Shown here: in pieces, positions 1-64,000 of the stretch
Layout of the letters: the number at the start of each line of letters is the position of its first letter
How positions within the stretch are numbered: the stretch's first letter is position 1
IMG/VR virus record: IMGVR_UViG_3300045988_176682
Length of the DNA: 64,000 nt
DNA from: a virus
Reading direction: 5' to 3' (one strand)
Made by a program: the position numbers and the translations under genes
The notes under the pieces: generated by a model
The model's database searches: none
What the model was told of the DNA's origin: nothing
The model's input: only the letters and a program-made list of their open reading frames with translations

Positions 1-189
1 GCTCCGGCTGCTCCGGCTGCTCCGGCTGCTCCGGCTGCTCCGGCTGCTCCGGCTGCTCCTGCACCTCAACCGGCACCGCAGCCTTTTGCTCCGGTCAATG
101 CACAGATCAATGCAGGAGTAGCTCCGCAGGCGTTCTCTATGGATCAAATCATGAAGACTGCTTCTATGATGCAGCAGAACCAACAGTAG
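1..189 (+). CDS. 3' end of upstream CDS (partial); C-terminal Ala-Pro repeat linker then Q-rich tail
   Basis: Frame 1 is open from the window edge to TAG at 187-189. GCTCCGGCT x6 encodes (APA)n. Confidence 0.5.
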   Translation, partial: APAAPAAPAAPAAPAAPAAPAPQPAPQPFAPVNAQINAGVAPQAFSMDQIMKTASMMQQNQQ

Positions 190-198
190 GAGGTCAAT

Positions 199-441
199 AT
201 GACAGAAGTAGGAGGAATTGCCGTCGATAGACTTCGCTCTTTAATTGAGCGCATAGAGAGGCTCGAAGAGGAATGTTCTACTATCAGAAGCGACATTAGA
301 GATATTTTCGCTGAGGCAAAAAGTGCCGGTTTCGATGCAAAGATAATGAGAAAAGTTATCAAACTTCGGAAAATGGCAGCAGCTGACCGTGATGAAGAAG
401 AGTTCTTGCTTGAGACTTATCGAAAAGCTCTTGATATTTAA
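199..441 (+). CDS. gapR: GapR-like DUF2312 (UPF0335) small DNA-binding protein
   Basis: 80 aa. VDRLRSLIERIERLEEE...AEAKSAGFDAKIMRKVIKLRK resembles the GapR/DUF2312 family of alphaproteobacteria and their phages. RBS GGAGG lies upstream. Confidence 0.65.
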   Translation: MTEVGGIAVDRLRSLIERIERLEEECSTIRSDIRDIFAEAKSAGFDAKIMRKVIKLRKMAAADRDEEEFLLETYRKALDI

Positions 442-506
442 GAAAAAACTTGTTAAACTGGTTATGTCATCCGTACTAAGGTATGAGTGAAAAAACCGCC
501 GTTGGG

Positions 507-540
507 AAGAACTGGACTTATTGGTCCAGTTCTTTTTTTA
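507..540. terminator. Hairpin terminator between convergent transcription units
   Basis: Stem AAGAACTGGAC / GTCCAGTTCTT with loop TTATTG, followed by T7 on the + strand. Sits between the + strand gapR-like gene and the - strand lysis genes. Confidence 0.55.
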
Positions 541-820
541 TGGCCTCTTTGTCGGCATTACATTTTTTAAGATTTTCATATAAAGAAACTGTGTATTCTA
601 CCAACCCTTTATTCTTATTACCATACCTCTTTGGCATAGGGCACGGTTCAAGGTATTGTTGAGAAACCTTGGGATGAGAATATTCAATTCTGGTACAACA
701 ACTAACGAGGCAGAGAATTATCAATAACAGCAGGAATTTCAGTGTCGAGATATGCAATTCCAGTAGGGTCTTCTTGTGCTTCATGATATAGCTCCTTATA
801 TTTATCAAGCTCTTTTTCAA
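518..820 (-). CDS. o-spanin (Rz1-like outer-membrane lipoprotein), embedded out of frame in the i-spanin gene
   Basis: Signal peptide plus lipobox LVSC-C. Overlaps the 3' part of the i-spanin gene (702..1037) in another frame. Likely start at the internal Met (MKHKK..., about 784). Confidence 0.55.
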   Translation of the reverse strand: MKKSLINIRSYIMKHKKTLLELHISTLKFLLLLIILCLVSCCTRIEYSHPKVSQQYLEPCPMPKRYGNKNKGLVEYTVSLYENLKKCNADKEAIKKELDQ

Positions 821-1037
821 TGCTCTCGGTTTTTTTCCGATAATTCATATAAGCCTCATACCTTAAGGACTCGGATTCCTCGTAGAGAGTTAAATCTTCT
901 TCTGCTTTTCTTAATTTATTTTTATAGGAAGAGGCCAGAAAAGAAGATATGAGAGCCCACAAAAACATAGCCAAAAAGACTAAAATATAGATGATTAATT
1001 TATTTGAGAGGAAGCCCATGCTGATACCCTCCTCCAA
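702..1037 (-). CDS. i-spanin (Rz-like), N-terminal TM plus coiled coil
   Basis: N-terminal TM helix followed by a charged coiled-coil region. Lies immediately downstream of the endolysin gene. Confidence 0.6.
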   Translation of the reverse strand: MEEGISMGFLSNKLIIYILVFLAMFLWALISSFLASSYKNKLRKAEEDLTLYEESESLRYEAYMNYRKKTESIEKELDKYKELYHEAQEDPTGIAYLDTEIPAVIDNSLPR

Positions 1038-1479
1038 TCGGGGAGTATAAAACCTCCTGACGATTGTGCTTTTCTGATTTATAACTTACATGAACCCAGT
1101 CATAAGTAGTTCCGTTTTTTCTCATTCTTTTTTCATAAATTAACTGGTCGAAAGAACAATTCTTACGAATCCATTTGGCTGCTGTCAGATTATCTATATT
1201 CTTGAAACAGAGGTCAGCTGCCTCTCCTTTATTATGCTGAGAATTTTCTCTTCTCCCAAGAACTTTGGCCAGAGCAGGGCAGCTATATCCGGAAGAAATA
1301 ATAATCGGTCCGAGTACATTACGAATCGGTTGAAGAAGATGATTACAAAGGTTGGAGGCCTTTAATTTAATTTCTTCTTCTATTTCTTTGGGAGGATTAT
1401 TATCGATTCCCCGACTGTTTGCAGTATCAGAATAAATAAATTCTTCCCAAGTAAAATTATTTGAAAGGTTAGTTGACAT
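1000..1479 (-). CDS. Endolysin, peptidase M15 (D-Ala-D-Ala carboxypeptidase-like) family
   Basis: FTWEEF...SGYSCPALAKVLGRRENSQHNKGEAADL matches the M15A phage endolysin signature. No signal peptide. Confidence 0.75.
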   Translation of the reverse strand: MSTNLSNNFTWEEFIYSDTANSRGIDNNPPKEIEEEIKLKASNLCNHLLQPIRNVLGPIIISSGYSCPALAKVLGRRENSQHNKGEAADLCFKNIDNLTAAKWIRKNCSFDQLIYEKRMRKNGTTYDWVHVSYKSEKHNRQEVLYSPIGGGYQHGLPLK

Positions 1480-1489
1480 AATCTTTCTC

Positions 1490-2641
1490 CTATAATTTAA
1501 TCTTGAAATTCAAAAAGGCCGTTGGTTGCATAATACTTACAGCAGTACCTTCGCCGGAAGATGTGTCTGCTTTTCCGGCATAATAATCTTCATTAGCCCA
1601 TCTGGAGAAAGCAAACCCGGTAGTACCATATTTTTTAGAACCAAGCATCTTACAATTATAAATACCATCTTTAGAGCCAATAACACCATAATAAGAATCA
1701 AGGTCGCCGTGCGTATGTTTAGGTAATTGGTCCACACTTAATTTTTGGGTTTCAGTTCCGGTGGACGAACCGGTAGTTCTTATTGTAAGGCCTTCACCAT
1801 TACCGGCAACTCCGAGAACTCTTCCCAGGAGTTTAGGGAGGCCTAGACGGGCGTTAGCATACCAATCAATGTCAGCAGTGCTTCCTTTATCTCTAAGAAC
1901 TCCGGTAGCTGAATAAATAGGGGTTACCGGGAGATTCCACAAGAGATAAAACAAGTCTTTCGTTTCGTCGGAGGCGTTAGTTGCTCCGGAGGAAGAGGAA
2001 CCGATAGTTCCATCATCAGCCATAACCCAACCGGCTGGGGCCGAGGTAGCATAAGTAGGCCAACAATCTCCGGTTTGAGGTAAAAACATACCAAGAGAAG
2101 AAATATCCAGCTGATTAATAGTTAAAGTACCATCTTTGATATAAGAGCCATCAATAGGAACATCCAGAAGGGAAGCTCTGCCTAACCCAAGCAACGACCT
2201 TACTTCTTCTTTAGTGGCTTTTGCAATAAGACTGCGGGCAAAATTTGTAAAATCTGTTAAAGACATAGTATCTTTGGCAGAGAAATAGGGAAGAGTATCT
2301 TTCGAATTACTTAACCCGGAAAGGGAGGTAAGGGAAGTATTTTTTTTCTGATAATTTGCAGCGACCTCTTCTTTGGTTGTGGGATTTCCAGCAAGGTTAA
2401 CCGTCATCTGCCATACTGGGTCAGGGGTTACGGAAACGAGTTTATATTCAGCTTTTAAGTCTACCCGGTAACAAGTCATACCAATAAGGTCTTCAGTAAC
2501 CGGAGAGGGGAAACCTCCGGTACAGCGAAAAGAGATACGGGAAGCATTATCCCTGTTAAGTAACTTAATCAGGGATTCGTCAATGTAATCAGTTAATTTT
2601 ACATCATCAAACTGAAAATTGGGTAAATTATCTTCGGCCAT
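1490..2641 (-). CDS. Tail fibre protein with C-terminal phage tail-collar domain
   Basis: LPKHTHGDLD...SIMQPTAFLNFKIKL matches the tail-collar (PF07484-like) C-terminus. Confidence 0.7.
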   Translation of the reverse strand: MAEDNLPNFQFDDVKLTDYIDESLIKLLNRDNASRISFRCTGGFPSPVTEDLIGMTCYRVDLKAEYKLVSVTPDPVWQMTVNLAGNPTTKEEVAANYQKKNTSLTSLSGLSNSKDTLPYFSAKDTMSLTDFTNFARSLIAKATKEEVRSLLGLGRASLLDVPIDGSYIKDGTLTINQLDISSLGMFLPQTGDCWPTYATSAPAGWVMADDGTIGSSSSGATNASDETKDLFYLLWNLPVTPIYSATGVLRDKGSTADIDWYANARLGLPKLLGRVLGVAGNGEGLTIRTTGSSTGTETQKLSVDQLPKHTHGDLDSYYGVIGSKDGIYNCKMLGSKKYGTTGFAFSRWANEDYYAGKADTSSGEGTAVSIMQPTAFLNFKIKL

Positions 2642-2651
2642 ATCATTCTCC

Positions 2652-3389
2652 CTATTTCACTGGCTTTCCTATTTTTAACTTATCAAAGTATTGTCCGGTA
2701 ATTCTTCCGTTTAACATAATCCCGAATCTTTCAAGGTTCATGAAGATTTCGTAGTAAAAAATCCACCAAGACATTACTACTTCTGTGGGTATTTTACTGC
2801 TTGAGATAAGTTCTGACAAGAAATTAATATTAGGGGATAACCATTGAACGAAAATATCTAATGTATATCGGATTTTTTCTTCGCTCCATCCTTCTTCTTT
2901 TAACCTTTTAGTAGCTCTGGATTCAAAATCTTCTCTGGCTTTTTGGATAAGATTTGAGTGATATTTAGAAAAAGAACAAAACATATTTTGGGTTATTTTT
3001 TCTTTTTGAAGATTCTCATATCCTTCTTTGAATTGTTTATACAAGCAGGAGAAAGCTTCGTTAAGAATAAAATGATAAAAAGCATTTCTGCCAATATCTT
3101 TAGATAATACAACCATGTCTATTTTTACAAACAAGGAAGAAATCTTATCAAAAAACAAGGTAGTTTTTATGGCCGAAGAATCTTTTTCTTTCTCTCTTTC
3201 CAGTTTCTCTTCCCGGGAGAAGAAATCCTTAAAAAAGAAAAAAAGACTTCTTACAGAAGGCTCAAATTTAATCCAAGTTATTATGAAGAGACAGATGAAA
3301 AGAAGAACGGTCATTATCCACATAGGAATATTTCCGGCAGCCAATAAATCTATGATATGATTACTGTCAATGGTAGAAATTTTTTCCAT
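2652..3389 (-). CDS. Membrane-anchored hypothetical protein (one N-terminal TM)
   Basis: 245-aa ORF. TM segment IPMWIMTVLLFICLFIITWIKF. Confidence 0.45.
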   Translation of the reverse strand: MEKISTIDSNHIIDLLAAGNIPMWIMTVLLFICLFIITWIKFEPSVRSLFFFFKDFFSREEKLEREKEKDSSAIKTTLFFDKISSLFVKIDMVVLSKDIGRNAFYHFILNEAFSCLYKQFKEGYENLQKEKITQNMFCSFSKYHSNLIQKAREDFESRATKRLKEEGWSEEKIRYTLDIFVQWLSPNINFLSELISSSKIPTEVVMSWWIFYYEIFMNLERFGIMLNGRITGQYFDKLKIGKPVK

Positions 3390-3646
3390 TATTCCTCGCT
3401 ACTTTTTGGATATTTTTCTTTTATCCTTTTAATTTCATTAAACCAATCGTCCGTACCATTCACCTTATCCCAGTAAAGCATATCAAGCTGCTCTTGGATT
3501 GATGGATATTCCTGAGCCCTTAAATCAGAATAAGATAAATTCGATTCTTTTGGTTCGACCAAAGAATTTCCTCTTAAAATTTTTCCTTGTTTATTTGCTT
3601 CGATAGCCAACAAGGCTCTTTGTCTTATTTTTTCCTTATTGAACAT
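3389..3646 (-). CDS. Hypothetical protein
   Basis: 85-aa ORF, start coupled to the upstream gene. Confidence 0.4.
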   Translation of the reverse strand: MFNKEKIRQRALLAIEANKQGKILRGNSLVEPKESNLSYSDLRAQEYPSIQEQLDMLYWDKVNGTDDWFNEIKRIKEKYPKSSEE

Positions 3647-4076
3647 TGGTATATCCCCTAATATAAATATAACGACCTGAATTTGAAGACATATAAAAAG
3701 TTATACTTTCGGTCGTTTTTCCGCTAACCATATTAGACCCCCAACTTATCCCACTGGTATCAGAATAGAAGCCAGAACAAGAAACATAATAGTTAGTATC
3801 TCTCATTTCTATTATTAAATTAATCGTAAGGGAGGTGCCCCCGTTGGGGATAGTTATATATTGTTCACAAAGGCCAGAAGCATAAACAATATACTGGTTT
3901 AAACCATCTTCGGAAATAAAAGAATCGACTATTGGGTCTTCTTCATATTCGACTAAATAAAGCTCATCAGTTTTTTCCTCGGTAAGGGAATCATAAATGT
4001 CCTGAGGCATAAAGTTGATTTTAAGATTTTGTGGTGTAATTTCAGTATTAGCCATAAGAAGACCTCCTAAAATCAT
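3636..4076 (-). CDS. Hypothetical protein (tail fibre associated)
   Basis: 146-aa ORF in the fibre gene block. Confidence 0.45.
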   Translation of the reverse strand: MILGGLLMANTEITPQNLKINFMPQDIYDSLTEEKTDELYLVEYEEDPIVDSFISEDGLNQYIVYASGLCEQYITIPNGGTSLTINLIIEMRDTNYYVSCSGFYSDTSGISWGSNMVSGKTTESITFYMSSNSGRYIYIRGYTNVQ

Positions 4077-4108
4077 CTTAGTTTAGAAATCTGATTTTTA
4101 CAAGTTAT

Positions 4109-5341
4109 TTATGGTCTCTTAAGTTTATTCCGTTTGGGCATATACTTTTTATAAACCTTTTCTTTATAATCGTAATTATCAGAAGTTCCGGGTAAAACAA
4201 AATTAGATTCTGCTAAAGTAGAACGAGATACACCCTGCCACCAAAGTTTATCATTTATTTTTATATGGGATTGTGAGAGGTCAATGGATTTCCCTAAAAA
4301 AGGTAGACCATCATAAACCTTTCCAACATAAATATTGGTATTTCCGGGAGCTCCAGACCAAGACTGACTACCTTCTAAATTATATTCAATACCATCAGTT
4401 GATAAATATAGATACCATCCGTTGGTATTTCTAACAAGTTTAACCCAATACTTAACATTGTTTGTTAAAACAGTAGTACCAAATACATCACCATACCAAC
4501 TACTACCAGTACCTCCGTTTACTCTAAGAACATTATTTGCATCGATTATAATACCGAGCGTAGCATTTGTAGAACACCCAATAATATAACCGGCAGCTGA
4601 TTGAGTTTTATGTATAAAGCTGGTGACTATCTCAAAACTATCCGAAGAACCAATAGCGAATAATTCTGGAATTATTAAATAATTATTTGCATTAAATCCG
4701 CTAACAATACTACCGTTGAAAATAAGATTCCCGATAGGGTTAACATTACGTTTCCAATACTGGTAATAATCTTCCCTCAAGAATTTAGCAAAGACATATT
4801 TTTTTTTGTCCGTTGAACTATATGTATCATGGTCCGACCTCCCGCTCGGTACTAAAGCTGTTTCACCATAAGTTAATCTCATACTATTAACTCCCGAGCC
4901 ACTATATCGGGTATCATCATTTGTAGTATCGAATCGAAGATAACGATAATTATTAGGTGTAGGGATTACCAGAGGGGTATCGATTGTAGTACTTCTGCCA
5001 CCATAACTTGCTGCAATAGTGGTCCAATTATTACCGTCTTCGCTGCATCTAACATTCAATAAAACCAAGGCCGGGTAGTTACCTCCGGAAACAATTCCGT
5101 TATAGGCAATGGAGTAGATACCGTTTTTATGAGGACCAATATCAAAGGTACAAGTAAAACCTCTGGCCGGGGCATGCGTGCTTAAGCTGGTCAAGTAATA
5201 ATAACTTGAGGGAGTAATAGTAATTCCATCGATTCCCATAGAGGCACTTATGTCAGTAGGGAATATGGGAGTAGTAGCAATTTCTCCGGTTGGAGCATAT
5301 TTATAATATTTAATTAATCCTCGAGACGTGATACCCTTCAT
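4109..5341 (-). CDS. Putative tail fibre / receptor-binding protein
   Basis: 410 aa, rich in G/S/T/N/Y beta-rich sequence. Located between the fibre genes. Confidence 0.5.
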   Translation of the reverse strand: MKGITSRGLIKYYKYAPTGEIATTPIFPTDISASMGIDGITITPSSYYYLTSLSTHAPARGFTCTFDIGPHKNGIYSIAYNGIVSGGNYPALVLLNVRCSEDGNNWTTIAASYGGRSTTIDTPLVIPTPNNYRYLRFDTTNDDTRYSGSGVNSMRLTYGETALVPSGRSDHDTYSSTDKKKYVFAKFLREDYYQYWKRNVNPIGNLIFNGSIVSGFNANNYLIIPELFAIGSSDSFEIVTSFIHKTQSAAGYIIGCSTNATLGIIIDANNVLRVNGGTGSSWYGDVFGTTVLTNNVKYWVKLVRNTNGWYLYLSTDGIEYNLEGSQSWSGAPGNTNIYVGKVYDGLPFLGKSIDLSQSHIKINDKLWWQGVSRSTLAESNFVLPGTSDNYDYKEKVYKKYMPKRNKLKRP

Positions 5342-5345
5342 CAGG

Positions 5346-6653
5346 TTACTCCCAATAAATTATAGTGACAGAAGTAGATTCTCCACCACCGCCAATATCT
5401 CCGGCTACTTCATTTAACACGTCAGAAGTAATAACTTTATTACCTCCGGTCTTATTTTTTACCTCTTCCGCAGTGGCAAGCTTAACGACACCCTTAATAT
5501 TGGTGCCGGCATCCGTAACATTAGCGGAAGCCTCATTTATTTTGATTATAACGTCTTGTCCGAGTTTAGCCATAACAACCGAAGAATCTTGCAACATTTC
5601 GGAAGATACCTTATTAACTCCAAGAAACTTTCCGGATAATATGGAAGATAATTTGGATTCGTCTATTGCCCCAGCAACGATTTTATCTGCGGTAACAGCT
5701 CCGTCGGCAATTTTATCCGTCGTAACATTTTTATCCATAATCTTCGCTGTGGTGACGGCACTGTTAATAATTTTGGTATTGGTTACCGAATCCGTCGCCA
5801 GTTTAGACTCCGTTACCGAGCCGTCTTTCAGTTCCATACTCCCCACGGTTCCGGCAGCAGGAGCTTTTAACTGGCCTTTATAAACAGTAATGATTTGAAC
5901 TTTTCCGGTAACCGGAGAATTTAAAATAATATTTCTTCCTGAAACCGTATATTCATCAGTCTGTAATATTTTGCCGGCGACGTTAATTTGAACGACTCGG
6001 GGAGAAGCTATCTCTGCCGGGAACACGAAAGTTGTCTGGTTATCAGCTGTATAACTTGCTTCAAGGGGCATTAAGTCGTATTCTAAAACAGTAGCCGTTT
6101 CTTGAATAAGAATAGGCTCACCGTAAGCCGGAGCCTCATTAAAAACAATCTTATCCCCCGTACTGTTTAATTCATAAGTACTAGGAGATTGTCTAACCCC
6201 ACTAAAGTAAACTTGAACAGTCTCTTTATGAGAAGTCGTCTTTTGTAAATCGTACTCGGTTTTAACGCCGTCAGAAACATATTCTTTACTTTCCGGAGGA
6301 AGAGTAACCGAATTAGGAATTTCCTTATTGGACAGAAAATTTAGGGCGCTTTCAACAGTCTTGGCTCCGGAAGGGAACTCTCCGGTAGGAGTAAAAATAA
6401 CTTCGGAAGCGTTAATAGTATCAAACGGACACCACCAAACAGGTTGGTCTAATTTTCCCAATCCGGTAAAAATATACCACTTCTGCTCGTCTTCCCGAAA
6501 ACACGGAGTACCAACATCATCCTCGGTAACGTCAGGGAACTCGGTTGCAGCAAACTGTTTCTTTACAGAGGCATCTCTCTGTAATAATTTCATCCAGGAC
6601 TGAGAAACAAGCTCTGAGCCTTCTATATTGGGAAAAAGATTTGGGTTAGCCAT
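5346..6653 (-). CDS. Tail fibre protein with short tandem peptide repeats
   Basis: Repeated xxVTxxKIxDxAV motifs (TDSVTNTKI, NSAVTTAKI, DKNVTTDKI, DGAVTADKI) typical of fibre shafts. Confidence 0.6.
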   Translation of the reverse strand: MANPNLFPNIEGSELVSQSWMKLLQRDASVKKQFAATEFPDVTEDDVGTPCFREDEQKWYIFTGLGKLDQPVWWCPFDTINASEVIFTPTGEFPSGAKTVESALNFLSNKEIPNSVTLPPESKEYVSDGVKTEYDLQKTTSHKETVQVYFSGVRQSPSTYELNSTGDKIVFNEAPAYGEPILIQETATVLEYDLMPLEASYTADNQTTFVFPAEIASPRVVQINVAGKILQTDEYTVSGRNIILNSPVTGKVQIITVYKGQLKAPAAGTVGSMELKDGSVTESKLATDSVTNTKIINSAVTTAKIMDKNVTTDKIADGAVTADKIVAGAIDESKLSSILSGKFLGVNKVSSEMLQDSSVVMAKLGQDVIIKINEASANVTDAGTNIKGVVKLATAEEVKNKTGGNKVITSDVLNEVAGDIGGGGESTSVTIIYWE

Positions 6654-6662
6654 GGTTGCCTC

Positions 6663-7364
6663 CTAATATCCTGTTGAAACCCAAGAAACGGTACCGGTTA
6701 CATATTCTCCGGTAGAAATGCTCTTTAGCATAATCTCAAAATAGGTATCGGTCTTTGATATTACTTTTACAAGAGCTGGTTCCTCGGTCTGAGTAACGTT
6801 AAACATTAATTCTTCCGGAGCTTTATAATATTTTTTATTATACGTTATACGATTTGGTGCGGCTTCGTCAATACTGGTAATTTCAGCAGTACCTCTATCG
6901 ACAACATCTTCAACATCCACATTTAACTTAGCCTGATAGAATCCTATTTTATTACCTGTTAAAGATGACTTCATCTGGATGCCGACAATAGCATCTTTAT
7001 AAGTATATTCTCCGGGAAATAGCGGCCGGGTTTCCTCATAACCGAGAGGAGAAATATTAGAGCTGATATTTTTCATATCATTTTCATCATAAACATCTTC
7101 GACAAAGTTTAAATCATTTACAACAATATGGGCGGCTTCAAATTTGAAGTCATTAATAAAAAATTTCTCTCTAAACTTAAAATGAAAATGAAACGATAAA
7201 GAATCGCTTATCTGAAAGCTCTCTTTTATATGAAGTTTTAATTTACCCTTGTTACCAAAAGCCTCCCAAGGTTTGGCATTTTTTATACCATCCCAAGGCT
7301 CTGTGGTATTATCCCAAGATTTATATTCTCCAGGGACGTATGTGACTTCAACTTCTTCTGCCAT
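6663..7364 (-). CDS. Hypothetical tail protein
   Basis: 233-aa ORF downstream of the J-like gene. Confidence 0.5.
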   Translation of the reverse strand: MAEEVEVTYVPGEYKSWDNTTEPWDGIKNAKPWEAFGNKGKLKLHIKESFQISDSLSFHFHFKFREKFFINDFKFEAAHIVVNDLNFVEDVYDENDMKNISSNISPLGYEETRPLFPGEYTYKDAIVGIQMKSSLTGNKIGFYQAKLNVDVEDVVDRGTAEITSIDEAAPNRITYNKKYYKAPEELMFNVTQTEEPALVKVISKTDTYFEIMLKSISTGEYVTGTVSWVSTGY

Positions 7365-7792
7365 TAAATCACACTAATTTCAAACAAAGGTTCTGCCATA
7401 TCTGTCTCGTCGAGACCTTTTGCCATAAAAGTTACACGGTCAAACATAACTCCCCCGGAATCAGCATTAAAGAGACCGGCCTCAGTAACGATAATTGGGT
7501 CTGTAATTGTAACATTAGCAGTAACTGAGACAACTCTGGCTTCAGGGTCCCAAGACCATTCAGCCGGTACTCGGAGGACTTCGTTCTCCAGAGCGGTCAT
7601 ATCCGAGGTTGTTAATGAAGTTCCGCTACCGAAAGCAATATAACCGATAGGAGAGGGACGGTTATTTTTCTCAAACATAGAAGTCATAAGAAACTCATAT
7701 CCGGAATTTACAATCATATTATCTTTCTGCCATGCAATAACCGTACCATCTTTTTTAATTACGTTGCATGAAAACTTACCCTTTATTTTCAT
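7364..7792 (-). CDS. Hypothetical tail protein
   Basis: 142-aa ORF, ATGA-coupled. Confidence 0.5.
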   Translation of the reverse strand: MKIKGKFSCNVIKKDGTVIAWQKDNMIVNSGYEFLMTSMFEKNNRPSPIGYIAFGSGTSLTTSDMTALENEVLRVPAEWSWDPEARVVSVTANVTITDPIIVTEAGLFNADSGGVMFDRVTFMAKGLDETDMAEPLFEISVI

Positions 7793-7793
7793 A

Positions 7794-10700
7794 TTATACT
7801 CCTATGTTAATACTTGTGAACTCGCCTATTGGTTTTGCTTCAAGAGAAGCAATTTGCTGGTAATCAGAATAATCAGACTTAAAGAAGACCGTTCTGGTTG
7901 TTTCACTTTGAACCACAACAATGGTCAAGAAGTCTAAACCCTTCACCCATTTTATAGGAACTCTCAATGATTGTCCATCAGAAACTGTAAGCACCAAAGT
8001 TCCTTCCAAGTTATATAAAAACATAAATTCTGCGGTCTTAGAGTTTGTTAATCTTAAGATATAGAAGTTATTCGGCGTATCGTCAGCTACACGCACTCGG
8101 ATGCTGAAGCTAAAGACCTCAGGAATAGTTACATCATTATAGATAACCTGGGTGTTAGATTGGATATATAACCCATTAGTTAACCTTCCGGTAGAGAAAG
8201 TTGCCGCATTGGCCACAGAGGCGTTAACTTGATGATTAATATCCCAAAAATCTTCTGACAAAGGAAATCCGAGAAGCCCCTCATAGGGCTTGGTAGATTT
8301 AGTGGCAATGATAGTTTTAATGGAGCCGGAATCTCCAAGTTCGTCAGAGTTAATCCAAGTTACATGAGCTTCAGGGTCGGTATATTTATAATGGAGGTCA
8401 TTCCAAGTTAATCTCTTTCCAAATACAAAAGCTTGAGTCTCTAACCAGTTTCTGGCTCTTACTTCTTTCAAAAGATTTACCGGGAAATAATGTTCAGCAA
8501 AAACTGCGCTGTCTTCCATAACCATTACTTCCGGTAAAGTTTCATGAGGCTTAAACCCATAAGTAACTCCCGGAAATCCATCTTTGCCGTTATCGATTTC
8601 GATAATAACATTTCTGTTCGGGTCAAGAGCAAGGTCAGGACGGGCATATCTTGGTTTTAGACTATACAAGCCGGCCGGGGTTAATGCTTTTATTGAGAAA
8701 TAAGTATTGGGATTAGCCGGCATCAGAACAGTGGCGTTATTTCCCTTTGTACGGAGGAGCTCGATACCCGATTCCCAGCTGTCTCCTCTTTTAATAACAT
8801 AAACAATATCGATGCCGGGGACTTCTTCCCAGTCAAAACGCATATAATCGTTATTGGTCGTAATCCAGAAATTAGGAACATTCTCGGGCTCTTTAGCGAC
8901 TACAGTTACAGCAGCAGCATTTATGCTGTAGTTGTCTAAAGCGTCTATAGCTTTTATCAAATAGGTATGTTTCTCAGTGTCTTGAATATAGACAAAGAGA
9001 GTATTTCCGTTATATTTGGTAGATATAACCTCAGCCTCATCCCAAGAAGGACCTTCCCTGATTTCATATCCTACAAGGTCAATATCAGTATTGGGGTCCC
9101 AAGATAACATCGTTCCTTCCAACGTTTGCTCGGCCTTGAAATTTTTAACATCAGCGGGAGGGTCAGATATATTTGAAACTTCATAGAAATATCTCGGAGC
9201 ATTATCGAAAGGAGGTGTATTGCCAAGAAGGTTTTTCGGCAATACAACAAATTCATAATATCCGGAGGGGTGTCCAACAATAACATTGTTATTGATAACA
9301 TTTCTGCGAATCCAAGTATCTTGGCCGACTTCTCTGCTGTAAACGACCAATTCTCCGGAATAATAGAGATAAGCATTAGTATCAAGTTCGGCACTTACCA
9401 GAAGAGAAAATTCTACTCTATCCGGGTCATAAAATTCGCTGAAATCTACACTTAAGGCATAAGGTATATCATCCACATTAGGAAGACCGGAGTATTCATC
9501 TCCACCGACAAATTCAAGATTATCAGCAGCTTTCCATTTGTTACGATTAATTTCAATAGCCGTAACGGTATATTCATCAGAGCCGCTTTCCTTAATATTC
9601 GTAACCCGGAAAGGTTTTGGTGTTCCGGTTTTAGCTGTTCCGTAAACAGTAAAAACACTCTTTTCCGGTATATTGTCGGGAAGAGGTTCTTTTAAATTTA
9701 ACTGATAAATATTCCCCGAACCGGTAAGGGGATTAATCTCGGTTTCATAAATTCCTTCCGGAGACGTAAACTCAACCTTGTAATCAATACCTGCTTCAAG
9801 ATATAAAGCATCTCTTAAATTAACATAATGCCGGTCTTCTTCTACATCTTTAATACGTCCGGAGAGAGCATAACCGAGGGTAGGGTCCGATAATAAGATA
9901 ATATCCCAGACAGAAAGAGCCTGAGCCAGACGGTTTGTGTTAAATGAAACAATTAACTTTTCAGTTAAGCAGGTTATCATGCGATAATATGCTCGACGGA
10001 GGGCTTCTCCTTCATAAATACACCCGACAGCGACAAAATCCTCGGTAACCCTTCCGTTCCTTATAATATCATCATTATTGCTTATTTGTCGAACATCGGT
10101 ATCCCAATTTAGGTCGGGGTTAGTGAAAGCTACGGTAATCTCATTAAATCTGTTCTCGGGCTCGGTAAATGAATATGTTAAACTTCCCTCAACAATATTC
10201 TCGGGTGTGAATAACATTATGGCATCTTGGTCTTTATCAATTTTAAGCCGGAGATAGCCGGTAGCTTCTTCATACAGTACAGCATTAAAAGAAGCCGCCA
10301 CATAGTTTATTTGATTCTTTCCATTTCTAATGTCTGAGATTAAAGTATTAAAAGTATATCTCGGCTGTTTACCACCATGGCCGTCACTTACCAATTCGTC
10401 ACACCATTGCCCTGCTTCATAAGTGTCCCACTTATCAAGTTCGACATCAGAATATGCCCGACAACCATACCGGTCATTCATAATGAGGTCATATAAACAC
10501 CAAGCTGGATTATCACTCCAAGCAATTTTAAATGTTCCATCCCATATCCCGTCATAAGTTTTGGCAATCGGGTCATAGTTAGATGGAATTTTTATCTTTA
10601 ATAACTTATAAACCCCGCTAAATTCCGGGATAGAGGAAAATTGGTCGGTAGCTTGACATGTGAGATGAGCCAGGGCTGTGTGAGGGAAAGACCTAATCGT

Positions 10701-11372
10701 AGCATTAATTTCCTGCATAGACTCCCAACTGATATAGGAAGTAACTCCGGAACCGCCTCTGGTTTCTGTATCCTCAGACAGTTTAGTAACTCTTACATCG
10801 TAAGTTCCTTCAACCTGCTCTACAGGCCAACGGAGCTCCCTTACAAAAGTTGTGGTAGTCTTTCCGGTAATTTGTAAATTCTCATCTTCCGGAAAAACAT
10901 TTTTCCATTCTTCATCCGTAGACTTTTTATATTCAATTTTAAAGACTGCGGTAGCCGCGCTAATCTGAGAACCTTTCTTTCCGGTTTTGGTATAATATAA
11001 GGATTGAACAACAAAACGCAGTTCAATAAAATCAATATTCCCTCCCTGAGTTGAACGAACAAGGGCTTTATCTTTAGTTAATTCCACCCCGACAGTATTA
11101 CTGCGAGTCGAACCTACTAAAGAAAATTTTACCTCTTCATCGACACCACTCCCGGGTAATATCTCTAAATTAAAATTTTCAAAGTTATTGGTACCATTAT
11201 CATTAATCAGTGGGGTATTATCCAAATAAAAGGATTTTCCTCCATCTTTAAGACCCTCAATTTCACCTTCACATAACCCAAGCAATACTTCTACGGTATC
11301 ATCGGAAAATAAACTGTCTGCGGCAGTTGAGCTTAAATTTTTTCCTTTTTTTAACTGAAATTTATTTTCCAT
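7794..11372 (-). CDS. Central tail fibre / host specificity protein (lambda gpJ-like)
   Basis: 1192 aa. Sits after I-like, K-like and L-like genes. Contains FN3-like segments. Confidence 0.75.
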   Translation of the reverse strand: MENKFQLKKGKNLSSTAADSLFSDDTVEVLLGLCEGEIEGLKDGGKSFYLDNTPLINDNGTNNFENFNLEILPGSGVDEEVKFSLVGSTRSNTVGVELTKDKALVRSTQGGNIDFIELRFVVQSLYYTKTGKKGSQISAATAVFKIEYKKSTDEEWKNVFPEDENLQITGKTTTTFVRELRWPVEQVEGTYDVRVTKLSEDTETRGGSGVTSYISWESMQEINATIRSFPHTALAHLTCQATDQFSSIPEFSGVYKLLKIKIPSNYDPIAKTYDGIWDGTFKIAWSDNPAWCLYDLIMNDRYGCRAYSDVELDKWDTYEAGQWCDELVSDGHGGKQPRYTFNTLISDIRNGKNQINYVAASFNAVLYEEATGYLRLKIDKDQDAIMLFTPENIVEGSLTYSFTEPENRFNEITVAFTNPDLNWDTDVRQISNNDDIIRNGRVTEDFVAVGCIYEGEALRRAYYRMITCLTEKLIVSFNTNRLAQALSVWDIILLSDPTLGYALSGRIKDVEEDRHYVNLRDALYLEAGIDYKVEFTSPEGIYETEINPLTGSGNIYQLNLKEPLPDNIPEKSVFTVYGTAKTGTPKPFRVTNIKESGSDEYTVTAIEINRNKWKAADNLEFVGGDEYSGLPNVDDIPYALSVDFSEFYDPDRVEFSLLVSAELDTNAYLYYSGELVVYSREVGQDTWIRRNVINNNVIVGHPSGYYEFVVLPKNLLGNTPPFDNAPRYFYEVSNISDPPADVKNFKAEQTLEGTMLSWDPNTDIDLVGYEIREGPSWDEAEVISTKYNGNTLFVYIQDTEKHTYLIKAIDALDNYSINAAAVTVVAKEPENVPNFWITTNNDYMRFDWEEVPGIDIVYVIKRGDSWESGIELLRTKGNNATVLMPANPNTYFSIKALTPAGLYSLKPRYARPDLALDPNRNVIIEIDNGKDGFPGVTYGFKPHETLPEVMVMEDSAVFAEHYFPVNLLKEVRARNWLETQAFVFGKRLTWNDLHYKYTDPEAHVTWINSDELGDSGSIKTIIATKSTKPYEGLLGFPLSEDFWDINHQVNASVANAATFSTGRLTNGLYIQSNTQVIYNDVTIPEVFSFSIRVRVADDTPNNFYILRLTNSKTAEFMFLYNLEGTLVLTVSDGQSLRVPIKWVKGLDFLTIVVVQSETTRTVFFKSDYSDYQQIASLEAKPIGEFTSINIGV

Positions 11373-11949
11373 CAGACCCTGCCATTACTAAACTTGAAGA
11401 ACTAATATTAAATGATAAATAATGTCCATGAACTTTAAACAGACCATATCCGATAGGGATAGGAGTTCCTGATGCTGTAGTATTTGCAGGAGAGCCTAAA
11501 TATTTATTATCGGCTGAGGAACCATCATCTGATTTATTTTTTAATTTTGGCGTAAGTAAATAAGTTAAAGCACCAAAAGCCATGAGAGTTAAGCCCCAGT
11601 TAGCCAAGTAGGCAGAAGCAGGGTTACCGGGGGCGAATATGTTTGCAACAAAAGCTACGGCAATCATTGTTGCTCCCACAATCATTTGTCCCATTCCTCC
11701 TGATTTACTCATCTCAGTATAGGGATAAATATCAATATTATCTGTATATAATTTACAATAAATACTTTCCCGAGTAGCATATCCAGGAATTTGTATCGCA
11801 TATCTTCCTATTTCTAACGGAGCCTTTAATGCAGGATAGTTATGAGAGACATACATTATAGCATCATGGAGAGTTTCGAACGACCCTTCAATAACTTCCG
11901 GGATTAACTTTTCTAAGAACCCGTGGAATTTTATTTTAACTTTTCTCAA
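11362..11949 (-). CDS. Tail assembly protein (lambda gpI-like)
   Basis: Position after the K-like genes. C-terminal hydrophobic Gly-rich segment. Confidence 0.55.
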   Translation of the reverse strand: MRKVKIKFHGFLEKLIPEVIEGSFETLHDAIMYVSHNYPALKAPLEIGRYAIQIPGYATRESIYCKLYTDNIDIYPYTEMSKSGGMGQMIVGATMIAVAFVANIFAPGNPASAYLANWGLTLMAFGALTYLLTPKLKNKSDDGSSADNKYLGSPANTTASGTPIPIGYGLFKVHGHYLSFNISSSSLVMAGSDGK

Positions 11950-12262
11950 CTAAAATTCCTCCCTGCGTAATAAAACATTTTATACCATCTTTACCACAAA
12001 TATAGTGTTGTAGTCTAGGATAATTTTTGAATGTTAAATAATCAGAAACGCTTAGATTACTGCTACCTCCGGGATGGGTATGGAAAGTTCCCAAAACACA
12101 GGGTTCTTCCAATAAACTGAGGTCTTCTTCACTTAAAGAAAAACCCTCCATCGGATTATCATTAACGTTTTTTAACTCGATTAATGATTTATTGGTGGTT
12201 ATTATTCCACCTCTCTCAGGACCGCTGTCTGAGTAAAAGTAATTGATGTTTAATTCGCTCAT
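11936..12262 (-). CDS. JAB/MPN (JAMM) metalloprotease domain protein (gpK N-domain-like)
   Basis: HTHPGGSSNLSVSD matches the JAMM motif HxHx7Sx2D. Confidence 0.7.
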   Translation of the reverse strand: MSELNINYFYSDSGPERGGIITTNKSLIELKNVNDNPMEGFSLSEEDLSLLEEPCVLGTFHTHPGGSSNLSVSDYLTFKNYPRLQHYICGKDGIKCFITQGGILVEKS

Positions 12263-12707
12263 CTTCCATTAAGTCCCTTTTTACATAAACGTTATCGATA
12301 ACAACGTCTCTATGCCTTAAAACCGATGTAGTGGTATTGTACCAAACGGATTTATAAAGTTCAATAGAGGATTTTCTTCCATAAAAATGGTGCAGGATTT
12401 TTCCATCATCCACATAAATAGCAGCATGGCAGGGATAGAGAGATTTTACCGCCATTAAAATAACATCGCCATACTGAAATTCTTGAGGTCTGATATTATC
12501 TATGGTATGAAAACCCTCTCTCGGAAAATATTCTGCGTAAAGATTCATATCGGCATTCCACCAGAAATCAGGCCGAGCATAATTAGTTAATTCAATACCG
12601 AAAGCAACCCTGTAAAAATCTCTAATTAAAGAGTAACAATCATTAGTCCCATGGAGAAAATCCTTGCCGGTAAAAAGGGATAATTCTTTCTCTGTCAATT
12701 TTTTCAT
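12216..12707 (-). CDS. NlpC/P60 cysteine peptidase domain tail protein (gpK C-domain-like)
   Basis: NDCYSLIRDFY...CHAAIYVDDGKILHH gives the Cys/His catalytic pair of NlpC/P60. Confidence 0.65.
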   Translation of the reverse strand: MKKLTEKELSLFTGKDFLHGTNDCYSLIRDFYRVAFGIELTNYARPDFWWNADMNLYAEYFPREGFHTIDNIRPQEFQYGDVILMAVKSLYPCHAAIYVDDGKILHHFYGRKSSIELYKSVWYNTTTSVLRHRDVVIDNVYVKRDLMEDERIKHQLLLLRQRS

Positions 12708-12711
12708 ATCT

Positions 12712-13197
12712 TTATCCTAATGTTACAGAAGGAAAGTCTGGTTGAATAAACAGTCTGGCCGGAACGTTAAAGTTATTGCCGTCCATCGGATTTCTTAATT
12801 CTAACTCTACATAATTTTTAGTAATTGATTTTACATTCCAGATAATCCATTTTAATCTTTGATAAATTTCTCTGTTATTATCTAAATCTTGTCTCAATAC
12901 ACGATACCGGTATAGTGTAGCTTTTTCAATATCCCCGCTGATAAATAAACTGGAAAAAATACCTTCCGGGTTTACTACCCTTAATGTCGGCCGGGATAAT
13001 TTTTCGGAGTCAAGCTCATGTCCTGATAACTCAATGGGATAACCTTCCCACAAATAACCAGCCCACTCTATATCATCTCCGGCTTTCAACCTTAAAGTTG
13101 TTTTATTATATAAATCAATTTGAAATAAATCGACATAGGCATCGGCCTCTAATTTAAGGTTTTCAATTTTATGGGTATCTGGAATAATTGTAGCCAT
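12712..13197 (-). CDS. Minor tail protein (lambda gpL-like)
   Basis: LFQIDLYN...IEWAGYLWEGYPIELSGHELDSEKLSRPTLRVVNPEG resembles gpL (LWEIDLTE...VTWQGRQYQPYPIQGSGFELNGKGTSTRPTLTVSN). Confidence 0.7.
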   Translation of the reverse strand: MATIIPDTHKIENLKLEADAYVDLFQIDLYNKTTLRLKAGDDIEWAGYLWEGYPIELSGHELDSEKLSRPTLRVVNPEGIFSSLFISGDIEKATLYRYRVLRQDLDNNREIYQRLKWIIWNVKSITKNYVELELRNPMDGNNFNVPARLFIQPDFPSVTLG

Positions 13198-13610
13198 TAA
13201 AATACCTCTTTTAATTTTACTGTAAAATCAGCACACACTCCATTTCCTCCAACTAGCCTTTTTGGTAGGGGAAGAGGCTCCTTAAACCTTACTTTCAGTT
13301 CGCCTTCGGTAGGATGATGATATAAGAAGCTTTTGTGGGTTAAATGTTTTTTATAAAACTCGCGTAAAGCGCCCATATTATTAATAGATTTATTGGTCTC
13401 AAAATCCAATACTGTTCGGTTTCCTTCTTCTTTAGTGTACCATTTATAACCGGTAAAGGTGAGAGAAAATTCCCTCAGTACAGGAAAATTTCCATCTGTG
13501 GCAAAAGAATATCCCCCGCCAAAATCTACGGAAAAACCTTGGCTGACAAATGTTCCTTCTTCACTATGGAGCATAAAATCATCAAAATTATCAAGTGTCG
13601 TATCTGCCAA
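13197..13610 (-). CDS. Minor tail protein (lambda gpM-like)
   Basis: FGGGYSF...FSLTF...FLYHHP resembles gpM. Lies immediately downstream of the tape measure. Confidence 0.6.
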   Translation of the reverse strand: MADTTLDNFDDFMLHSEEGTFVSQGFSVDFGGGYSFATDGNFPVLREFSLTFTGYKWYTKEEGNRTVLDFETNKSINNMGALREFYKKHLTHKSFLYHHPTEGELKVRFKEPLPLPKRLVGGNGVCADFTVKLKEVF

Positions 13611-13611
13611 C

Positions 13612-16600
13612 TTAGCCTCCCATACTTACCTGTTTAATTAATTGTTTAATAGTGCCGTTTGTTTTTATATCCCGACTAACGGTAGCAATAATATTATCCG
13701 GGTCTTCTTGAGGAACTTGGTCAGGTGTAACAACCCATATATTCATTGTAGAATTTTTAGTTCCCGAACTCTTTTCTCCAGTCTGAGAAAGTCCCTCAGA
13801 AGTAGAAGTGAGAAAATCAGTGTTTCCGGCATTAAGATTAGAAAGAAAATCAGTACCGACAGCTTCAACGGCAGATTTTCTCATAACATATTCTCCGGGC
13901 ATTAATCTGGCATTAATCGAATCCCGGTTGGCTATTCCACCTTTTACAAGACCTCCATGAGACGCAGTGAAGAATCCGCCGGAACCGGTAACTCCTCCGG
14001 ATTCAACAACTCCTCCTCCAAATAAAGACCCTATCCCGCTAGAAACAAGACCAAGTAAACCTGTAGGGTTTCCAGAGCTGTCATCCCCACCGAATATTCT
14101 TGATAAGAATAATTTAGCGGTTTCACTATAGAATGTTTGTTCCATAGCTCTTAAAATTCCGTTGCACATATCCCTAAAGGCATCTCCGGTCTTTTCGGTA
14201 CCGTTAATAGCTACGTCAAAAAAGTTTGTAAGAGCCCCTTCGGCTTCATTTAATCCAGTGTACCAAGTCTGGCCAAAAAGCTCTCCAGTAGCGAAATTAA
14301 GGCCACTGTTGAAATAAGTATTCTGGCTCGCATATGAGTCTCTGGCATTTGTGAAAGAGTTTATAAATGCCTGATTAATATTTTCGTTAGACTCTAACTT
14401 ATTAATGGCATCAATAGTACCTTGTAACTCCAACATGGTACCTTCAAGTTCTTTAATCTGTACATCAAGGTCATTAATGGTTGAGGTATATTTTTCTTCT
14501 GCCCGAGCTGCTTCCTCGTAATTTTTCCTAGCTTCTTTTATCTGGTCAGCAGTAGCAGTTGTACTATTTCTAAGATTATTGAAAACTCTTTCAGTTTCTT
14601 CTAAATTTTGTTTTATCTCTCGATAATCTAAACTTTTAATCAGAGAAGTTCTACGTTCATTTAAGTCCTTCCTGGTTGTAAATGCTAAGTTATAACGAGT
14701 TTGATAATCTCTTCTTTGGTCTAATTCTATACGACTTCTTCCAGCGCTTTCTTCAATAGAAGCTCCCATCAGACCATATCCGGTAACTAAACCCTCCCGA
14801 TACCGATATCTGTTTTCTAAGTCAGCAATAGCTTTTTCATACTTTTTATTAATATCATCGATAGAAGAATTAAGAGCCTTGAAATAAGCATTTTGAGACT
14901 CGGCATTTCTGTCGAAAGTAGATTTTACTTTTTCTACCTCGGACTTAATTTGAGCTCTTTTATTTTTATAAGAAGCATTTAAATTAGCCAAATCTTCGTC
15001 AAAAGTAATTGCTTTTACAATATTTTTTCGACCCTCTTCTAAATCAGCTTTTTGTTTTAAGAAATCAAGCTCTGCTTCTCTCTCTAATCTTTTCTGTTCA
15101 GCATCCAAAGAAGATAGAGGCTTACTGGTTAAGGACCGGATACCTTCCTTAAACTTTCGGTCACTTTCTCTCTGAGCCTTCTTAGCTTCCTGTTTTATAA
15201 CTTCAGAATTAATATTTGAAAGTTCTGCTACAAACTCAACATAATTAGAGGTAATTTCCTGATAAATTTTACTCGTTTTATCAGTTAAAGCCTGTTTTAC
15301 TTTGTCGAGATTACCTTTTGTATAAGTATTAGCCAGAGACTGAATATCAGTTCCCATGAATTTAACCATATCTTCGATACTACCCTTTTGAAGATAATTC
15401 AAACGAGTCTCGGCAGCCATGGTTAATTCAGCTACTCCAGCAGAAATTTCTGCGCTCGAATAGTTACCACTGGTTGATAGGTCGGTTAACTTAGCTCTCA
15501 AAGCTGTCAAATCACTGGAAGTAACTTTCATTACTCCTTGAATTACAGCATCGAAAGATTTGTCCAACATATTTTGGAGGTTCTTCGAATTTTCCTGTTC
15601 GACAGTTTTCTGCTGGTCTAAGAACTTAGTGATTAAATCTCTTGTTTCCTCGGTTAAGCCAGAAGTAGAATCAGAAAGAAGTTTCATTAAATCATCAAGA
15701 AATTCTTGTCCTCTTTTCTCATATTGAGATTCAAGGGCAGCAATATAACTAGCGGATTCTTTTTCAGTAGCAGCATATCTTGAAGCTCTATAAGATTCAA
15801 TACCTGCACGCCCTGCTTTTACTCCATAAGAGGCAATATTACCATAAGGGTTTAATCTCTCAAGAGTAGATGCAACATCAATTCCACTCAAAAATTTTGT
15901 TACTGGGGACCGAGATTCTTCTTGTTGAACCCTTAAGCTGTTAGCAGTATTTTTATCAATAATTCCGTACTGTTGAAGAATACTCACTTGCTTATTTTTA
16001 TCCTCAACAGATAATCTATCCTGCATAACTCTTGCAGCCTCTCTGGTAAGGTCTCTGGCTGCCTTTGACGAACCTCTTGCGGCTTCGGCATTAAAATTAG
16101 CAAGTCTTATCTGAGCTTCTAATAATCTGTCAGCAAGTTCCTCAAAAGACTTAATGGGCTCCTTCATAATATCCGCAATTTGAGGGAATCTTGTAATAAT
16201 CATATTAACAAATTTATTTAACTCTTTTTGTCCTTCCGGACCAGAAAACTTTTCTCTCTGTACAAAAGCCCTTGAGATAACATTAGAAAAAGCATCATAA
16301 CTTTCTTGGGCCTTATTTATCTCTCCTTGTTTATCTTCCATAATAGAGGCAGTTTTTTCATAACTTCTGCCAACAGAATCTAAACTTTTATACAGACTAT
16401 AAGCAGCAGCAGCCACAGCACCAATAGCGGCAGCAGCTCCAACATAAGCTAAAAGAGACCCTCCAGCAAAAGCTGCGGCTAATCCTCCGGCAGCTGTTTT
16501 AGCATCTAAAAGACTCTTTCCCAGAACAATAATTTGCCCAATGGTCTTGGCTACTAAACCGACCGTGCCGGCTAACCCTGTACCGATTGCTAACATAGAG

Positions 16601-18267
16601 ATAAAAGAAGCAATTACGTTGCCGTTAGATTTAGCAAGATTATTAAATGCCTCAAGTAAGGATTGTGATATTCTGATAAGAGGTTCAAACCCCTCATAAG
16701 CTAAAGAACCTACTACCGACTGAGTATTTGCAAAAGTATTTTTTAAACCCTCCATTTGGGTCTGGTTAGCTTTAGTGGCAGCGGTACTGAGGGTCATCTT
16801 CTCAGTCAAATCATCCATCAATCCAATCTGATTGAGAATAGCCACCATAGCGGCCGCGCCGCGTCTCTCCATACCTTTATAAGCCTCAGTAACTCCAAAT
16901 CCGGCTTCTTTCATGGTTTTTAAGACAGGTATAAAACCTCTGGTCTTTACATCTACATCAGCCATAGTCAGCCCTATTTTAGCTAACTGGTCCTGAAATT
17001 TCTTAGTCGGTTTAATTAACTCGGTAAAAACAGCACGAAGACCGGTACCTTGAGTAGATACTGATTTAATACCGGACTGGGCCATAGCGGCAGTAGCAGC
17101 TGCTGTTTCTTCGAAAGAAACACCTAAGTTGGCTGCGGTATTGCCGGCGTACTGTAAAACATACTGAAATCCCTTAATTTCGGCCTTAGATTCATTCATG
17201 GCCGTGGTTAAGGCATTGGTAACATATTTAGCCTCATCAGCTTGAAGATTATAAATATTTAAGGCTGAGGTAATTGTTTGGGTCGAAGTAGCAAGGTCGG
17301 TACCGGTTGCGGTGGCGAGTTCGGCAATAGATCCTAAAGTGTCTTTAATCTGTTGAACAGACAAACCGGCCTGTCCCAAAACAACGGCCGCTCTGGTGAT
17401 TTCCAGAGACGTAAATTTAGTAGCATTAGCAACATCAATAATACTATTTTTCAAGGCTTCGAGACCGGCATCAGATACCGCAGTAATAGCTTGAAGATTT
17501 TTAAGCTCCTGGTCAAACTCAACCACATAACCGGTCAGATAAGAAAAAGCCCTTGTAACTGAATTAATTACAGCATAGTTAGCAATTAATTTAGCCTGGA
17601 TAAGAGCCAGAGCTCCTCCACCTACCCTTTGGAGTTTTTCGGATGCTGCAATCTGCTGATTAATAGGGTCAAGAGTTTCTGTATAAAGTTTCTTTACCCT
17701 TTCGAGAGCTTTTATACTAGCCGCTTCTTTAGTTGTTCCTATACTGGCCAGCATCTTAGCTTCATATTGAGAAAAAGCTTTATCTACCATCCCCCGATAT
17801 GCACCGGATTGCTGATACATAGAAGTACTAATACCAAGCCTGTCTCTCGAGTTACTGAACCCAAATCCATACTGGGATAATCTTTTAGTTAAAGTATCAG
17901 AAAAAACAGTAGCGGCATCTCTGGCTATTTTATTATTGACTTGTGCTAACTGGGCATTAGCTCGATTCGGATTAACTGAATAAAGACTGTTTAACTGTTT
18001 TGTTTGCTTCTTCTGAAAAGTGAGAGCTGAAAATTGTTCAGGATTACCTGCTCCAGTCTGGGCCAATATTTTTTTATACTGAACCATACTTGTGGAAAGC
18101 ATTTTGTTAAAGTTCTTTGTCGCAGCAGAGAATTTCTTGCCGGTAGTATCTATATCCTTATTAAGATTTTCGACAAGTTTCTGTAATTCGGTAAGAGTTT
18201 TTTTAGCCTCTTTACCATCCAGATTAACTCTTGCGTTAAGGTCAGATTCTTTATCACTAAATGCCAT
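13612..18267 (-). CDS. Tail tape measure protein
   Basis: 1551 aa, alpha-helical and Ala/Gln-rich with central TM/Gly-rich segments. Sits after the G/GT chaperones. Confidence 0.85.
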   Translation of the reverse strand: MAFSDKESDLNARVNLDGKEAKKTLTELQKLVENLNKDIDTTGKKFSAATKNFNKMLSTSMVQYKKILAQTGAGNPEQFSALTFQKKQTKQLNSLYSVNPNRANAQLAQVNNKIARDAATVFSDTLTKRLSQYGFGFSNSRDRLGISTSMYQQSGAYRGMVDKAFSQYEAKMLASIGTTKEAASIKALERVKKLYTETLDPINQQIAASEKLQRVGGGALALIQAKLIANYAVINSVTRAFSYLTGYVVEFDQELKNLQAITAVSDAGLEALKNSIIDVANATKFTSLEITRAAVVLGQAGLSVQQIKDTLGSIAELATATGTDLATSTQTITSALNIYNLQADEAKYVTNALTTAMNESKAEIKGFQYVLQYAGNTAANLGVSFEETAAATAAMAQSGIKSVSTQGTGLRAVFTELIKPTKKFQDQLAKIGLTMADVDVKTRGFIPVLKTMKEAGFGVTEAYKGMERRGAAAMVAILNQIGLMDDLTEKMTLSTAATKANQTQMEGLKNTFANTQSVVGSLAYEGFEPLIRISQSLLEAFNNLAKSNGNVIASFISMLAIGTGLAGTVGLVAKTIGQIIVLGKSLLDAKTAAGGLAAAFAGGSLLAYVGAAAAIGAVAAAAYSLYKSLDSVGRSYEKTASIMEDKQGEINKAQESYDAFSNVISRAFVQREKFSGPEGQKELNKFVNMIITRFPQIADIMKEPIKSFEELADRLLEAQIRLANFNAEAARGSSKAARDLTREAARVMQDRLSVEDKNKQVSILQQYGIIDKNTANSLRVQQEESRSPVTKFLSGIDVASTLERLNPYGNIASYGVKAGRAGIESYRASRYAATEKESASYIAALESQYEKRGQEFLDDLMKLLSDSTSGLTEETRDLITKFLDQQKTVEQENSKNLQNMLDKSFDAVIQGVMKVTSSDLTALRAKLTDLSTSGNYSSAEISAGVAELTMAAETRLNYLQKGSIEDMVKFMGTDIQSLANTYTKGNLDKVKQALTDKTSKIYQEITSNYVEFVAELSNINSEVIKQEAKKAQRESDRKFKEGIRSLTSKPLSSLDAEQKRLEREAELDFLKQKADLEEGRKNIVKAITFDEDLANLNASYKNKRAQIKSEVEKVKSTFDRNAESQNAYFKALNSSIDDINKKYEKAIADLENRYRYREGLVTGYGLMGASIEESAGRSRIELDQRRDYQTRYNLAFTTRKDLNERRTSLIKSLDYREIKQNLEETERVFNNLRNSTTATADQIKEARKNYEEAARAEEKYTSTINDLDVQIKELEGTMLELQGTIDAINKLESNENINQAFINSFTNARDSYASQNTYFNSGLNFATGELFGQTWYTGLNEAEGALTNFFDVAINGTEKTGDAFRDMCNGILRAMEQTFYSETAKLFLSRIFGGDDSSGNPTGLLGLVSSGIGSLFGGGVVESGGVTGSGGFFTASHGGLVKGGIANRDSINARLMPGEYVMRKSAVEAVGTDFLSNLNAGNTDFLTSTSEGLSQTGEKSSGTKNSTMNIWVVTPDQVPQEDPDNIIATVSRDIKTNGTIKQLIKQVSMGG

Positions 18268-18271
18268 GGTA

Positions 18272-18703
18272 TTACTTTCCCATCTTATTAATTATAGCTT
18301 CCAGCTCTTGTTCTGTTTTTGGAGTTACAACATTTTTCTTACTGCTTCCACCAAAGGCTTGGCTAATAATTTTTGCCATAACTTCATATTGATTGAGAGT
18401 TTGCATATTTAGTTCAGATATTTTTATCTTCACATACTGCTTTATCTCCCGATAAGAATAATAATACTGAATATCAGATATGGGTTTTCTAAAGGCCCAA
18501 AAAACAAGGTCTGAAAAATTAAGGGACTTTAACCATTCTCTGACGGACTGGAACTCTCCTTTTTGTCGTTCGAGTTCGGAATTACGCCTAGCTGCTTCAA
18601 TAAGTTTGCTCTCGCCGTGTACTGGGCCTCGTTTTTCTTCATTAAGAGCTCTTGATTCCGCAGCTTCTTCATAAAAAAATTGTTGACGTGTTCTCCACAC
18701 CAT
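18272..18703 (-). CDS. Tail assembly chaperone, T-like -1 frame extension (expressed as a G-T fusion by programmed frameshift)
   Basis: -1 frame ORF overlapping the 3' end of the G-like gene. Slippery U7 at 18673..18679. Confidence 0.65.
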   Translation of the reverse strand: MVWRTRQQFFYEEAAESRALNEEKRGPVHGESKLIEAARRNSELERQKGEFQSVREWLKSLNFSDLVFWAFRKPISDIQYYYSYREIKQYVKIKISELNMQTLNQYEVMAKIISQAFGGSSKKNVVTPKTEQELEAIINKMGK

Positions 18704-19005
18704 GCAGCAATTTTAATCGCGTCATCGGCTGTCATTTCTTCTTTAAATTCCTCAATCTCCGGAGGGATAACAACATTGCCTTTGTCATCAAACTGGCAAG
18801 TAATTAAATCAATGAAGACAGATTGAATGTCATCATTAATCAAATAAGTTTCAAATTGTCTCGGATTTTCGGAAGCATACTGGGAAAGTCTTAAGAGTTG
18901 TTTATACTTCATTTTTAAGCGGATTTCTTTACCGTTCTTAATTTTAAAGATGAGTTCATCTTCTAACGGAACCAGCAAATCCTCGGTTTTGATTTCATCA
19001 GACAT
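18529..19005 (-). CDS. Tail assembly chaperone (lambda gpG-like)
   Basis: 158-aa acidic protein between the major tail and tape measure genes. Contains a slippery heptamer near its 3' end. Confidence 0.65.
   Translation of the reverse strand: MSDEIKTEDLLVPLEDELIFKIKNGKEIRLKMKYKQLLRLSQYASENPRQFETYLINDDIQSVFIDLITCQFDDKGNVVIPPEIEEFKEEMTADDAIKIAAWCGEHVNNFFMKKLRNQELLMKKNEAQYTARANLLKQLGVIPNSNDKKESSSPSENG
18673..18679 (-). other. Programmed -1 ribosomal frameshift slippery site (U UUU UUU on mRNA)
   Basis: Minus-strand GTC AAC AAT TTT TTT ATG. A -1 slip gives ..TTT TTT TAT GAA.., matching the downstream ORF frame (FFYEE). Confidence 0.65.
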
Positions 19006-19140
19006 AGTTTTCTCCTAATAAGTTTACGAAATTATCATAAGTCATAATTTAACCTTTGTAAATACAAAATCCGGCATCTTTCGATGCCGGACCTGCTAAC
19101 CGCTTATTAGGAGTTTTTCTACGGTTAAGTCTCTCAAATA

Positions 19141-20253
19141 TTACTTCAAGAGATAGAACAATCCGTCCCCATGCTCTTCATACAAGGGGTCTCCTTCAAC
19201 CATACGGAAAGGAGTAAATTCGAACGGAAGGTTGCTATAGTTGTCAGACTGGAAGCCGACATTGAAACCATTCGTGATACGAATTTTCGGATAAATGATA
19301 GTAATCGGAGTTTTTCCATCCGGAAGAATACCGACAACTTTAGCGCCCAAGAACGGCTGAGCTGCACGAGAACCGACGTAAATCAGGTTAACACGTTTTA
19401 CTTTATCACCTTCTTTGAACTGCATAACTTCTGACGGAGCACTTGCCAATTCCAAAGTGAATTTAGCAGAAGTATCTTCGCTCGGAGTCGTCTTAGCAAT
19501 CAATTCACTTTCTACAGAATTAATTGTGATAGCCAAAGAATCGTTATCAGCAATACCCATTGCAGACAATTTTTTCTGTGCAGTAACTGCAACAGTTCCG
19601 GTAATGGAACCGGTACCGTCTTCAAAACCGAAAACAGTTTTAACCGGCTGAGAGAAAGCAACTGTAGCGTCATCAGCAGCGATGAGTTTCAATTTACCTT
19701 CTTCAATCGTCAAAACACCTGCGCCGGCCATCAGGGCGTTCATCTTCTTGAACCACTGGACTACCGTCGAAGACAGAGCGATTTCCGGAGAAAAACCAGC
19801 AGAATAAGAGGCAGTAACAATCTTACCAACAAATACCATATCTTCAGAATCGGCAGATTGAATAATAATGCGGTCTCCGTCGAGATAATCGTCAGAAGAA
19901 GCACCCTCAGCGTCTACAACAACCTCGGTTGCAGAAACTGATTTAAGAGTATGAGCTTTGCTCTCTACCATTTTAGTAGCAGACTGACCCAAACCATAAG
20001 CCAGGTTCTTTGCGGTATATTCATAAACTTCCATGGAGGTAGTGGTATCGGAACCGGTTTTTTCAGACCATACAATATCATTCTGAATACCTTGGGTCAA
20101 ATCCGTGTACTGGTCGGTAGAAGAAGTTGTGAAGTTCTTTACCAAACCGATAGAATGCTCTTTCGGATTAAGTTTTTCTACGTCTCCCATCGGGCCAATC
20201 ATAACGGTAGCGGTACCAATGTTAAACGCAGTAGTTTTAGCTTCGCCAGCCAT
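19141..20253 (-). CDS. Major tail (tube) protein
   Basis: 370 aa directly upstream of the chaperone pair. Preceded by a long 5' region and RBS. Confidence 0.6.
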   Translation of the reverse strand: MAGEAKTTAFNIGTATVMIGPMGDVEKLNPKEHSIGLVKNFTTSSTDQYTDLTQGIQNDIVWSEKTGSDTTTSMEVYEYTAKNLAYGLGQSATKMVESKAHTLKSVSATEVVVDAEGASSDDYLDGDRIIIQSADSEDMVFVGKIVTASYSAGFSPEIALSSTVVQWFKKMNALMAGAGVLTIEEGKLKLIAADDATVAFSQPVKTVFGFEDGTGSITGTVAVTAQKKLSAMGIADNDSLAITINSVESELIAKTTPSEDTSAKFTLELASAPSEVMQFKEGDKVKRVNLIYVGSRAAQPFLGAKVVGILPDGKTPITIIYPKIRITNGFNVGFQSDNYSNLPFEFTPFRMVEGDPLYEEHGDGLFYLLK

Positions 20254-20347
20254 AGCTATTTCCTTTCGTTATATTGATTAATAAAAACATTTACATTGTA
20301 TCGGTTAATATACTATAATTCAATCGTTTATTATAAACTATTAGGAG

Positions 20348-20548
20348 TTGACCATGGTTAAAGAAAAAACTTGCCCGATAACAATTTACCCTCCGGAAAC
20401 ACTAAAGAAGAAAATTGAAAACCGGGCAAGAAATCTTCATCGCTCACAAAATGAGGATATTCTTTATTTAATTGAGCGAGGTCTTGAATTGGAAGACCTT
20501 AAGACTGCCAAGATACTGTCTCTGTTGAAAGAGCAGATGCCAGAATAA
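20348..20548 (+). CDS. Ribbon-helix-helix (Arc/CopG-like) DNA-binding protein; opposite-strand moron inside the structural module
   Basis: 66 aa. PITIYPPETLKKKIENRARNLHRSQNEDILYLIERGLE fits a beta-strand plus two helices. RBS AGGAG lies upstream. Confidence 0.55.
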   Translation: MTMVKEKTCPITIYPPETLKKKIENRARNLHRSQNEDILYLIERGLELEDLKTAKILSLLKEQMPE

Positions 20549-20972
20549 ACTGAATAGACCTTACATTAGTCTTAGCAAATGGAGCGACTTCGGTATCTCC
20601 ATTAATAATAAGTGCCCCTATAACTTCTCCGGTTTCATTGGCAACAAGGTCGATTGTTGACATAGGAACAAGGTCTCCGGCAATTTCACTGATAATTTTA
20701 TTATGAATAACTTTTTCAGCATCATTAAAGGTAGCAACACCAATATTAAATTCTATGGTAACGAATTTCTCATCAATATCAGCCCCAAATCCTTGTAAGC
20801 AAATACAGTGGGTCTCTGGCATCTCAGCCAAATCGGCGTGGGCATCGAGGTCGACATAGACTGCCCCATCAACTATTCCGTTCTCAATGAGCTCTTTTAT
20901 CTTTTTATTAATATAACGAATGACCGAAGACCGGACATCCAAATATAAATCGGTCTTTTTTCTATAAATCAT
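20499..20972 (-). CDS. Hypothetical head-tail/tail completion protein
   Basis: 157-aa ORF, ATGA-coupled. Confidence 0.5.
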   Translation of the reverse strand: MIYRKKTDLYLDVRSSVIRYINKKIKELIENGIVDGAVYVDLDAHADLAEMPETHCICLQGFGADIDEKFVTIEFNIGVATFNDAEKVIHNKIISEIAGDLVPMSTIDLVANETGEVIGALIINGDTEVAPFAKTNVRSIQFILASALSTETVSWQS

Positions 20973-21562
20973 TTAGATAATACCTCCCTAATAGTCTGAC
21001 TTGCAGTTCTTTTTAAGTTTCTGTCTGCAAAATATAATAAACTGGGTTCAAACATCGGTCTTACTTCTTCATTAGAAGCAAATACTACAGAATTTCCTAA
21101 TCTTTTCTTAGTTTTTGCGAAAAGCCTGTTATAAATTCTATCCTGTAAATTCATATTTTTAGCTCTTGGATAAGGTGTAATTCTGATTAAAATTACAGTA
21201 TTACCTCCGGCCTCCTTTTTCTCGGTAACAGAAACTTTAGGAGAACCTAAAACTCTGGTCGGGGAAGTATTATATAACCAGGTATCTAAAACTCCTCGAT
21301 AAAACCAAAAATTATTATGTCCTTTTCTTTTAGCATACGCTCTATTTAAAGGAGGCCAATCGGGTACAGTAGTGTATTCGGCAGGAAATCGATTTCGTGA
21401 CCGATTAACGACGTTTTCTGACATAAACTTAAATAATCCTCGGGCTTCCTTTGTTAAGGATTTTTCCAGACGGTTTCTAATGGAAGCTACCTTTCTACCG
21501 GTAACTCCTTCGAGTTTTTTTCCGATAACTTTACTGAAATCTGTTAAACTATAAACCGCCAT
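20969..21562 (-). CDS. Hypothetical head-tail joining protein
   Basis: 197-aa ORF, positional. Confidence 0.5.
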   Translation of the reverse strand: MAVYSLTDFSKVIGKKLEGVTGRKVASIRNRLEKSLTKEARGLFKFMSENVVNRSRNRFPAEYTTVPDWPPLNRAYAKRKGHNNFWFYRGVLDTWLYNTSPTRVLGSPKVSVTEKKEAGGNTVILIRITPYPRAKNMNLQDRIYNRLFAKTKKRLGNSVVFASNEEVRPMFEPSLLYFADRNLKRTASQTIREVLSK

Positions 21563-21573
21563 TATTGGGTTCC

Positions 21574-22107
21574 TTATACATAAGCCATATAAATGCCGAG
21601 GATTTTATATACTTTTTTTACAACAAATTCCTCGCCGAGTAAATCCCCTTCTTTGATTTCTTTTCCGCACAAGAGACGGAATACGGAACCGGGGACTTTA
21701 AGAGAATCTTCATCTTGTCTTACATATTCAGTAACACATCTTAGGAAACCAAGGTCTTCTGGTTCTCCAGGGACCATTCGGAGAGTTACTGGGTCTTCAA
21801 CCAAGGTTTTTCTCTTCCATGAAAGATTTTGGTCTAAAGTAACAAGGCCGAACAAATGAAAATTAGGCTCATAAAAATAACCGTCTTGCATATCAAAGCA
21901 GAGGCCATAAGTACCATTAGGAAGCTTAAAAACATCTCCCTCTTTGACATCTGACTTGTCAGAAACCTTCAAAATACGCCGAGCAGTGATAAAGGTCGTG
22001 GATTTGGTCTGACTGGCCGGAGGGGCATAAATAAACCCCTTAAAACGTCTCCCATCGTCTCGAGTAAAGGTTATTTCAAATCTTTTACCAACGTTTCTTA
22101 ATTCCAT
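21574..22107 (-). CDS. Hypothetical head-tail joining protein
   Basis: 177-aa ORF, positional. Confidence 0.5.
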   Translation of the reverse strand: MELRNVGKRFEITFTRDDGRRFKGFIYAPPASQTKSTTFITARRILKVSDKSDVKEGDVFKLPNGTYGLCFDMQDGYFYEPNFHLFGLVTLDQNLSWKRKTLVEDPVTLRMVPGEPEDLGFLRCVTEYVRQDEDSLKVPGSVFRLLCGKEIKEGDLLGEEFVVKKVYKILGIYMAYV

Positions 22108-22853
22108 TAAGATTCCTCACCAGTAACAGCATCCGGAGACCGGGCACCTAAAGCAAATGGGGTATAGTTATCTACATAAAGTTCGGACTCTCCGGTAATA
22201 TCCTCAAGAATACCTGACAATTCTTCCTCAAGGTCATTTTTAAGTGCATCCCAGTCAACTATCTTAAGATTTCTTAAAAAGGTGTTAGTTCCGCTCTTTT
22301 CAGATTCAGCTACCCGAAGCCGTAAAGAATTAAAGATATTTAAGGCTGCTTGAATAGCGATTGCCCGATTAGCCCGGAAATTAGACTTATTACCAGATTT
22401 TAGAGCCTCAGCGAACTCTTCTCCCAAATTACCGTACATTGTAAGATAGACTTCTGTCATATCTAATTCATCATCAGAGAGTTCTCCATCGTTAATACCA
22501 AAGATATTTCTGACATCCTTCACTGAGGCCGTAAAATATGGCTCTTCAATCAATCGATAGGGTGTTTTTAAGCGGACAGTATTTCCCTTATAAGTAAATA
22601 ATATTACTATATAGCGGTCTTCAAATAAAACCCCCTCCGGGAGAATATTCTGGTCAGCAGAAATAGGAATAGACACCCAATCTTTATGGTCTTCCGGAAC
22701 TTCGAGAGCATCCTCAGAATAGACAACCTCTCCGGAATTTTTCATAATTTTATATGAATATAAGGAGTCATCAGGTACAACAAAATCTCCGTTGCAGATT
22801 AAATTTACCGCAATCTGAGAATCTTCGTTTGAAATAAGATAAGTGTTATTCAT
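22107..22853 (-). CDS. Hypothetical head completion/connector protein
   Basis: 248-aa ORF, ATGA-coupled. Confidence 0.5.
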   Translation of the reverse strand: MNNTYLISNEDSQIAVNLICNGDFVVPDDSLYSYKIMKNSGEVVYSEDALEVPEDHKDWVSIPISADQNILPEGVLFEDRYIVILFTYKGNTVRLKTPYRLIEEPYFTASVKDVRNIFGINDGELSDDELDMTEVYLTMYGNLGEEFAEALKSGNKSNFRANRAIAIQAALNIFNSLRLRVAESEKSGTNTFLRNLKIVDWDALKNDLEEELSGILEDITGESELYVDNYTPFALGARSPDAVTGEES

Positions 22854-22872
22854 GACAACTCCCTATATTTAA

Positions 22873-23319
22873 TTAATTGCCGGCTGGCTGATTTGATTTC
22901 CCAGCTTCCTCGTCACCAGAGGCATTACCGGCAGTGTTACCAGCAGGTTTAGCAGATTTCCCAGCTTCCTCGTCACCAGAGGCATTACCGGCAGTGTTAC
23001 CAGCAGGTTTAGCAGATTTTTCATCTTCCTGATTTTCCAGCAGCAGCTTAGAATTGAGGCTCTTCTCTTTCAAGAATTTAGCAACTGCCTTATTTTTATC
23101 TTTTTCAGAACTGTAGTATTTAACGAAAACTTCATCAGTACAGTTATCTTTCAAAGTTCCAAGAATGTTCAGACGTTTAGCTGAAACTGCGATATTCAAA
23201 CTAACAGACTCTTCCAGTACATAAGGTCTGTCTGGCATAGCCATTTGGCCTTTATGATTCAAATCAAAGAAACAACCGCCGTCTTTTACCTCGACAAGAA
23301 ATTTTGCTCTTTTTTCCAT
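22873..23319 (-). CDS. Hypothetical protein with C-terminal 20-aa tandem repeats
   Basis: 60-bp DNA repeat x2.3 encoding SAKPAGNTAGNASGDEEAGK. Confidence 0.5.
   Translation of the reverse strand: MEKRAKFLVEVKDGGCFFDLNHKGQMAMPDRPYVLEESVSLNIAVSAKRLNILGTLKDNCTDEVFVKYYSSEKDKNKAVAKFLKEKSLNSKLLLENQEDEKSAKPAGNTAGNASGDEEAGKSAKPAGNTAGNASGDEEAGKSNQPAGN
22898..23017. repeat. 60-bp direct tandem repeat (2 full copies plus partial), coding
   Basis: TTCCCAGCTTCCTCGTCACCAGAGGCATTACCGGCAGTGTTACCAGCAGGTTTAGCAGAT repeated. Confidence 0.8.
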
Positions 23320-23345
23320 ATTAAAAACTCCTTAAAATAAAGGCC

Positions 23346-23376
23346 ACCACCTATAAAGTGGTGGCCTGTTTAGCCT
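23346..23376 (-). terminator. Intrinsic terminator downstream of the major capsid gene
   Basis: GGCCACCAC(CTATAAA)GTGGTGGCC hairpin with a T-rich tract on the minus strand. Confidence 0.6.
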
Positions 23377-23386
23377 TTATAGGGAA

Positions 23387-24592
23387 TTAACCCTTATTAG
23401 CGGTCGTGTAGATAGAACGAGTATCACCGAAGACCAATTTATAACCGGTGGTTTCAGTTTTTACATACGTTACTCTCTGTTCACGGATTGCAGTTTCAGA
23501 TTCTTGAATCTGAGAACCTTCCTCAACCAATTCCTGCAAGGTTTCAGCTTTAGAGAAACCCAGCAACTGTTTGTCCGGCATAGCCGAAGAAACAGCGAAT
23601 TTAATCGGAACAAACAATCCCGGAATAGAGGCAGTCAGAGACGGACCACCTGCGGCAGCAACGGCCTCGGCTTCTGATTTGTTTCCACTCAAAGTCGGTG
23701 TAAACAGCATCATGTACATCAGATAGGTATCGTAGTTACCAACGATGGTATCAATCGGAGTACCTTTCTTAGCCATAGACAGCAACCATTTCAAGAAAGA
23801 AGCATAATCAATCTTGTTCGGGGTATTGGTAGCCGAAGAATTGTCTTCTTTCATCAAATCTGCCTGATAAACAACCGGAGCGGCTTTCTGAACAGAATCA
23901 CCGTTAACCAGAATAGATGTAGCAGCAGCAACCTTAGACAGTTCCAGACGACGATTAATACGAGCGACATACGGTGTCAAAATATCAATCGAAGCTCTGC
24001 GGTCGAACTCATAAGTGAACTCATAACCGGAACCATGTTTGAACCAACGGACAGCCTGTTCGGTCGTCTTAATTTTGCGGATAGGAATACGAGCTCCTTC
24101 TGCAATGGTCCAGGTACCTTCAGCATCTTCATCAGATTCTGCAACGATTGAAATCATTTCGATACCGCTGACAGTACGAGAGCTGCCTACGAGGTCAGAA
24201 ACTTTTTCAATCTGGTCCTGACGGGTAGAGAAGCGAAGAACTTCATCCATAACCGGCTGGAACAGCAAACGAGTACCCGGGTAAGACTTAAAGGTCTCAC
24301 CGGCCTGGGCCAACATGATGCTGTTAGCAAAGTCATTTTTAGTCGGCAAGGACAAGAAAGCCAAAGCGGCCTCATAGCCATCCATGCCGACTTCACGATA
24401 AGCCTTTCCGTCTTCGTCGTTCAGGTCAACGGCCAGTTTCAAGAAGTTAGGAATAGAAATACCATATTCTTTAACTTCGTTCAGCAGCATTTCTGCGGCA
24501 TTACGAGAAGCTTCCGGAGACTTAGAAACAAGGTCACCTAAGAGAACTTTCAGGCCTCTTTTATTCTTGGATAATTCAAGTAAAGATTTCAT
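23387..24592 (-). CDS. Major capsid protein (lambda gpE-like)
   Basis: 401 aa at the position after the decoration gene, followed by a strong terminator. Confidence 0.65.
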   Translation of the reverse strand: MKSLLELSKNKRGLKVLLGDLVSKSPEASRNAAEMLLNEVKEYGISIPNFLKLAVDLNDEDGKAYREVGMDGYEAALAFLSLPTKNDFANSIMLAQAGETFKSYPGTRLLFQPVMDEVLRFSTRQDQIEKVSDLVGSSRTVSGIEMISIVAESDEDAEGTWTIAEGARIPIRKIKTTEQAVRWFKHGSGYEFTYEFDRRASIDILTPYVARINRRLELSKVAAATSILVNGDSVQKAAPVVYQADLMKEDNSSATNTPNKIDYASFLKWLLSMAKKGTPIDTIVGNYDTYLMYMMLFTPTLSGNKSEAEAVAAAGGPSLTASIPGLFVPIKFAVSSAMPDKQLLGFSKAETLQELVEEGSQIQESETAIREQRVTYVKTETTGYKLVFGDTRSIYTTANKG

Positions 24593-24608
24593 TTCTTATT
24601 CCTTCCTC

Positions 24609-25040
24609 TTACGCAACAATACGAGCAACGACATAATCGCTGCCTTTTTCAACAATGTAGGTTTCGTTAACAGCAGCTGCTGTATCAGCCATTGCTTTCT
24701 TAACTTCACCGCTTCCGGCACCTACGATAGAATCACCGATAGCTGCTGCATCACTTGCTTTCAAGGGGAATTTAAACCATCCTCTTGTATATACAGTACC
24801 AACAACAACACCTTCGGCCTCCCGGATTTCTACCTTATCAAGATAACCGCGGATAGCATCTCCGTCCCCAGCCAATTTCATGGTGTTGGGAGCAGAAGCA
24901 TCTACAGCCAGGGCTTTACCCTCATCTTTTTCGGTAATACCGGAAGCCAGATTAACAGTTACGGCATCACTGGATACTTCGAGACCCAGTAAAGTTACAC
25001 CCTGTCCAATTTGACTAGCCATATCTTTATTTCCTTCCAA
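24609..25040 (-). CDS. Head decoration protein (gpD-like)
   Basis: 143-aa Ala/Gly/Val-rich beta protein between the scaffold and capsid genes. Confidence 0.45.
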   Translation of the reverse strand: MEGNKDMASQIGQGVTLLGLEVSSDAVTVNLASGITEKDEGKALAVDASAPNTMKLAGDGDAIRGYLDKVEIREAEGVVVGTVYTRGWFKFPLKASDAAAIGDSIVGAGSGEVKKAMADTAAAVNETYIVEKGSDYVVARIVA

Positions 25041-25041
25041 A

Positions 25042-26271
25042 TTAGTTTTTTAATCTCAAAGCTGCCAACTGATTAGCCGTATATTTACAACCATCATTAT
25101 CTTTGGCATTACTATCTGCTGCGTTAGCAACCCCACCAACGGGGATACTTGCGGCCAGCGTTAATTTACCACTCTCCAAAGCATCTTTCATACTCTGGAA
25201 ATTAGCATCTTCCGGCAATTTTTCTTTTCCGGAAGCAACTAATACTTTATTTACCTCGTCCAACATAAATTTCTTCATGTCTGCAAGTTCGGCTGCAACA
25301 GCCTCACTGGCATCAGGAGCGGGGTTAGCTTCCTCTTCGGAACCTTTCGGTTCTTCTTCGGCAGCTGGCTCGGCAGCGGGAGCGGGTTCTTCAGCAGGAG
25401 CGGCTTCTGCTTCGGGCTCTTCGGCAGCGGGAGCGGGTTCTTCTTTCTTAGCCAGTTCTTCGAAACGACCCTCAACTTTCTCTTCGAATTTTTGAAGGTT
25501 TTCGGACAACTCGGCTAATTTAGCGAGAATTTCATCCATATTTTTTTCCTCTTCATCAGTTAATTTACCGTTAATATGCAAATTAATTGCCTGTTGTTCC
25601 AACTCGGACAAAGAGGCTTTAACTTGCTTACTGTTAGCAGCTAAGGAAAGCTGCTTAGTCTTGTCAAGAATCTTTGCATGGCGAGCAGCACCTCGGTTGA
25701 CAAGAGAAACTTCATATAATTTTTCAACTCCGATAATATTCAAATGAGCGCCGTCTTTACCAAACTTAGCATCACAATGAGGACAAGTACCGGTAAGAGA
25801 GGCAAGCCAACGGAGACCATCATCGGCTTCAAGGAAATCTTTCTGGCATTCAGAACAAATTAATTTCTTTCCTGAGAAGCCAATCGAAACTTCATCAATA
25901 ATTCCGGCATCCAACTTACTGATAATCTCTGGGTGTTCGGTGCTGACAATGAATGTAGCATACAGGGCTCTTGCACCAGTATCCATTTCATCAACAGCCT
26001 TAGCAACGATAATTCTCCCCGTCGGGAGTTCTCTGTCATCGTGCATTACTTGAATAGTAGTATTCCGGAGAGGGTCATTCATAAGAATTTCCAGTTCGGA
26101 AATCGTAGAAGCAGAAACCTGAGCTTTGTCATACATAGAGTTTTGGCTAAGAGGTTCCGTAGAAACTACCCGAGCCTGATAAGCAACAAATTTAGAAAGG
26201 TCAACGCCCTCTCCGCATTTTGCTTCAATCTGCTGTTTTAATCTCTCATCAATTTCTATTCTTTTCGCCAT
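25042..26271 (-). CDS. Capsid maturation protease / scaffolding protein (C/Nu3-like nested arrangement)
   Basis: N-terminal globular domain with CxxC...CxxC zinc ribbon. C-terminal coiled coil plus acidic EEPAPAA repeats. Confidence 0.45.
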   Translation of the reverse strand: MAKRIEIDERLKQQIEAKCGEGVDLSKFVAYQARVVSTEPLSQNSMYDKAQVSASTISELEILMNDPLRNTTIQVMHDDRELPTGRIIVAKAVDEMDTGARALYATFIVSTEHPEIISKLDAGIIDEVSIGFSGKKLICSECQKDFLEADDGLRWLASLTGTCPHCDAKFGKDGAHLNIIGVEKLYEVSLVNRGAARHAKILDKTKQLSLAANSKQVKASLSELEQQAINLHINGKLTDEEEKNMDEILAKLAELSENLQKFEEKVEGRFEELAKKEEPAPAAEEPEAEAAPAEEPAPAAEPAAEEEPKGSEEEANPAPDASEAVAAELADMKKFMLDEVNKVLVASGKEKLPEDANFQSMKDALESGKLTLAASIPVGGVANAADSNAKDNDGCKYTANQLAALRLKN

Positions 26272-26341
26272 GTCTATACCTTTGTTTTGTATAAATAAAG
26301 ATTAACCTCTACAAATCTCATTTTCAATAGTTTATTTCAAA

Positions 26342-27850
26342 CTATTTATTCAAATTCTTCCCTTTTTCTCTTGGTGTCGTCGTTTTTGTCGTATTTGACC
26401 GGGCAGAATCATTATCATCCGGGGTTATTGCTCTTCCAAGAGGGTCACTGTTTGACGACACGTCAGCCGTATTAACTTGATTAGACCGGAAGTTAGTTCC
26501 CGACAATTTTGGATAATTCCAGAGAGGAATACGCCCATTATTAAGGATATGGTATTCTTCATCTGAGATTGTCCCTAAGGACAATTCTTCCATAAGACGA
26601 GACTGGCGCATAACCTTCTGGGCCTCCAGCTCAATCTCGGGCTTCAATTCCACGGGTCTGGATTGAATCTCTACATTTCCGTCAAATCCCTGTAATCTCA
26701 TGGCCAAAGTCAAAGCCTCTGATAAAATATAATCGATAGGCTTATTAATTTGGTCGGCGTTCTTTGCGAAGACTTGAGCCTCTACAGAAGCGGTATTTAC
26801 ACCCGAAGAACCGCGGCCTAATACAGATGATACGGACTTGAGGGCAGCCTGGTTCTGCGCATTAAGGGTCTCAACGACCTCTGATATTTGCAAAGTAACG
26901 CCGGCAGCTTTATCATTAATTATTTTTACTGACATTGAATCAGTATGAGCTACAGGCTGGTCAGCAGCTACGCTAGTGAAGATGTTAGCTGCGGAAGCAA
27001 CGAGATTAGATACCCATTCTTTTACTTTTGCTGGGTCATCTTTTATTGCGGCCGGGACATTTTTAAGGGCAACTTCTTCCATGACCGTAATATCAATCCT
27101 TGGATACCCGGTGATTTTCATAATTCGATAGAGGTCATTAATAACCTGTTGTCTGGCAGCAATCGTATTAATTGCACTTACAAAATATGAATATGTGTAA
27201 GGAGATGTCGGGTCTCTACGAAAAGAGGCCGTAAAAAATGTCGGAATATCGAGACTGATTTTTTCTCCGGATTCAGTTGTTTCCAGCTGGGGTTTATATT
27301 CCCCGGCCTTTTTCTCATACCATTTTACATAATACATATCTACGTTGCGGAGCTCGGAGGGCTGCATTAATTTATCAACCACGAGCTCCACACCGATAGA
27401 CCCACGGAGAAGTAGCATGTATTTTAAATTGGCTCTTATTTCATTAAGAGAAGCTTTATACTGATAACCTAAAGTATAATCATTACGACGGGTTATCTGG
27501 TCGAGAATGGAAAATAATTGTTTTGTACCGTCCTGGCTTAACTCCCCATTACCGTCTCTGACAATATAAACCAAATCAGTGTCAGACATGGTAAGATAAG
27601 CGTTAACCGCCGCGGAGCAGTCCGGGTCGGTACGAAAGAGGTCTTTCAATAATGTCTGACTGTTTGAGGAATGCCGGCTGGTATAGATGTCGGTTAAATG
27701 CTCGTAATAATTTGGAGCTGAAAGAACTTCCGTATTACCTGCCTTATAAGTATCGGTAACGGATGTTCCCCCGGCCTTAGCCGACTTGGTGGGTAATATG
27801 TAGCTAAAAAGTTTGCTGCTTGAAGAAGCTAATCTTGCAATGATACCCAT
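26342..27850 (-). CDS. Portal protein
   Basis: 502 aa immediately downstream of the large terminase gene. Confidence 0.65.
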   Translation of the reverse strand: MGIIARLASSSSKLFSYILPTKSAKAGGTSVTDTYKAGNTEVLSAPNYYEHLTDIYTSRHSSNSQTLLKDLFRTDPDCSAAVNAYLTMSDTDLVYIVRDGNGELSQDGTKQLFSILDQITRRNDYTLGYQYKASLNEIRANLKYMLLLRGSIGVELVVDKLMQPSELRNVDMYYVKWYEKKAGEYKPQLETTESGEKISLDIPTFFTASFRRDPTSPYTYSYFVSAINTIAARQQVINDLYRIMKITGYPRIDITVMEEVALKNVPAAIKDDPAKVKEWVSNLVASAANIFTSVAADQPVAHTDSMSVKIINDKAAGVTLQISEVVETLNAQNQAALKSVSSVLGRGSSGVNTASVEAQVFAKNADQINKPIDYILSEALTLAMRLQGFDGNVEIQSRPVELKPEIELEAQKVMRQSRLMEELSLGTISDEEYHILNNGRIPLWNYPKLSGTNFRSNQVNTADVSSNSDPLGRAITPDDNDSARSNTTKTTTPREKGKNLNK

Positions 27851-27859
27851 ACCTTTGCC

Positions 27860-29629
27860 TTAAAATAAACGATTTTCTCTTGAACTACTATATCCAATTA
27901 AATTTATATTGTCTATAACATTTTTAGATTTATCTTTCAAGGAGTTAGTAGGAACCGCAGTAATCAGACACTCTCTCGTTTCTCCTTTAGCTTCGCCTAA
28001 ACCTTCAACATAATAGATTTTTTCAGCTACCATAGCGTAAGCAGAAGCATGAAAAAAGTGGTCGGTACCGTTTATTTTTCTCCACTCCGGAGCTTTTCCG
28101 GCCTCATCATCTCTAATCATATCGCGGAAATGGAGGATAAGGGTGTCCAAAAGGTCTCCATAACCATAAAGAGACAATTTTTCTTGTGATATACCATCCA
28201 TCACGCGGTCGAGAGCAGCTGTGCGGCTTATGGTATAATAAATTACCTTCCCATCAATATCTTTCTTAGGCTCGGCATCTCGGAACCCGGCATAAATTAC
28301 AGGCATAATTTTACCATTGGACTCCTCAAAAATTTCGTCGGAAAGAGATGTATAAGGGTATCGGTCGATTGCTCCGGCAATAATTCGATACTTATCTTGG
28401 AAATATTTTATTCTTTCTTTTAACTTTTTATAATGTACCTGCTCGAATTTAACAAGAGCCCCTTCAACATATAAAGCAATATGGCAGACTAATCCCACGT
28501 CAATACCAATAAACATAGGCTTGTCTTTGGAAATGTCCGGAGTATTAGGAGATTGTGCCGCCTTACGGATTTTGAACTCTTCCATTCTAGAATTTCCACT
28601 CTCATAATCTTCTCCCAATACAGTATTAAATCCTCGACGGACTTTTCCCTTTTTAATATAATCAGCCATAGTCATAACAAGGTATTTAATGCTGAGAAGG
28701 GGGGAAGAGAAAGGACGAACCTGATAACCTCGGGAATGAAGACGACTTGGATACTTAGGAACCCATTCTCTTCGACTGTCATCATTCAAATCCAAAGGCT
28801 TGCCACACTTGGTACATCTTACATAAGCGGAATCAAGGTCGAGACCAACCGCTATTTTGGCATCAATATCGGTTATAACATTAATTTCTTTAGGCAAATC
28901 AGGAATACAAACACTGTTTAAGTCATATAGCGGAACCTGCTGATGATTACAATGAGGGCATTTATAGAAATACTCATGCTGGTCAGACCCCTCATACTCC
29001 AAGGACACCCCATAACCGGTAAAGGTTGGGGTACTGAACATTTGCTTTATCTTAAAATCAGAGTGTTGGTAGCGGGAATTAAACAGAGCAATGATTTCCA
29101 TATCTGACAAATCAAGCTCATCGTTAATAATCATATCGACCGGGGTGGACGTAGCGTCAGCTTCACTGTTACCGGCAATATAAAGAAAGGAATCTCCCAG
29201 CTGCATAATGGAATTATTACGGACTTCCTTTCCCTCTTTTCCGCCAAACTTAGGAAAATCTCTATCGAGGATGGGTCTGATACGAGTCTTACTGTTTCGG
29301 TCTCTCATCTCGGTAGTTGGGAAAGAATACAAGGCATTAGTTCCCGGGTTTTGTATCAAGAAGCCAAGGGTTTTTCGAATTTGTCCCTCGGTAAGACCAA
29401 CTTGGGATAGCTTTTTACAGCAAAGATTGGGGTGCATGTCGTCCAATATCTGTCTCTGGAACTCGTGTCTCTTAAAAGAAAAAGGCTGTCCTTTTAATGT
29501 GGTATTATTACAAATCCATTCGGCCATGGATGTATCTTTATTAATGGACTCGATTTTTTCAACAATGCTTTTTATGTAGGGGTTAGTATTCCAATCCATA
29601 TCGGTCTCCTTGCTTAAGAGATAAATCAA
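27860..29629 (-). CDS. Terminase large subunit (GpA-like)
   Basis: 589 aa. Internal CPHC...CTKC zinc-finger-like motif typical of GpA-family terminases. First gene of the late arm. Confidence 0.75.
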   Translation of the reverse strand: MIYLLSKETDMDWNTNPYIKSIVEKIESINKDTSMAEWICNNTTLKGQPFSFKRHEFQRQILDDMHPNLCCKKLSQVGLTEGQIRKTLGFLIQNPGTNALYSFPTTEMRDRNSKTRIRPILDRDFPKFGGKEGKEVRNNSIMQLGDSFLYIAGNSEADATSTPVDMIINDELDLSDMEIIALFNSRYQHSDFKIKQMFSTPTFTGYGVSLEYEGSDQHEYFYKCPHCNHQQVPLYDLNSVCIPDLPKEINVITDIDAKIAVGLDLDSAYVRCTKCGKPLDLNDDSRREWVPKYPSRLHSRGYQVRPFSSPLLSIKYLVMTMADYIKKGKVRRGFNTVLGEDYESGNSRMEEFKIRKAAQSPNTPDISKDKPMFIGIDVGLVCHIALYVEGALVKFEQVHYKKLKERIKYFQDKYRIIAGAIDRYPYTSLSDEIFEESNGKIMPVIYAGFRDAEPKKDIDGKVIYYTISRTAALDRVMDGISQEKLSLYGYGDLLDTLILHFRDMIRDDEAGKAPEWRKINGTDHFFHASAYAMVAEKIYYVEGLGEAKGETRECLITAVPTNSLKDKSKNVIDNINLIGYSSSRENRLF

Positions 29630-29653
29630 AAAAAATATTTTTACAAGAAAAAC

Positions 29654-29682
29654 TTGACATAATAAGACAAATGTGATTATAT
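29654..29682 (+). promoter_or_regulatory. Sigma70-like promoter (TTGACA-17-TTATAT)
   Basis: Near-consensus -35 and -10 hexamers with 17-nt spacing. Confidence 0.4.
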
Positions 29683-29779
29683 GAGACTGTTCTTAAGTTA
29701 AAGCATTATAAAAATGTGAACACTCTATTTGTTCCTGCCGATTGAAAATCCTCTCTTTTTAGGGAGGATTTTTTATGTA

Positions 29780-29808
29780 TTGACAAATAGAGAAAAATGA
29801 CATAAACT
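29780..29808 (+). promoter_or_regulatory. Sigma70-like promoter (TTGACA-17-TAAACT) overlapping a 10-bp inverted-repeat arm
   Basis: -35 TTGACA at 29780-29785. IR CTCTATTTGT (29723-29732) / ACAAATAGAG (29783-29792). Confidence 0.4.
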
Positions 29809-29814
29809 AAACCT

Positions 29815-29935
29815 GTGATTTGTAAAGCTCCGCACAGGTTTTTACAAAGGTCCTAAAAGTCCTTATTTAGTTCCTAAACTACATTGATGATTCTTTCGTG
29901 ATTGAAGCCTCCGTCCCCTAAACGGAGGTTTTTTT
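29815..29935 (+). ncRNA. Candidate small RNA / leader transcript (promoter at 29780 to terminator at 29935)
   Basis: About 120 nt bounded by a sigma70-like promoter and an intrinsic terminator. 5' hairpin CCTGTG...CACAGG. No ORF. Confidence 0.3.
29908..29935 (+). terminator. Intrinsic terminator in the divergent control region
   Basis: CCTCCGT(CCCCTAA)ACGGAGG followed by T7. Confidence 0.55.
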
Positions 29936-29936
29936 A

Positions 29937-29965
29937 TTGACAAGGAAAAACGAATGGAATATAAA
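29937..29965 (+). promoter_or_regulatory. Sigma70-like promoter (TTGACA-17-TATAAA) for the early operon
   Basis: -35 at 29937-29942 and -10 at 29960-29965. Suggests the real start codon is at 29984. Confidence 0.4.
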
Positions 29966-30235
29966 GACAAAGTAGGACATAATATGACAGAGGAAAATAT
30001 GAAGAATAAATTAACCCTAAAACAATTCTCTGCCGAAGTTGGCTATTCTACACGCCAATTAAGCAGGTATATTAAGTCTGGTAAGCTATTCCCTCGCCGA
30101 TGGTTGAACGGAAGATGTTATTTTTTGGAAGAAGATATTGAAAAATTTAACAATTTCTTTCAAAATGTTACAAATCCCGCCGTTTTAGACCTTACATTGT
30201 CGGAGAATCCAGATGGAGAAGACGAATTATCCTGA
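29954..30235 (+). CDS. HTH DNA-binding protein (MerR/excisionase-like)
   Basis: LTLKQFSAEVGYSTRQLSRYIKSGKL...RRWLNGRCYFLEEDIEKF. Alternative start at 29984. Confidence 0.55.
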   Translation: MEYKDKVGHNMTEENMKNKLTLKQFSAEVGYSTRQLSRYIKSGKLFPRRWLNGRCYFLEEDIEKFNNFFQNVTNPAVLDLTLSENPDGEDELS

Positions 30236-30656
30236 TATTACCTACCCCCAGGTATTTAATATTCAAACTATTTTTATGAATTTTAAAAAAGACCCTGACT
30301 ATATAAAAAATTCTCCCTACTCAGAGGCGGTAAAGACTGGGTTGGAGAGCATATTCAGGAGAGCCAACGAGCACGAGAACCGTATCCAACGGGTAGATTT
30401 AGTCGATTTGAACCTTGAAGAAGAAGCCAATCTGGTTTATAGTCGAACGAAACAGCTCATGGATAAACCTCTCGAGCCGAATGAGGAACTTTCTATCCTC
30501 AAAAATGCCGCAGTTATGTTGGAAAAATTATTAGACTTGGCTGAAAGAGCTAAAAATCAGCGCTATATTAGGGATTTAGAGCAGAAAATATTGAAAATAG
30601 CTCAAAAGATGCCGGAAGAATCGAGAAATGAATTATTAAATATGTTGAAGGAATAA
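30213..30656 (+). CDS. Hypothetical protein
   Basis: 147-aa ORF in operon context. Confidence 0.5.
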   Translation: MEKTNYPDITYPQVFNIQTIFMNFKKDPDYIKNSPYSEAVKTGLESIFRRANEHENRIQRVDLVDLNLEEEANLVYSRTKQLMDKPLEPNEELSILKNAAVMLEKLLDLAERAKNQRYIRDLEQKILKIAQKMPEESRNELLNMLKE

Positions 30657-30658
30657 AA

Positions 30659-33124
30659 ATGGGAATTTTTAGCGAAAACGCCCCTAAATTATGGGCTTTA
30701 GGGCTACCGGTTATGCCTCTCTACCCCAAAGAGAAGAATCCTATCGTTCCGTCTTGGCAGCAGTTCGCAGAACGGATGCCAACTCCGGACGAACAGGCTT
30801 TCTGGCTTAAAAACTATGCCAACGGTAACATTGGCCTCCCTCTCGGTCCGCAGTCAGGCTGTGTAGCTCTTGATATTGATACCGAGAATGACGAACTCTT
30901 CAAATTAGTTTGCGGCCTTGTTCCGCAATCCCCGTGGAATCGTATCGGTTCTCACGGAAAGGTGATGCTTTTCAAGTACACCGGCCAAAAAACTTTCCGT
31001 ATCAAAGATATTGACGGCGTAACTATTTGCGAGCTGCTTTCAGCCCGTACACAGGTTGTTATTCCTCCGTCAATCCACCCCAAAACTCAGAAACCTTACT
31101 ATTCGGATACTAATCTGGAAGATGTAATAAAAAATCTGCCGGTACTTGACCAGAACATTGAGAACATTCTTCGTCAATCTCTCGAAGATTTTGGCGTAAC
31201 CCTGTCTCACTCAGGCTGGACAAGAACCACGGATTACATTTCCAGAGGAAGCCGTGACGTAAAAATGACTTCTATGGCCGGTTTCTTTGCCAACGGGATT
31301 ACCAGAGGAGAGCTCTCGGTTAAGGAAGCCATTGCAAGAATGTACGCTTGGTATTCTTCCTGCGTGGAACAGATTGCCGGAGATGATGTCGACATTGATA
31401 AAGGCATCAGAAACATGATTTCTTTCCTCGTGCAAGACGTTATCGGGCCAAAGAAGAAGGTTCTGCCGCGAGGGTGGGACGAGGGCCTCTCCGAGGAAGA
31501 AAAAACCCAAATGGGGCTCAATTTTAATACCGAGCTCGAGGAGTGGGACTATAATCGCTTAAAAGAATATCTTTACGAGCAATTCAACCTTCATGCAGAG
31601 GATTCTGTCCAGCGCTCGGAAGCAATCGAATATATCTTATGCCGAATCGCCCGGTCTCCGAGCCTGACATCGCTTGACGAGGACCGAATCCTGAAATATA
31701 TCAGCCAAACTTGCAAAAACATCCAGCTTTCTGCCCTCCGGAAGCGCTTAAACGAGTTAAAAACAGGCGATTTAAGAGGAACCAACCACACAGAAATCGC
31801 CCGTGCCGTTATCGAGGAAGTCCGCCGGTCAACGGATATGCACTTCTTCCAAGACAAATTGTGGCGGTGGAACGGCTCGAACTGGGAATCGCAGCCGGAA
31901 CAAGAGCTGCTTGAAATGATAGCCAACAACTTCGGTCATCTGCCGGCCGCAACTCGAGCCACAGACCATGCAGGTATCATCAGAATCTTAAAAAATATCG
32001 TACCGCAGGGGTTAACCGTTAACGGAGTTCCTCAGGCAAACGGCATTAACTTCGCCAACGGGTTCGTCGATATGGAAGGAATCCTCCATCCACACAATCC
32101 GGCCTATGGTATGACCTACACTCTTCCTTTCCGGTATATGCCGGAACTGGGAACATTAGACCATTGTCCTCGTTTTAAGCAGTTCCTTACCGATGTTTGG
32201 GGAGAAGAAAAAGACTTCACCCAACGGGTTCGGGCTCTTCAAGAGGTAATGGCCTCCACTTTCTTCGGTATCGGCACCTCTTTCTCACGAGCCGTCCTTC
32301 TTTATGGTATTGCCGGTTCGGGCAAATCCCAGTTGTTGGAAATCGTGAAAAACCTGCTGCCGCAGAAAGTGGTATCTTATATCCCGCCCTATGACTTTGA
32401 CGACAGATTTAAGGTGACGGAACTTTCCCGTTCCATCATGAACATCTGCGGAGAGTTACACCGGGATAAAAAGATACCGTCCGCCGCTTTCAAGCAAATC
32501 ATTGACAGCTCCGAACTGTCTGGCCAATATAAAAGCCGCCCCTTGTTTGATTTCCGCCCGAAAGCGACGCATTGGTTTGCCAGCAACCACCTTCCGAAGT
32601 CGGATGACGATACCGAAGGCTTTAACCGTCGGTGGTTAATCCTGTCGTTTAACCATCCGGTTTCTTCGGATAAAAAAGTCCGTAATATTGGCGATATAAT
32701 CGTCGCTGAGGAGAGAGAAGCCATTGCGGCCTGGGTAGTATCGGTGATAAACGAGCTGCGTAAGCAGAGCGAATATTCGATACCCGACAGCCACTATAGC
32801 TTTGTCTCGGAGATGGCTTCTGAAAACGATACACTTTTTTTCTTTCTCATCTCGGACAAGGGGCCGAGAAAGGTATTGAACGACGACGGGAGCTTATCAG
32901 AAAGTACGAAAATACACGCCGACAAACTCTACGAAGAATACACCGCCTTTTGCTACTCTACGGCTCATGCCCGGCCTGTGGGGTTGAAAAGATACTCTCA
33001 GAGGCTGAGGGAATTGTCGATTTTTATGGGATTCAAAGTGGACAGTTTGACGGTGTATGGACTCACAATGGACAAGGGCCAGGCTACAATGGCGAAGAGT
33101 GTACCATTGATAAGAAACTTTTAG
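30659..33124 (+). CDS. DNA primase/helicase: N-terminal Prim-Pol domain plus D5/P4-type SF3 helicase
   Basis: 821 aa. N-terminal bifunctional primase-polymerase-like region. Walker A GIAGSGKSQLLEIV and Walker B in the C-terminal half. Confidence 0.75.
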   Translation: MGIFSENAPKLWALGLPVMPLYPKEKNPIVPSWQQFAERMPTPDEQAFWLKNYANGNIGLPLGPQSGCVALDIDTENDELFKLVCGLVPQSPWNRIGSHGKVMLFKYTGQKTFRIKDIDGVTICELLSARTQVVIPPSIHPKTQKPYYSDTNLEDVIKNLPVLDQNIENILRQSLEDFGVTLSHSGWTRTTDYISRGSRDVKMTSMAGFFANGITRGELSVKEAIARMYAWYSSCVEQIAGDDVDIDKGIRNMISFLVQDVIGPKKKVLPRGWDEGLSEEEKTQMGLNFNTELEEWDYNRLKEYLYEQFNLHAEDSVQRSEAIEYILCRIARSPSLTSLDEDRILKYISQTCKNIQLSALRKRLNELKTGDLRGTNHTEIARAVIEEVRRSTDMHFFQDKLWRWNGSNWESQPEQELLEMIANNFGHLPAATRATDHAGIIRILKNIVPQGLTVNGVPQANGINFANGFVDMEGILHPHNPAYGMTYTLPFRYMPELGTLDHCPRFKQFLTDVWGEEKDFTQRVRALQEVMASTFFGIGTSFSRAVLLYGIAGSGKSQLLEIVKNLLPQKVVSYIPPYDFDDRFKVTELSRSIMNICGELHRDKKIPSAAFKQIIDSSELSGQYKSRPLFDFRPKATHWFASNHLPKSDDDTEGFNRRWLILSFNHPVSSDKKVRNIGDIIVAEEREAIAAWVVSVINELRKQSEYSIPDSHYSFVSEMASENDTLFFFLISDKGPRKVLNDDGSLSESTKIHADKLYEEYTAFCYSTAHARPVGLKRYSQRLRELSIFMGFKVDSLTVYGLTMDKGQATMAKSVPLIRNF

Positions 33125-33148
33125 TTAGAAACGGAAGGATTATCAGAC

Positions 33149-33367
33149 ATGACAAATAACAACCGTATTTACAGAAGGGACCAATTACGGTTCCTTACTG
33201 CTGACGTTAACCGTATCTTAGCCAAAGCCAGGGAAATAGAGAAAGATTTCCCGGACGATGACAGGGACGGCGCTAAGGAAGATTTAGGTCTTGCAATCCA
33301 ACATCTTGACAAAGCGTTTTATCATTTAAGCTGGACGTTAGCCGGAGAAATGGACCCATGGGATTAG
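33149..33367 (+). CDS. Hypothetical protein
   Basis: 72-aa ORF. Confidence 0.45.
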   Translation: MTNNNRIYRRDQLRFLTADVNRILAKAREIEKDFPDDDRDGAKEDLGLAIQHLDKAFYHLSWTLAGEMDPWD

Positions 33368-33972
33368 AAGCTATGATGACGAGAATGCAATCTGATTTAT
33401 TAGAAAAATATACCATTTACAGCAAAGACAAAAAGCTTAAGCAAATAAACTGGCCGATACCGGTAAACGTTGAGGGGATAACTCCCCCCAAGACGTTTGC
33501 CTTGAAAGGTCAAAAAATGACCTTTAAGCTATACTCGACCAAGAAAGCCAAGGCGTTTATCGAATGGGCTCTTACCGAGCTGTCTTTAAGCAAGAAGGAA
33601 TTTTACAGCACTTGCCGGAGAATGGACGTTGTTAAGAAACGGTCACTAATTGTTTATGTGCTAAGGTGTGAATTTGGCGTTCCCTGTGTACAGGCCGGGG
33701 AGATGATAGGCAGAAACGTATCGCAAATTCCTTATCTTCAGATGGTTGCCATAAGGGAATATGGCGAGGAGCTAAAAGAAGTAGGAGACCTTATTAAGAA
33801 ATGGAGAGAATATGATGCAGAACCCCGATGCCAACAACAACGCCAACAGCAATGCCAACAGCAATGCCAACAACACCAGCAACACCAACAGCAATGCCAA
33901 AAGGATAAAGATTGTTCACAAAGACGGAAAAACCTATACCTATCCTCTAAGCAAAGTCCCCTCGTGGCTTAA
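33358..33972 (+). CDS. HTH protein, DnaA C-terminal domain-like (paralogue 1); 3' end uncertain (Q-rich extension overlaps next gene)
   Basis: RSLIVYVLRCEFGVPCVQAGEMIGRNVSQIPYLQ resembles DnaA domain IV. Paralogous to 33812..34396. Confidence 0.45.
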   Translation: MGLEAMMTRMQSDLLEKYTIYSKDKKLKQINWPIPVNVEGITPPKTFALKGQKMTFKLYSTKKAKAFIEWALTELSLSKKEFYSTCRRMDVVKKRSLIVYVLRCEFGVPCVQAGEMIGRNVSQIPYLQMVAIREYGEELKEVGDLIKKWREYDAEPRCQQQRQQQCQQQCQQHQQHQQQCQKDKDCSQRRKNLYLSSKQSPLVA

Positions 33973-34396
33973 GCATAAGGGAGAGTCTACCCAAAGGTAT
34001 GACTGGCCGATTCCGATTGGCGAGAAGAGAGGGCCATGGACGGACACGCCTCCTGAGGTATATTATGTAAAGAATCAGGAGATACGGAAAAAGAGAGGGA
34101 AAGCTGAAACTCTGGGGTGGAAGGATTGGGTGGGAGACTTCATAAGATTTACTTGTGAAAGAGAAGGTGTAGAACTCTATAATATTCTTTCTCCGGACAA
34201 GCATTCCCGTTTTGTAATAGTGAGAGCCCTTATTGTGTATGCGCTCAGGTGCAGGGGTGTTTCACGATGGCAGTTGGGGAAAATGTTACACAGAGACGGG
34301 GCTACTATACAATACTTACAGGGAAAAGCGGTAGCGTTATTTGGTGACAAACTGAAAGAAGTCAGCAAGTTACTTGAGGAGTGGGATGATAGATAA
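33812..34396 (+). CDS. HTH protein, DnaA C-terminal domain-like (paralogue 2) with N-terminal (NANS)n low-complexity region
   Basis: RALIVYALRCRGVSRWQLGKMLHRDGATIQYLQ. RBS GGAGAG lies upstream. Shares WPIPI and ...KEV..L.EEWDD with paralogue 1. Confidence 0.5.
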   Translation: MMQNPDANNNANSNANSNANNTSNTNSNAKRIKIVHKDGKTYTYPLSKVPSWLKHKGESTQRYDWPIPIGEKRGPWTDTPPEVYYVKNQEIRKKRGKAETLGWKDWVGDFIRFTCEREGVELYNILSPDKHSRFVIVRALIVYALRCRGVSRWQLGKMLHRDGATIQYLQGKAVALFGDKLKEVSKLLEEWDDR

Positions 34397-34459
34397 TCCT
34401 TCTAACCCTCCTAATCCCGGAGTTACCCGGAGAGAGCCCAGAAATCGGATTTGGAAAGA

Positions 34460-34483
34460 CCCTTCCTTTTGGAAGGGTTTTTT
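34460..34483 (+). terminator. Intrinsic terminator
   Basis: CCCTTCC(TTTT)GGAAGGG followed by T6. Confidence 0.6.
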
Positions 34484-34492
34484 ATTGGGTAC

Positions 34493-34756
34493 GGGAAAGG
34501 GAAAAGATAAAAGGGTCACAGTTAGGTTACTGGAAGGTGTCCTAATATGTCCTATCCCGAAAAATTTCGGAATCGGATTCGGGAAAGGGAAAAGATAAAA
34601 GGGTCACAGTTAGGTTACTGGAAGGTGTCCTAATATGTCCTATCCCGAAAAATTTCGGAATCGGATTCGGGAAAGGGAAAAGATAAAAGGGTCACAGTTA
34701 GGTTACTGGAAGGTGTCCTAATATGTCCTATCCCGAAAAATTTCGGAATCGGATTC
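34493..34756. repeat. Three perfect tandem copies of an 88-bp non-coding repeat (candidate iteron/origin or centromere-like array)
   Basis: Identical units starting at 34493, 34581 and 34669 (GGGAAAGGGAAAAGATAAAAGGGTCACAGTTAGG...CGGAATCGGATTC). Period is not a multiple of 3. Confidence 0.85.
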
Positions 34757-34960
34757 GGGAGGGCCCTGTCCCCGGTTCCCTTGCCGATTCTCTCTCAAAA
34801 AAAACATACTACCCTTGCACTAAGTCTTTGATTTTACTTATTTACACCCTCTTTGTTCAATTTTTTATATTTATATGTTGTCAAGCTTTTTTATTAATGT
34901 TACCTTACCACTATAAACAGCGTTTTTAACATTCATATTTTACACACAGAGGATAATACC

Positions 34961-35329
34961 ATGACAAATATAGCAACCTTAAACCTGCAAACAATTAACC
35001 AGTCAGACGATTTTATTGCCAACGCAAAAAAAGCACTCCGCGCCGATATGGTTAACAGCCGCAAATTGACGCTTGACAGCATCACAGCAGTTGCCGCCCT
35101 ATCCTATTCTTTGTTTATCCATAATAACCCCGACTCCGATTTCTCGATATATCGGGTAAACTCAACAGAGATTAGCGAGTCCAGATTGCGCCAACAACTA
35201 ATCAACTCTATATTTAACAAGCAGCAGTTGGAAGAATTGCAGAGCTCTGAAGGGCGAGTCATATATAACAAAGTGTGCGCCGGCATGATTATCTTTAAAG
35301 ACAACCTTAACAGATTTCATGCCCTTTGA
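34961..35329 (+). CDS. Hypothetical protein
   Basis: 122-aa ORF with RBS. Confidence 0.5.
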   Translation: MTNIATLNLQTINQSDDFIANAKKALRADMVNSRKLTLDSITAVAALSYSLFIHNNPDSDFSIYRVNSTEISESRLRQQLINSIFNKQQLEELQSSEGRVIYNKVCAGMIIFKDNLNRFHAL

Positions 35330-35446
35330 CACAATACCAAAACCAAATATAACTATCTTATCTCAAATAAAACTATCTATCATACTTTAAAAATAAACAA
35401 ATATAAATTTAATAAAAATAATATTTTTAACTAGGGAGAAAAAGCA

Positions 35447-35983
35447 ATGTTAAATTTAACGATTAAAAACCCGAGACCGGGAACATTTACGAACAAACAT
35501 ATCATGATTGATATTGAATTGAACGGCAAGTTTATTTCAACTTACGAATGCAATCCGTTTTATCAAATGGATACAAAAGGCGAAATTTTCAATCAAATAG
35601 TAAATGCTATAAGTTGGTCAAATTCGAAGTACGATACTGGAACCGCTGCAAGATTATTTAAGATTTATTGTGGTATGGAGTGTGGTAAAGATTTATATTA
35701 CGATACCGTAAAATCTTTCATGAATATAATCCTTAAAACCTTAAAGGATAAGATTTTGGATTTAATTGACCTTAAAGATGTTGAAAGATGTTTGTTTAAT
35801 GATGCCGAGTGTTTTGAATCCGGTTCCGATTTCGAGGACTTTTGCTTTAACCTCGGTTATGATACCGACAGCATTAAAGCTTTAAAAGTTTATGAGGGCT
35901 GTAAGGAAATCTATCTGAAACTGGTTCAAACTATCGGTTCAGAGAAATTGAGAGAAGGCATTGAATATTATCGGGAGAATTAG
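35447..35983 (+). CDS. Hypothetical protein
   Basis: 178-aa ORF with RBS AGGGAGA. Its 5' end is duplicated at 37752. Confidence 0.55.
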   Translation: MLNLTIKNPRPGTFTNKHIMIDIELNGKFISTYECNPFYQMDTKGEIFNQIVNAISWSNSKYDTGTAARLFKIYCGMECGKDLYYDTVKSFMNIILKTLKDKILDLIDLKDVERCLFNDAECFESGSDFEDFCFNLGYDTDSIKALKVYEGCKEIYLKLVQTIGSEKLREGIEYYREN

Positions 35984-36613
35984 CCATATATATTTTTGAG
36001 CGGGATGAGGTTATGAACAGATTATAATCCGGATTCAGAATTATTTAGGGATACTTTACCACGGGTATGGGAGGTTTTAGGTTCGGAGTGTCTCCGAACG
36101 GGGAGAAAGGAGAAAAATTTTAAATCGGGATATGAATCGATTCATAAAAAAGTTAATTTTAGACTAATTTGACGGAAGGAGATTTCAACTACAGGTAGGG
36201 AGATAGGTGAAAAAGCACGCAAAATTTTAACTCAAATGATATTCCTCTCTTGAATATATTTATATTGACATTTGACAAATTTTGAATAAAATATTTCCAG
36301 AATCACCGGATTATAAACAAAACGTCGAATTACGTCAAAATTTCTCTATTTGTCTTTTTTGTCAATCATTCATATTTTAATAAATTATTGATTCTATTAT
36401 ATATTTCTTCTTCTCTATTATTTCTCACTTCGTTTAGAATCTGAGTTTTATTTTTAGACAAAATAATTTTGTATAAAAAAAATAACATAATAGGGTAAAA
36501 ATAAAAACGATGTTTGACTCTTGTAAGGAAAGATTTTATTTTGTAAAAACAAAGACATCTCGTTAGATGATTATCTGGACAAAATTTTAGTCTACATAAA
36601 AAGGAAAAAAATA

Positions 36614-36835
36614 ATGATTTTACAACCAGTTGTTAAAAAAAGCGCTTTAAATTTAAACAAAATTGAACAAAACAACAAATTTAACCGGGTTTTCTGGAAT
36701 CCGAGATATGAATCGATTCATAATCACGAATCAATTCAAGTCAAAAAGCCAAACCCTATTGTAACCGGATTATTCGTCCTGTTAACCGTGGCTGTTGTCT
36801 GGTTTATTATGTTTATGGTTTTCATCATTTTTTGA
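36614..36835 (+). CDS. Small membrane protein (C-terminal TM)
   Basis: 73 aa. TM segment LFVLLTVAVVWFIMFMVFIIF. Confidence 0.45.
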   Translation: MILQPVVKKSALNLNKIEQNNKFNRVFWNPRYESIHNHESIQVKKPNPIVTGLFVLLTVAVVWFIMFMVFIIF

Positions 36836-36848
36836 GGAGGAATTTTTT

Positions 36849-37340
36849 ATGATAATAAAACCGAAAGAGTTTCTAAACGAGCATTGGTATCTGGATTCTA
36901 AAACCGTTACCCCTGTCGAGTTCGTAAGAAGTTTTTATTTGCGTTCCGGGGTACATTTGGGGGGCATCTTCTCTCTAAATCCGTGCAAAGATAAAAAATG
37001 TTGTAATCCGTATCATTTCCGGGTTGGGCTTTATAAAGGAAAAACCGGAGCAATTAGAACAAAGATGTTAAACCTTTTAGATACCGCCGACGACATTAAT
37101 TGGATAGAGTGTATGGCTCATGGCCCTAAGGGTTATCTAAATTTATATAATTCTATGCAGGAAAGGGAGGCCTTTAAAATAACCGAAACCGAATTGGTAC
37201 AGGCGTTTTTTCTAAAAGCCCTAAGTTTAACCCCGGAACAAAAAGCTTTGTCTTTGGATTTTTCGAGGATTTTAAATAATCCTAAAATTATGGGAATACT
37301 AACTAACACAATTATGGGAGCCGATAAGGCCGAAAAATAG
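36849..37340 (+). CDS. HNH endonuclease (HNH_3-like)
   Basis: LNPCKDKKCCNPYHFRVG fits the C.N..C.NP.HL..GT HNH_3 signature. Strong RBS GGAGG. Confidence 0.5.
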   Translation: MIIKPKEFLNEHWYLDSKTVTPVEFVRSFYLRSGVHLGGIFSLNPCKDKKCCNPYHFRVGLYKGKTGAIRTKMLNLLDTADDINWIECMAHGPKGYLNLYNSMQEREAFKITETELVQAFFLKALSLTPEQKALSLDFSRILNNPKIMGILTNTIMGADKAEK

Positions 37341-37419
37341 GCCAAGGAAACGCGAATCAGCTATTTTTGGTATAAGGGTAGCCAAACGATAAAAAAGCCT
37401 CTGTACGGGCAAAAAAAAT

Positions 37420-37737
37420 ATGAATTTGATGAGGAGGGTTATATCTATGAATAAATACGAAATGTGCAGGTTTTGTGCCAAACAGGGCTGGGAAGAGGTC
37501 CGCAAGGATTTAGCAAACGCCAGGGTATTTGATTATAAGGACAAAGAAGAGTTCCTTTGTAATTTTGAAAATGATTTTTATTCGCCTTGTTATTCCAGAT
37601 TTGATAACGGTTTCTATTTTGAAAGCGGTAGCTGCTGTTTTGAGATAGAATGGTTGGATAATAAGGTTACTTTGACGGGAAATGTTAACTATTTTCCGAA
37701 AGACAGCCCGGAAATTTACAATTACTGTTTTGAATAA
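37420..37737 (+). CDS. Hypothetical Cys-rich protein
   Basis: 105-aa ORF. Confidence 0.45.
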   Translation: MNLMRRVISMNKYEMCRFCAKQGWEEVRKDLANARVFDYKDKEEFLCNFENDFYSPCYSRFDNGFYFESGSCCFEIEWLDNKVTLTGNVNYFPKDSPEIYNYCFE

Positions 37738-37751
37738 GAGGAGAAAAACAA

Positions 37752-37832
37752 TGCTTAACTTAACGATTAAAAACCCGAGACCGAGGACATTATCAATTTA
37801 TATTCATATCCGAAAAAAAAGAAATCTTTAAG
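37752..37832 (+). pseudogene. Truncated duplicate of the 5' end of gene 35447..35983
   Basis: MLNLTIKNPRPR then diverges and stops. Perfect 24-bp match to 35456-35479 plus a similar RBS. Confidence 0.5.
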
Positions 37833-37942
37833 AATGCTGAGAGTAGACTAATTGAAAGGGTTTCGTATGTTAATATAATTCAAAACGGAGACCTTGAGGA
37901 TATAGATTTTGTTAGGAAATTTTATAGGGGAGATATAATGCT

Positions 37943-38245
37943 ATGACATGTATAAATCAAATAGAAATCGATAGAGATTTCGAAACCGAAATCGTATTTG
38001 ATTACGAAAAAATTAAGAATATTTTAACCGAAAATGAACATGAATGTATAGAGGAAATTATCCGGGTATTAATTCAAAAAGATTTTACCGTCCAATATCT
38101 CGGTTGTGATATTTATTGTATCGGAAATAAAAAGATAAGCGTTCTAATGGCTGATAAAAAATTACAGCCTCTTATCGAATTATACCGGGAAGGCGGAGAA
38201 AAAATCGGACAGATTACAGTAATTGAGGAAAATGAGGAGAAATAA
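37943..38245 (+). CDS. Hypothetical protein
   Basis: 100-aa ORF. Confidence 0.5.
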   Translation: MTCINQIEIDRDFETEIVFDYEKIKNILTENEHECIEEIIRVLIQKDFTVQYLGCDIYCIGNKKISVLMADKKLQPLIELYREGGEKIGQITVIEENEEK

Positions 38246-38954
38246 GATGAAAACCAACGGCAAATATAGAGCAGCTATTTATATCCCTTTCTTTACGGGA
38301 TTTTATGGTACAGTTTTCGAATCCGATGATGATATAGTTAGCACTATCTTTACAGAGGATATAAAAGAGCGCTTAGAAATCAAAAACCTTAATGATGACA
38401 AATTGGAAGATGCTATCGAAAGGGTTTCGGTTTGGGATTATTTCGATAATAAAGAATATGAGAAAGATATCGGAGAGCAGTTCGTTTATTGGTTAAACAA
38501 TGAGATTTCCGATATTGAAATCTTAAAAGGTTTCGGATTTGAATATGAATCGATTCATCATCCAAAAGAATATAATTTTACAACAGATAAAATCGAGGGC
38601 TACTTAAACGTCCCGGCCGGAGGGATTGACCGAATTATAAAAGAAATCGAAAGCGATGAAGATTTCGATGAATATTGCAAGGAAAATTTCTCTTCCTATT
38701 CTGGTTTTGTTTCCTTTATTCCAAATAATAAAAAAGATTTTTTGGAAACCTTAAAGGAATATGTGAAATGTGATGATGAAGTCAATTTTAGTCGAAATTT
38801 CAGTCTTATGGTTAGGTATCTTATTGAAAGGGAATTATCTGAACGTGATATTGAGAATATAACCCAGAATACCTTAGAAAACGTTTGGGAGGGAAATTAT
38901 TGTAACAGGGATGGTTACGATAATGAATTGATAACGGTTTATAATCACTTATAA
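38223..38954 (+). CDS. Hypothetical acidic protein
   Basis: 243-aa ORF. Likely start at 38247 (MKTNGKY). Confidence 0.5.
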   Translation: MRKMRRNKMKTNGKYRAAIYIPFFTGFYGTVFESDDDIVSTIFTEDIKERLEIKNLNDDKLEDAIERVSVWDYFDNKEYEKDIGEQFVYWLNNEISDIEILKGFGFEYESIHHPKEYNFTTDKIEGYLNVPAGGIDRIIKEIESDEDFDEYCKENFSSYSGFVSFIPNNKKDFLETLKEYVKCDDEVNFSRNFSLMVRYLIERELSERDIENITQNTLENVWEGNYCNRDGYDNELITVYNHL

Positions 38955-38975
38955 CATCTGATAGGGAGAAGAAAA

Positions 38976-39221
38976 ATGATAATGTATGAATTAATACCAA
39001 CAAACGGAAGAAAAAGTTTTAATAAAAAAGCTTTGGTTTTGGAAGAATCAGACGGTAAGGTTTTGCTTAGTTATGGAACCAGAATTATGAAAATTTTTGA
39101 TAATGGTTTCATAGTGAGATATTGGGATGGTTGGATAACCACAACCGGAACGCATATTAAATCATTTTCGGGGCTCAATAAAAAGGAATTTTTGGAATTA
39201 CCATTAATGGAGGATTTTTAA
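38976..39221 (+). CDS. Hypothetical protein
   Basis: 81-aa ORF with RBS GGGAGAAG. Confidence 0.5.
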   Translation: MIMYELIPTNGRKSFNKKALVLEESDGKVLLSYGTRIMKIFDNGFIVRYWDGWITTTGTHIKSFSGLNKKEFLELPLMEDF

Positions 39222-39222
39222 G

Positions 39223-39591
39223 ATGAGAATAAAAGTTATTAAAAAAGACGGCAAGCCCGTCGCTGTTCGCGCCGCTGAGGTTAACGGCCGCGTTATCAAT
39301 ATTGCGCTGAAAGATGAGTCTAATTGTTTGAATTGGTATAATGCCCTTGAAAAGGGTATTCCGTCACTGGCGGAATGGCTGGCAATCTCAGAGAATTTTG
39401 AGGCGGTAAACAAAGCCCTGAAACGTGCAGGTGGCGAGCCTTTAAAAGATGAATATTACTGGTCTTCGTCCGAGTACGGCTACAACTACGACTACCACGC
39501 GTGGGTCGTCAGACCGTCCGGCGGCGGCATGGACTACGGCCATAAGAATACCAGTACCCGCGTTCGTTGTGTTTTTATTGAAGAAAAATAA
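39223..39591 (+). CDS. DUF1566 (Lcl C-terminal-like) domain protein
   Basis: YYWSSSEYGYNYDYHAWVVRPSGGGMDYGHKNTSTRVRCV matches the DUF1566 C-terminal signature. Confidence 0.55.
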   Translation: MRIKVIKKDGKPVAVRAAEVNGRVINIALKDESNCLNWYNALEKGIPSLAEWLAISENFEAVNKALKRAGGEPLKDEYYWSSSEYGYNYDYHAWVVRPSGGGMDYGHKNTSTRVRCVFIEEK

Positions 39592-39679
39592 AAAAGATAT
39601 ATACATCTATAGAACAAATTAATTGATTCTTAAACTTTTTCGTGATAGGACATAATAAGACATATAAAGGAGATTTCTT

Positions 39680-40099
39680 ATGGAAGAAAATGAAAAAATT
39701 TTATCAGGACTGACAGCAGCTTTGAAGTCCGGATATAAATATTTCTATGTTCCGGTTCCAGACGATTTTAGCTATAGTAGCATATATGGAAGAGTTAAAA
39801 CTATCGCTAAAGAAATAGGAATTGAAGTAAAGGTAAGATCGAGAATTATTTTAGACGGGGATACCAAAACCTATTCTAAAATAGCTATCGTTGAAGTATC
39901 GGGAATTGATGATAAATATGTTAAAAAGGAAATTGATAAACAGAAAAAGAAAAAAGATGACCTAGAAAAGAGAGTCGGGTTAATTTGGGAACTTAGAGAT
40001 AAAGGATACAATTATCGGGAAATTGCGGACAAGTTACATTATAAGTCTCCCGCCTCTGTTATGTATATTTTAAGAAAGGCGCTAAAGTATGGCTTATAA
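39680..40099 (+). CDS. HTH (sigma-70 region 4 / LuxR-like) DNA-binding protein
   Basis: C-terminal GYNYREIADKLHYKSPASVMYILRKALK. Confidence 0.5.
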   Translation: MEENEKILSGLTAALKSGYKYFYVPVPDDFSYSSIYGRVKTIAKEIGIEVKVRSRIILDGDTKTYSKIAIVEVSGIDDKYVKKEIDKQKKKKDDLEKRVGLIWELRDKGYNYREIADKLHYKSPASVMYILRKALKYGL

Positions 40100-40502
40100 A
40101 GAAATTGATAAAGAAACCCGGCATGCGATTGAGATGTTAAAGGGTTGCAAATCCGAGACCTTTATCGCCAAACATTTTAATGTATCAGTCCCAACCGTGA
40201 GAAAAATCCACGGGAAAGATAAAAATAAAAAGAAAGTTATATTAACTCCGGAGCAGGTCGAAGCTTTGAAAAAGGCCAGAGACCATATCCGGGCATTGAG
40301 AAAATACGGAACCGAAAGGTATAATGAATTGGCATCTATGCAAGTTTGGGAGACCGAACTCCCGGATGTTAATGTTGTCCTTTTGGAAGGATATCATCGT
40401 TGGAACCTTTATGACCGTAAAGGTGTATTGAGAAACGGTCTTAAATTGACCGATAAATTGAAAGATTGTTCTAATTTCAGAGAAGTAATGGAGGTGTTAT
40501 GA
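40089..40502 (+). CDS. HTH DNA-binding protein
   Basis: N-terminal TFIAKHFNVSVPTVRKI HTH-like segment. Confidence 0.45.
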   Translation: MAYKEIDKETRHAIEMLKGCKSETFIAKHFNVSVPTVRKIHGKDKNKKKVILTPEQVEALKKARDHIRALRKYGTERYNELASMQVWETELPDVNVVLLEGYHRWNLYDRKGVLRNGLKLTDKLKDCSNFREVMEVL

Positions 40503-41068
40503 AAATAGATATGGACTCCCTTAGAAAAGGGGACGTACTAAAATTTGAAAATGGAGAGGAAGCCAAGATTGAAAGCATTGCTTTCCGGATGGACGATAAG
40601 AAATATTATATCGATCTTGGGACGAAAGTTGCTTTCCGTTTCGATAGCGAGGGTAAATGCGAATTTCCGGCATATAATATTTCGGAAGCCGTTTTGGTTG
40701 AAACCGAAGATGATAAAATAACTTATTACGTCCCCAATATCTTTTGGCAGTTAACCCCGGTAGTCTCTATTACCGTGAAAGGAGCCAAGAAACCTCTCAA
40801 ACAAACGATTGTAAAGTCCATTTTTGAGTTGGATGGATTGGGTCCTTTCTATCATGGAGAGATTATAAAAGCCGAAATCCTGCCCGTAGTTTACGCTGAG
40901 CTTCGTAAATGTAAGGGAAGAGATGTCTCTATACTTAAAACAGAAAAAATCTTCTGTAAGGACGAAAAAGAGGCCGTAAAAACGGTCGAGACTTTTAAGG
41001 AAAAATATCTGGTAGCCGCAGAGGAGAAATCAAATGATGACACCGGAAGCGAAGTTAAAACAATTTGA
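40499..41068 (+). CDS. Hypothetical protein
   Basis: 189-aa ORF. Confidence 0.5.
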   Translation: MKIDMDSLRKGDVLKFENGEEAKIESIAFRMDDKKYYIDLGTKVAFRFDSEGKCEFPAYNISEAVLVETEDDKITYYVPNIFWQLTPVVSITVKGAKKPLKQTIVKSIFELDGLGPFYHGEIIKAEILPVVYAELRKCKGRDVSILKTEKIFCKDEKEAVKTVETFKEKYLVAAEEKSNDDTGSEVKTI

Positions 41069-41291
41069 GGACGTTTATGGTAAAATCGACTTTTGTAATT
41101 TGTTGCAAATACCTGATGATATAAAAAAGATTGCCAAATTGGCTGAGGAAAATAGGTTGTTTCAGGTATATGTGAGGAAAGAACATCTGATAATCACTAC
41201 CGAGTTTCAGACCAGGATAGAGGCTCTTGGATTTTTTGCCTCTTCCAAAGCATACGAAGCTCCGGAAACGATAATGATTCATTTACAGTGA
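41034..41291 (+). CDS. Hypothetical protein
   Basis: 85-aa ORF. Confidence 0.45.
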   Translation: MMTPEAKLKQFEDVYGKIDFCNLLQIPDDIKKIAKLAEENRLFQVYVRKEHLIITTEFQTRIEALGFFASSKAYEAPETIMIHLQ

Positions 41292-41300
41292 GGAGTAAAG

Positions 41301-41471
41301 AATGAAAAAATCTTTGAAGGTAAAGGAACTAAGGAAATATTTGGAAACAATGGACGAAGACGCTCAGGTTATTGTCCAGACCAGATATGGGAAAGTTTCT
41401 ATCGGATTAATCCGAGAGGGTGTCAAGGATGAAAAGAATTATGTAATTCTTGATGTAGTTTATGATAATTA
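41301..41471 (+). CDS. Hypothetical small protein (56 aa)
   Basis: ORF with RBS GAGGAG. Below the ORF-track size cutoff. Confidence 0.35.
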
Positions 41472-41740
41472 AGGAGATTAAAATGAAAGATGATATGGAA
41501 GCTATTAAAAAAACTCTTGTTGGACTTGAAGGATTGCCTCTTCTCGATTTCTGCTTTAATAATTACATTATTGCTTTTAAGTCTGGTTTTGGGGATTATC
41601 TCGTTTTATGTAATTCATTCTCTATGGAGGTATCTGAAAAAACAGCTCAGAAGATTTATAAAGTTCAAGAAGATTATTATAAAGACATGAAAGCTCAAAA
41701 CTGGGCTAAGGGTCAATTTGGAAATGCAGGAGATGATTGA
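41462..41740 (+). CDS. Hypothetical protein
   Basis: 92-aa ORF. Confidence 0.45.
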   Translation: MIIKEIKMKDDMEAIKKTLVGLEGLPLLDFCFNNYIIAFKSGFGDYLVLCNSFSMEVSEKTAQKIYKVQEDYYKDMKAQNWAKGQFGNAGDD

Positions 41741-42027
41741 TGGCTTGTTGGTATCCTAAAAGAGAAGAAAAGAATATTCTTGATTTATTGTTGAATGACA
41801 ACAGATACCGTAAGGTTCTTTTGAAAATAAAAGAAATGAAAAATCCGAGAGATTCTTATTTGAGATTTATTTCAAACAATATGGATTGGATTTATTCTGA
41901 AATGAAGAAAGAGTTTGAAAGTCATTTCTACCGGCTGTGTCTTCCTTTCGTTAAATTGATACTAAAGATAAAAACTTTGATGGAGAAAATAATTGAGAAA
42001 GTCAACAATCGAAAGAAAAATTCTTGA
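41737..42027 (+). CDS. Hypothetical protein
   Basis: 96-aa ORF. Confidence 0.45.
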   Translation: MMACWYPKREEKNILDLLLNDNRYRKVLLKIKEMKNPRDSYLRFISNNMDWIYSEMKKEFESHFYRLCLPFVKLILKIKTLMEKIIEKVNNRKKNS

Positions 42028-42397
42028 CACCCTAGCAGTCTACCGGAAGTGGCAGAAAGAAAAATTCCCTCTTCAAAAAGAACAAGGCTGGTTGTGTAAG
42101 GTAAACGAAGAATTTAAAGAATTTTATGCCGAAACCAAGAAAAGAAATAAGGACATTAACCTTATTATGGAGGAAGCTGCGGATTATTTGTTTGTTTTAC
42201 AGGGTCTCAAGGATTATTCCCCGGATTTGGCCAAACATCTGGAGAGTATTTTCTTTCTGGCTTATTCAAAGCTTCTTTTCAAGGAAGAATTTGTAACCAT
42301 CATGGAAATGAAATTTACTTATAATCAAACAAGGGATTTTAAATTTGTTCCACTTCCGGAAGGAGACGGGATTTATAAAGGAGACCACCATGGCTAA
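41993..42397 (+). CDS. Hypothetical protein, possibly MazG-like NTP pyrophosphohydrolase fold
   Basis: EEFKEFYAE...MEEAADYLFVLQGL resembles the MazG EExxD motif. Weak. Confidence 0.35.
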   Translation: MRKSTIERKILDTLAVYRKWQKEKFPLQKEQGWLCKVNEEFKEFYAETKKRNKDINLIMEEAADYLFVLQGLKDYSPDLAKHLESIFFLAYSKLLFKEEFVTIMEMKFTYNQTRDFKFVPLPEGDGIYKGDHHG

Positions 42398-43004
42398 AAT
42401 ATTTTGGTTAGATTTGGAAACCGGAGGAGTTGATAAAAAGATAAATCCGGTATTGCAAATATCCGGTCAAATAGAAATCGACGGAGAAGTGAAAGAAAGT
42501 TTTAACTATTTTGTTAAACCCTTTGACGGACAGGTAATTGACCCCGAGGCTTTGGCTGTATCCCATATTAATCCTGAGGATTTGGTAACATTTGAGGAAC
42601 CGAGACAGGTATTGAATGCCATTAAAAGGATGATGGATAATTATGTCAGCTTTTGGGATAAGACCGATAAATTTCATTTGCATGGTTATAATTCCAGATT
42701 TGATGAGGATTTCTTTCGGGAGTTCTTCAAAAATTGCTCTACAACAGAAAAAGAGTACAAATACGGAAATGGTTTCGGTTCTTATTTTTGGACACCCTCT
42801 ATTGATGTAATGCAAATTGCGGCCAGGGAATTAATGGAAAGGAGGGGAGAGCTTCTTCTCACTAACTTTAAGCTTAAAACAGTCTGCGAAGCTTTTGGTA
42901 TCGGAGAGGATTTTAACTGGCATGATGCTTCGGTAGATATTGAAGCAACCAAACAATTATATAAAGTTTTAACGGCGGGAGAAAAGAATGGGAGAAGTGA
43001 TTGA
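42390..43004 (+). CDS. DEDDh 3'-5' exonuclease (DnaQ/epsilon-like)
   Basis: Exo I FWLDLETGG, Exo II HGYNSRFDEDFF, Exo III HDASVDIEAT. Confidence 0.7.
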   Translation: MAKIFWLDLETGGVDKKINPVLQISGQIEIDGEVKESFNYFVKPFDGQVIDPEALAVSHINPEDLVTFEEPRQVLNAIKRMMDNYVSFWDKTDKFHLHGYNSRFDEDFFREFFKNCSTTEKEYKYGNGFGSYFWTPSIDVMQIAARELMERRGELLLTNFKLKTVCEAFGIGEDFNWHDASVDIEATKQLYKVLTAGEKNGRSD

Positions 43005-43182
43005 TTTTTATAAGTCTCTTGACATTATCAAAAATAAATGTAAAATGAGGACAATATCGGACATTATAAGACAAAAAGAAATTTCTGTTGAAGCTGAAAA
43101 CAAATTAAAAAACCAGTTAGTGTCTGATGCCAATAAATTTTGTTTGATGCTAGGGATATGTAATGGAAAAAATACCAATTAG
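42988..43182 (+). CDS. Hypothetical protein
   Basis: 64-aa ORF. Confidence 0.4.
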   Translation: MGEVIDFYKSLDIIKNKCKMRTISDIIRQKEISVEAENKLKNQLVSDANKFCLMLGICNGKNTN

Positions 43183-43630
43183 CTATTGGGGAATACACGA
43201 ATTAGAGGGGGTTAAATTCTATCTTGAACCAGGAACGGTAGATGATGATTTTTGCCCCTTCCATCCAGTACGAAACATAGTTGAGTGTCCCCATAGAGGA
43301 CTGTCTGAAAAGACTACCAGAAATTGGTATAAAGCGGCCTACATTCGTTCTGATACGATGAAAGCTGACAAATGTTTGGAAATGGTCCCGGAAGGATTAA
43401 TTTTAGATGATAAAACGTTTACATTTTTTCATGCAAAATTAATGCCGGGGCGGAGCTTTCTTTTGAAAGCATTAAGAATGACAAATGCACTTCCCGTTTT
43501 TATTTACGGGATAGATATGGGAACTGATATGGATAAGTTGCTGCCTTTTACACAGCTTCAATATCCAAGACCCATTTATTTTTGCGGAGACCCATATGTT
43601 CCGGTTCCTCCGTATATTAAAATAATTTAA
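43163..43630 (+). CDS. Hypothetical protein
   Basis: 155-aa ORF. Confidence 0.5.
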   Translation: MEKIPISYWGIHELEGVKFYLEPGTVDDDFCPFHPVRNIVECPHRGLSEKTTRNWYKAAYIRSDTMKADKCLEMVPEGLILDDKTFTFFHAKLMPGRSFLLKALRMTNALPVFIYGIDMGTDMDKLLPFTQLQYPRPIYFCGDPYVPVPPYIKII

Positions 43631-43644
43631 GAGGGAGAAAATCA

Positions 43645-43995
43645 ATGGATAACGTAGCTTTATTGAATACTTACATGCAGCTCAAAAGAGAAGAGCTTGC
43701 GGCCAAAGAAAAAAGACTTGAAATCGAGCAGGAATTGCTGGAACTTTATGGAGATAATGTAGCTGAGGACAGAGTATCGGCAACCATTACCGAAGGAAAT
43801 TTCCAGATTAAAATTAAAAGAAACATCAAATATACCTGTAATGAGAAAGGTTGGGAGTTTATCGAATCTCTTCCGGCTGACCTCCGTCCGGTAAAAATTG
43901 AATTAGACCAGACAAAGGCTAAGAAAATGCAATGTATGGCCCAATATCTGGAACAGCATGAAACAAAACCGACTTTCGAAGTTGTAATCAAATAA
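43645..43995 (+). CDS. Hypothetical protein
   Basis: 116-aa ORF with RBS GAGGGAGAA. Confidence 0.5.
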   Translation: MDNVALLNTYMQLKREELAAKEKRLEIEQELLELYGDNVAEDRVSATITEGNFQIKIKRNIKYTCNEKGWEFIESLPADLRPVKIELDQTKAKKMQCMAQYLEQHETKPTFEVVIK

Positions 43996-44005
43996 GGAGA
44001 TAAAG

Positions 44006-44311
44006 ATGTCTTATTCAGTAGAAGATGTAAGAGAAATAATATCTAAAATGGATATTGTTGAATCAACCGAAACACCAGGTTTATTGAAGCAAGCCAGAGA
44101 GGATATTTATATTGGTAATTTTGGTGATGATGAATTTACAAAACATTTTGTTGCCAATCTTCCAAACTTCTATCTTTATCTTAAAAAAATTGTAAATGGA
44201 AAATCGGAAGATGTTCTCGAAGATGCGAAAGAGTTTCTTAATCATTTTGAAAATATGGCTAAGGAGCAGCTTTCTACTTCGGATTTTGTAAACCTTTTGA
44301 AAAAAGAATAA
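44006..44311 (+). CDS. Hypothetical protein
   Basis: 101-aa ORF with RBS AAGGAGA. Confidence 0.5.
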   Translation: MSYSVEDVREIISKMDIVESTETPGLLKQAREDIYIGNFGDDEFTKHFVANLPNFYLYLKKIVNGKSEDVLEDAKEFLNHFENMAKEQLSTSDFVNLLKKE

Positions 44312-44333
44312 TATCAAAACAGGCGGCGGTAAA

Positions 44334-45671
44334 ATGTTAGAGAATTTTAGTTTAAGACCATATCAATCAGCCCAGTTGGGTTTTCATATTCAGCAGGTAA
44401 GAAGCCTTAATCTGTCCTCTCCAGGCACGGGAAAAACTCCCACTGCTTGTTTGTTTATCAATTATCTGGTAAGAAATGAGGGGGTTAAGGTAGCCTTTGT
44501 TATGCCTAAATCTCTTCTTAAGAAAAACTACAGTGAACTTTTTAACTTCGCTGATTTCAAAGAAGAAGAGGTCGCGATTGTGACTGGAACTCCACAAAAA
44601 AGACAGAAAATATACAAGGACCCTAATGTCAAAGTATTTTTGATGGGATTTGACATGTTTTCTAAAGAATGGGGGAAACTTCCATATGAAACTAATGGCC
44701 TGGTTGTCGATGAATTTCATATGGGATATAAGACGGATAGTTCGGCCAGAACTCAATCCTTTTATAAGTCGATGAAAGTTATTAAATGGTTTCTGGGGAT
44801 GACCGGAACTCTTATCGATGGAAGATTGGATTCAGCCTATCCGGCCATTCGGGTTATTAATCCGAATTATTATATGAGTTATAATTCTTTTAAGGCTATG
44901 CACGCTTTGTATGATTGGGATGGTCAATTAATCGGATGGATAAACCACGACCGTTTGGCTAGAATTTTGAGCAAGCATGCTGTGGCCATTAAATTCGAGG
45001 AAGCATATAAGAACTCGCCCAAGCCAATTATTATATCTCAAGAGTGTGAAATTATGAATCAGAAACAGAAAAAAGCTTATAAAGAGATGGAAGAAATGGC
45101 TTTGGTTGAGTTGGAAGACGGTTATTTGGAAGCTCACGGTTCCGGAGGTGTAAAGCAATTAAGATGCCGACAGATTTTGGAAGCTCCGGAAAGTGTACTT
45201 CCCGGTTTCAAAGGAGAGCTCGGAAAAGATGAAGCCTTAAAAGTTCATCTTGAAGATGCCAAGAATAGCGGAAAACCTCTTTTAATCTTTTCAGTATTTC
45301 GAGCTGAACAAGACCGGTTAAAGAAGCTCTGCGAGGAATATGGATTTAAAACGGAGCTGATGAATGGAGACACTTCGGATAAAAACCGAGCAAGAATTGA
45401 CAGCGAATTTAGAGAAGGAAAGATTGATATTGTAATCGGTTCTCCGGAAGTTATGTCTGTTGGCTTTAACTGGCAGCATGTTGATACGGTTATCTTTGTC
45501 AGTATGGATTATAAAGATAGTAATTTCAAACAAGCTATGCAGAGAGCCGACAGAGGAACGAGAAAATATCCTTTGAGAGTAATCCGTCTTTATTATGGCG
45601 TAGCGGTTGAACACCGTCTATGGCAAATTATCAAACGTAAACAAGAAGATGTTAAGAAAGTAGGGTGGTAA
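44334..45671 (+). CDS. SF2 helicase (SNF2/DEAD-like, phage-type)
   Basis: Motif I SPGTGKT, motif II VVDEFH, and a C-terminal helicase domain. Confidence 0.7.
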   Translation: MLENFSLRPYQSAQLGFHIQQVRSLNLSSPGTGKTPTACLFINYLVRNEGVKVAFVMPKSLLKKNYSELFNFADFKEEEVAIVTGTPQKRQKIYKDPNVKVFLMGFDMFSKEWGKLPYETNGLVVDEFHMGYKTDSSARTQSFYKSMKVIKWFLGMTGTLIDGRLDSAYPAIRVINPNYYMSYNSFKAMHALYDWDGQLIGWINHDRLARILSKHAVAIKFEEAYKNSPKPIIISQECEIMNQKQKKAYKEMEEMALVELEDGYLEAHGSGGVKQLRCRQILEAPESVLPGFKGELGKDEALKVHLEDAKNSGKPLLIFSVFRAEQDRLKKLCEEYGFKTELMNGDTSDKNRARIDSEFREGKIDIVIGSPEVMSVGFNWQHVDTVIFVSMDYKDSNFKQAMQRADRGTRKYPLRVIRLYYGVAVEHRLWQIIKRKQEDVKKVGW

Positions 45672-45672
45672 A

Positions 45673-46008
45673 ATGATTAATGCTAAAGAAGAATTAGAAA
45701 AAAAGCTAAAAGAAATTGGAAAGACAATTAAAGATATTTATTGGATTCAGATTTATACGGAAGACTGGGTAAAAAATTCTTTAAGAAAAAAATCCTTATT
45801 GGATTCTGATATTTCTCAGGAAATAGAATCTAATTGGGATAATCTAGATTTCACCTATGATAATGGTTTTGGGGGCCAGGAGCTTTATGGAACAGTTATC
45901 TTCAAAGATGAATCTTGGCTAGAGAGGGGTGAATATGATGGGTCTGAATGGTGGAACTATAAGAAATTACCTGAATATAAAAAAGGAGCTTATTTAGATG
46001 AAATTTGA
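45673..46008 (+). CDS. Hypothetical protein
   Basis: 111-aa ORF. Confidence 0.5.
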   Translation: MINAKEELEKKLKEIGKTIKDIYWIQIYTEDWVKNSLRKKSLLDSDISQEIESNWDNLDFTYDNGFGGQELYGTVIFKDESWLERGEYDGSEWWNYKKLPEYKKGAYLDEI

Positions 46009-46213
46009 AGAAGTAATGCCATATATGCGAGAAGGTAAAAAGGTTATCCGAAAATCTCTTTCACATCCTATCTTCATATCTGATTATACAAATAGCTTTG
46101 GGGAGACTTACAAGGCCTTTTGTTTTCATGGTGATAAATATATAAATTATTATGAAATTACTCAGAATGATTTATTTGCGGAAGATTGGGAAGTAATTGG
46201 TAGGGTTGATTAG
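45998..46213 (+). CDS. DUF2829-family protein (Tad2-like candidate anti-defence protein)
   Basis: MKFEEVMPYMREGKKVIRKS...DLFAEDWEVIG matches the DUF2829 N-terminal M.FxEALxxxxxGKKVxRxxW and C-terminal DWEV. Confidence 0.5.
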   Translation: MKFEEVMPYMREGKKVIRKSLSHPIFISDYTNSFGETYKAFCFHGDKYINYYEITQNDLFAEDWEVIGRVD

Positions 46214-46272
46214 TAACAAAATACAAGCTAATCAAGTAGCTGATATTAAAATACAAGAAAGAGGATGATAAG

Positions 46273-46683
46273 ATGACTTTAAAGAAAGAATGGAAGAATA
46301 AAACTCTTGATACAGATAAAATGTATTGGGTTTTATTTAAGGATTGTAAATCTCCGGAGGTTAGAAAACTAAACCAAAACTGTCAATTTATCGATAAATA
46401 TGGTTTTCCCATTAGTCCAGTAAGGATTATAGACGTTTTGGATGTTTGCGATTATGACCAGTTTGTTGAGCTTAAAGAAAAGTTAAAACAACTAGAAGAA
46501 ACCGCCGCAAAAGCAACAGAAATCGCTCAGGCTGCCAGTAAGGACAACGAACATTTGCGAGAATTGCTTAGGGAAAGTAGAGGTAGTGTATGGCTTGAAC
46601 GTGAAAACGACGGCTCCTTGGGAAATACCGTATGGGATAGATTAACTAAACTTTTAGACGAGATAGATGAGGCATTGAAATGA
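46273..46683 (+). CDS. Hypothetical coiled-coil protein (paralogue of 46867..47277)
   Basis: Shares N-terminal W-K-x-x-T-L...YW and C-terminal ...LDEIDEALK with the next-but-one gene. Confidence 0.5.
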   Translation: MTLKKEWKNKTLDTDKMYWVLFKDCKSPEVRKLNQNCQFIDKYGFPISPVRIIDVLDVCDYDQFVELKEKLKQLEETAAKATEIAQAASKDNEHLRELLRESRGSVWLERENDGSLGNTVWDRLTKLLDEIDEALK

Positions 46684-46895
46684 AAAACCTGTTACACGCT
46701 TTTGCTCCTTTAATGGCTATTACTGCCGTTTATGACGGCTTGTATGAGGGTAATTTATCACCCAAGGTAGTTGATACTCCACAAAGTGAAGAAAGTATTG
46801 CAGCGTACAAAAAAGCTGCTGAGGAAAAGAGAAAACGTAGAGCAGAAAAAAGGAAGGAAAAAAGCAATGAAAAGAGTAATGAATTTAACAGATAA
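46680..46895 (+). CDS. Hypothetical protein with basic C-terminus
   Basis: 71-aa ORF, ATGA-coupled. Confidence 0.4.
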   Translation: MKNLLHAFAPLMAITAVYDGLYEGNLSPKVVDTPQSEESIAAYKKAAEEKRKRRAEKRKEKSNEKSNEFNR

Positions 46896-47277
46896 TTGGA
46901 AACATGGAACACTCCCTCCAGGTTACTATTGGGTTAGAGATAAAGACGGAAAGGTTAGAATTAGTAGATTAACCAGATGGGTTAGTTCTCGTAACGAATT
47001 TCTCGAATTGCATTTTGAGGGAGAGGAATATATTGAAGAAGTTTTATTATCTTGTAATTATGACAAGATTGATAATATGAAAAATACCATAAGTTTTCTT
47101 GAGAGAAGAATCACAGAAGTAAAGGAGGAGAATAAACAACTCCAGCAGCTGCTAGAAAAATGTAGACCATATGTTGACAAATATTTTGAGGAACAAACCA
47201 TAGCAGAAAATTATGACAAATTAAGATGGCAAGAACCTTTGCAAATTTTAGAAGAACTTGATGAGGCGCTGAAATGA
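46867..47277 (+). CDS. Hypothetical coiled-coil protein (paralogue of 46273..46683)
   Basis: C-terminal ...ILEELDEALK. Start chosen at the internal ATG at 46867. Confidence 0.45.
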   Translation: MKRVMNLTDNWKHGTLPPGYYWVRDKDGKVRISRLTRWVSSRNEFLELHFEGEEYIEEVLLSCNYDKIDNMKNTISFLERRITEVKEENKQLQQLLEKCRPYVDKYFEEQTIAENYDKLRWQEPLQILEELDEALK

Positions 47278-47414
47278 CTTTTACTATTCCAGTTTGGGCG
47301 ATGTGGACAATCGGTTTTATTGTCGGCATCCCGGCTCTAGTTTTTATCCTGTTTTGTGCTTGGGTTGGATATGCCTTTCTAAAAGGTGTTATTGAAAATG
47401 GAGGATTTTATAAA
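47274..47414 (+). CDS. Small membrane protein (47 aa, two predicted TM segments)
   Basis: MTFTIPVWAMWTIGFIVGIPALVFILFCAWVGYAFLKG. ATGA-coupled. Confidence 0.4.
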
Positions 47415-47635
47415 TGAATGCAGAGAAAATAGAAGTCGGCGATGTGTGGAAAAATAAATATGATGGTTCTTTATGTCATATTATTTCTGTTAAAAAGGAT
47501 GAGGTTACCTATTTTTGTAAAAAAGATATGGAAATATGGATAAGTAGTATTCCTCACTTTTGGTTTTTAGGGTGGTGTAAATTAGTGGGTAAAAGCAAAG
47601 TTGGAATTGAAGATTTGTTTAAAATGGAGGAATGA
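47414..47635 (+). CDS. Small conserved protein (paralogue A of 48474..48686)
   Basis: EVGDVWKNK...KLVGKSKVGIEDLFKMEE versus EVGDVWQRK...KYLGKSKASIKDLFEVE. Confidence 0.55.
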   Translation: MNAEKIEVGDVWKNKYDGSLCHIISVKKDEVTYFCKKDMEIWISSIPHFWFLGWCKLVGKSKVGIEDLFKMEE

Positions 47636-48066
47636 TGAAATTAAAATATCTCTATAAAGGAACGACCTTAAGAAAATACTGTAAAGAACATAACCTTAAT
47701 TATGACACAGTTGTAAAAAGAATAAAAAACAAAAAGATGTCTATTGAACAAGCTATGACCACACCTAAAATGAATAAGAGTTATTTATTGTGTTCAGATG
47801 GTGTCCCTTTAATTAAGAAATGTAATACTATTTCTGAATATAGAGCTTGTCTCTGGAGAATTAAAAACTATAACAAAACAGTAGATGAAAGTTTAACCCC
47901 TATCAATAAAGGTAGAGCAAGAGCCATTCATTTTCATAATGGCAAATCCTTTCGTGAGCTGTGTGAAACATATCAACAATACAGAAGAGCTATCCAAAGA
48001 TATAGAAATGGACACTCTAAAAAAGTTTCGTTGTTTGGTAATAAATGGGATTTAATCTATGGCTAA
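47632..48066 (+). CDS. Hypothetical protein with two HTH-like repeats
   Basis: TTLRKYCKEHNLNYDTVVKRIKNKKMSIEQAM and KSFRELCETYQQYRRAIQRYRNG. Confidence 0.45.
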   Translation: MMKLKYLYKGTTLRKYCKEHNLNYDTVVKRIKNKKMSIEQAMTTPKMNKSYLLCSDGVPLIKKCNTISEYRACLWRIKNYNKTVDESLTPINKGRARAIHFHNGKSFRELCETYQQYRRAIQRYRNGHSKKVSLFGNKWDLIYG

Positions 48067-48481
48067 ATTAATAAAATCAAAACAAAGGGTTAAGGATTTC
48101 GGTGAAGTGTTTACGCCTATCTGGGTTGTAAATGAAATGCTTGACGAATTAGAAAAAGAATCAGATGCTTTTTCTGATATTGGTAAAACTTTTCTCGAGC
48201 CAACTTGTGGCACAGGCAATTTTGTTGTTGAAATATATAGACGTAAGCTAAACCGATGCAAAAATGACCGAGCAAAAGCCGAAATAGCTTTAAGAAGCCT
48301 TTGGTGTATAGAGCTCTTAGAGGACAATATGATGGAGTGTAGACAACGAGTTAAAGATATTTTCGCTTACTATGGTTGGACAGATTTGCCTTTTGATGAG
48401 GTGTTTGAAAAACAGTTCTTAATAGGGGATTCATTGAAAATTATGAAGCAATGGGAAGAAGAGGAGAAGGAGAATGACTGA
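48059..48481 (+). pseudogene. N-terminal fragment of a gamma-class N6-adenine DNA methyltransferase (motifs X and I only; no NPPY/F)
   Basis: GEVFTPIWVVNEMLD...LEPTCGTGNFVVE gives motif X and the AdoMet motif I. ORF ends after 140 aa. Confidence 0.4.
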
Positions 48482-48686
48482 AAAACGTACGCCAGAAGTT
48501 GGCGATGTGTGGCAGAGAAAATTGCTTTTTGACCGCGTACATATTGTTCAAGTAAGTAAAAACGCTGTGAGATATCAAATAGGAAAAATCAAATTCAAAA
48601 CAATTCCCAAGGATTTTTTTCTAGATGCCTATAAATATCTCGGCAAGAGCAAAGCCAGTATTAAAGATTTGTTTGAGGTGGAATGA
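48474..48686 (+). CDS. Small conserved protein (paralogue B of 47414..47635)
   Basis: See paralogue A. Confidence 0.55.
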   Translation: MTEKRTPEVGDVWQRKLLFDRVHIVQVSKNAVRYQIGKIKFKTIPKDFFLDAYKYLGKSKASIKDLFEVE

Positions 48687-49018
48687 TGAAAGATTCTGAT
48701 ATTAAAAATGACAATGGCGGAGTGTGGATAAATATTTATAAACTTCCTGATAAAGAAATATATTGGAGTGGTTCCGTTGGCCATTCAACCAAAGAAATGG
48801 CACAATACAATAATGCTGGCGAGTATTATAGGATAGCAACTTTGAATATTAAAGAAGTTCTTAATCAGCAATCCGAGATTAAAAGGCTTAGAAAGGCTCT
48901 AGACAAGATTCTAAATTACAACTCCGTAAAAGAACAGACGGATAAATATTATCATATAGTGATGGACGTAAGAGAAATAGCCCAAATGGCCTTAAACGGT
49001 GAAAGTGAGGAAAGATGA
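48683..49018 (+). CDS. Hypothetical protein
   Basis: 111-aa ORF, ATGA-coupled. Confidence 0.5.
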   Translation: MMKDSDIKNDNGGVWINIYKLPDKEIYWSGSVGHSTKEMAQYNNAGEYYRIATLNIKEVLNQQSEIKRLRKALDKILNYNSVKEQTDKYYHIVMDVREIAQMALNGESEER

Positions 49019-49230
49019 CATGGAAAGAACTTTGTGAGAAAGCACAAGAGCTTGGGTATTCTGAATGGGGTTTTTGTTTAGAGGGTAAGGCAGACCTTAT
49101 AAGATTTTATAAAAATGGTCAAATAAAAGTAAGAAATTTTGATACAGTTTTTATACAAATAGCGGAAAACCGTACGCCCGACCAGATGTATCAAATTATG
49201 TTGGCCTTAAAGAGTGAAAATGAGGAATAA
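49015..49230 (+). CDS. Hypothetical protein
   Basis: 71-aa ORF, ATGA-coupled. Confidence 0.45.
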   Translation: MTWKELCEKAQELGYSEWGFCLEGKADLIRFYKNGQIKVRNFDTVFIQIAENRTPDQMYQIMLALKSENEE

Positions 49231-49248
49231 TGACAGAGGAAATAGAAA

Positions 49249-49422
49249 ATGAAATTTGAAGAAGCTTTGAAAGCTATGCGTGAAGGTAAAACGGTTAAAC
49301 GTAAAGAATGGAGTAAGACCGAGTTTAATAGAAGAAAATATCTTTGTCTGGAAAAATACCATTGCGAAACATTGTGGACAGAGGATTTTCTAGCAGATGA
49401 TTGGGAGGTTGTAGATGAGTAA
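49249..49422 (+). CDS. DUF2829-family protein, short paralogue (Tad2-like)
   Basis: MKFEEALKAMREGKTVKRKEWSK...DFLADDWEVVDE. 57 aa, below the ORF-track cutoff. RBS GAGGAA. Confidence 0.45.
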   Translation: MKFEEALKAMREGKTVKRKEWSKTEFNRRKYLCLEKYHCETLWTEDFLADDWEVVDE

Positions 49423-49609
49423 ATTAGTTCAGATAAATATGGTTGATAACGGAAAAACATTTATTTTTAATGGCACCAAATATAAATTGGTTTCACAAAG
49501 TAAATATTGGCGTTCTTTTGTTCGAGATGATGGTACACCCGTAGAACCTAAAGATATACCCACTGAATTTCTTATAGGAAAAATTAAAGTTGAGGTTTTA
49601 GATGATTAG
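49415..49609 (+). CDS. Hypothetical protein
   Basis: 64-aa ORF. Confidence 0.4.
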   Translation: MSKLVQINMVDNGKTFIFNGTKYKLVSQSKYWRSFVRDDGTPVEPKDIPTEFLIGKIKVEVLDD

Positions 49610-49669
49610 GCGCTTGCTTTGTTGGTTACTCGGTCGTTGATGTTAAACGTATTTTTGAGGTAAAGAAAA

Positions 49670-50071
49670 ATGACAAATTATGAGACAAAATTAGTCGTCA
49701 TTATTGCCACAAACGATTTAAGTATTTTACATGAAACTGCTTTCTATGATGATTATATCGACGATGATAATCTGGAAAGTCTTTTGGACGCGTTGGATAA
49801 TGATAGTGTTATTAATTACAAGGCCGATTTTGAAGCAGAAGACCAATTAGAGGCCGTTGAATATTTGGATTGCCGGACACCTAGAGATCATTATTTTATT
49901 GCCATTGAAACACCAGTTACATATCGACCGGAGAAATGTTCAGCCGCGTGGAACTCTTGGGGCTACACTCGAACAATTTGGGTATTTGTTGCCTCTCTGG
50001 CTGAGATTGATAAATACCGCCAAATGGTTGGTAGAATGGCAGATGAAACATTAACAGAGGAGGACTTTTAA
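49670..50071 (+). CDS. Hypothetical acidic protein
   Basis: 133-aa ORF. Confidence 0.5.
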   Translation: MTNYETKLVVIIATNDLSILHETAFYDDYIDDDNLESLLDALDNDSVINYKADFEAEDQLEAVEYLDCRTPRDHYFIAIETPVTYRPEKCSAAWNSWGYTRTIWVFVASLAEIDKYRQMVGRMADETLTEEDF

Positions 50072-50280
50072 TGGATTTTTTTGAAGCGAGAATAGCTTCT
50101 TTGGAAGAAGAAGTATTAAAATATAAGGATGTCTTGGAAGATATAAGGGATGGAGTTTACCCATATAAAGACATGCTAGGGTGCTTAAATTGTAAAAGAG
50201 CCACGATAAAAGAACTTAGGGAGATGGCAAGAAAAGCTTTATTAAATAAGGAGGAACCAGATGATGATATATCATTCTAG
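50071..50280 (+). CDS. Hypothetical protein
   Basis: 69-aa ORF. Confidence 0.45.
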   Translation: MDFFEARIASLEEEVLKYKDVLEDIRDGVYPYKDMLGCLNCKRATIKELREMARKALLNKEEPDDDISF

Positions 50281-50563
50281 GGAAGAATATGAGGTGGCCA
50301 TGAGAGGCGGAGTTCAAGAAAAACGTTTTAATATGGAAGTATCAAAATATTATGAAGAAAAAATAAAAATCCTCGAAAAACAAGTAAGAACTTTAAAAAG
50401 AAATCTTAGGGAAATATCTGAGGTTGTAAAAGAACAATATGATAATATGCCTTTCCATAACAGTTTTACTTTTGAGAAAGATAGTGATTTGAACAGAATT
50501 TATTATATTGCCACTAATGGGAAAAGTTTATTTAGAAGGAGGAGTAATCAAAATGAAATTTAG
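50261..50563 (+). CDS. Hypothetical protein
   Basis: 100-aa ORF. Confidence 0.45.
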   Translation: MMIYHSREEYEVAMRGGVQEKRFNMEVSKYYEEKIKILEKQVRTLKRNLREISEVVKEQYDNMPFHNSFTFEKDSDLNRIYYIATNGKSLFRRRSNQNEI

Positions 50564-50705
50564 TAATGTGCTCTATTTTGTCTTGGGGGCCTATTTTGGT
50601 GCATTAGTTTCCATGGCTATACTTAGTGGATATTTAATAAACGACCAAATCTTTTCAGCTCCGTTTACTGATAGGGTCTATATTTGTGCCGAGGTAATAA
50701 AATGA
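50553..50705 (+). CDS. Small membrane protein
   Basis: MKFSNVLYFVLGAYFGALVSMAILSGYL TM segment. RBS GGAGGAG. Confidence 0.4.
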   Translation: MKFSNVLYFVLGAYFGALVSMAILSGYLINDQIFSAPFTDRVYICAEVIK

Positions 50706-50859
50706 AGAAAAATGAAGAACTCCTCCGGTATCTTAAAAATATAATGGAAGTTCTTGACGAGATGGAACCAAGGCCTTTTACCTTTCCGGAAGATTATTGT
50801 TACAAAATAAGGGAAAACCTTATAAAGGCAATTAACTTAATTTCTAAAGGGAAAGATAA

Positions 50860-51072
50860 ATGATTACTTATATTTTAATCGGAGGAATAATCTTTTTGTT
50901 AGATATGTTTTTTAATGAAGAGGATTATAAGAAATTATCTCCCGAAAGCAGGTATTTTCTAACACATAATATAACGTACTTTTTGGTTACTTTCTTGATT
51001 ATCTCTCTTATATGGCCTCTGATTATACTTCATTGGTTAGTACAGTTAAAAGGAAAGATTAATCATGAATAA
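50860..51072 (+). CDS. Small membrane protein (2 TM; holin-like size/topology)
   Basis: 70 aa. TM1 ILIGGIIFLLDMFF and TM2 FLVTFLIISLIWPLIILHWLV. Confidence 0.4.
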   Translation: MITYILIGGIIFLLDMFFNEEDYKKLSPESRYFLTHNITYFLVTFLIISLIWPLIILHWLVQLKGKINHE

Positions 51073-51280
51073 CGTTTTTATACCTTTTAAAGAGGTAGGA
51101 AGTTCTTTAATTATTCTTATTGATGTAAATAAGATTTCTTATATCAAAGAAGTTTCTTCGGATTCTAAGAAAAAAATAATTCTTGAAATACTTCTTGATA
51201 ATGGAACCTTAGTACTTGTTGATGAGACTCTTAATTCGATAGTTAATAAAATGAAGAGAATGAGGTTATTTAATGTTTAA
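51065..51280 (+). CDS. Hypothetical protein
   Basis: 71-aa ORF. Confidence 0.4.
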   Translation: MNNVFIPFKEVGSSLIILIDVNKISYIKEVSSDSKKKIILEILLDNGTLVLVDETLNSIVNKMKRMRLFNV

Positions 51281-51604
51281 TATAAATAATGATTTTTTAC
51301 TTTATGATTTCGAGCCGAAAAAGCTTGGATTTAGATTAAGGGATTTTTTACGGAAAAAATTTTGGGCCCTCTGTCGCACTGAACTTCTATGTTGTTATAA
51401 GAGAAGATAATTTTAATTATTGGGAAATTATCTTTTTATATCAGAAAAATAAAAAGGCTCCGGAACATTTTAAACGTTCAAGTATTCAGAAAAATCTAAC
51501 GTTAAAATCGGTTATTAAGCTCTCTGTATTTATAGATACCAAAACCAAAATTAAAGACCTTTTCCCTATTTTAGATTCTTTGTGCATTACTCTTAAAAAT
51601 ATGA

Positions 51605-51668
51605 TTGACAATAATCAAGATGAGATATAATGTCTTCTTATGACAATAAGAGTCTTATATTGTCATTT
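51605..51668 (+). promoter_or_regulatory. Promoter-like element (TTGACA-17-TAATGT) plus 9-bp inverted repeat ATGACAATA/TATTGTCAT
   Basis: -35 at 51605-51610. IR arms at 51640-51648 and 51660-51668. Confidence 0.35.
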
Positions 51669-51699
51669 ACCGAAACTTAATAAAAGAAAGGAATTTTTT

Positions 51700-52551
51700 A
51701 TGTCAGAAGTCAATATTAACGATGTCATCTCTCAAGCTCTTGCCAACGGTGAAATAAACTGTCCGGAAGGAGTTAATCCTGCTCAATGGGAAATGGCTAA
51801 GGCTGTTTACTTTAACCAGATTGGTATGTCTGCCCAGGCCGCCTCTGTAGCCGCCCCGCAAGCCGTCCCGGCAGCCTCTGTTCCAGTAGCATCTGTTCCC
51901 GCTACCTTAGGAAACGCTGCTGCTCCTGCTGCATATACCCCGCAAAGTTCTGCTTTCGACCTCGATGCTCCGACCTCTTCTGGTCTGTCTGGTGTAGAAG
52001 GTTATTTGAAATGTAAGCACAGTCAAACAATCGTAGACGATAAGATTGTAACCAATAACTCTTTCATTGCTGAAATTGTTATGGCTAACGTAACCAAAAA
52101 GTTATCTATTCGCGGAGGTTCTGCCGGTAACATTAAATATTTCTCAACAACCGACGGCGTTACGGCTAACGATGGTACTCCTTGGATGACAGCTATCCAG
52201 AACATTCAAAGAATCCAAGCCGATGCCCGTCCTTATACAAGTTACGACATTCCGCTGAAACTGTGTGAAGACTTGGTTAATGTCAGCGTAGTTAATGGTC
52301 AGGCTGCAACCTCAGTAGTAGCTCCGGCAGGGACTGTATTGGGACATACTACGGCTATCACCGGAAGAGCCGGTTTTGAGTCTTTAATCAATGACCTGAA
52401 ACGTGATGGAAAAGTACCGAGTAACGAAATTGTTTATGTCCGCGTTGTCCGTCAAGACAGAAACAAAGGAAGCTTTGCTTGGGCTACTTTTAATTTTGAA
52501 TTGTTGGATGAGAACGAAGCTGCTACTTATGCGGCTAAGATGTCTGCTTAA
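51700..52551 (+). CDS. Hypothetical protein, candidate ssDNA-binding/annealing protein (positional)
   Basis: 283 aa from the internal ATG. Ala/Pro-rich linker. First gene of the replication block. Confidence 0.4.
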   Translation: MSEVNINDVISQALANGEINCPEGVNPAQWEMAKAVYFNQIGMSAQAASVAAPQAVPAASVPVASVPATLGNAAAPAAYTPQSSAFDLDAPTSSGLSGVEGYLKCKHSQTIVDDKIVTNNSFIAEIVMANVTKKLSIRGGSAGNIKYFSTTDGVTANDGTPWMTAIQNIQRIQADARPYTSYDIPLKLCEDLVNVSVVNGQAATSVVAPAGTVLGHTTAITGRAGFESLINDLKRDGKVPSNEIVYVRVVRQDRNKGSFAWATFNFELLDENEAATYAAKMSA

Positions 52552-52651
52552 CAGTCAATTTAATTCCCACCCAGTTAGGGCTCTGGTAAAAAGCCCATCT
52601 CCCCAACCCGAGAACAATTATCTCGGGTTCCCCCTTTCAGGAGAAACGCAT

Positions 52652-53449
52652 ATGGTTTTAATTTATGATGTTAATAACTGGATAAGAGTTAAACTGTCAA
52701 CCGACGGAGACCAGTTAACCATTAACAATTTCTGGTCTGAGGTTTTATACAACTCTTCTAAAGGAGAGGTTCAAATTTTTGTCTCTGATGGTTTTAATTC
52801 GAGAAAAAAGAGAAAAGAAATCTATCCAGAGTATAAAGCAAAAAGAAAGCCTGCCGATGCCTCTATTTATGATGGTATCAATTTCTTTAAGAACCTTTTG
52901 CGTCATGCTCCAAAAAATGTTTTTTATGTAGAAGTCCCGGAAATGGAAGCAGATGATATTATAGCTCATCTGGTAAGATACCGAAATAATTACTACATTG
53001 GAAAAGATATTCATATTATTTCAACCGATAAAGATTTAACCCAGCTTTTAGTTTATCCCGGAGTAACTACTCTGGCTACTCCTCCGGTAGAACCTAGATT
53101 TGTTAGGCTTTATAAAACTTTAGTTGGGGATAATTCAGACAATATTCCGGGAGTGCCGGGAATAGGGAAGTCTTCTTGGGAGAATATCCCGGAAGAAGTA
53201 AAAAAAGAACTTAATATGATGTTGGCCTCCGGCGGGATGTTGACCGAACATTTGGCAGATGAATTAGAAAAATGTTTCAAGCCAAAGCAACTGGAAAATT
53301 TTTATGAAGCTTATTATAATGGTAGTCTGCACATGTTCTTTAAGATTGTAGATTTTATAGATTATCCATTTAATCCGTCAATATTGAAGACAGGAGACGG
53401 AGACTTAAACTTTGTTAACAAGCAACTGAATGAGTTATTTATATTATGA
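52652..53449 (+). CDS. 5'-3' exonuclease / flap endonuclease (FEN, Pol I N-terminal-like)
   Basis: YPEYKAKRK motif, acidic clusters and H3TH GVPGIGKSSWENI. Start at the internal ATG with RBS AGGAG. Confidence 0.7.
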   Translation: MVLIYDVNNWIRVKLSTDGDQLTINNFWSEVLYNSSKGEVQIFVSDGFNSRKKRKEIYPEYKAKRKPADASIYDGINFFKNLLRHAPKNVFYVEVPEMEADDIIAHLVRYRNNYYIGKDIHIISTDKDLTQLLVYPGVTTLATPPVEPRFVRLYKTLVGDNSDNIPGVPGIGKSSWENIPEEVKKELNMMLASGGMLTEHLADELEKCFKPKQLENFYEAYYNGSLHMFFKIVDFIDYPFNPSILKTGDGDLNFVNKQLNELFIL

Positions 53450-55074
53450 GAAACAATGCTTGGCTTAGTTCTGGAGGAGATGAAGCGAGTGATGAAGTAA
53501 TCACTCCCAGATACGTTGTGGAACCTATTGTCAAATATCTTAAGGCTAAAAATTTTAAGGTTGTTTGGTGTCCGTTTGATACGGTAGTGTCCCAATATGT
53601 TCGCGTTCTTTATAAGGAAGGGTTTGATGTCAGGTTTGGACACCGAGACATAGGGCTTGACTTTTTCAAATATGAATGTCCGGAAGCAGATGTCATTGTT
53701 TCAAATCCGCCGTTCAGTTGTTATAGCGATGATACAGAGGTATTTACTAAAAGAGGATGGATTAGATTTCCGAATATATTACCAACTGATGAGATTTTAT
53801 CCGTAAACAATAAAAAAGAAATTAGTTGGGATAAAATTTCGAGAGTTATAAAAAAAGAGGTTAATGAGGATTTATATCATTTTAAAAATAAAAACATGGA
53901 TTTATTAGTTACCTCTGACCACAGGATGTTTGCCTACAATAAATATTCTAATGAGTTATGTATTGGTAAAGATGGGGATTTATTAAGAGCTTCCGAAATT
54001 GGAAGTAAACACTATTTTCCTAAAAATGGATATACTTGGAAAGGAGAGATTAACAACGATTATTTAGTTCTCCCACATACAAAAAATCCCCCTAGGAGTA
54101 AAGTTAGCTTTTATCCTGAACTAAAGATACCTCTAATTGATTGGCTTCCTTTTTTCGGATTATGGTTGGCTGATGGATTCGTTTCTACATATAAAGGAAC
54201 CGGACATGAATATACTGTGGGGATAAAACAAGGAGAATCTAGATGGAGAGAGGTAGAGAATATCTTAAATAAGTTACCTTTTAAATATTCTAAATATATA
54301 AATAAAATATACCCCAGCGATAGGGAAAGAAAAGCTGACTATGCTATATATCAAAAACAATTATGGGATTATATGAACCAATTTGGTAAATCTCAAAATA
54401 AATTTATTCCTTCTTGGATAAAAAATCTTCCTGTGAGGTATTTAAAGCTTCTTATTTATGGCTATACTTTAGGAGATAGTTTTAGACATAAAGGAATAAA
54501 TTCAATAACTACTTCTATTCATTATGGGTCAGTTTCTAAACAGTTGCTAGAAGATATTCAAGAGATATTATTAAAATTAGGAAATATAACTAATATTTCT
54601 CACCAGATTTTAAATAATGGTAATGATTATTATCGCTTAATCTTGAATAAAGATAGTTGCAGTAACAGAGCTATGTATATACGTAAAAATCCTCAAAATA
54701 AGGAACCCTATAATGGGTTAGTATATTGTTTAACTCTAAAAGAGAATAGTATTTTTTTAGTGAGAAGAAACAATAAAATAATATTTTGCGGTAATTGTAA
54801 AGACCAAGTATTGGAAAGACTTTATAAATTAGATAAACCCTTTATGGTTTTATTTCCTGTTCAAGTATTACAGGGAAAGAAAAGAACCAAGTTGTTTATG
54901 AAATATGGGTTGGAGTATCTTGGATTTGATTCCCGTCCTTGTTTTTATACCAAAAATGACTTATCGTCTATAAAAACGGGAAATCATTTTGCCAGCGGAT
55001 ATTATTGCCGGAATGTTCTTCCGGAGAAATTAATTTTTGAAGAATTAAAATTAATACAGGAGCCTTTTATATGA
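53446..55074 (+). CDS. Small phage Dam-like N6-adenine methyltransferase interrupted by an intein (extein about 186 aa)
   Basis: N-extein ...ITPRYVVEPIV...ADVIVSNPPFS. C-extein CKDQVLERLY...FMVLFPVQ.... The intein lies between them. Confidence 0.55.
   Translation: MRNNAWLSSGGDEASDEVITPRYVVEPIVKYLKAKNFKVVWCPFDTVVSQYVRVLYKEGFDVRFGHRDIGLDFFKYECPEADVIVSNPPFSCYSDDTEVFTKRGWIRFPNILPTDEILSVNNKKEISWDKISRVIKKEVNEDLYHFKNKNMDLLVTSDHRMFAYNKYSNELCIGKDGDLLRASEIGSKHYFPKNGYTWKGEINNDYLVLPHTKNPPRSKVSFYPELKIPLIDWLPFFGLWLADGFVSTYKGTGHEYTVGIKQGESRWREVENILNKLPFKYSKYINKIYPSDRERKADYAIYQKQLWDYMNQFGKSQNKFIPSWIKNLPVRYLKLLIYGYTLGDSFRHKGINSITTSIHYGSVSKQLLEDIQEILLKLGNITNISHQILNNGNDYYRLILNKDSCSNRAMYIRKNPQNKEPYNGLVYCLTLKENSIFLVRRNNKIIFCGNCKDQVLERLYKLDKPFMVLFPVQVLQGKKRTKLFMKYGLEYLGFDSRPCFYTKNDLSSIKTGNHFASGYYCRNVLPEKLIFEELKLIQEPFI
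53719..54795 (+). mobile_element. Intein (359 aa) with LAGLIDADG homing endonuclease domain
   Basis: Block A CYSDDTEVFTKRGW. Block B TSDH. LAGLIDADG motifs GLWLADGF and LIYGYTLGDSF. Blocks F/G VYCLTLKENSIFLV...IIFCGN followed by +1 Cys. Confidence 0.75.
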
Positions 55075-55382
55075 CAAAATTCAACTGTGGTCTATTTGAT
55101 ATGGTAGGAAATTGGCAGCATGGAGAAATAATTGAGGGAACTTATCGAACCAGAGATGCCGCTTCAAAATATCTCGGAACAAATCGAGATAAGATTATTG
55201 ACCAAAGATACCTTTGTGTGGTTACGGATAATAAAAATTCAATCGCAGTTTATTTGGTAACCCCTAAAAATATCTTTAATCAAAAAAGTTTGATTGAAGT
55301 TAAACTTGCCGAGGGATTAAGGGGAGATTTAGTAGATGTACTTGTTGATAGCACCCTACACACACCAAAGCTCTCTGGTTAA
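55071..55382 (+). CDS. Hypothetical protein
   Basis: 103-aa ORF, ATGA-coupled. Confidence 0.5.
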   Translation: MTKFNCGLFDMVGNWQHGEIIEGTYRTRDAASKYLGTNRDKIIDQRYLCVVTDNKNSIAVYLVTPKNIFNQKSLIEVKLAEGLRGDLVDVLVDSTLHTPKLSG

Positions 55383-55686
55383 AAAGGCCAGAGCCCGAGC
55401 CACTTTAGATGTAGCCAACAGCCTTGGTACAGAGGTTATGGCTCCCTCTCTTTATGCCCACCTAATCGGCGAAACCGGAGAGACTTTTAATCTTCATGCG
55501 TTAACTTTTTCTCTGCTTAGAAATGTTAACGGAGTTATTGCTTATAAACTTCCCGGCTATCAAATTGACGAGGAATTTAAGAAAACCATAGAGGCTGCTG
55601 TAGCTCTTGATATACCCGTACAAATGATGGACCCTTATCCGTCTCATTTACAGGGTAATTATGCAGACGTTTGGCAGTCTCTTTAA
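55336..55686 (+). CDS. Hypothetical protein (possible nucleoside 2-deoxyribosyltransferase-like fold; weak)
   Basis: 116-aa ORF immediately upstream of the DNA polymerase gene. Confidence 0.4.
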   Translation: MYLLIAPYTHQSSLVKKARARATLDVANSLGTEVMAPSLYAHLIGETGETFNLHALTFSLLRNVNGVIAYKLPGYQIDEEFKKTIEAAVALDIPVQMMDPYPSHLQGNYADVWQSL

Positions 55687-55702
55687 CGAAGGAAAATAAT
55701 CA

Positions 55703-58378
55703 ATGCAGCAACCACAACCAGTACCGTCTTTATTAGTCGATGCCAGAAATTATCATACGATATTCCCGGCTTTAATTGAGAAAATAAAAAACGCTCCCTA
55801 TTGCGGGATTGATATTGAAACTCATAATGGAAAGGCCCACGATGGCATTAAACTTTACAATAAGCAGAAGGGTAAAAATGCGTTTGATATACGGCGCACT
55901 GTTATCACTGGAATTTCTTTTTACCCCAAAGGAGATACTTGTGCTTACTATGTTAATCTTAATCAGCTTGATAAAGATAACAGACTTCCTATTGAAGCCG
56001 TAAAACAACTTCTTGTATCTAAGTTATGGATTATTCATAATGCTAAGTTCGAATTAACGATGTTGATGGCCGTTTATGGTATTGACCTCTCCTCTTATAT
56101 TTGCACTTATCAATTAGCGGTTTCAGCATTTGGGCCGGACAATTACGATATTGGAAAATTCTGTGCCACTCCTTTGGGAGAAATCGGGAAACTTTTACCG
56201 GAAATTTCCCGAACCTTTGAAAATTATGATATTAATAAACAACCCACACCGGCGCAGGCAGAATTGATAGGAAAAGTTTGTGGAAAATCCTCGGATGCCG
56301 CTCACTCTTACAATGGCTGGGTAAAAGAGATTGCCTATGGTTATGGTTTGAAAAAGCTTGTTAAAAGCCTGTTTAATTATGATATGGAACACTATGATGA
56401 ATGTTTAATGTCCTCAAACTATGCCAAACAGCGTGATTTTATTATGAAGAGTAAAGACCCCCAAATCAAAACTCTTCAACCATACTTTGAGGAAGAACCA
56501 CACATGGGCCATTTAACTGGAGAAGAAGTTGTTTCTTATGGTGCCGATGACAGCTATTGGTGTGTTCAAGTTTATGAGTGGTTACTTGAGTTTATTTTAG
56601 CTAACTCCCCGGAAGTTATTCCTACATTCCTTAATCAGGAAAATCCTATGGCTAAAATCTTCTCTAAGATTACTCTCGGGGGATTGAGAATTAATGAGGA
56701 AAACGTATATAAAAAGAGGGACGAGGAACGGGTTAATCTTGCCCATACTCTGAGAGATATAAAAAAGCATATAAGGGAGCTTCTTCCATTCAAATGTAAT
56801 GAATATCCTGAAACTTTGATGAAGTCAGAAACCTGGTACAGTAAAGACCCTGAAAAATACCGGCAGAAGATTAGAGAATTTGCTTATTCTCCGGACTTTG
56901 ATGATTCTCCGGAAGGGATAAAAAACCAAATTTATCAAGTGAACGGAGGAGCGGCTAATTCTTATGGGGAAGATAACAAGACTGGCATAATTAACTTGTC
57001 CCATTATATGCCGCAAAGGGTTCTTTTTTATGACCTGATGGGTTTTAAGGGTATTAGGAGTAAAGGAAAGTTACAGTCGGATAAGAATGCCAGAGGTAAA
57101 ATGATTGAAGAGTGTGAGAAAGATTCTCCTCAACATCTTATCTTAGAATGCTTAAATAAGATTTCTCAGGTTGACCAAGTTTGTAAACTTTACCTTAACC
57201 CTTACTTACTCTTGATTGACCCCGAGACCAAAAGAGTTTATCCAGACATCGGCTCCGACCTCGCTACCCGTCGTATGTCAATGTCTAACCCGAACGGTCA
57301 ACAGCTGGCCAAAGGCGGAGACTCTTCTTATATTCGAGGATTCTATCTTCCTGACAGAGATGACCATGTTATTATGTCATCCGACTGGTCAAATATGGAG
57401 TTGGTAATCCCGGCAGAACTTTCTGGAGACCCGGAGTTCTTAAAATGCTTCGGACAGATACCTTATGAAGACTTACATGCCATTGCCGCGGCAGCGATGT
57501 TAGAGCTTACTGATGAAGAGTTTGCCTCATTAAAGGACCTTCCGGAAGATGTTGATAACATCCGAGGAATCCATTTTAAGAACGAGAGAGGTGAAACATT
57601 GAAACCGAAAGATTTCTGGAAATGGGCAAGAAAGAACCTCGGGAAAGGTGCTAACTTCTCCTACGCTTTCTCCGGAGCCCTGTCTAATCTTCAAGAAAAA
57701 CTGGGTTGGAGTGATGAATATCATTGGGCCAAGGTAGAAGCTTACCGGAACCGTTTTAACGTGTTTGAGGAATGGAGACTGGGTATCATTGCTGATGCCA
57801 AAGCCCAAGGCTTTGTCCAACTCCCTGACGGTCATAAAAGATACCGGTTTGAGGCTACTCAGATGTGGAGGCAGATAATGACAGATAAGTTTTTAGCAAC
57901 CTATGATTCACCCGGCGTTAGAAATTTCTTACAAAAATTCCTGAAATTAACGCAAACTAGGGCAAATAACCAGGCGGTTAACGCTTTGGTGCAAGGTACC
58001 GCAGCGGCGCTGACCAAGAGAAGTATGATAAGGTTATCAGAAGAGATTACTAAACGGGGATGGGATGACGGAAGAGTTAGAATTATGATGCCTATCCATG
58101 ATGAAATTGTGGCTTCTGTACATAAAGATCTTGTTCTTGAATATCGTAAATTGATTAGACAGGTTATGTGTGAACAACCGTGGCTTTTCCACAAGGTTAT
58201 TCTTAACTGTTCAGTCAGTATGGGAAGAACTTTCGAACCCTTTAATCTTGAGAAAGCTCCTCTCGGTCAAATTGAGTTGGACGAGGCTCCTCATGTTGAC
58301 TTTATCGACCAGAAGTTTTGGGGTAAATCAATGGATGATGAAGCTGTCAAAAGATGCCTTGACTATCTTTTTGAATAA
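55703..58378 (+). CDS. polA: DNA polymerase I (family A) with 3'-5' exonuclease domain
   Basis: Exo I YCGIDIETHN. Motif A DWSNMELVIPAE. Motif B RKNLGKGANFSYAFSG. Motif C IHDEIVAS. Confidence 0.85.
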   Translation: MQQPQPVPSLLVDARNYHTIFPALIEKIKNAPYCGIDIETHNGKAHDGIKLYNKQKGKNAFDIRRTVITGISFYPKGDTCAYYVNLNQLDKDNRLPIEAVKQLLVSKLWIIHNAKFELTMLMAVYGIDLSSYICTYQLAVSAFGPDNYDIGKFCATPLGEIGKLLPEISRTFENYDINKQPTPAQAELIGKVCGKSSDAAHSYNGWVKEIAYGYGLKKLVKSLFNYDMEHYDECLMSSNYAKQRDFIMKSKDPQIKTLQPYFEEEPHMGHLTGEEVVSYGADDSYWCVQVYEWLLEFILANSPEVIPTFLNQENPMAKIFSKITLGGLRINEENVYKKRDEERVNLAHTLRDIKKHIRELLPFKCNEYPETLMKSETWYSKDPEKYRQKIREFAYSPDFDDSPEGIKNQIYQVNGGAANSYGEDNKTGIINLSHYMPQRVLFYDLMGFKGIRSKGKLQSDKNARGKMIEECEKDSPQHLILECLNKISQVDQVCKLYLNPYLLLIDPETKRVYPDIGSDLATRRMSMSNPNGQQLAKGGDSSYIRGFYLPDRDDHVIMSSDWSNMELVIPAELSGDPEFLKCFGQIPYEDLHAIAAAAMLELTDEEFASLKDLPEDVDNIRGIHFKNERGETLKPKDFWKWARKNLGKGANFSYAFSGALSNLQEKLGWSDEYHWAKVEAYRNRFNVFEEWRLGIIADAKAQGFVQLPDGHKRYRFEATQMWRQIMTDKFLATYDSPGVRNFLQKFLKLTQTRANNQAVNALVQGTAAALTKRSMIRLSEEITKRGWDDGRVRIMMPIHDEIVASVHKDLVLEYRKLIRQVMCEQPWLFHKVILNCSVSMGRTFEPFNLEKAPLGQIELDEAPHVDFIDQKFWGKSMDDEAVKRCLDYLFE

Positions 58379-58424
58379 ACATAATATGGAAGTAGTTTTT
58401 AATTATGTGTCGGGATAAAAACTC

Positions 58425-61136
58425 ATGCAAACTCTACTTCCTTCTGGCCCTGTTAAATCACAGTACACCGGAGACGGTACTAAAACCGTATTCGAGTTTA
58501 ATGTAGATATTACGGACAATTCTGTTATCCGAGTCTATTTGAACAACGTCGAAAGTTCTTCCGGATGGACTTACAGTGAAGAAGGAAAGTCTGTTACTTT
58601 CACCACCGCCCCTGCTGCCGGGACCAGTATCGTTATAATGCGATACGCCCCGGCAGCTTATACTGAAAGCATTACCGACAAAGGTATAATTTCCCCGGAA
58701 ACTTTAGATAATATGGCTGTCGAGCTGACGGCTCAGATTCAGACTCTGGAAGAGAAACTGTCTCGGGCTCCGGTATTTCCTGTCGATACCGACAGAACCG
58801 GAGAAGAGATATATAATGACTTCAAACAAATGGAAAGTTCCACGGTTTCTGCCGCGGCAGAAAGCACCGCTGCGGTACAAGATGTTAAGGAATTAAGGGA
58901 TGAATCTCTTAATAGCCTTAATACCGCTGTTGAGACCGCCAAACAAACTATCGGAAGTTATACTAACAACATGGTCGGCACCGTTGAAGACGCTACTGCC
59001 GGCTATATTAACCAAGCCAAAACTTGGGCTACCGGAGAGATTGATGAGGTAGCCGAAATCCAACCGGGAGAACGGTCATCTCGAGGTTATGCTGATGTTT
59101 CTGCGGCTTATGCCAGTACTCCGGAAGATGTTCCGATTGAGGACAGCGATATATTGGCCTTGGAAATATTTAAAGGAGATAAGGGTGACCCAGGAAATGA
59201 CGGTCTCCCTGGAGGAGGCTGGGAACTTTTTGACCATAAGTCTTCTGACCACCTCATTAACAACTATGGCTGGGTTCGTTCTAATCTTCAATGGTGTTAT
59301 GGCTCTATGTATCAGAGCGGTTATAATCACCTTATAGAGACCTCTGATGCGATTGCTTATACTAAAAAATATTATCAAGTTAATAACGGGTCTGTTAAGT
59401 ATTTAATTAATTATACTAAGACCCAGTTACAGGCTTTAGTAGATGATATAAGAGTATCTGAAAAAGAGAAAGTAGTTGCCTTATATACTTATCAGAATAA
59501 CTCGGGTCCTCTTCCGGTAGTTTATCAATATAATAAAGCAAGAGATATTCTTAATGATGCCAATTTTACATGGCCTAACGGAAGCACAGAAACTTTTACC
59601 AGAAGTACAAAATATTCCGAAATAAGCTATCTGGACCGGTACAAGGACGGGTATAATTTTACCAATCAAAAGGCTATGATAAAAAGGAACGGTTGGACAA
59701 GGTTTGGTACTACCAGTATCATAACCTTACCGATAGGGGTACCACAAGCAACCGGTACTAATGATAACTGGACTTTCTTTACCCATTTCAAAACCGGGTC
59801 TAATATTAGTGCCAGACAGGTTATCTTAAATATGCAATATAACGGAACCGCAGATTATGGGCTTATTTTAGATATTTATTCCTCAAAAATTAACATATAT
59901 GTTTCAAGCGACGGAACTTCATGGGATGTTATCAGTAACGTATCAGGTACCACTACTTTAACAATTAATACTGAATATTACCTGAAATTAGAAAGATATT
60001 ATGTAGCCAGGGGTAATGCCGGCTATCGGGTTTACTTGTCTCGGGATGGGGTTACTTGGTCTACTGAGATAAATCAAGTAAAAGATGCTGGTATCTTGGC
60101 CGGTAATAAGCCCGGTACTGTTGTTATTGGTAATAAGACCTCAGATATGGCTAGATATTTCAGAGGATATATTGATTTAAGCGAGAGCAGGTTTGAACAT
60201 AAACTTCCCCAATATAACTGGGAACCCTATCATTGGGTGGATATTAATTATTACCGAAATTCCGAGGGAAGAAAAATTTGCTCATCCGGACAAGAGGATA
60301 ATCTTCGTAAAGTTATCCAATTAAGCGGACAGGCATGGTATTATATTCTCGACCGAAGTAATGAGAGATTTAAACTCCCTTATTCCGAAAACTTCGAACG
60401 GTTTGGTACTAAAAATATCGGAAATTACCAGGAAGATATGTCTCAGGATTTTGCTGTATTTTGGGAAGGTTCAGATGATAATTATACTAGGTATCCTGAT
60501 ATGATAAACCTTTCCGGAAATATTATTTTCCCGGAAAGGAATTATGCCGGTATAGATGAATTTGGACCTTATACCAGTAATGAGGCTACCACTTGGGACC
60601 GTCTCGAAGGCAGGATGTCTAATAAGTATAATGCCGGAGACCAGGTATCTCCTCGAGCAACTTTATTTTATCTCTATTTCTATCTTGGAGAAGTTGCTGC
60701 TTCTTCGGCCAGTGTTGACCTGAACGGATTAAGTGAAACTGTTGCTGATAAAATGGATAATGATTTCGGGAACGCAACCATAGGGTTCGACCCGGTAATT
60801 GATTATTATCCTAAGACAGATGCCGAGAAAACAGCTGAATCCAATGCCGGAACTTACAGATGGTGGAGAAAATACAGGAGTGGTTGGATTGAACAGGGAG
60901 GATTTATTGATACTGTATCAGAAAACTCTACGGCTACGATTGAGTTTTTAAAAAATTTCAATAATAAAAAATACTTTGTCTCTTTATTGGAAGTAAAAAA
61001 CAAAGATACTTCAAACAACGGCTCAACTAACGCGAACGCTATTTCTCAACAAGATACATACCGTATGGTTATTATTACCTATTCTTGGGACAATGGTCGT
61101 TTATGGGAAGCAAAAGGATGGGGAGCTGATGAATAA
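58425..61136 (+). CDS. Tail fibre-like protein: T7 gp17-type N-terminal domain, collagen-like segment, LamG/ConA-like domain
   Basis: N-terminal QYTGDGTKTVFEF...VYLNNV...VTF...IVIMR. GDKGDPGNDGLPGGG. YFRGYIDLSE. Confidence 0.55.
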   Translation: MQTLLPSGPVKSQYTGDGTKTVFEFNVDITDNSVIRVYLNNVESSSGWTYSEEGKSVTFTTAPAAGTSIVIMRYAPAAYTESITDKGIISPETLDNMAVELTAQIQTLEEKLSRAPVFPVDTDRTGEEIYNDFKQMESSTVSAAAESTAAVQDVKELRDESLNSLNTAVETAKQTIGSYTNNMVGTVEDATAGYINQAKTWATGEIDEVAEIQPGERSSRGYADVSAAYASTPEDVPIEDSDILALEIFKGDKGDPGNDGLPGGGWELFDHKSSDHLINNYGWVRSNLQWCYGSMYQSGYNHLIETSDAIAYTKKYYQVNNGSVKYLINYTKTQLQALVDDIRVSEKEKVVALYTYQNNSGPLPVVYQYNKARDILNDANFTWPNGSTETFTRSTKYSEISYLDRYKDGYNFTNQKAMIKRNGWTRFGTTSIITLPIGVPQATGTNDNWTFFTHFKTGSNISARQVILNMQYNGTADYGLILDIYSSKINIYVSSDGTSWDVISNVSGTTTLTINTEYYLKLERYYVARGNAGYRVYLSRDGVTWSTEINQVKDAGILAGNKPGTVVIGNKTSDMARYFRGYIDLSESRFEHKLPQYNWEPYHWVDINYYRNSEGRKICSSGQEDNLRKVIQLSGQAWYYILDRSNERFKLPYSENFERFGTKNIGNYQEDMSQDFAVFWEGSDDNYTRYPDMINLSGNIIFPERNYAGIDEFGPYTSNEATTWDRLEGRMSNKYNAGDQVSPRATLFYLYFYLGEVAASSASVDLNGLSETVADKMDNDFGNATIGFDPVIDYYPKTDAEKTAESNAGTYRWWRKYRSGWIEQGGFIDTVSENSTATIEFLKNFNNKKYFVSLLEVKNKDTSNNGSTNANAISQQDTYRMVIITYSWDNGRLWEAKGWGADE

Positions 61137-61768
61137 TGACAGAAGAAATTAGATACAGTGCACTTCACTATGCTGCGAAATCAAAAAGTTCCGCAGATGC
61201 CGCAGCCGCGTCGGCATCTCATTGCGACCAGGTTGCCGCTGACTTCGATGTTAATGCAGCTCAAAAAACTTCAGATTTTGATGCAAACGCGGCTGCCAAG
61301 ACAACAACTTTTAACAATAATGCACAAACCAAGACAAATGAATATAATGCTAACCACAATGATAAGTTAGCCATTATTCAAGGTAAAGTGACCGAGTCCC
61401 AAACTTGGGCAACCCGTTCCGAAAATGCTGCCCATACCACTTTAAGAGATGTTGTCCCTCTTGGAAGCCTCGCTGCGGACAGTACCACTACTTTGGCTGA
61501 AAATAATGTGTATTCTGCTACTATCCCTGCCGCAGGAAATTATAGTTTTGCTCTCAGCATTACCAATACTTCTCCGGCTTATCATGTGCAGATAAAATTA
61601 TTCCTGACAGTTGTCCCGTCAGCGCCGATTATCTCTTGGGGATGTGACAAGTTTTTTAATGGAGCAGAACCCGACATTGAGGCCGGTAACTATGTTATTT
61701 ACTGGGATTACGATAATCTTACCCAGCAATGGGTTTGTGGCGGTATGCCCTATTCTGTAGCCGATTAG
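61136..61768 (+). CDS. Hypothetical protein with Ala/Asn-rich repeats
   Basis: 210-aa ORF, ATGA-coupled to the fibre gene. Confidence 0.5.
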   Translation: MTEEIRYSALHYAAKSKSSADAAAASASHCDQVAADFDVNAAQKTSDFDANAAAKTTTFNNNAQTKTNEYNANHNDKLAIIQGKVTESQTWATRSENAAHTTLRDVVPLGSLAADSTTTLAENNVYSATIPAAGNYSFALSITNTSPAYHVQIKLFLTVVPSAPIISWGCDKFFNGAEPDIEAGNYVIYWDYDNLTQQWVCGGMPYSVAD

Positions 61769-61778
61769 GAGAAAGAAA

Positions 61779-62552
61779 GTGGCTGATGAAAAACTTATAC
61801 GATACAGTCATGACCTTTTAGGAGGAAAAGTTCCGTTCGAGCCGGTTACTTTTGGTGCTGCAGCTTTTTTTCAGGAATGGGAAGTCCCTCCTGGGCACCG
61901 AAAGATAAGAGTAGACATCGTGGGAGGTAAAGGTTACGGTGGAGAATCGGGAAGTTCAGCTCCCTCAGGAGGCTATGGCGGGCGAGTAACATGTGTCTTG
62001 GAAGTAAAGCCAAGACAAAAACTTTATATTTGGGCCGGAAGAGTTCCAACATCCTTAACTGAGGTTTATGATAACTCAGCCCATATTAATACATCAACAT
62101 CTAATTCTAAAGACACTATTTTAGTTATTGCCGGTGGGGGGGGCTCGGTAGGGTCCGGAAATAATGTTACTCCAGGCGGGGCTGGCGGAGGAACTACCGG
62201 AGCCGCAGGTAAAGATGCAGGTTGTTCAGGCGGGGGAAAAGGTGGAACACAAACCGCTGGTGGGGCTGGCGGACAATATATTACTTGGACTTCTCAACAA
62301 GTTGCCGCCGGTTCGGCAGGAACATTTTTAAAGGGAGGAGCTCCCGGAAGTAATCGTGGAGTTGGCGGGGCTGGCGGCGCTGGCTGGTATGGTGGCGGTG
62401 GCGGTGCCGGTGGGTTTACTAAATCAGCCGGAACGTATGGCGGCGGAGGCGGAGGAGGTTCTTCTTATACTCATCCTACACTTTGCAGTGAAGTAACCCA
62501 CTATCAGGGATATAGAAGTTATAGTGGATATGTAAAAATTTCGATGTATTAG
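61779..62552 (+). CDS. Glycine-rich protein (fibre/host-range module paralogue 1); contains a G8 tract
   Basis: Long GGxGGxG runs. N- and C-termini paralogous to 62559..63962. G8 at 62136-62143. Confidence 0.55.
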   Translation: MADEKLIRYSHDLLGGKVPFEPVTFGAAAFFQEWEVPPGHRKIRVDIVGGKGYGGESGSSAPSGGYGGRVTCVLEVKPRQKLYIWAGRVPTSLTEVYDNSAHINTSTSNSKDTILVIAGGGGSVGSGNNVTPGGAGGGTTGAAGKDAGCSGGGKGGTQTAGGAGGQYITWTSQQVAAGSAGTFLKGGAPGSNRGVGGAGGAGWYGGGGGAGGFTKSAGTYGGGGGGGSSYTHPTLCSEVTHYQGYRSYSGYVKISMY

Positions 62553-62558
62553 GAGAAA

Positions 62559-63962
62559 ATGATGACCGAAGAAACAATTCTCGATAAAGCGAAGGGGGGG
62601 GGTGACTGGGACGAACCTCTAATTTATTATAGTTATGAATTATTAGCAGGCAGTTATAGTACTGACCCCATCACTTTCCGACCGGCAAGCAACAATGTTC
62701 CGGTATTATTTAAAGTCCCAGGAGCGTGCAAATATCTAAAGGTAGATTGTGTAGGCGCTACCGGAGGAGGAAATAGCGGCGGCGCTGGTGGACGGGTACA
62801 GTGTATATTAGATGTAAGAGAGAATAAAAGATTATATATCTTTGCCGGGAAATCTCATGGAACTTCTTATGATTCCAGAGTCTATGATGCTTCTCATATT
62901 AGTACATCTTACAGCTATAATGAAGGAAACACGTCGGCTCTTAACCAGAGGTTAGTGGTAGCCGGAGCGGGAGGAAATCGTTATCAAGGTTATGGTGCCG
63001 GTGCCGGAGGAGGTCTGACCGGTGGTACCGCAGCCGGAGATATTATCCATCCCGGTTATGGTGGAACACAAACAGCTGGCGGAGCCCCCTCACATAATAT
63101 TCGAGGGAGTATTCGAGGCACGCCTAATTTCGGAAATGCCGGAGTATTTGGATATGGCGGCTCGGGACCTTATCCGGGCGGGGCTGGCTGGTATGGCGGA
63201 GGTTCGGGAGGTACTTGTTATGTATCTAAAGCTGGTACACAATGGGCCGGCGCTGGTGGAGGTTCCTCTTATACAAAATCAGGCTTATGTAAGGAGGTAG
63301 TCCATACGCAAGGATATAACAAGAACGGTAACGGATGGGTTACGATACAATGTTTGAGGGGGGGGGTAACTATTCCTAATTTCGAGGTTGTTGGTTCTCC
63401 GACGATTGATGAAAATTATAATGTTAGTGGTTTTAGTTTAAATGATTATGTAAAAATAGGCCTAAATAAATCTGTAACTACTAAGAATCTTGAGATACAA
63501 CTTAAGATTACTACACCTAAAACATGGACTATATCTGGTTATGAAGATTTTATAGCATATGCTGGAGATAATTATAAAAAAGGTTTAATAGATATAAATA
63601 TTTATTCAGCGAATAACCCCTATGTTTCAGCAGGTTTTCATACAGATACAGATACTTTTTCTATTAAGGTATTAAAAGTAATAGAATTAAATAAAACTTA
63701 TTGGTTTAAAATTACATATGATGGAAAAATTTTTAGGGGATATAATTCTTTAGATGGTAAAATTTGGAATTTATATGAAGAAAAAATTTATAGTGAAAAC
63801 GAAGAAAAGGATATATCTATCGAAAAACAAACTTATTATGTAGGACTTTGGAATCCAGATAGAGGCACTGATAGAAGTGTTTTCCCTGGAACAATACATT
63901 TATCAGAATCTTATATTAAAGCAAATGGAGAAATTTTATGGGCGAGTACAACAAAGACATAG
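62559..63962 (+). CDS. Glycine-rich protein with C-terminal LamG-like domain (paralogue 2); contains two G9 tracts
   Basis: G9 at 62594-62602 (codon 12-14) and 63358-63366. AT-rich C-terminal domain resembles the LamG-like part of the 903-aa protein. Confidence 0.55.
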   Translation: MMTEETILDKAKGGGDWDEPLIYYSYELLAGSYSTDPITFRPASNNVPVLFKVPGACKYLKVDCVGATGGGNSGGAGGRVQCILDVRENKRLYIFAGKSHGTSYDSRVYDASHISTSYSYNEGNTSALNQRLVVAGAGGNRYQGYGAGAGGGLTGGTAAGDIIHPGYGGTQTAGGAPSHNIRGSIRGTPNFGNAGVFGYGGSGPYPGGAGWYGGGSGGTCYVSKAGTQWAGAGGGSSYTKSGLCKEVVHTQGYNKNGNGWVTIQCLRGGVTIPNFEVVGSPTIDENYNVSGFSLNDYVKIGLNKSVTTKNLEIQLKITTPKTWTISGYEDFIAYAGDNYKKGLIDINIYSANNPYVSAGFHTDTDTFSIKVLKVIELNKTYWFKITYDGKIFRGYNSLDGKIWNLYEEKIYSENEEKDISIEKQTYYVGLWNPDRGTDRSVFPGTIHLSESYIKANGEILWASTTKT

Positions 63963-64000
63963 AAGTAGATTATGTAAAACTTGAAGATGGGATGCTTCAA

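Follow-up and report, generated by a model that had tools for sequence, protein, structure and literature searches.

A probable mobile class 1 intein with a LAGLIDADG homing endonuclease at the catalytic motif of a minimal phage amino-methyltransferase

The DNA analyzed here, a stretch of 64,000 nt from virus record IMGVR_UViG_3300045988_176682 (IMG/VR; the window), comes from an uncultured siphovirus. It contains the gene of a probable minimal (183-aa) gamma-type amino-methyltransferase, interrupted in frame by an insert that is very likely a genuine mobile, splicing-competent class 1 intein with a monomeric, double-motif LAGLIDADG homing endonuclease. The precursor is made up of a 91-aa N-extein ending in NPPFS, the 359-aa intein, and a 92-aa C-extein whose first residue is Cys (Table 1); its junctions read ...ADVIVSNPPFS/CYSDDTEVFTKRGW... 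and ...KIIFCGN/CKDQ.... A preliminary description, made from the sequence alone, had proposed that an intein splits a small phage methyltransferase at NPPF. The open reading frame is present exactly as it was given there, and profiles, predicted fold, and homologues all place the intein in frame one residue after this motif; the spliced product is 183 aa long, not about 186 aa as had been estimated. The appropriate annotation is one methyltransferase with an intein, rather than a 542-aa hypothetical protein or a homing endonuclease.

Table 1. Features of the intein-bearing methyltransferase gene (positions in the window)
Feature	Position	Strand	Remarks
Precursor gene: methyltransferase with intein inside	53446..55074	+	542 codons plus stop
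N-extein, aa 1-91	53446..53718	+	strand beta4, then NPPF-S
TPR in N-extein	53503-53511	+	
Motif I-like CPFD in N-extein	53569-53580	+	
Catalytic motif IV, N87-P-P-F90	53704..53715	+	directly after predicted strand beta4 (aa 83-86)
Intein, 359 aa, Cys1 ... Gly358-Asn359 (aa 92-450)	53719..54795 (1077 bp)	+	profiles, fold, junctions
Intein block A, CYSDDTEVFTKRGW	53719..53760	+	Cys1, first nucleophile; C1, T6, G13, W14 invariant (67 homologues)
Intein block B, TSDH (TxxH motif)	53911..53922	+	Thr in 64/67, His in 67/67 homologues
First LAGLIDADG motif, FFGLWLADGF	54151..54180	+	catalytic Asp is intein residue 152; Asp in 67/67
Second LAGLIDADG motif, LIYGYTLGDSF	54451..54483	+	catalytic Asp is intein residue 253; Asp in 67/67
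Intein blocks F and G, LVYCLTLKENSIFLVRRNNKIIFCGN	54718..54795	+	Cys337 67/67, Gly358 65/67, Asn359 67/67
C-extein, aa 451-542, and stop codon	54796..55074	+	first codon (54796-54798) is the +1 Cys

The frame of the intein is open over its whole length in AT-rich DNA. At a GC content of 0.288, a stop is expected at a frequency of 0.091 per codon; the probability that 359 codons remain open at 29% GC is about 1e-15, so the frame is more than chance, and each of the other five frames contains 20 to 55 stops. The GC content of the window, 0.38, is above that of the intein (0.29). The reported AT richness of the intein relative to its flanks is evident against the N-extein (GC of 0.41) and weak against the C-extein (0.32). 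Blocks A, B, and F/G (LVYCLTL...FCGN), both LAGLIDADG motifs, and the +1 Cys all lie where they had been placed in the preliminary description.

Profile searches, proposed with that description as the check on an intein, returned matches to both parts of the element: Pfam LAGLIDADG_3 (PF14528) matched at an E value of 1.6e-9, over its cut-off, and Intein_splicing (9e-6) and TIGR01445 (1.4e-4) matched under their curated cut-offs. The AlphaFold model of the precursor (pLDDT 88) predicts a Hint fold on either side of an endonuclease domain. Foldseek searches with this model retrieved the endonuclease-bearing inteins TliVMA (7qsu), PhoVMA (7qst), PI-SceI (1vde), and PI-PkoII (2cw7) at E values of 1e-15 to 1e-11, in all of which, as here, a double-LAGLIDADG endonuclease domain splits the Hint domain; these archaeal and yeast VMA and Pol inteins reside in V-ATPase and DNA polymerase and share only 10 to 18% sequence identity with the intein described here. 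The endonuclease domain matched I-DmoI (E value of ~5e-6) and also I-SceI. The PF14528 match, these structural matches, and two motifs that each carry a catalytic Asp identify a double-motif LAGLIDADG enzyme.

The intein belongs to a clade of ~95 related clusters, drawn from metagenomes and from viral contigs of IMG/VR. Across 67 homologues, with identities down to 36%, Cys1, the block B His, the block F Cys, the terminal Asn, and both LAGLIDADG Asp residues are invariant, and the block D Lys is retained in 64. The +1 residue is Cys in 58, Thr in 5, and Ser in 4, and nothing else. The residues that define a class 1 intein (Cys1, TSDH, Asn359, and the +1 Cys) are therefore all present and conserved, a pattern that points to selection for function and to a homing intein that is probably active. 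Three further residues, a block F Asp, a block F His, and a penultimate His, are common in class 1 inteins. They are not obligatory, as inteins lacking the penultimate His do splice (PMC5050341), and throughout the clade they are replaced (the block F His by Ser or Gly), here by Cys337 (block F position 4), Ser344, and Gly358, the last directly ahead of the terminal Asn. Judging from these substitutions, splicing may be slow, conditional, or achieved by a variant route. The preliminary description had singled out the penultimate Gly; the residue is indeed there, but it is a clade trait (65/67) rather than a defect, and a phage intein with a penultimate Gly splices efficiently, better than its own His mutant (PMC5050341).

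The two exteins rejoin into one conserved protein. The spliced protein shares 97% identity with a 183-aa protein (P0001) and is colinear in one piece with its homologues in Thermus phages TMA and phiYS40 and in other phages. PHROG 799 ("DNA methyltransferase") matches the extein at 4e-26, colinear over the junction; its members in Thermus phages TMA and phiYS40, Prochlorococcus phages P-SSM2 and P-TIM68, and Campylobacter phage CP81 are 30 to 50% identical and colinear over aa 13 to 177, keep the TPR...CPFD...NPPF layout, and carry no intein in these GenBank records. Flanking homologues that broke off at the junction had been named as evidence against an intein; the tblastn matches, like the phage homologues, run through it in a single piece.

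The spliced protein is predicted to adopt a class I SAM methyltransferase fold (pLDDT 91.7) with NPPF directly behind beta4. Structurally, it comes closest to N6-adenine methyltransferases (DIMT1/KsgA, PacII M1M2, ZCCHC4, and HsdM), with rRNA adenine methylases at the top and Foldseek TM-scores of only ~0.5. In the model, motif I precedes motif IV, which is the layout of the gamma class; the motif I position reads CPFD, without a Gly-x-Gly loop, and all 49 homologues keep N87 and P89. The nearest profiles, EcoRI_methylase (PF13651; 29/49 members at E ≤ 0.01), Eco57I (PF07669; 17/49), and N6_Mtase (PF02384), all matched under their Pfam cut-offs (23.5 bits against 26.4 for PF13651). The likeness to Dam that had been suggested did not hold up, as PF05869 matched neither the spliced extein (E ≤ 1) nor the 49 family members (E ≤ 0.01). 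Among PDB chain sequences, the extein profile gave only a marginal match around NPPF (7vru; E value of 0.22). The model favors a minimal, 183-aa gamma-class N6-adenine type (amino) methyltransferase, for which DNA and RNA are both possible substrates. Existing annotations of PHROG 799 conflict (DNA methyltransferase, sugar-phosphate nucleotidyltransferase, and tRNA adenine methyltransferase), and we found no biochemical characterization of these small methyltransferases in the literature searched.

The precursor gene overlaps an upstream 5'-3' exonuclease gene and a downstream small open reading frame, with ATGA at both ends. The gene order (exonuclease, methyltransferase with intein, two small open reading frames, and PolA) is identical in two related contigs, L004 and L005. 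Megablast of positions 53000 to 55400 against GenBank phages gave no match; the PolA is only ~37% identical to those of Caulobacter phage Seuss, Achromobacter phage JWF, and Acinetobacter phages. A tRNA scan found no tRNA.

Near-identical alleles occur both with and without the intein. Contig L005 bears the intein and matches the window at 98.2% over 11.4 kb; environmental contig L003 is intein-free. When 53719-54795 is excised, the remaining 702 bp align with L003 without a gap (682/702 identical, 97%), which, together with the colinear intein-free homologues, bears out the proposal that precise in-frame excision restores a conserved protein. The intein-free junction reads ...AATCCGCCGTTCAGT/TGTAAAGACCAAGTA... 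in the window allele and TTCAGT/TATAAGGATTTAATC in L003. Of the 20 mismatches between the two, 15 fall between -97 and +17 of the junction and 9 within the first 18 nt downstream of it (P of ~6e-10). Such a cluster is expected after homing, and it would fit equally well with intein loss, by recombination with a diverged empty allele, or with an endonuclease-resistant target. The filled and empty alleles are a ready substrate pair for homing tests. The closest pair of sequences is 98 to 99% identical and differs by few changes; the next pair, at ~70% nucleotide identity, is saturated.

Based on the conserved residues, we propose the following course of events. Translation would yield the 542-aa precursor, in which the intein parts the SAM-binding half (beta1 to beta4 and NPPF-S) from the C-terminal half; because the insertion lies at a loop/helix junction directly behind the catalytic motif, the precursor is presumably inactive. 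Cys92 would carry out an N-S acyl shift, the N-extein would be passed to the +1 residue, Cys451, and cyclization of Asn450 would release the free intein and join NPPFS to CKDQ in the 183-aa enzyme. During coinfection, alleles lacking the intein would be cleaved in the DNA of motif IV, either by the precursor or by the intein once free, and repair templated by the intein-bearing copy would install the intein along with some flanking sequence. The case for homing draws on endonuclease residues that do not vary, on the existence of an empty allele, and on the clustered mismatches. It is speculation that the intein affects when DNA is methylated and, through that, how host restriction is evaded.

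Introns are the commonest home of LAGLIDADG endonucleases. On that ground, the 1077-bp insert could be read as a group I or group II intron with a LAGLIDADG open reading frame, or as a free-standing endonuclease gene fused to the methyltransferase by a sequencing or assembly artifact, and a non-intein LAGLIDADG insertion does occur in actinophage methylases (Gosselin et al. 2023, PMC9957025). Such an origin is scarcely conceivable for an insert that is in frame with both exteins, starts with Cys, ends with Asn ahead of another Cys, and contains blocks A, B, F, and G of a Hint domain, whose fold surrounds the endonuclease domain; the architecture also recurs in the ~95 independent clusters and, at 98% identity, in an independent assembly. 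An Rfam search of the window found no family, hence no recognized intron, and the intron reading was rejected. Also quite improbable is a reading in which the intein is decaying or has lost its mobility and stays in frame as a remnant, with poor splicing, a dead endonuclease, or both, and with the methyltransferase inactivated or living on residual splicing. The penultimate Gly, the missing block F His, and the Cys in place of the block F Asp could be taken for decay, as could the two splicing-profile scores under cut-off and the greater divergence of the intein than of the extein (62% versus 74% amino-acid identity between the window and P0123). However, the odd residues are conserved clade-wide rather than sporadic, all catalytic splicing residues, both LAGLIDADG Asp residues, and the block D Lys persist down to 36% identity, the frame has stayed open in DNA of 29% GC, and the phage intein with a penultimate Gly outperforms its own His mutant (PMC5050341).

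The substitutions bear as well on how the intein splices. An intein one residue past the catalytic motif should leave the precursor inactive, which speaks for a functional intein that serves as a conditional switch and is no mere parasite; against this, insertion at catalytic motifs is the general rule for parasitic inteins. In such a switch, Cys1, the block F Cys, and the +1 Cys could form disulfides or a class 3-like branched thioester, and redox state or infection timing would gate splicing and hence phage DNA methylation. The invariant block F Cys alongside Cys1, with both histidines that normally assist Asn cyclization gone, might point to a hybrid route or a redox switch; standard inteins usually have Asp at block F position 4, and class 3 inteins Cys (Tori et al. 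2010, PMC2807308), and Kelley et al. (2016, PMC5050341) argued that the penultimate residue tunes splicing rate in phages. We nevertheless regard a switch as highly improbable, since two of the three class 3 triplet residues, Trp and Thr, are missing, the invariant Cys1 fits an ordinary class 1 start, and the methylase intein of mycobacteriophage Bobi has the same VWC...TGN signature. Class 3 inteins, whose prototype is the mycobacteriophage Bethlehem DnaB intein, are likewise phage-associated and have Cys at F:4, but their definition (Tori et al. 2010, PMC2807308) combines a missing N-terminal nucleophile with a triplet of Trp at B:12, Cys at F:4, and Thr at G:5. Membership in class 3 was rejected for this clade: Cys1 never varies, and the triplet positions have Met at B:12 in 64/67, Cys at F:4 in 67/67, and Ser (39), Cys (26), or Thr (2) at G:5. 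The signature of Cys1, block F Cys, and Gly-Asn offers a defined residue set for tests of splicing chemistry.

Phage DNA methylases are not in themselves an unusual place for an intein, contrary to the preliminary description: 11 are published from mycobacteriophages (Kelley et al. 2016, PMC5050341) and 21 methylase inteins from actinophages (Gosselin et al. 2023, PMC9957025). Like the one described here, the mycobacteriophage DNMT-1 and DNMT-2 inteins and the actinophage methylase intein are LAGLIDADG-bearing class 1 elements that lie in conserved regions of phage amino-methyltransferase genes and have a sporadic distribution; Cys1 and the block F/G signature VWC...RRNGK...TGN are shared with the Bobi gp73 intein. 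The class 1 intein of the window differs in host family and site. Mycobacteriophage and actinophage hosts are beta-class PF01555 proteins of 350 to 850 aa, whereas the 183-aa gamma-type host in the window is not PF01555. We compared insertion sites with those of Bobi gp73 and Brocalys gp61, and neither is at motif IV: the Bobi site (WLYG/.../SGFPKS) lies ~60 aa past DPPY, and the Brocalys site (MHV/.../CPLQFD) just ahead of motif I. Identity with the DNMT-1 or DNMT-2 alleles was rejected on the basis of both the extein family and these sites. When the intein was searched against GenBank phages by tblastn, no actinophage methylase was among the matches listed (the best being 27.7% identical), and the DNMT and actinophage inteins are therefore not close relatives.

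The insertion site is new, and the literature searched makes no mention of one at motif IV of amino-methyltransferases. Members of the clade are inserted 0 to 1 residue after (N/D)xP(Y/F), as are all 67 core homologues, in at least five methyltransferase families, including permuted PF01555; this site was confirmed by a profile search and, independently, in IMG/VR viral contigs. These roughly 100 inteins aiming at one catalytic motif form a so far undescribed group, which adds catalytic motif IV of amino-methyltransferases to the known insertion sites, with one intein lineage in at least five families, and provides a clean natural example of homing endonucleases tracking a short, universally conserved catalytic motif instead of a gene family. 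The fullest version of this view is unlikely: that an undescribed viral intein lineage, its endonucleases having tracked (N/D)PP(Y/F) over unrelated and even circularly permuted methyltransferase families, perhaps splices in a nonstandard way, as a class 1/class 3 hybrid or a redox-gated switch that times active methyltransferase during infection. A scan of genome contigs with the single protein found no relative. The same scan with an alignment of the inteins (A3) found only relatives of ≤35% identity, in cellular MAGs; judged by their junction sequences, most lie in NrdD-like, PurD-like, ThyX-like, or methyltransferase motif I contexts, and one (L061) lies at SPPYW.

The gene under study encodes a precursor in which a long insert follows a catalytic NPPF motif. 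Its junctions read ...ADVIVSNPPFS|CYSDDTEVFTKRGW... and ...KIIFCGN|CKDQ..., and the motifs named in the preliminary description are in place: block A, TSDH, FFGLWLADGF, LIYGYTLGDSF, LVYCLTL...FCGN, and a Cys at the first C-extein position (+1). The spliced product is 183 aa rather than about 186 aa, the sole numerical correction. The gene overlaps both of its neighbours: its start codon shares an ATGA with the stop of the 5'-3' exonuclease gene upstream, and its stop codon runs into the start of the open reading frame (ORF) that follows. The insert had been described as more AT-rich than its flanks; at 28.8% GC (window, 38.4%), this is clear against the N-extein (41.0%) but only slight against the C-extein (31.5%). 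At the composition of the insert, stops are expected once per 11 codons and the chance of 359 open codons is ~1e-15; the remaining five frames hold 20 to 55 stops each.

Coordinates of the split gene and of other features described in the text
Feature	Location	Strand	Length or content
Precursor ORF	53446..55074	+	542 codons
N-extein			91 aa
Intein	53719-54795 (aa 92-450)	+	359 aa
C-extein			92 aa
Structural genes	1-29.6 kb	-	terminase, portal, major head, tape-measure, tail
ORF immediately upstream of exonuclease gene	51640-52551	+	303 aa
Three ORFs directly past PolA	58425-63962	+	one of 903 aa
PF12810 ORF	61779-62552	+	glycine-rich domain
PF12810 ORF	62559-63962	+	glycine-rich domain
Contig L007, two PF01555 genes	4001-6818
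Contig L006 (Prevotella megaphage Lak-A1, MK250016.1), unannotated ORF	733-2820		695 aa
Contig L033 (CAZFNU010000002.1), NrdD-like gene	2100-4350

Profile and structure searches identify the insert as an intein with a LAGLIDADG endonuclease. Pfam returned LAGLIDADG_3 above the cut-off (E = 1.6e-9) and Intein_splicing below it (9e-6). NCBIfam matches were to intein-containing RpoA'', DnaB, Tes, and GyrA models, with intein_Nterm just under its cut-off (1.4e-4), and the only PHROGs matched were intein-bearing ribonucleotide reductase and thymidylate synthase families. From 110 aligned sequences, AlphaFold modeled the full precursor with a mean pLDDT of 88. With this model, Foldseek retrieved the solved, endonuclease-bearing inteins TliVMA (1.5e-15) and PI-SceI, PhoVMA, and PI-PkoII (~1e-12 to 1e-11), and the central domain matched the monomeric LAGLIDADG enzymes I-DmoI and I-SceI. 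No Rfam family was found across the entire window, and hence no recognised intron.

We next consider excision. The joined exteins matched small phage proteins as a single colinear tblastn segment, with ~50% identity over aa 13 to 177 to Thermus phages TMA and phiYS40 and further matches in cyanophages P-TIM68 and P-SSM2 and in Flavobacterium, Streptococcus, Fusobacterium, and Campylobacter phages. A collection of 5.8 billion proteins holds 1463 homologues of the spliced protein; the best 120 are 182 to 232 aa long and therefore intein-free. The best of all, P0001, is 183 aa long and 97% identical to the spliced protein. When the intein was deleted from the window, the remaining 702 bp aligned without gaps to L003, the contig encoding P0001, with 682/702 identities, bearing out the colinear excision on which the preliminary description had staked its reading.

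The 20 mismatches to L003 are unevenly spread: the first 300 bp have none, the stretch from -97 to +17 around the junction has 15, and the first 18 nt past it have 9 (binomial P ~6e-10). Homing with co-conversion of the flanks would produce such clustering, and so would loss of the intein by recombination with a diverged empty allele. The filled allele reads NPPFS|CKDQVL and the empty one NPPFS-YKDLIL; given the mismatches at the junction, the L003 allele may be a poor target for the endonuclease, and the Tyr that it has at +1 is incompatible with splicing. Among the best 120 intein-free homologues, the +1 position is Ile in 30, Leu in 26, Cys in ~29, and Lys in 17. Cys occurs in, among others, the homologues nearest to the filled alleles (P0002 to P0007), where it may be a footprint of past occupancy or may mark alleles pre-adapted to the intein. 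The filled and empty alleles constitute a natural pair.

To characterize the host protein, we modeled the spliced 183-aa product with AlphaFold from 49 sequences (pLDDT 91.7). In the model, strands and helices alternate in Rossmann fashion, and strand beta4 (aa 83 to 86) runs directly into N87-P-P-F90; the canonical place of catalytic motif IV in amino-methyltransferases is directly after beta4. The top structural matches, at TM-scores of only ~0.5, are adenine-N6 methyltransferases (DIMT1/KsgA, PacII type I M subunits, ZCCHC4, HsdM, Erm, and M.BseCI), and PHROG 799, "DNA methyltransferase," matches the extein colinearly over the junction (4e-26). Pfam matches among the 49 family members (E ≤ 0.01) are to PF13651 (EcoRI methylase) in 29, PF07669 (Eco57I) in 17, and PF02384 in 2. 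None matches PF05869, and the phage Dam identity proposed earlier thus finds no support. The window's own extein scores 23.5 bits on PF13651 (cut-off, 26.4), and its motif I position reads CPFD, with no glycine-rich loop. Together, fold and profile matches mark the host as a minimal gamma-type amino-methyltransferase, predicted to act on DNA or RNA and probably adenine-specific. Several GenBank records of intein-free homologues (Thermus phages TMA, phiYS40, and YS40_Isch; Campylobacter phages DA10 and Los1) carry the label "sugar-phosphate nucleotidyltransferase," whereas the RefSeq copies read "DNA methyltransferase"; the former looks wrong in light of the fold and the NPPF motif.

The window's intein belongs to a clade of viral inteins lodged at this one motif in several families of methyltransferase. 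A query consisting solely of the intein found 94 protein clusters, of which 67 full-length clusters at ≥34% identity form the core set after alignment. All 67 inteins sit 0 or 1 residue past the catalytic tetrapeptide: one residue after NPPY (n = 40) or NPPF (n = 9), immediately after DVPY or DIPY (n = 11) or NPPF (n = 4), or at single tetrapeptide variants (n = 3). At blastp E < 1e-20, at least five groups can be told apart among their spliced exteins: the window's own family, a larger YATDP...NPPYK family of ~200 aa, a GNPPFG family, an EcoRI-like protein, and PF01555 (N6_N4_Mtase), to which spliced P0162 matches above the cut-off (1.4e-25). In PF01555 enzymes motif IV precedes motif I in the sequence. 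The clade offers a clear example of related inteins following a catalytic motif across families, a permuted one included. SPPYW, the N4-cytosine form of the motif, occurs in two fragments. A profile search added ~20 clusters, every readable junction lying at DxPY or NPP(F/Y), mostly in PF01555; methyltransferase-hosted inteins scored ≥274 bits and all others ≤269 bits. In a separate IMG/VR scan, 13/13 loci at ≥36% identity, on viral contigs of up to 92 kb, sit at NPPYx| or DxPY|, and matches below 32% lie at unrelated sites. Because the DNA around the insertion differs among host families, we infer that the endonucleases must have diverged in specificity yet stayed on the same motif. On contig L007, P0162 is followed, with slight overlap, by a second, intein-free PF01555 gene.

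Across the 67 sequences (identity down to 36%), Cys1, the block B His, a Cys at block F position 4, the terminal Asn, and the Asp of each LAGLIDADG motif are invariant; the block B Thr and block D Lys are each present in 64. The +1 residue is Cys in 58, Thr in 5, and Ser in 4. This is the pattern expected if the inteins both splice and home. Neither the penultimate His nor the block F His is found in the clade (the latter is replaced by Ser or Gly). At block F position 4, standard inteins usually have Asp, whereas Cys is the class 3 residue (Tori et al. 2010, PMC2807308); class 3 membership is ruled out by the invariant Cys1, Met rather than Trp at B:12, and Ser or Cys rather than Thr at G:5. 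The penultimate Gly, previously remarked on as a departure from the usual His, is confirmed and is shared by 65 of the 67. [quoted passage not shown] 2016, PMC5050341). The Bobi methylase intein has the same ending, VWC...RRNGK...TGN, as the clade. By these data and the clade-wide conservation, the unusual residues are characteristic rather than degenerate, and not unique to the clade; this slightly unorthodox set is open to testing.

An intein that splits a methyltransferase active site had been called unusual, but phage DNA methylase inteins are already published: DNMT-1 (7 inteins) and DNMT-2 (4 inteins), both in N6_N4_Mtase proteins of mycobacteriophages from clusters E and F (Kelley et al. 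2016, PMC5050341), and a LAGLIDADG intein at one conserved site in 21 actinophage methylases (Gosselin et al. 2023, PMC9957025). We compared one example of each Kelley group. Unlike the window's intein at motif IV, that of Bobi gp73 (...DSIAWLYG|...|SGFPKS) lies ~60 residues past DPPY, and that of Brocalys gp61 (...VQMHV|...|CPLQFD) lies immediately ahead of motif I. In full-text searches of literature outside subscription journals, we found no paper tying an intein to NPPY, DPPY, or NPPF by title or abstract and nothing relevant on intein insertion sites in DNA methylases in metagenomes. What is new here, relative to that literature, is the host, a minimal gamma-type methyltransferase, and the site, catalytic motif IV. 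The element shows the testable features that place it in the textbook intein/homing-endonuclease system and would work in the same way; it is a genuine class 1 homing intein, most likely active in splicing and cleavage.

Among representative genomes (one per species), the best relatives of the intein are ≤35% identical. Judged from junction sequences, they occupy NrdD-like (GGGLFG...TG|SIGVVT), PurD-like (GPN|TGGMG), and ThyX-like (SR..|(S/T)HE.VRHR) sites, methyltransferase motif I (DPFxG|SGT), and, on one Saccharibacteria-binned contig, SPPYW. The motif I relatives (L025, L029, and L053, from Hadesarchaea, an uncultured archaeon, and Patescibacteria; ~26 to 32% identity) lie at the SAM-binding motif, so that two different amino-methyltransferase motifs, catalytic or cofactor, carry inteins of the wider family. 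The nearest relative in a GenBank phage, in megaphage Lak-A1, is only 27.7% identical, and its junction (...IKEKFG|...|SLRWYSEG) shows no methyltransferase motif. Contig L033, from a genome binned as Candidatus Saccharibacteria, carries a related intein in an NrdD-like gene that holds a second insert with LAGLIDADG upstream. Eight in-frame TGA codons are spread from the first part of the intein on into the C-extein, and a ninth precedes them. Several coincide with Trp conserved in the clade (block A GW and the W preceding LAGLIDADG-1 and CGN), and this contig thus appears to use TGA as a Trp codon.

The window derives from an uncultured, siphovirus-like phage, with structural genes on the minus strand and primase-helicase, helicase, 5'-3' exonuclease, the split methyltransferase, and family A DNA polymerase (PolA) on the plus strand. 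Its PolA shares ~37% identity with the enzymes of Caulobacter phage Seuss, Achromobacter phage JWF, and several Acinetobacter phages; no DNA-level match to 53000-55400 was found in GenBank phages. L005, a sibling contig, matches the window at 98.2% identity over 11.4 kb and carries the intein in a copy that is 99.3% identical. The more distant L004, from a metagenome-assembled genome (~70% nucleotide identity), shares gene order and intein site, with 62% identity in the intein and 74% in the extein. The 303-aa ORF upstream of the exonuclease gene has an Ala/Pro/Ser-rich stretch with a local GC content of 0.50 to 0.57 (especially at 51700-52000) and gave no Pfam or PHROG match. Past PolA, distant from the structural module, the 903-aa ORF of the three has a weak match to the T7 tail-fibre N terminus, and the other two carry the PF12810 domains.

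Follow-up and report, generated by a model that had tools for sequence, protein, structure and literature searches.

Two poly-G tracts in a single gene of the fibre cluster of an uncultivated, ~73-kb siphovirus of the human gut differ in length between near-identical genomes. The length polymorphism is confined to these two tracts, termed here T2 and T3, and changes the reading frame of the gene that carries them. Both tracts are likely to be contingency loci, prone to slippage, within a gene for a tail-fibre, receptor-binding protein. A third tract, T1, lies in the paralogous gene immediately upstream and was not seen to vary in length.

The phage and its fibre cluster

The window, by which we mean the whole 64,000-nucleotide stretch of DNA analysed (IMG/VR record IMGVR_UViG_3300045988_176682), belongs to a siphovirus that has a tape-measure protein, a lambda-J-like tip and a family A DNA polymerase of its own. 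A Shine-Dalgarno-like motif lies upstream of 27 of 42 ORFs. The phage records nearest in large terminase are ~37% identical, and come from Achromobacter, Caulobacter and Acinetobacter phages. Among 50,697 phage records, neither megablast with positions 61000-64000 nor tblastn with gene 2 yielded a match, scans of IMG/VR using gene 1 and gene 2 as queries revealed no close relatives, and a scan of a genome collection with the J-like tip protein, aimed at the host, returned no matches.

The fibre cluster begins with the gene for a 903-aa protein that weakly matches the T7 tail-fibre N-terminal domain, followed by a 210-aa ORF (61136-61768), gene 1 and gene 2 (Table 1). The TAG stop codon of gene 1 overlaps the ribosome-binding site, AGGAG, of gene 2. 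The earlier note on this DNA had taken the two glycine-rich ORFs to be paralogues, and this was upheld by their 35% identity (E = 7e-20) and by scores above the Pfam gathering cut-off of 24.5 for PF12810 ALK_LTK_GRD in both gene 1 (30.8 bits) and gene 2 (34.3 bits). The score for Pfam Gly_rich_2 was slightly under its cut-off (23.1 vs 24.3).

Table 1. Features of the fibre cluster and its poly-G tracts, in window coordinates.
Feature	Position	Strand	Description
903-aa tail-fibre protein	58425..61136	+	Pfam Phage_T7_tail, sub-threshold; PHROGs tail and tail-fibre families
Gene 1, 257 aa	61779..62552	+	Stand-alone glycine-rich-domain paralogue (ORF list, Pfam)
T1	62136-62143	+	G8 (GGT GGG GGG GGC), in 257-aa ORF 61779-62552; encodes AGGGG
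Gene 2	62559..63962	+	467 aa from first ATG, 466 aa from second; carries T2 and T3
T2	62594-62602	+	G9 (AAG GGG GGG GGT), K12-G15 of 467-aa ORF 62559-63962
TGA	62603..62605	+	Adjoins T2; in frame when T2 is G10 or G7
ATG	63350..63352	+	5 nt upstream of T3; another ATG at 63335
T3	63358-63366	+	G9 (AGG GGG GGG G), R267-G268-G269 of 467-aa ORF
C-terminal beta-sandwich domain	63366..63959	+	LamG/LNS (concanavalin-A-like) fold (Foldseek)
TAA	63367..63369	+	Adjoins T3; in-frame stop at G8

The product of gene 2 opens with a disordered leader (aa 1-31), followed by a glycine-rich domain (approximately aa 35-268) and, after a short linker, by a C-terminal domain. Its AlphaFold model has a pLDDT of 80.7, with values below 50 in the linker (aa 269-272) and mostly 80-90 in the C-terminal domain, except for a loop at aa 326-353. 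T2 and T3 are both encoded in low-confidence segments of the model, outside the domain cores. Because gene callers start at the second ATG, a search for exact matches to the 467-aa product returned none. The description of the C-terminal domain as LamG-like agrees with its fold, as Foldseek searches of the PDB matched it to neurexin LNS domains at TM 0.56-0.69 (2r1d_I, TM 0.69, probability 1.0), and also to laminin LG domains, pentraxin and legume lectins, while its matches in BFVD were ConA/LamG viral proteins. A Pfam search with this domain at E <= 1 returned no LamG family and one spurious weak match only. The domain is swapped as a cassette among relatives, with amino acid identities of 38-75% between its alleles A, A', B and C. 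For the glycine-rich domain, Foldseek matched the TG domain of LTK (7nx1, E = 2.9e-4, 20% identity), at a TM of only 0.40; the top BFVD matches were viral proteins automatically named 'receptor protein-tyrosine kinase', and at the sequence level no PDB chain was matched, either by gene 2 itself or by a profile of 50 sequences.

Poly-G tracts and their effect on the reading frame

T1, T2 and T3 lie exactly where the earlier note had placed them, and are the only runs of G or C of at least 7 nucleotides in the window, which is 38.4% GC. The related contig L001 extends 7.8 kb beyond the window, and no further G/C run of at least 7 was found in that extension. T2 spans the third base of codon 12 to codon 15. 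GGG makes up 13% of glycine codons in the 47 other ORFs, and four of the seven GGG codons of the 467-aa gene fall within T2 and T3.

In-silico translation of tract variants gave distinct sets of products for the two tracts. Gene 2 is ON when T2 is G9 or G12, and at G7, G8, G10 or G11 translation ends after 14-21 codons, as expected of the ON/OFF switch that had been proposed at this position near the start of the gene. The proposal that T3 toggles the C-terminal domain also fits the predicted products. With T3 at G9 the full 467-aa protein is encoded, in which the glycine-rich domain is fused to the LamG-like domain. With T3 at G8 the adjoining TAA comes into frame, and so the product stops right after the glycine-rich domain, at 269 aa, ending ...QCLRGG; G7 and G10 give 272-273 aa. 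Gene calls of 268 aa are present in L003, L004, L005 and L010. Only the G8 state of T3 brings the ATGs at 63350 and 63335 into the frame of the C-terminal domain, which then forms an ORF of its own of 203 or 208 aa (MFEGGVTIPN...); products of 203 and 208 aa are reported by gene callers. Use of the ATG at 63350 is uncertain, since no Shine-Dalgarno sequence is evident upstream of it in the sequence read.

Tract length among related genomes

We compared the tracts in 12 contigs (L001-L010, L033 and L034) that come from further human-gut samples, are 97-100% identical and were chosen regardless of tract length. T2 was G9 in nine of these, with G7, G8 and G10 found once each; for T3, five contigs had G9, another five G8 and a single one G7. 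Such a comparison of related genomes had been suggested as a check, and its outcome is that near-identical contigs carry T2 at 7-10 and T3 at 7-9. In contrast, T1 and seven A7/T7 runs were constant in length in the same contigs, and across ~12 kb of nine non-identical contigs the sole other frame-changing indel was a lineage-consistent T6/T5 difference. Contigs L001 and L009 are separated by 1 SNP in 4 kb and have T2 lengths of 9 and 10; L006 and L003 are separated by 3 SNPs, with T3 at 9 and 8; L008 and L002 are separated by 14 SNPs, with T2/T3 at 9/9 and 7/7. Tract states are scattered over the SNP tree, with nearest neighbours differing, and T2 has undergone at least four independent length changes on it.

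The same states are seen in a census of 64 listed protein products. There are 23 of full length (462-473 aa), and 18 short products, of which 14 end ...LRGG or ...LRRG and four end ...LRGGNYS, together with four 335-aa N-truncated calls in which T2 is off. Where the C-terminal ORF is out of frame it is nevertheless open in six of seven contigs; in the other, L010, it contains a nonsense insertion, and therefore at least one lineage may be permanently losing the C-terminal domain rather than switching it. Judging from its protein sequence, P0157 appears to have an upstream 1-nt deletion that is offset by an extra G in T2, and in P0154 and P0136 the tracts are interrupted and the frame is locked. 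The compensation in P0157, the locked frames of P0154 and P0136 and the open C-terminal ORFs may all be read as signs of selection on expression.

The earlier note had viewed all three tracts as candidate slippage switches. Length variation favours this role for T2 and T3, but for T1, the G8 in the 257-aa gene, it is not supported, because no length variation was seen. T1 was G8 in 13 loci and was interrupted in L005 (GGGGGTGG) and L017 (GGAGGAGG); in L014, where the first gene encodes 250 aa, it was not located. Of the 15 gene 1 products listed, which represent more than 50 contigs, 14 are 257 aa long, and product length is essentially constant across relatives. T1 also encodes a core motif, (V)AGGGG, that is conserved in the family. 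We therefore rejected T1 as a third switch on the grounds of its constant length, its conserved motif and its compatibility with chance.

Alternative explanations

An unlikely alternative is that the G9 runs are by-products of coding for Gly-Gly-Gly in a dispensable accessory gene, forming a non-adaptive mutational hotspot at which the frameshifted forms are broken and en route to loss. Glycine-rich genes do yield G runs by chance. Window-wide, five G8 matches were observed where 1.67 were expected, and five or more arose in 8 of 100 dinucleotide shuffles, which is weakly unusual; at p ~0.08 against such shuffles, we rejected the raw G8 count as sufficient evidence. A more telling measure comes from re-drawing the synonymous codons of both proteins (gene 1 and gene 2), where at least one G8 run appeared in ~25% of re-draws, and thus T1 by itself is unremarkable, whereas two G9 runs appeared in just 0.1-0.2%. 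The hotspot explanation is in agreement with the nonsense insertion of L010, and any essential function could be covered by gene 1. It also accommodates the lack of interruptions in T2 and T3 across the 15 distinct contigs read at nucleotide level, which at such low divergence does not differ significantly from neutrality. It does not readily account for the precise placement of the tracts in the leader and the linker with stop codons adjoining, for out-of-frame C-terminal ORFs that remain intact, with all four diverged alleles open, or for the apparent compensated frameshift in P0157. Homologues of 30-40% identity and 38-57% GC also have tracts at this 5' position, in both ON and OFF states, and this recurrence too argues against it.

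In some phages, slippage during expression is the means by which tail or capsid proteins acquire a C-terminal domain. By analogy, T3 in its G8 state could act mainly at the level of RNA or the ribosome, through a -1 slip on G GGG GGG or polymerase stutter, to give a fixed ratio of short to long product, with the DNA lengths being secondary. G8 with its adjoining TAA is as frequent as G9 (5 vs 5, in contigs chosen regardless of tract length), a -1 slip within the run would restore perfect pairing and lead into the C-terminal frame, and G8 genomes have kept the C-terminal ORF. Such recoding is compatible with our main explanation, but as the principal role of T3 we regard it as improbable. Folding of the RNA around T3 gave no significant signal of a frameshift stimulator, with no convincing stimulatory structure downstream of the tract (z = -1.59); the arrangement is variable, with G9 genomes, which are in frame, and G7 genomes also occurring; and DNA-level variation alone accounts for the data.

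It is very improbable that the length differences are sequencing or assembly errors, since, even though long homopolymers are error-prone on several platforms and our evidence comes entirely from assembled consensus contigs, the A7/T7 runs and the G8 of T1 are invariant in those contigs and gene 1 products are constant, two-base differences (G7) occur, interrupted and compensated variants exist, and the same discrete states are found in dozens of database products and recur across Logan assemblies and contigs of at least two naming styles (k119_... and NODE_...cov...), which suggests different assembly pipelines.

Discussion

We propose that T2 and T3 act as contingency loci, at which a G run would gain or lose a base during replication of phage DNA far more often than any other site. 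Replication slippage would cause these length changes, and they are probably reversible, as suggested by their scatter over the SNP tree and by the intact out-of-frame ORFs. Located in the N-terminal leader, T2 would gate translation of the whole gene. T3, in the interdomain linker, would set the architecture of the protein, with the LamG domain fused at G9, split off at G8 and untranslated at G7 or G10; at G8 the domain might be made separately from the newly in-frame ATG. Gene 1 would provide an always-intact paralogue. Given the states of T2 and T3 alongside an intact gene 1, phage populations would be a heritable and probably reversible mixture of virions that differ in their distal fibre equipment.

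The position of gene 1 and gene 2 in the fibre cluster and the fold of their products point to these proteins being receptor-binding parts of the virion, and on the same basis of gene position and fold the mixture may alter adsorption or host range. Homologues in other phages are encoded where a tail fibre would be expected, following Baseplate_J and Mu gp48. In gp24, the tail fibre of cyanophage Pam3, receptors are recognised by a part that combines TNF-like and glycine-rich elements, and gp24 also resembles the gp38 adhesin of S16 (PMC9608196). As in Pam3 gp24, Salmonella phage S16 gp38 and the ALK/LTK ectodomain (PMC9608196), our proteins have a domain built on a glycine-rich lattice; a similar length (~260 aa) and a gene located in a fibre cluster are further points of likeness. 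In contrast, neither a LamG domain nor poly-G tracts have been described in that group.

Phase variation by poly-G or poly-C tracts is well established in Campylobacter, Neisseria and Haemophilus, where slipped-strand mispairing at homopolymers in the 5' part of a gene gives ON/OFF expression, and bacterial tracts in mid-gene can yield truncated yet functional proteins. The locus described here differs from these bacterial contingency loci in being viral, in being replicated by a phage-encoded polymerase, and in acting on virion composition rather than the cell surface. Among phages, the closest parallel is the Fletchervirus phages of Campylobacter, whose receptor-binding genes contain hypermutable runs of 7-11 G (Sorensen et al., Cell Rep 2021;35:109214, summarised in bioRxiv 10.1101/2025.10.21.683753). 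As described in citing papers, changes in run length make expression phase-variable there and the phage population phenotypically mixed, as we propose here, where the evidence is comparative and the receptor-binding role is suggested by position and fold. The two systems are also unrelated, Fletchervirus being Campylobacter myoviruses and the present phage a siphovirus with a glycine-rich domain and a LamG fold, and here two tracts occur in one gene, the second of them toggling a single domain and not the entire protein.

Homopolymers in ORFs of T2/T4 and other phages frameshift reversibly by polymerase slippage, which has been read as bet-hedging (Gomez, Barrick and Waters, bioRxiv 10.1101/2025.10.21.683753). 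The same survey found repeats of at least 6 to be under-represented in infection proteins including tail fibres, at ~0.77 of expectation. In the present genome, by contrast, what long G runs there are cluster in a fibre gene. Other phages switch tropism by means of a diversity-generating retroelement, as in Bordetella BPP-1, or invertible fibre segments, as in Mu and P1 (cited in PMC10579305). Like these, the T2/T3 system would be a programmed variation of the distal receptor-binding part of the fibre within a population, but reverse transcriptase and invertase are absent here, and the switch would be a simple repeat with discrete frameshift states.

Comparable tracts are present elsewhere in the gut virome. 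Related genes in L027, L028 and L032 have a 5' poly-G at the same codon position, which is G10 (OFF) in L027 and G9 (ON) in the other two, and L021 has G8 at the matching 5' spot of a related gene. A scan of IMG/VR for the leader of the family found in Alphaproteobacteria prophages found nothing. Tracts are carried by the siphovirus of the window, by Mu-like prophages of gut Alphaproteobacteria, and by the IMG/VR phages L018 and L021. These examples suggest that fibre genes with a glycine-rich domain are a recurrent home of such switches. We suggest, tentatively, that poly-G contingency tracts may be general to the glycine-rich-domain tail-fibre genes of unrelated gut phages and prophages, having either evolved repeatedly or been conserved over long periods.

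A recent review of gut phages describes phase-variable receptor-binding genes in phages as 'an exceptional case', known from Campylobacter phages. The mechanism proposed here would match that of the poly-G receptor-binding genes of Fletchervirus, in an unrelated and widespread gut siphovirus, and evidence for it is drawn from natural populations in dozens of metagenomes. If such tracts are indeed general to these fibre genes, mutational bet-hedging on receptor binding would be widespread among gut phages and no longer peculiar to those of Campylobacter, and gene 2 would add to it a two-tract, multi-state design in which a lectin-like domain is fused, separate or absent. Gene callers split or truncate such genes, and therefore fibre annotations and host-range predictions made from a single assembly can be wrong. 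Phages that bear these tracts would be intrinsically heterogeneous, which is of relevance to the modelling of phage-host interactions and to phage therapy.

Results

The fibre gene and its phage

The phage is an uncultivated siphovirus, with genes for a large terminase, portal, major head protein, 1551-aa tape-measure protein and lambda-J-like tip protein. The window is identical to L001, a 73.4-kb ENA contig; the label "human gut metagenome" comes from the record name of one related contig and from two contigs of a public metagenome scan. The large terminase is ~37% identical to those of the nearest phage records, among them phages of Achromobacter, Caulobacter and Acinetobacter (about 77-85 kb), and searches of 50,697 phage records with the fibre locus (nucleotide) and with the gene 2 protein gave no match. 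The fibre cluster follows the DNA polymerase gene and encodes a 903-aa protein with a weak match to the T7 tail-fibre N-terminus, a 210-aa ORF, gene 1 and gene 2; the main structural module is on the opposite strand. An ORF of 542 aa lies between the genes for the 5'-3' exonuclease and the DNA polymerase; its precomputed Pfam matches, to domains of intein splicing and LAGLIDADG homing endonucleases, are weak.

Genes 1 and 2, which the earlier note had called paralogous, share 35% identity (E = 7e-20), and both exceed the gathering threshold that Pfam sets for the ALK/LTK glycine-rich domain. The AlphaFold model of the gene 2 protein (pLDDT 80.7) has a disordered leader that contains T2 (aa 1-31), a well predicted glycine-rich domain, a low-confidence linker directly after the T3-encoded residues (aa 269-272) and a C-terminal beta-sandwich. 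The label "LamG-like" for this last domain has support from fold, since Foldseek matched it to LamG/LNS domains (neurexin, TM 0.56-0.69, plus laminin LG, pentraxins and lectins), but not from sequence, a Pfam search of the domain finding no LamG family. The N-terminal part matched the LTK TG domain 7nx1, and viral structure matches agree with both assignments. In the tail fibre gp24 of cyanophage Pam3, the part that recognises the receptor has this TNF-like plus glycine-rich architecture, with likeness to ALK as well as to the S16 adhesin gp38 (PMC9608196), and gene 2 homologues in other phages occupy a fibre slot, following Baseplate_J and Mu gp48. Gene 2 is therefore a candidate receptor-binding gene, a well-grounded inference from this likeness and position.

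Three G runs, two of them variable

Re-reading the sequence confirmed the three G runs at exactly the coordinates first reported, and they are the only G or C runs of at least 7 in the window, whose GC content is 38.4%; there are none in the 7.8 kb of L001 past it. The bare count is weakly unusual, with five G8 matches in the window against a mean of 1.67 in dinucleotide shuffles, 8 of 100 of which reach five. Re-drawing synonymous codons for the two glycine-rich proteins is a more informative guide: about 25% of draws contained at least one G8 run, about 0.2% contained three runs of at least G8, and 0.1-0.2% contained two G9 runs. As had been proposed, GGG is atypical here: it is the rarest Gly codon (13% in 47 other ORFs), and gene 2 has seven, of which four lie within T2 and T3.

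Coordinates of the tracts and associated features (window unless a contig or locus is named)
Feature	Coordinates	Strand	State	Description
T1	62136-62143	+	G8	inside gene 1 (257-aa ORF 61779-62552)
T2	62594-62602	+	G9	near start of gene 2 (467-aa ORF 62559-63962); AAG GGG GGG GGT, K12 to G15
T3	63358-63366	+	G9	in gene 2; AGG GGG GGG G, R267 to G269
Stop after T2	62603-62605		TGA	enters frame at T2 G7 or G10
Stop after T3	63367-63369		TAA	enters frame at T3 G8
Internal starts	63350; 63335		ATG	in frame with C-terminal domain only at T3 G8
LamG-like domain	63366-63962			alleles A, A', B, C
T6 run	51344-51349		T6	T5 in five related contigs; small ORF starts at 51273
Side-fibre cluster	58425-63962	+		after DNA polymerase gene
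Structural module	1000-29629	-		terminase, portal, head, tape measure, J-like tip; ~29 kb from side-fibre cluster
542-aa ORF	53446-55074
Next gene	L001:12803-13243			146 or 138 aa
L010 insertion	within 9990-10020 (L010)		3 nt	in C-terminal ORF
Prophage tract	L027:2444-2453		G10	OFF
Prophage tract	L028:2490-2498		G9	ON
Prophage tract	within L032:1501-1580		G9	ON
Phage tract	L021:4851-4858		G8	codons 15-17
Leader cassettes	L018:5501-5622; L018:6268-6390		G9	about 125 nt each

The 210-aa neighbour, looked up by exact match, was found in ten contigs (L001-L010) that come from different samples; as this neighbour was the query, tract length in the chosen contigs is unbiased. Two further contigs (L033, L034) came from a pattern scan in which 6-13 free bases separated the T3 flanks. 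Across these 12, in order, T2 lengths are 9, 7, 9, 9, 9, 9, 8, 9, 10, 9, 9 and 9, and T3 lengths are 9, 7, 8, 8, 8, 9, 8, 9, not covered (L009), 8, 9 and 9. A biased set of five extra contigs, fetched through particular protein products, adds cases of T2 = G10 and T3 = G7. In a SNP tree built on 4.2 kb, L001 and L009 differ by 1 SNP, yet T2 is 9 versus 10; L006 and L003 differ by 3 SNPs, yet T3 is 9 versus 8; and L008 and L002, 14 SNPs apart, have T2/T3 of 9/9 versus 7/7. Since nearest neighbours in the tree differ at the tracts, each tract must, on this comparison, have changed length at least four times independently. The contig ERZ27250523:k119_28615 (L009, L012), which has one SNP relative to the window and T2 = G10, ends about 195 nt before T3; this would fit an assembly break if T3 or the C-terminal cassette is heterogeneous.

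Seven A7/T7 runs are constant in length in the same contigs, and the sole frame-changing indel outside the tracts, over ~12 kb of nine non-identical contigs, is a T6/T5 difference. This takes the small ORF from 45 to 118 aa, and looks like one event rather than a hypervariable site because its pattern follows the SNP phylogeny. Two minor readings are also possible: a hotspot that is not adaptive, and recoding at T3. Sequencing or assembly artefact is an unlikely source of the length differences, because the control runs do not vary and the same states turn up again in many contigs whose samples and sources are independent. The earlier note had proposed slipped-strand switches and a comparison of tract length among relatives; in contigs 97-100% identical to the window, T2 and T3 vary while the A7/T7 runs do not, and for these two tracts the switch reading is supported.

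For T1 that reading was rejected. The tract is G8 in all ten of the 12 contigs in which it reads as an unbroken run, is interrupted in L005 and lies outside the stored stretch of L034. Its length never varies, substitutions interrupt it in two lineages, it fits chance, and it encodes the family's conserved (V)AGGGG motif. T1 was not located in the locus L014, whose first gene is 250 aa. Gene 1 products are 257 aa in 14 of 15 listed, from >50 contigs.

Consequences for the gene 2 product

In-silico translation of each tract length agreed with the ON/OFF behaviour claimed for T2: the frame is fully open at G9 or G12, and products are 14-15 aa at G7 or G10 and 20-21 aa at G8 or G11. The T2-off states are nulls, since no in-frame start lies between T2 and the conserved domain. 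T3, likewise as claimed, toggles the C-terminal domain, with 467 aa at G9, 269 aa at G8 and 272-273 aa, ending ...NYS, at G7 or G10. The 269-aa product stops directly after the glycine-rich domain and falls within the typical range of stand-alone family members (256-285 aa). At T3 G8 the internal ATGs open a 203- or 208-aa ORF; as no ribosome-binding site is evident upstream of them, we regard separate expression of this putative ORF as no more than possible.

A census of 64 listed gene 2 products, from 132 sequences in database clusters, contained 23 of full length (462-473 aa), 14 ending ...LRGG or ...LRRG (268-269 aa, the G8 state) and 4 ending ...LRGGNYS (271-272 aa, the G7 or G10 state). 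In four calls of 335 aa T2 is out of frame, so that they start within the domain; the C-terminal domain is called separately in about 14 (199-208 aa), and the remainder are fragments. Judged from protein sequence, in the part homologous to window 62559-62620, T2 is interrupted in the homologues P0154 (KGEGDW) and P0136 (KGGEGDW), which would lock the frame, and P0157 (MTEEKFSIKRRGGGDW) looks like a 1-nt deletion upstream offset by an extra G in T2.

Following a near-identical N-terminal part, the LamG-like domain occurs as four alleles of 38-75% amino acid identity, and by this comparison it is a swappable cassette. Divergence starts 0-24 codons past T3, and thus the tract marks a recombination boundary. 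The next gene co-varies, encoding 146 aa with alleles A and A' and 138 aa with B and C. The C-terminal ORF is open in 6 of the 7 contigs where T3 leaves the domain out of frame. In L010 (T3 = G8) the insertion creates an in-frame TAA in the out-of-frame C-terminal ORF, and may represent decay of the domain in that lineage.

Poly-G tracts in other gut phages and prophages

Of 12 distant loci with homologous genes, four have a G run of at least 8 where a glycine-rich fibre gene starts, cases that point to a possible wider link between such tracts and these genes. In Mu-like prophages of gut Alphaproteobacteria the tract has one fixed codon position (...INRRGG|VLQIYKG...) in the second of two glycine-rich fibre genes, in both ON and OFF states; of the 15 family products listed, 7 have the full length of 258 aa, and the other 8 are calls shortened at the N-terminus, most beginning just after the tract. 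The IMG/VR phage L021 has its tract in the second of two tandem glycine-rich-domain paralogues (KIYMGGAVKKIYKG), at the position corresponding to that in the prophages. In locus L018, two small glycine-rich genes stand behind two repeated leader cassettes, each with its G9 run within a short leader ORF. At G10 this ORF would extend through a hairpin (GCCTCG-GAAG-CGAGGC) containing the GAGG ribosome-binding site, and would end at a TAA abutting the gene's ATG; the arrangement could be a poly-G switch that acts via translational coupling.

Discussion

Campylobacter phages of the Fletchervirus group carry hypermutable tracts of 7-11 G in their receptor-binding genes (Sorensen et al. 2021, via bioRxiv 10.1101/2025.10.21.683753). 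That 2025 preprint also reports contingency loci in phages T2 and T4, among others, and under-representation of repeats of at least 6 in its infection-protein category, tail fibres included. The present locus would work by the same mode as that of Fletchervirus, poly-G length variation, known here from comparing sequences; unlike Fletchervirus, it belongs to an unrelated phage, with a different protein fold, and is not a member of that group. The switch reading is supported for T2 and T3, and the phenotype of switching is one that we infer. Distinctive are the presence of two tracts in one gene and the position of the mid-gene tract exactly at a domain and recombination boundary.
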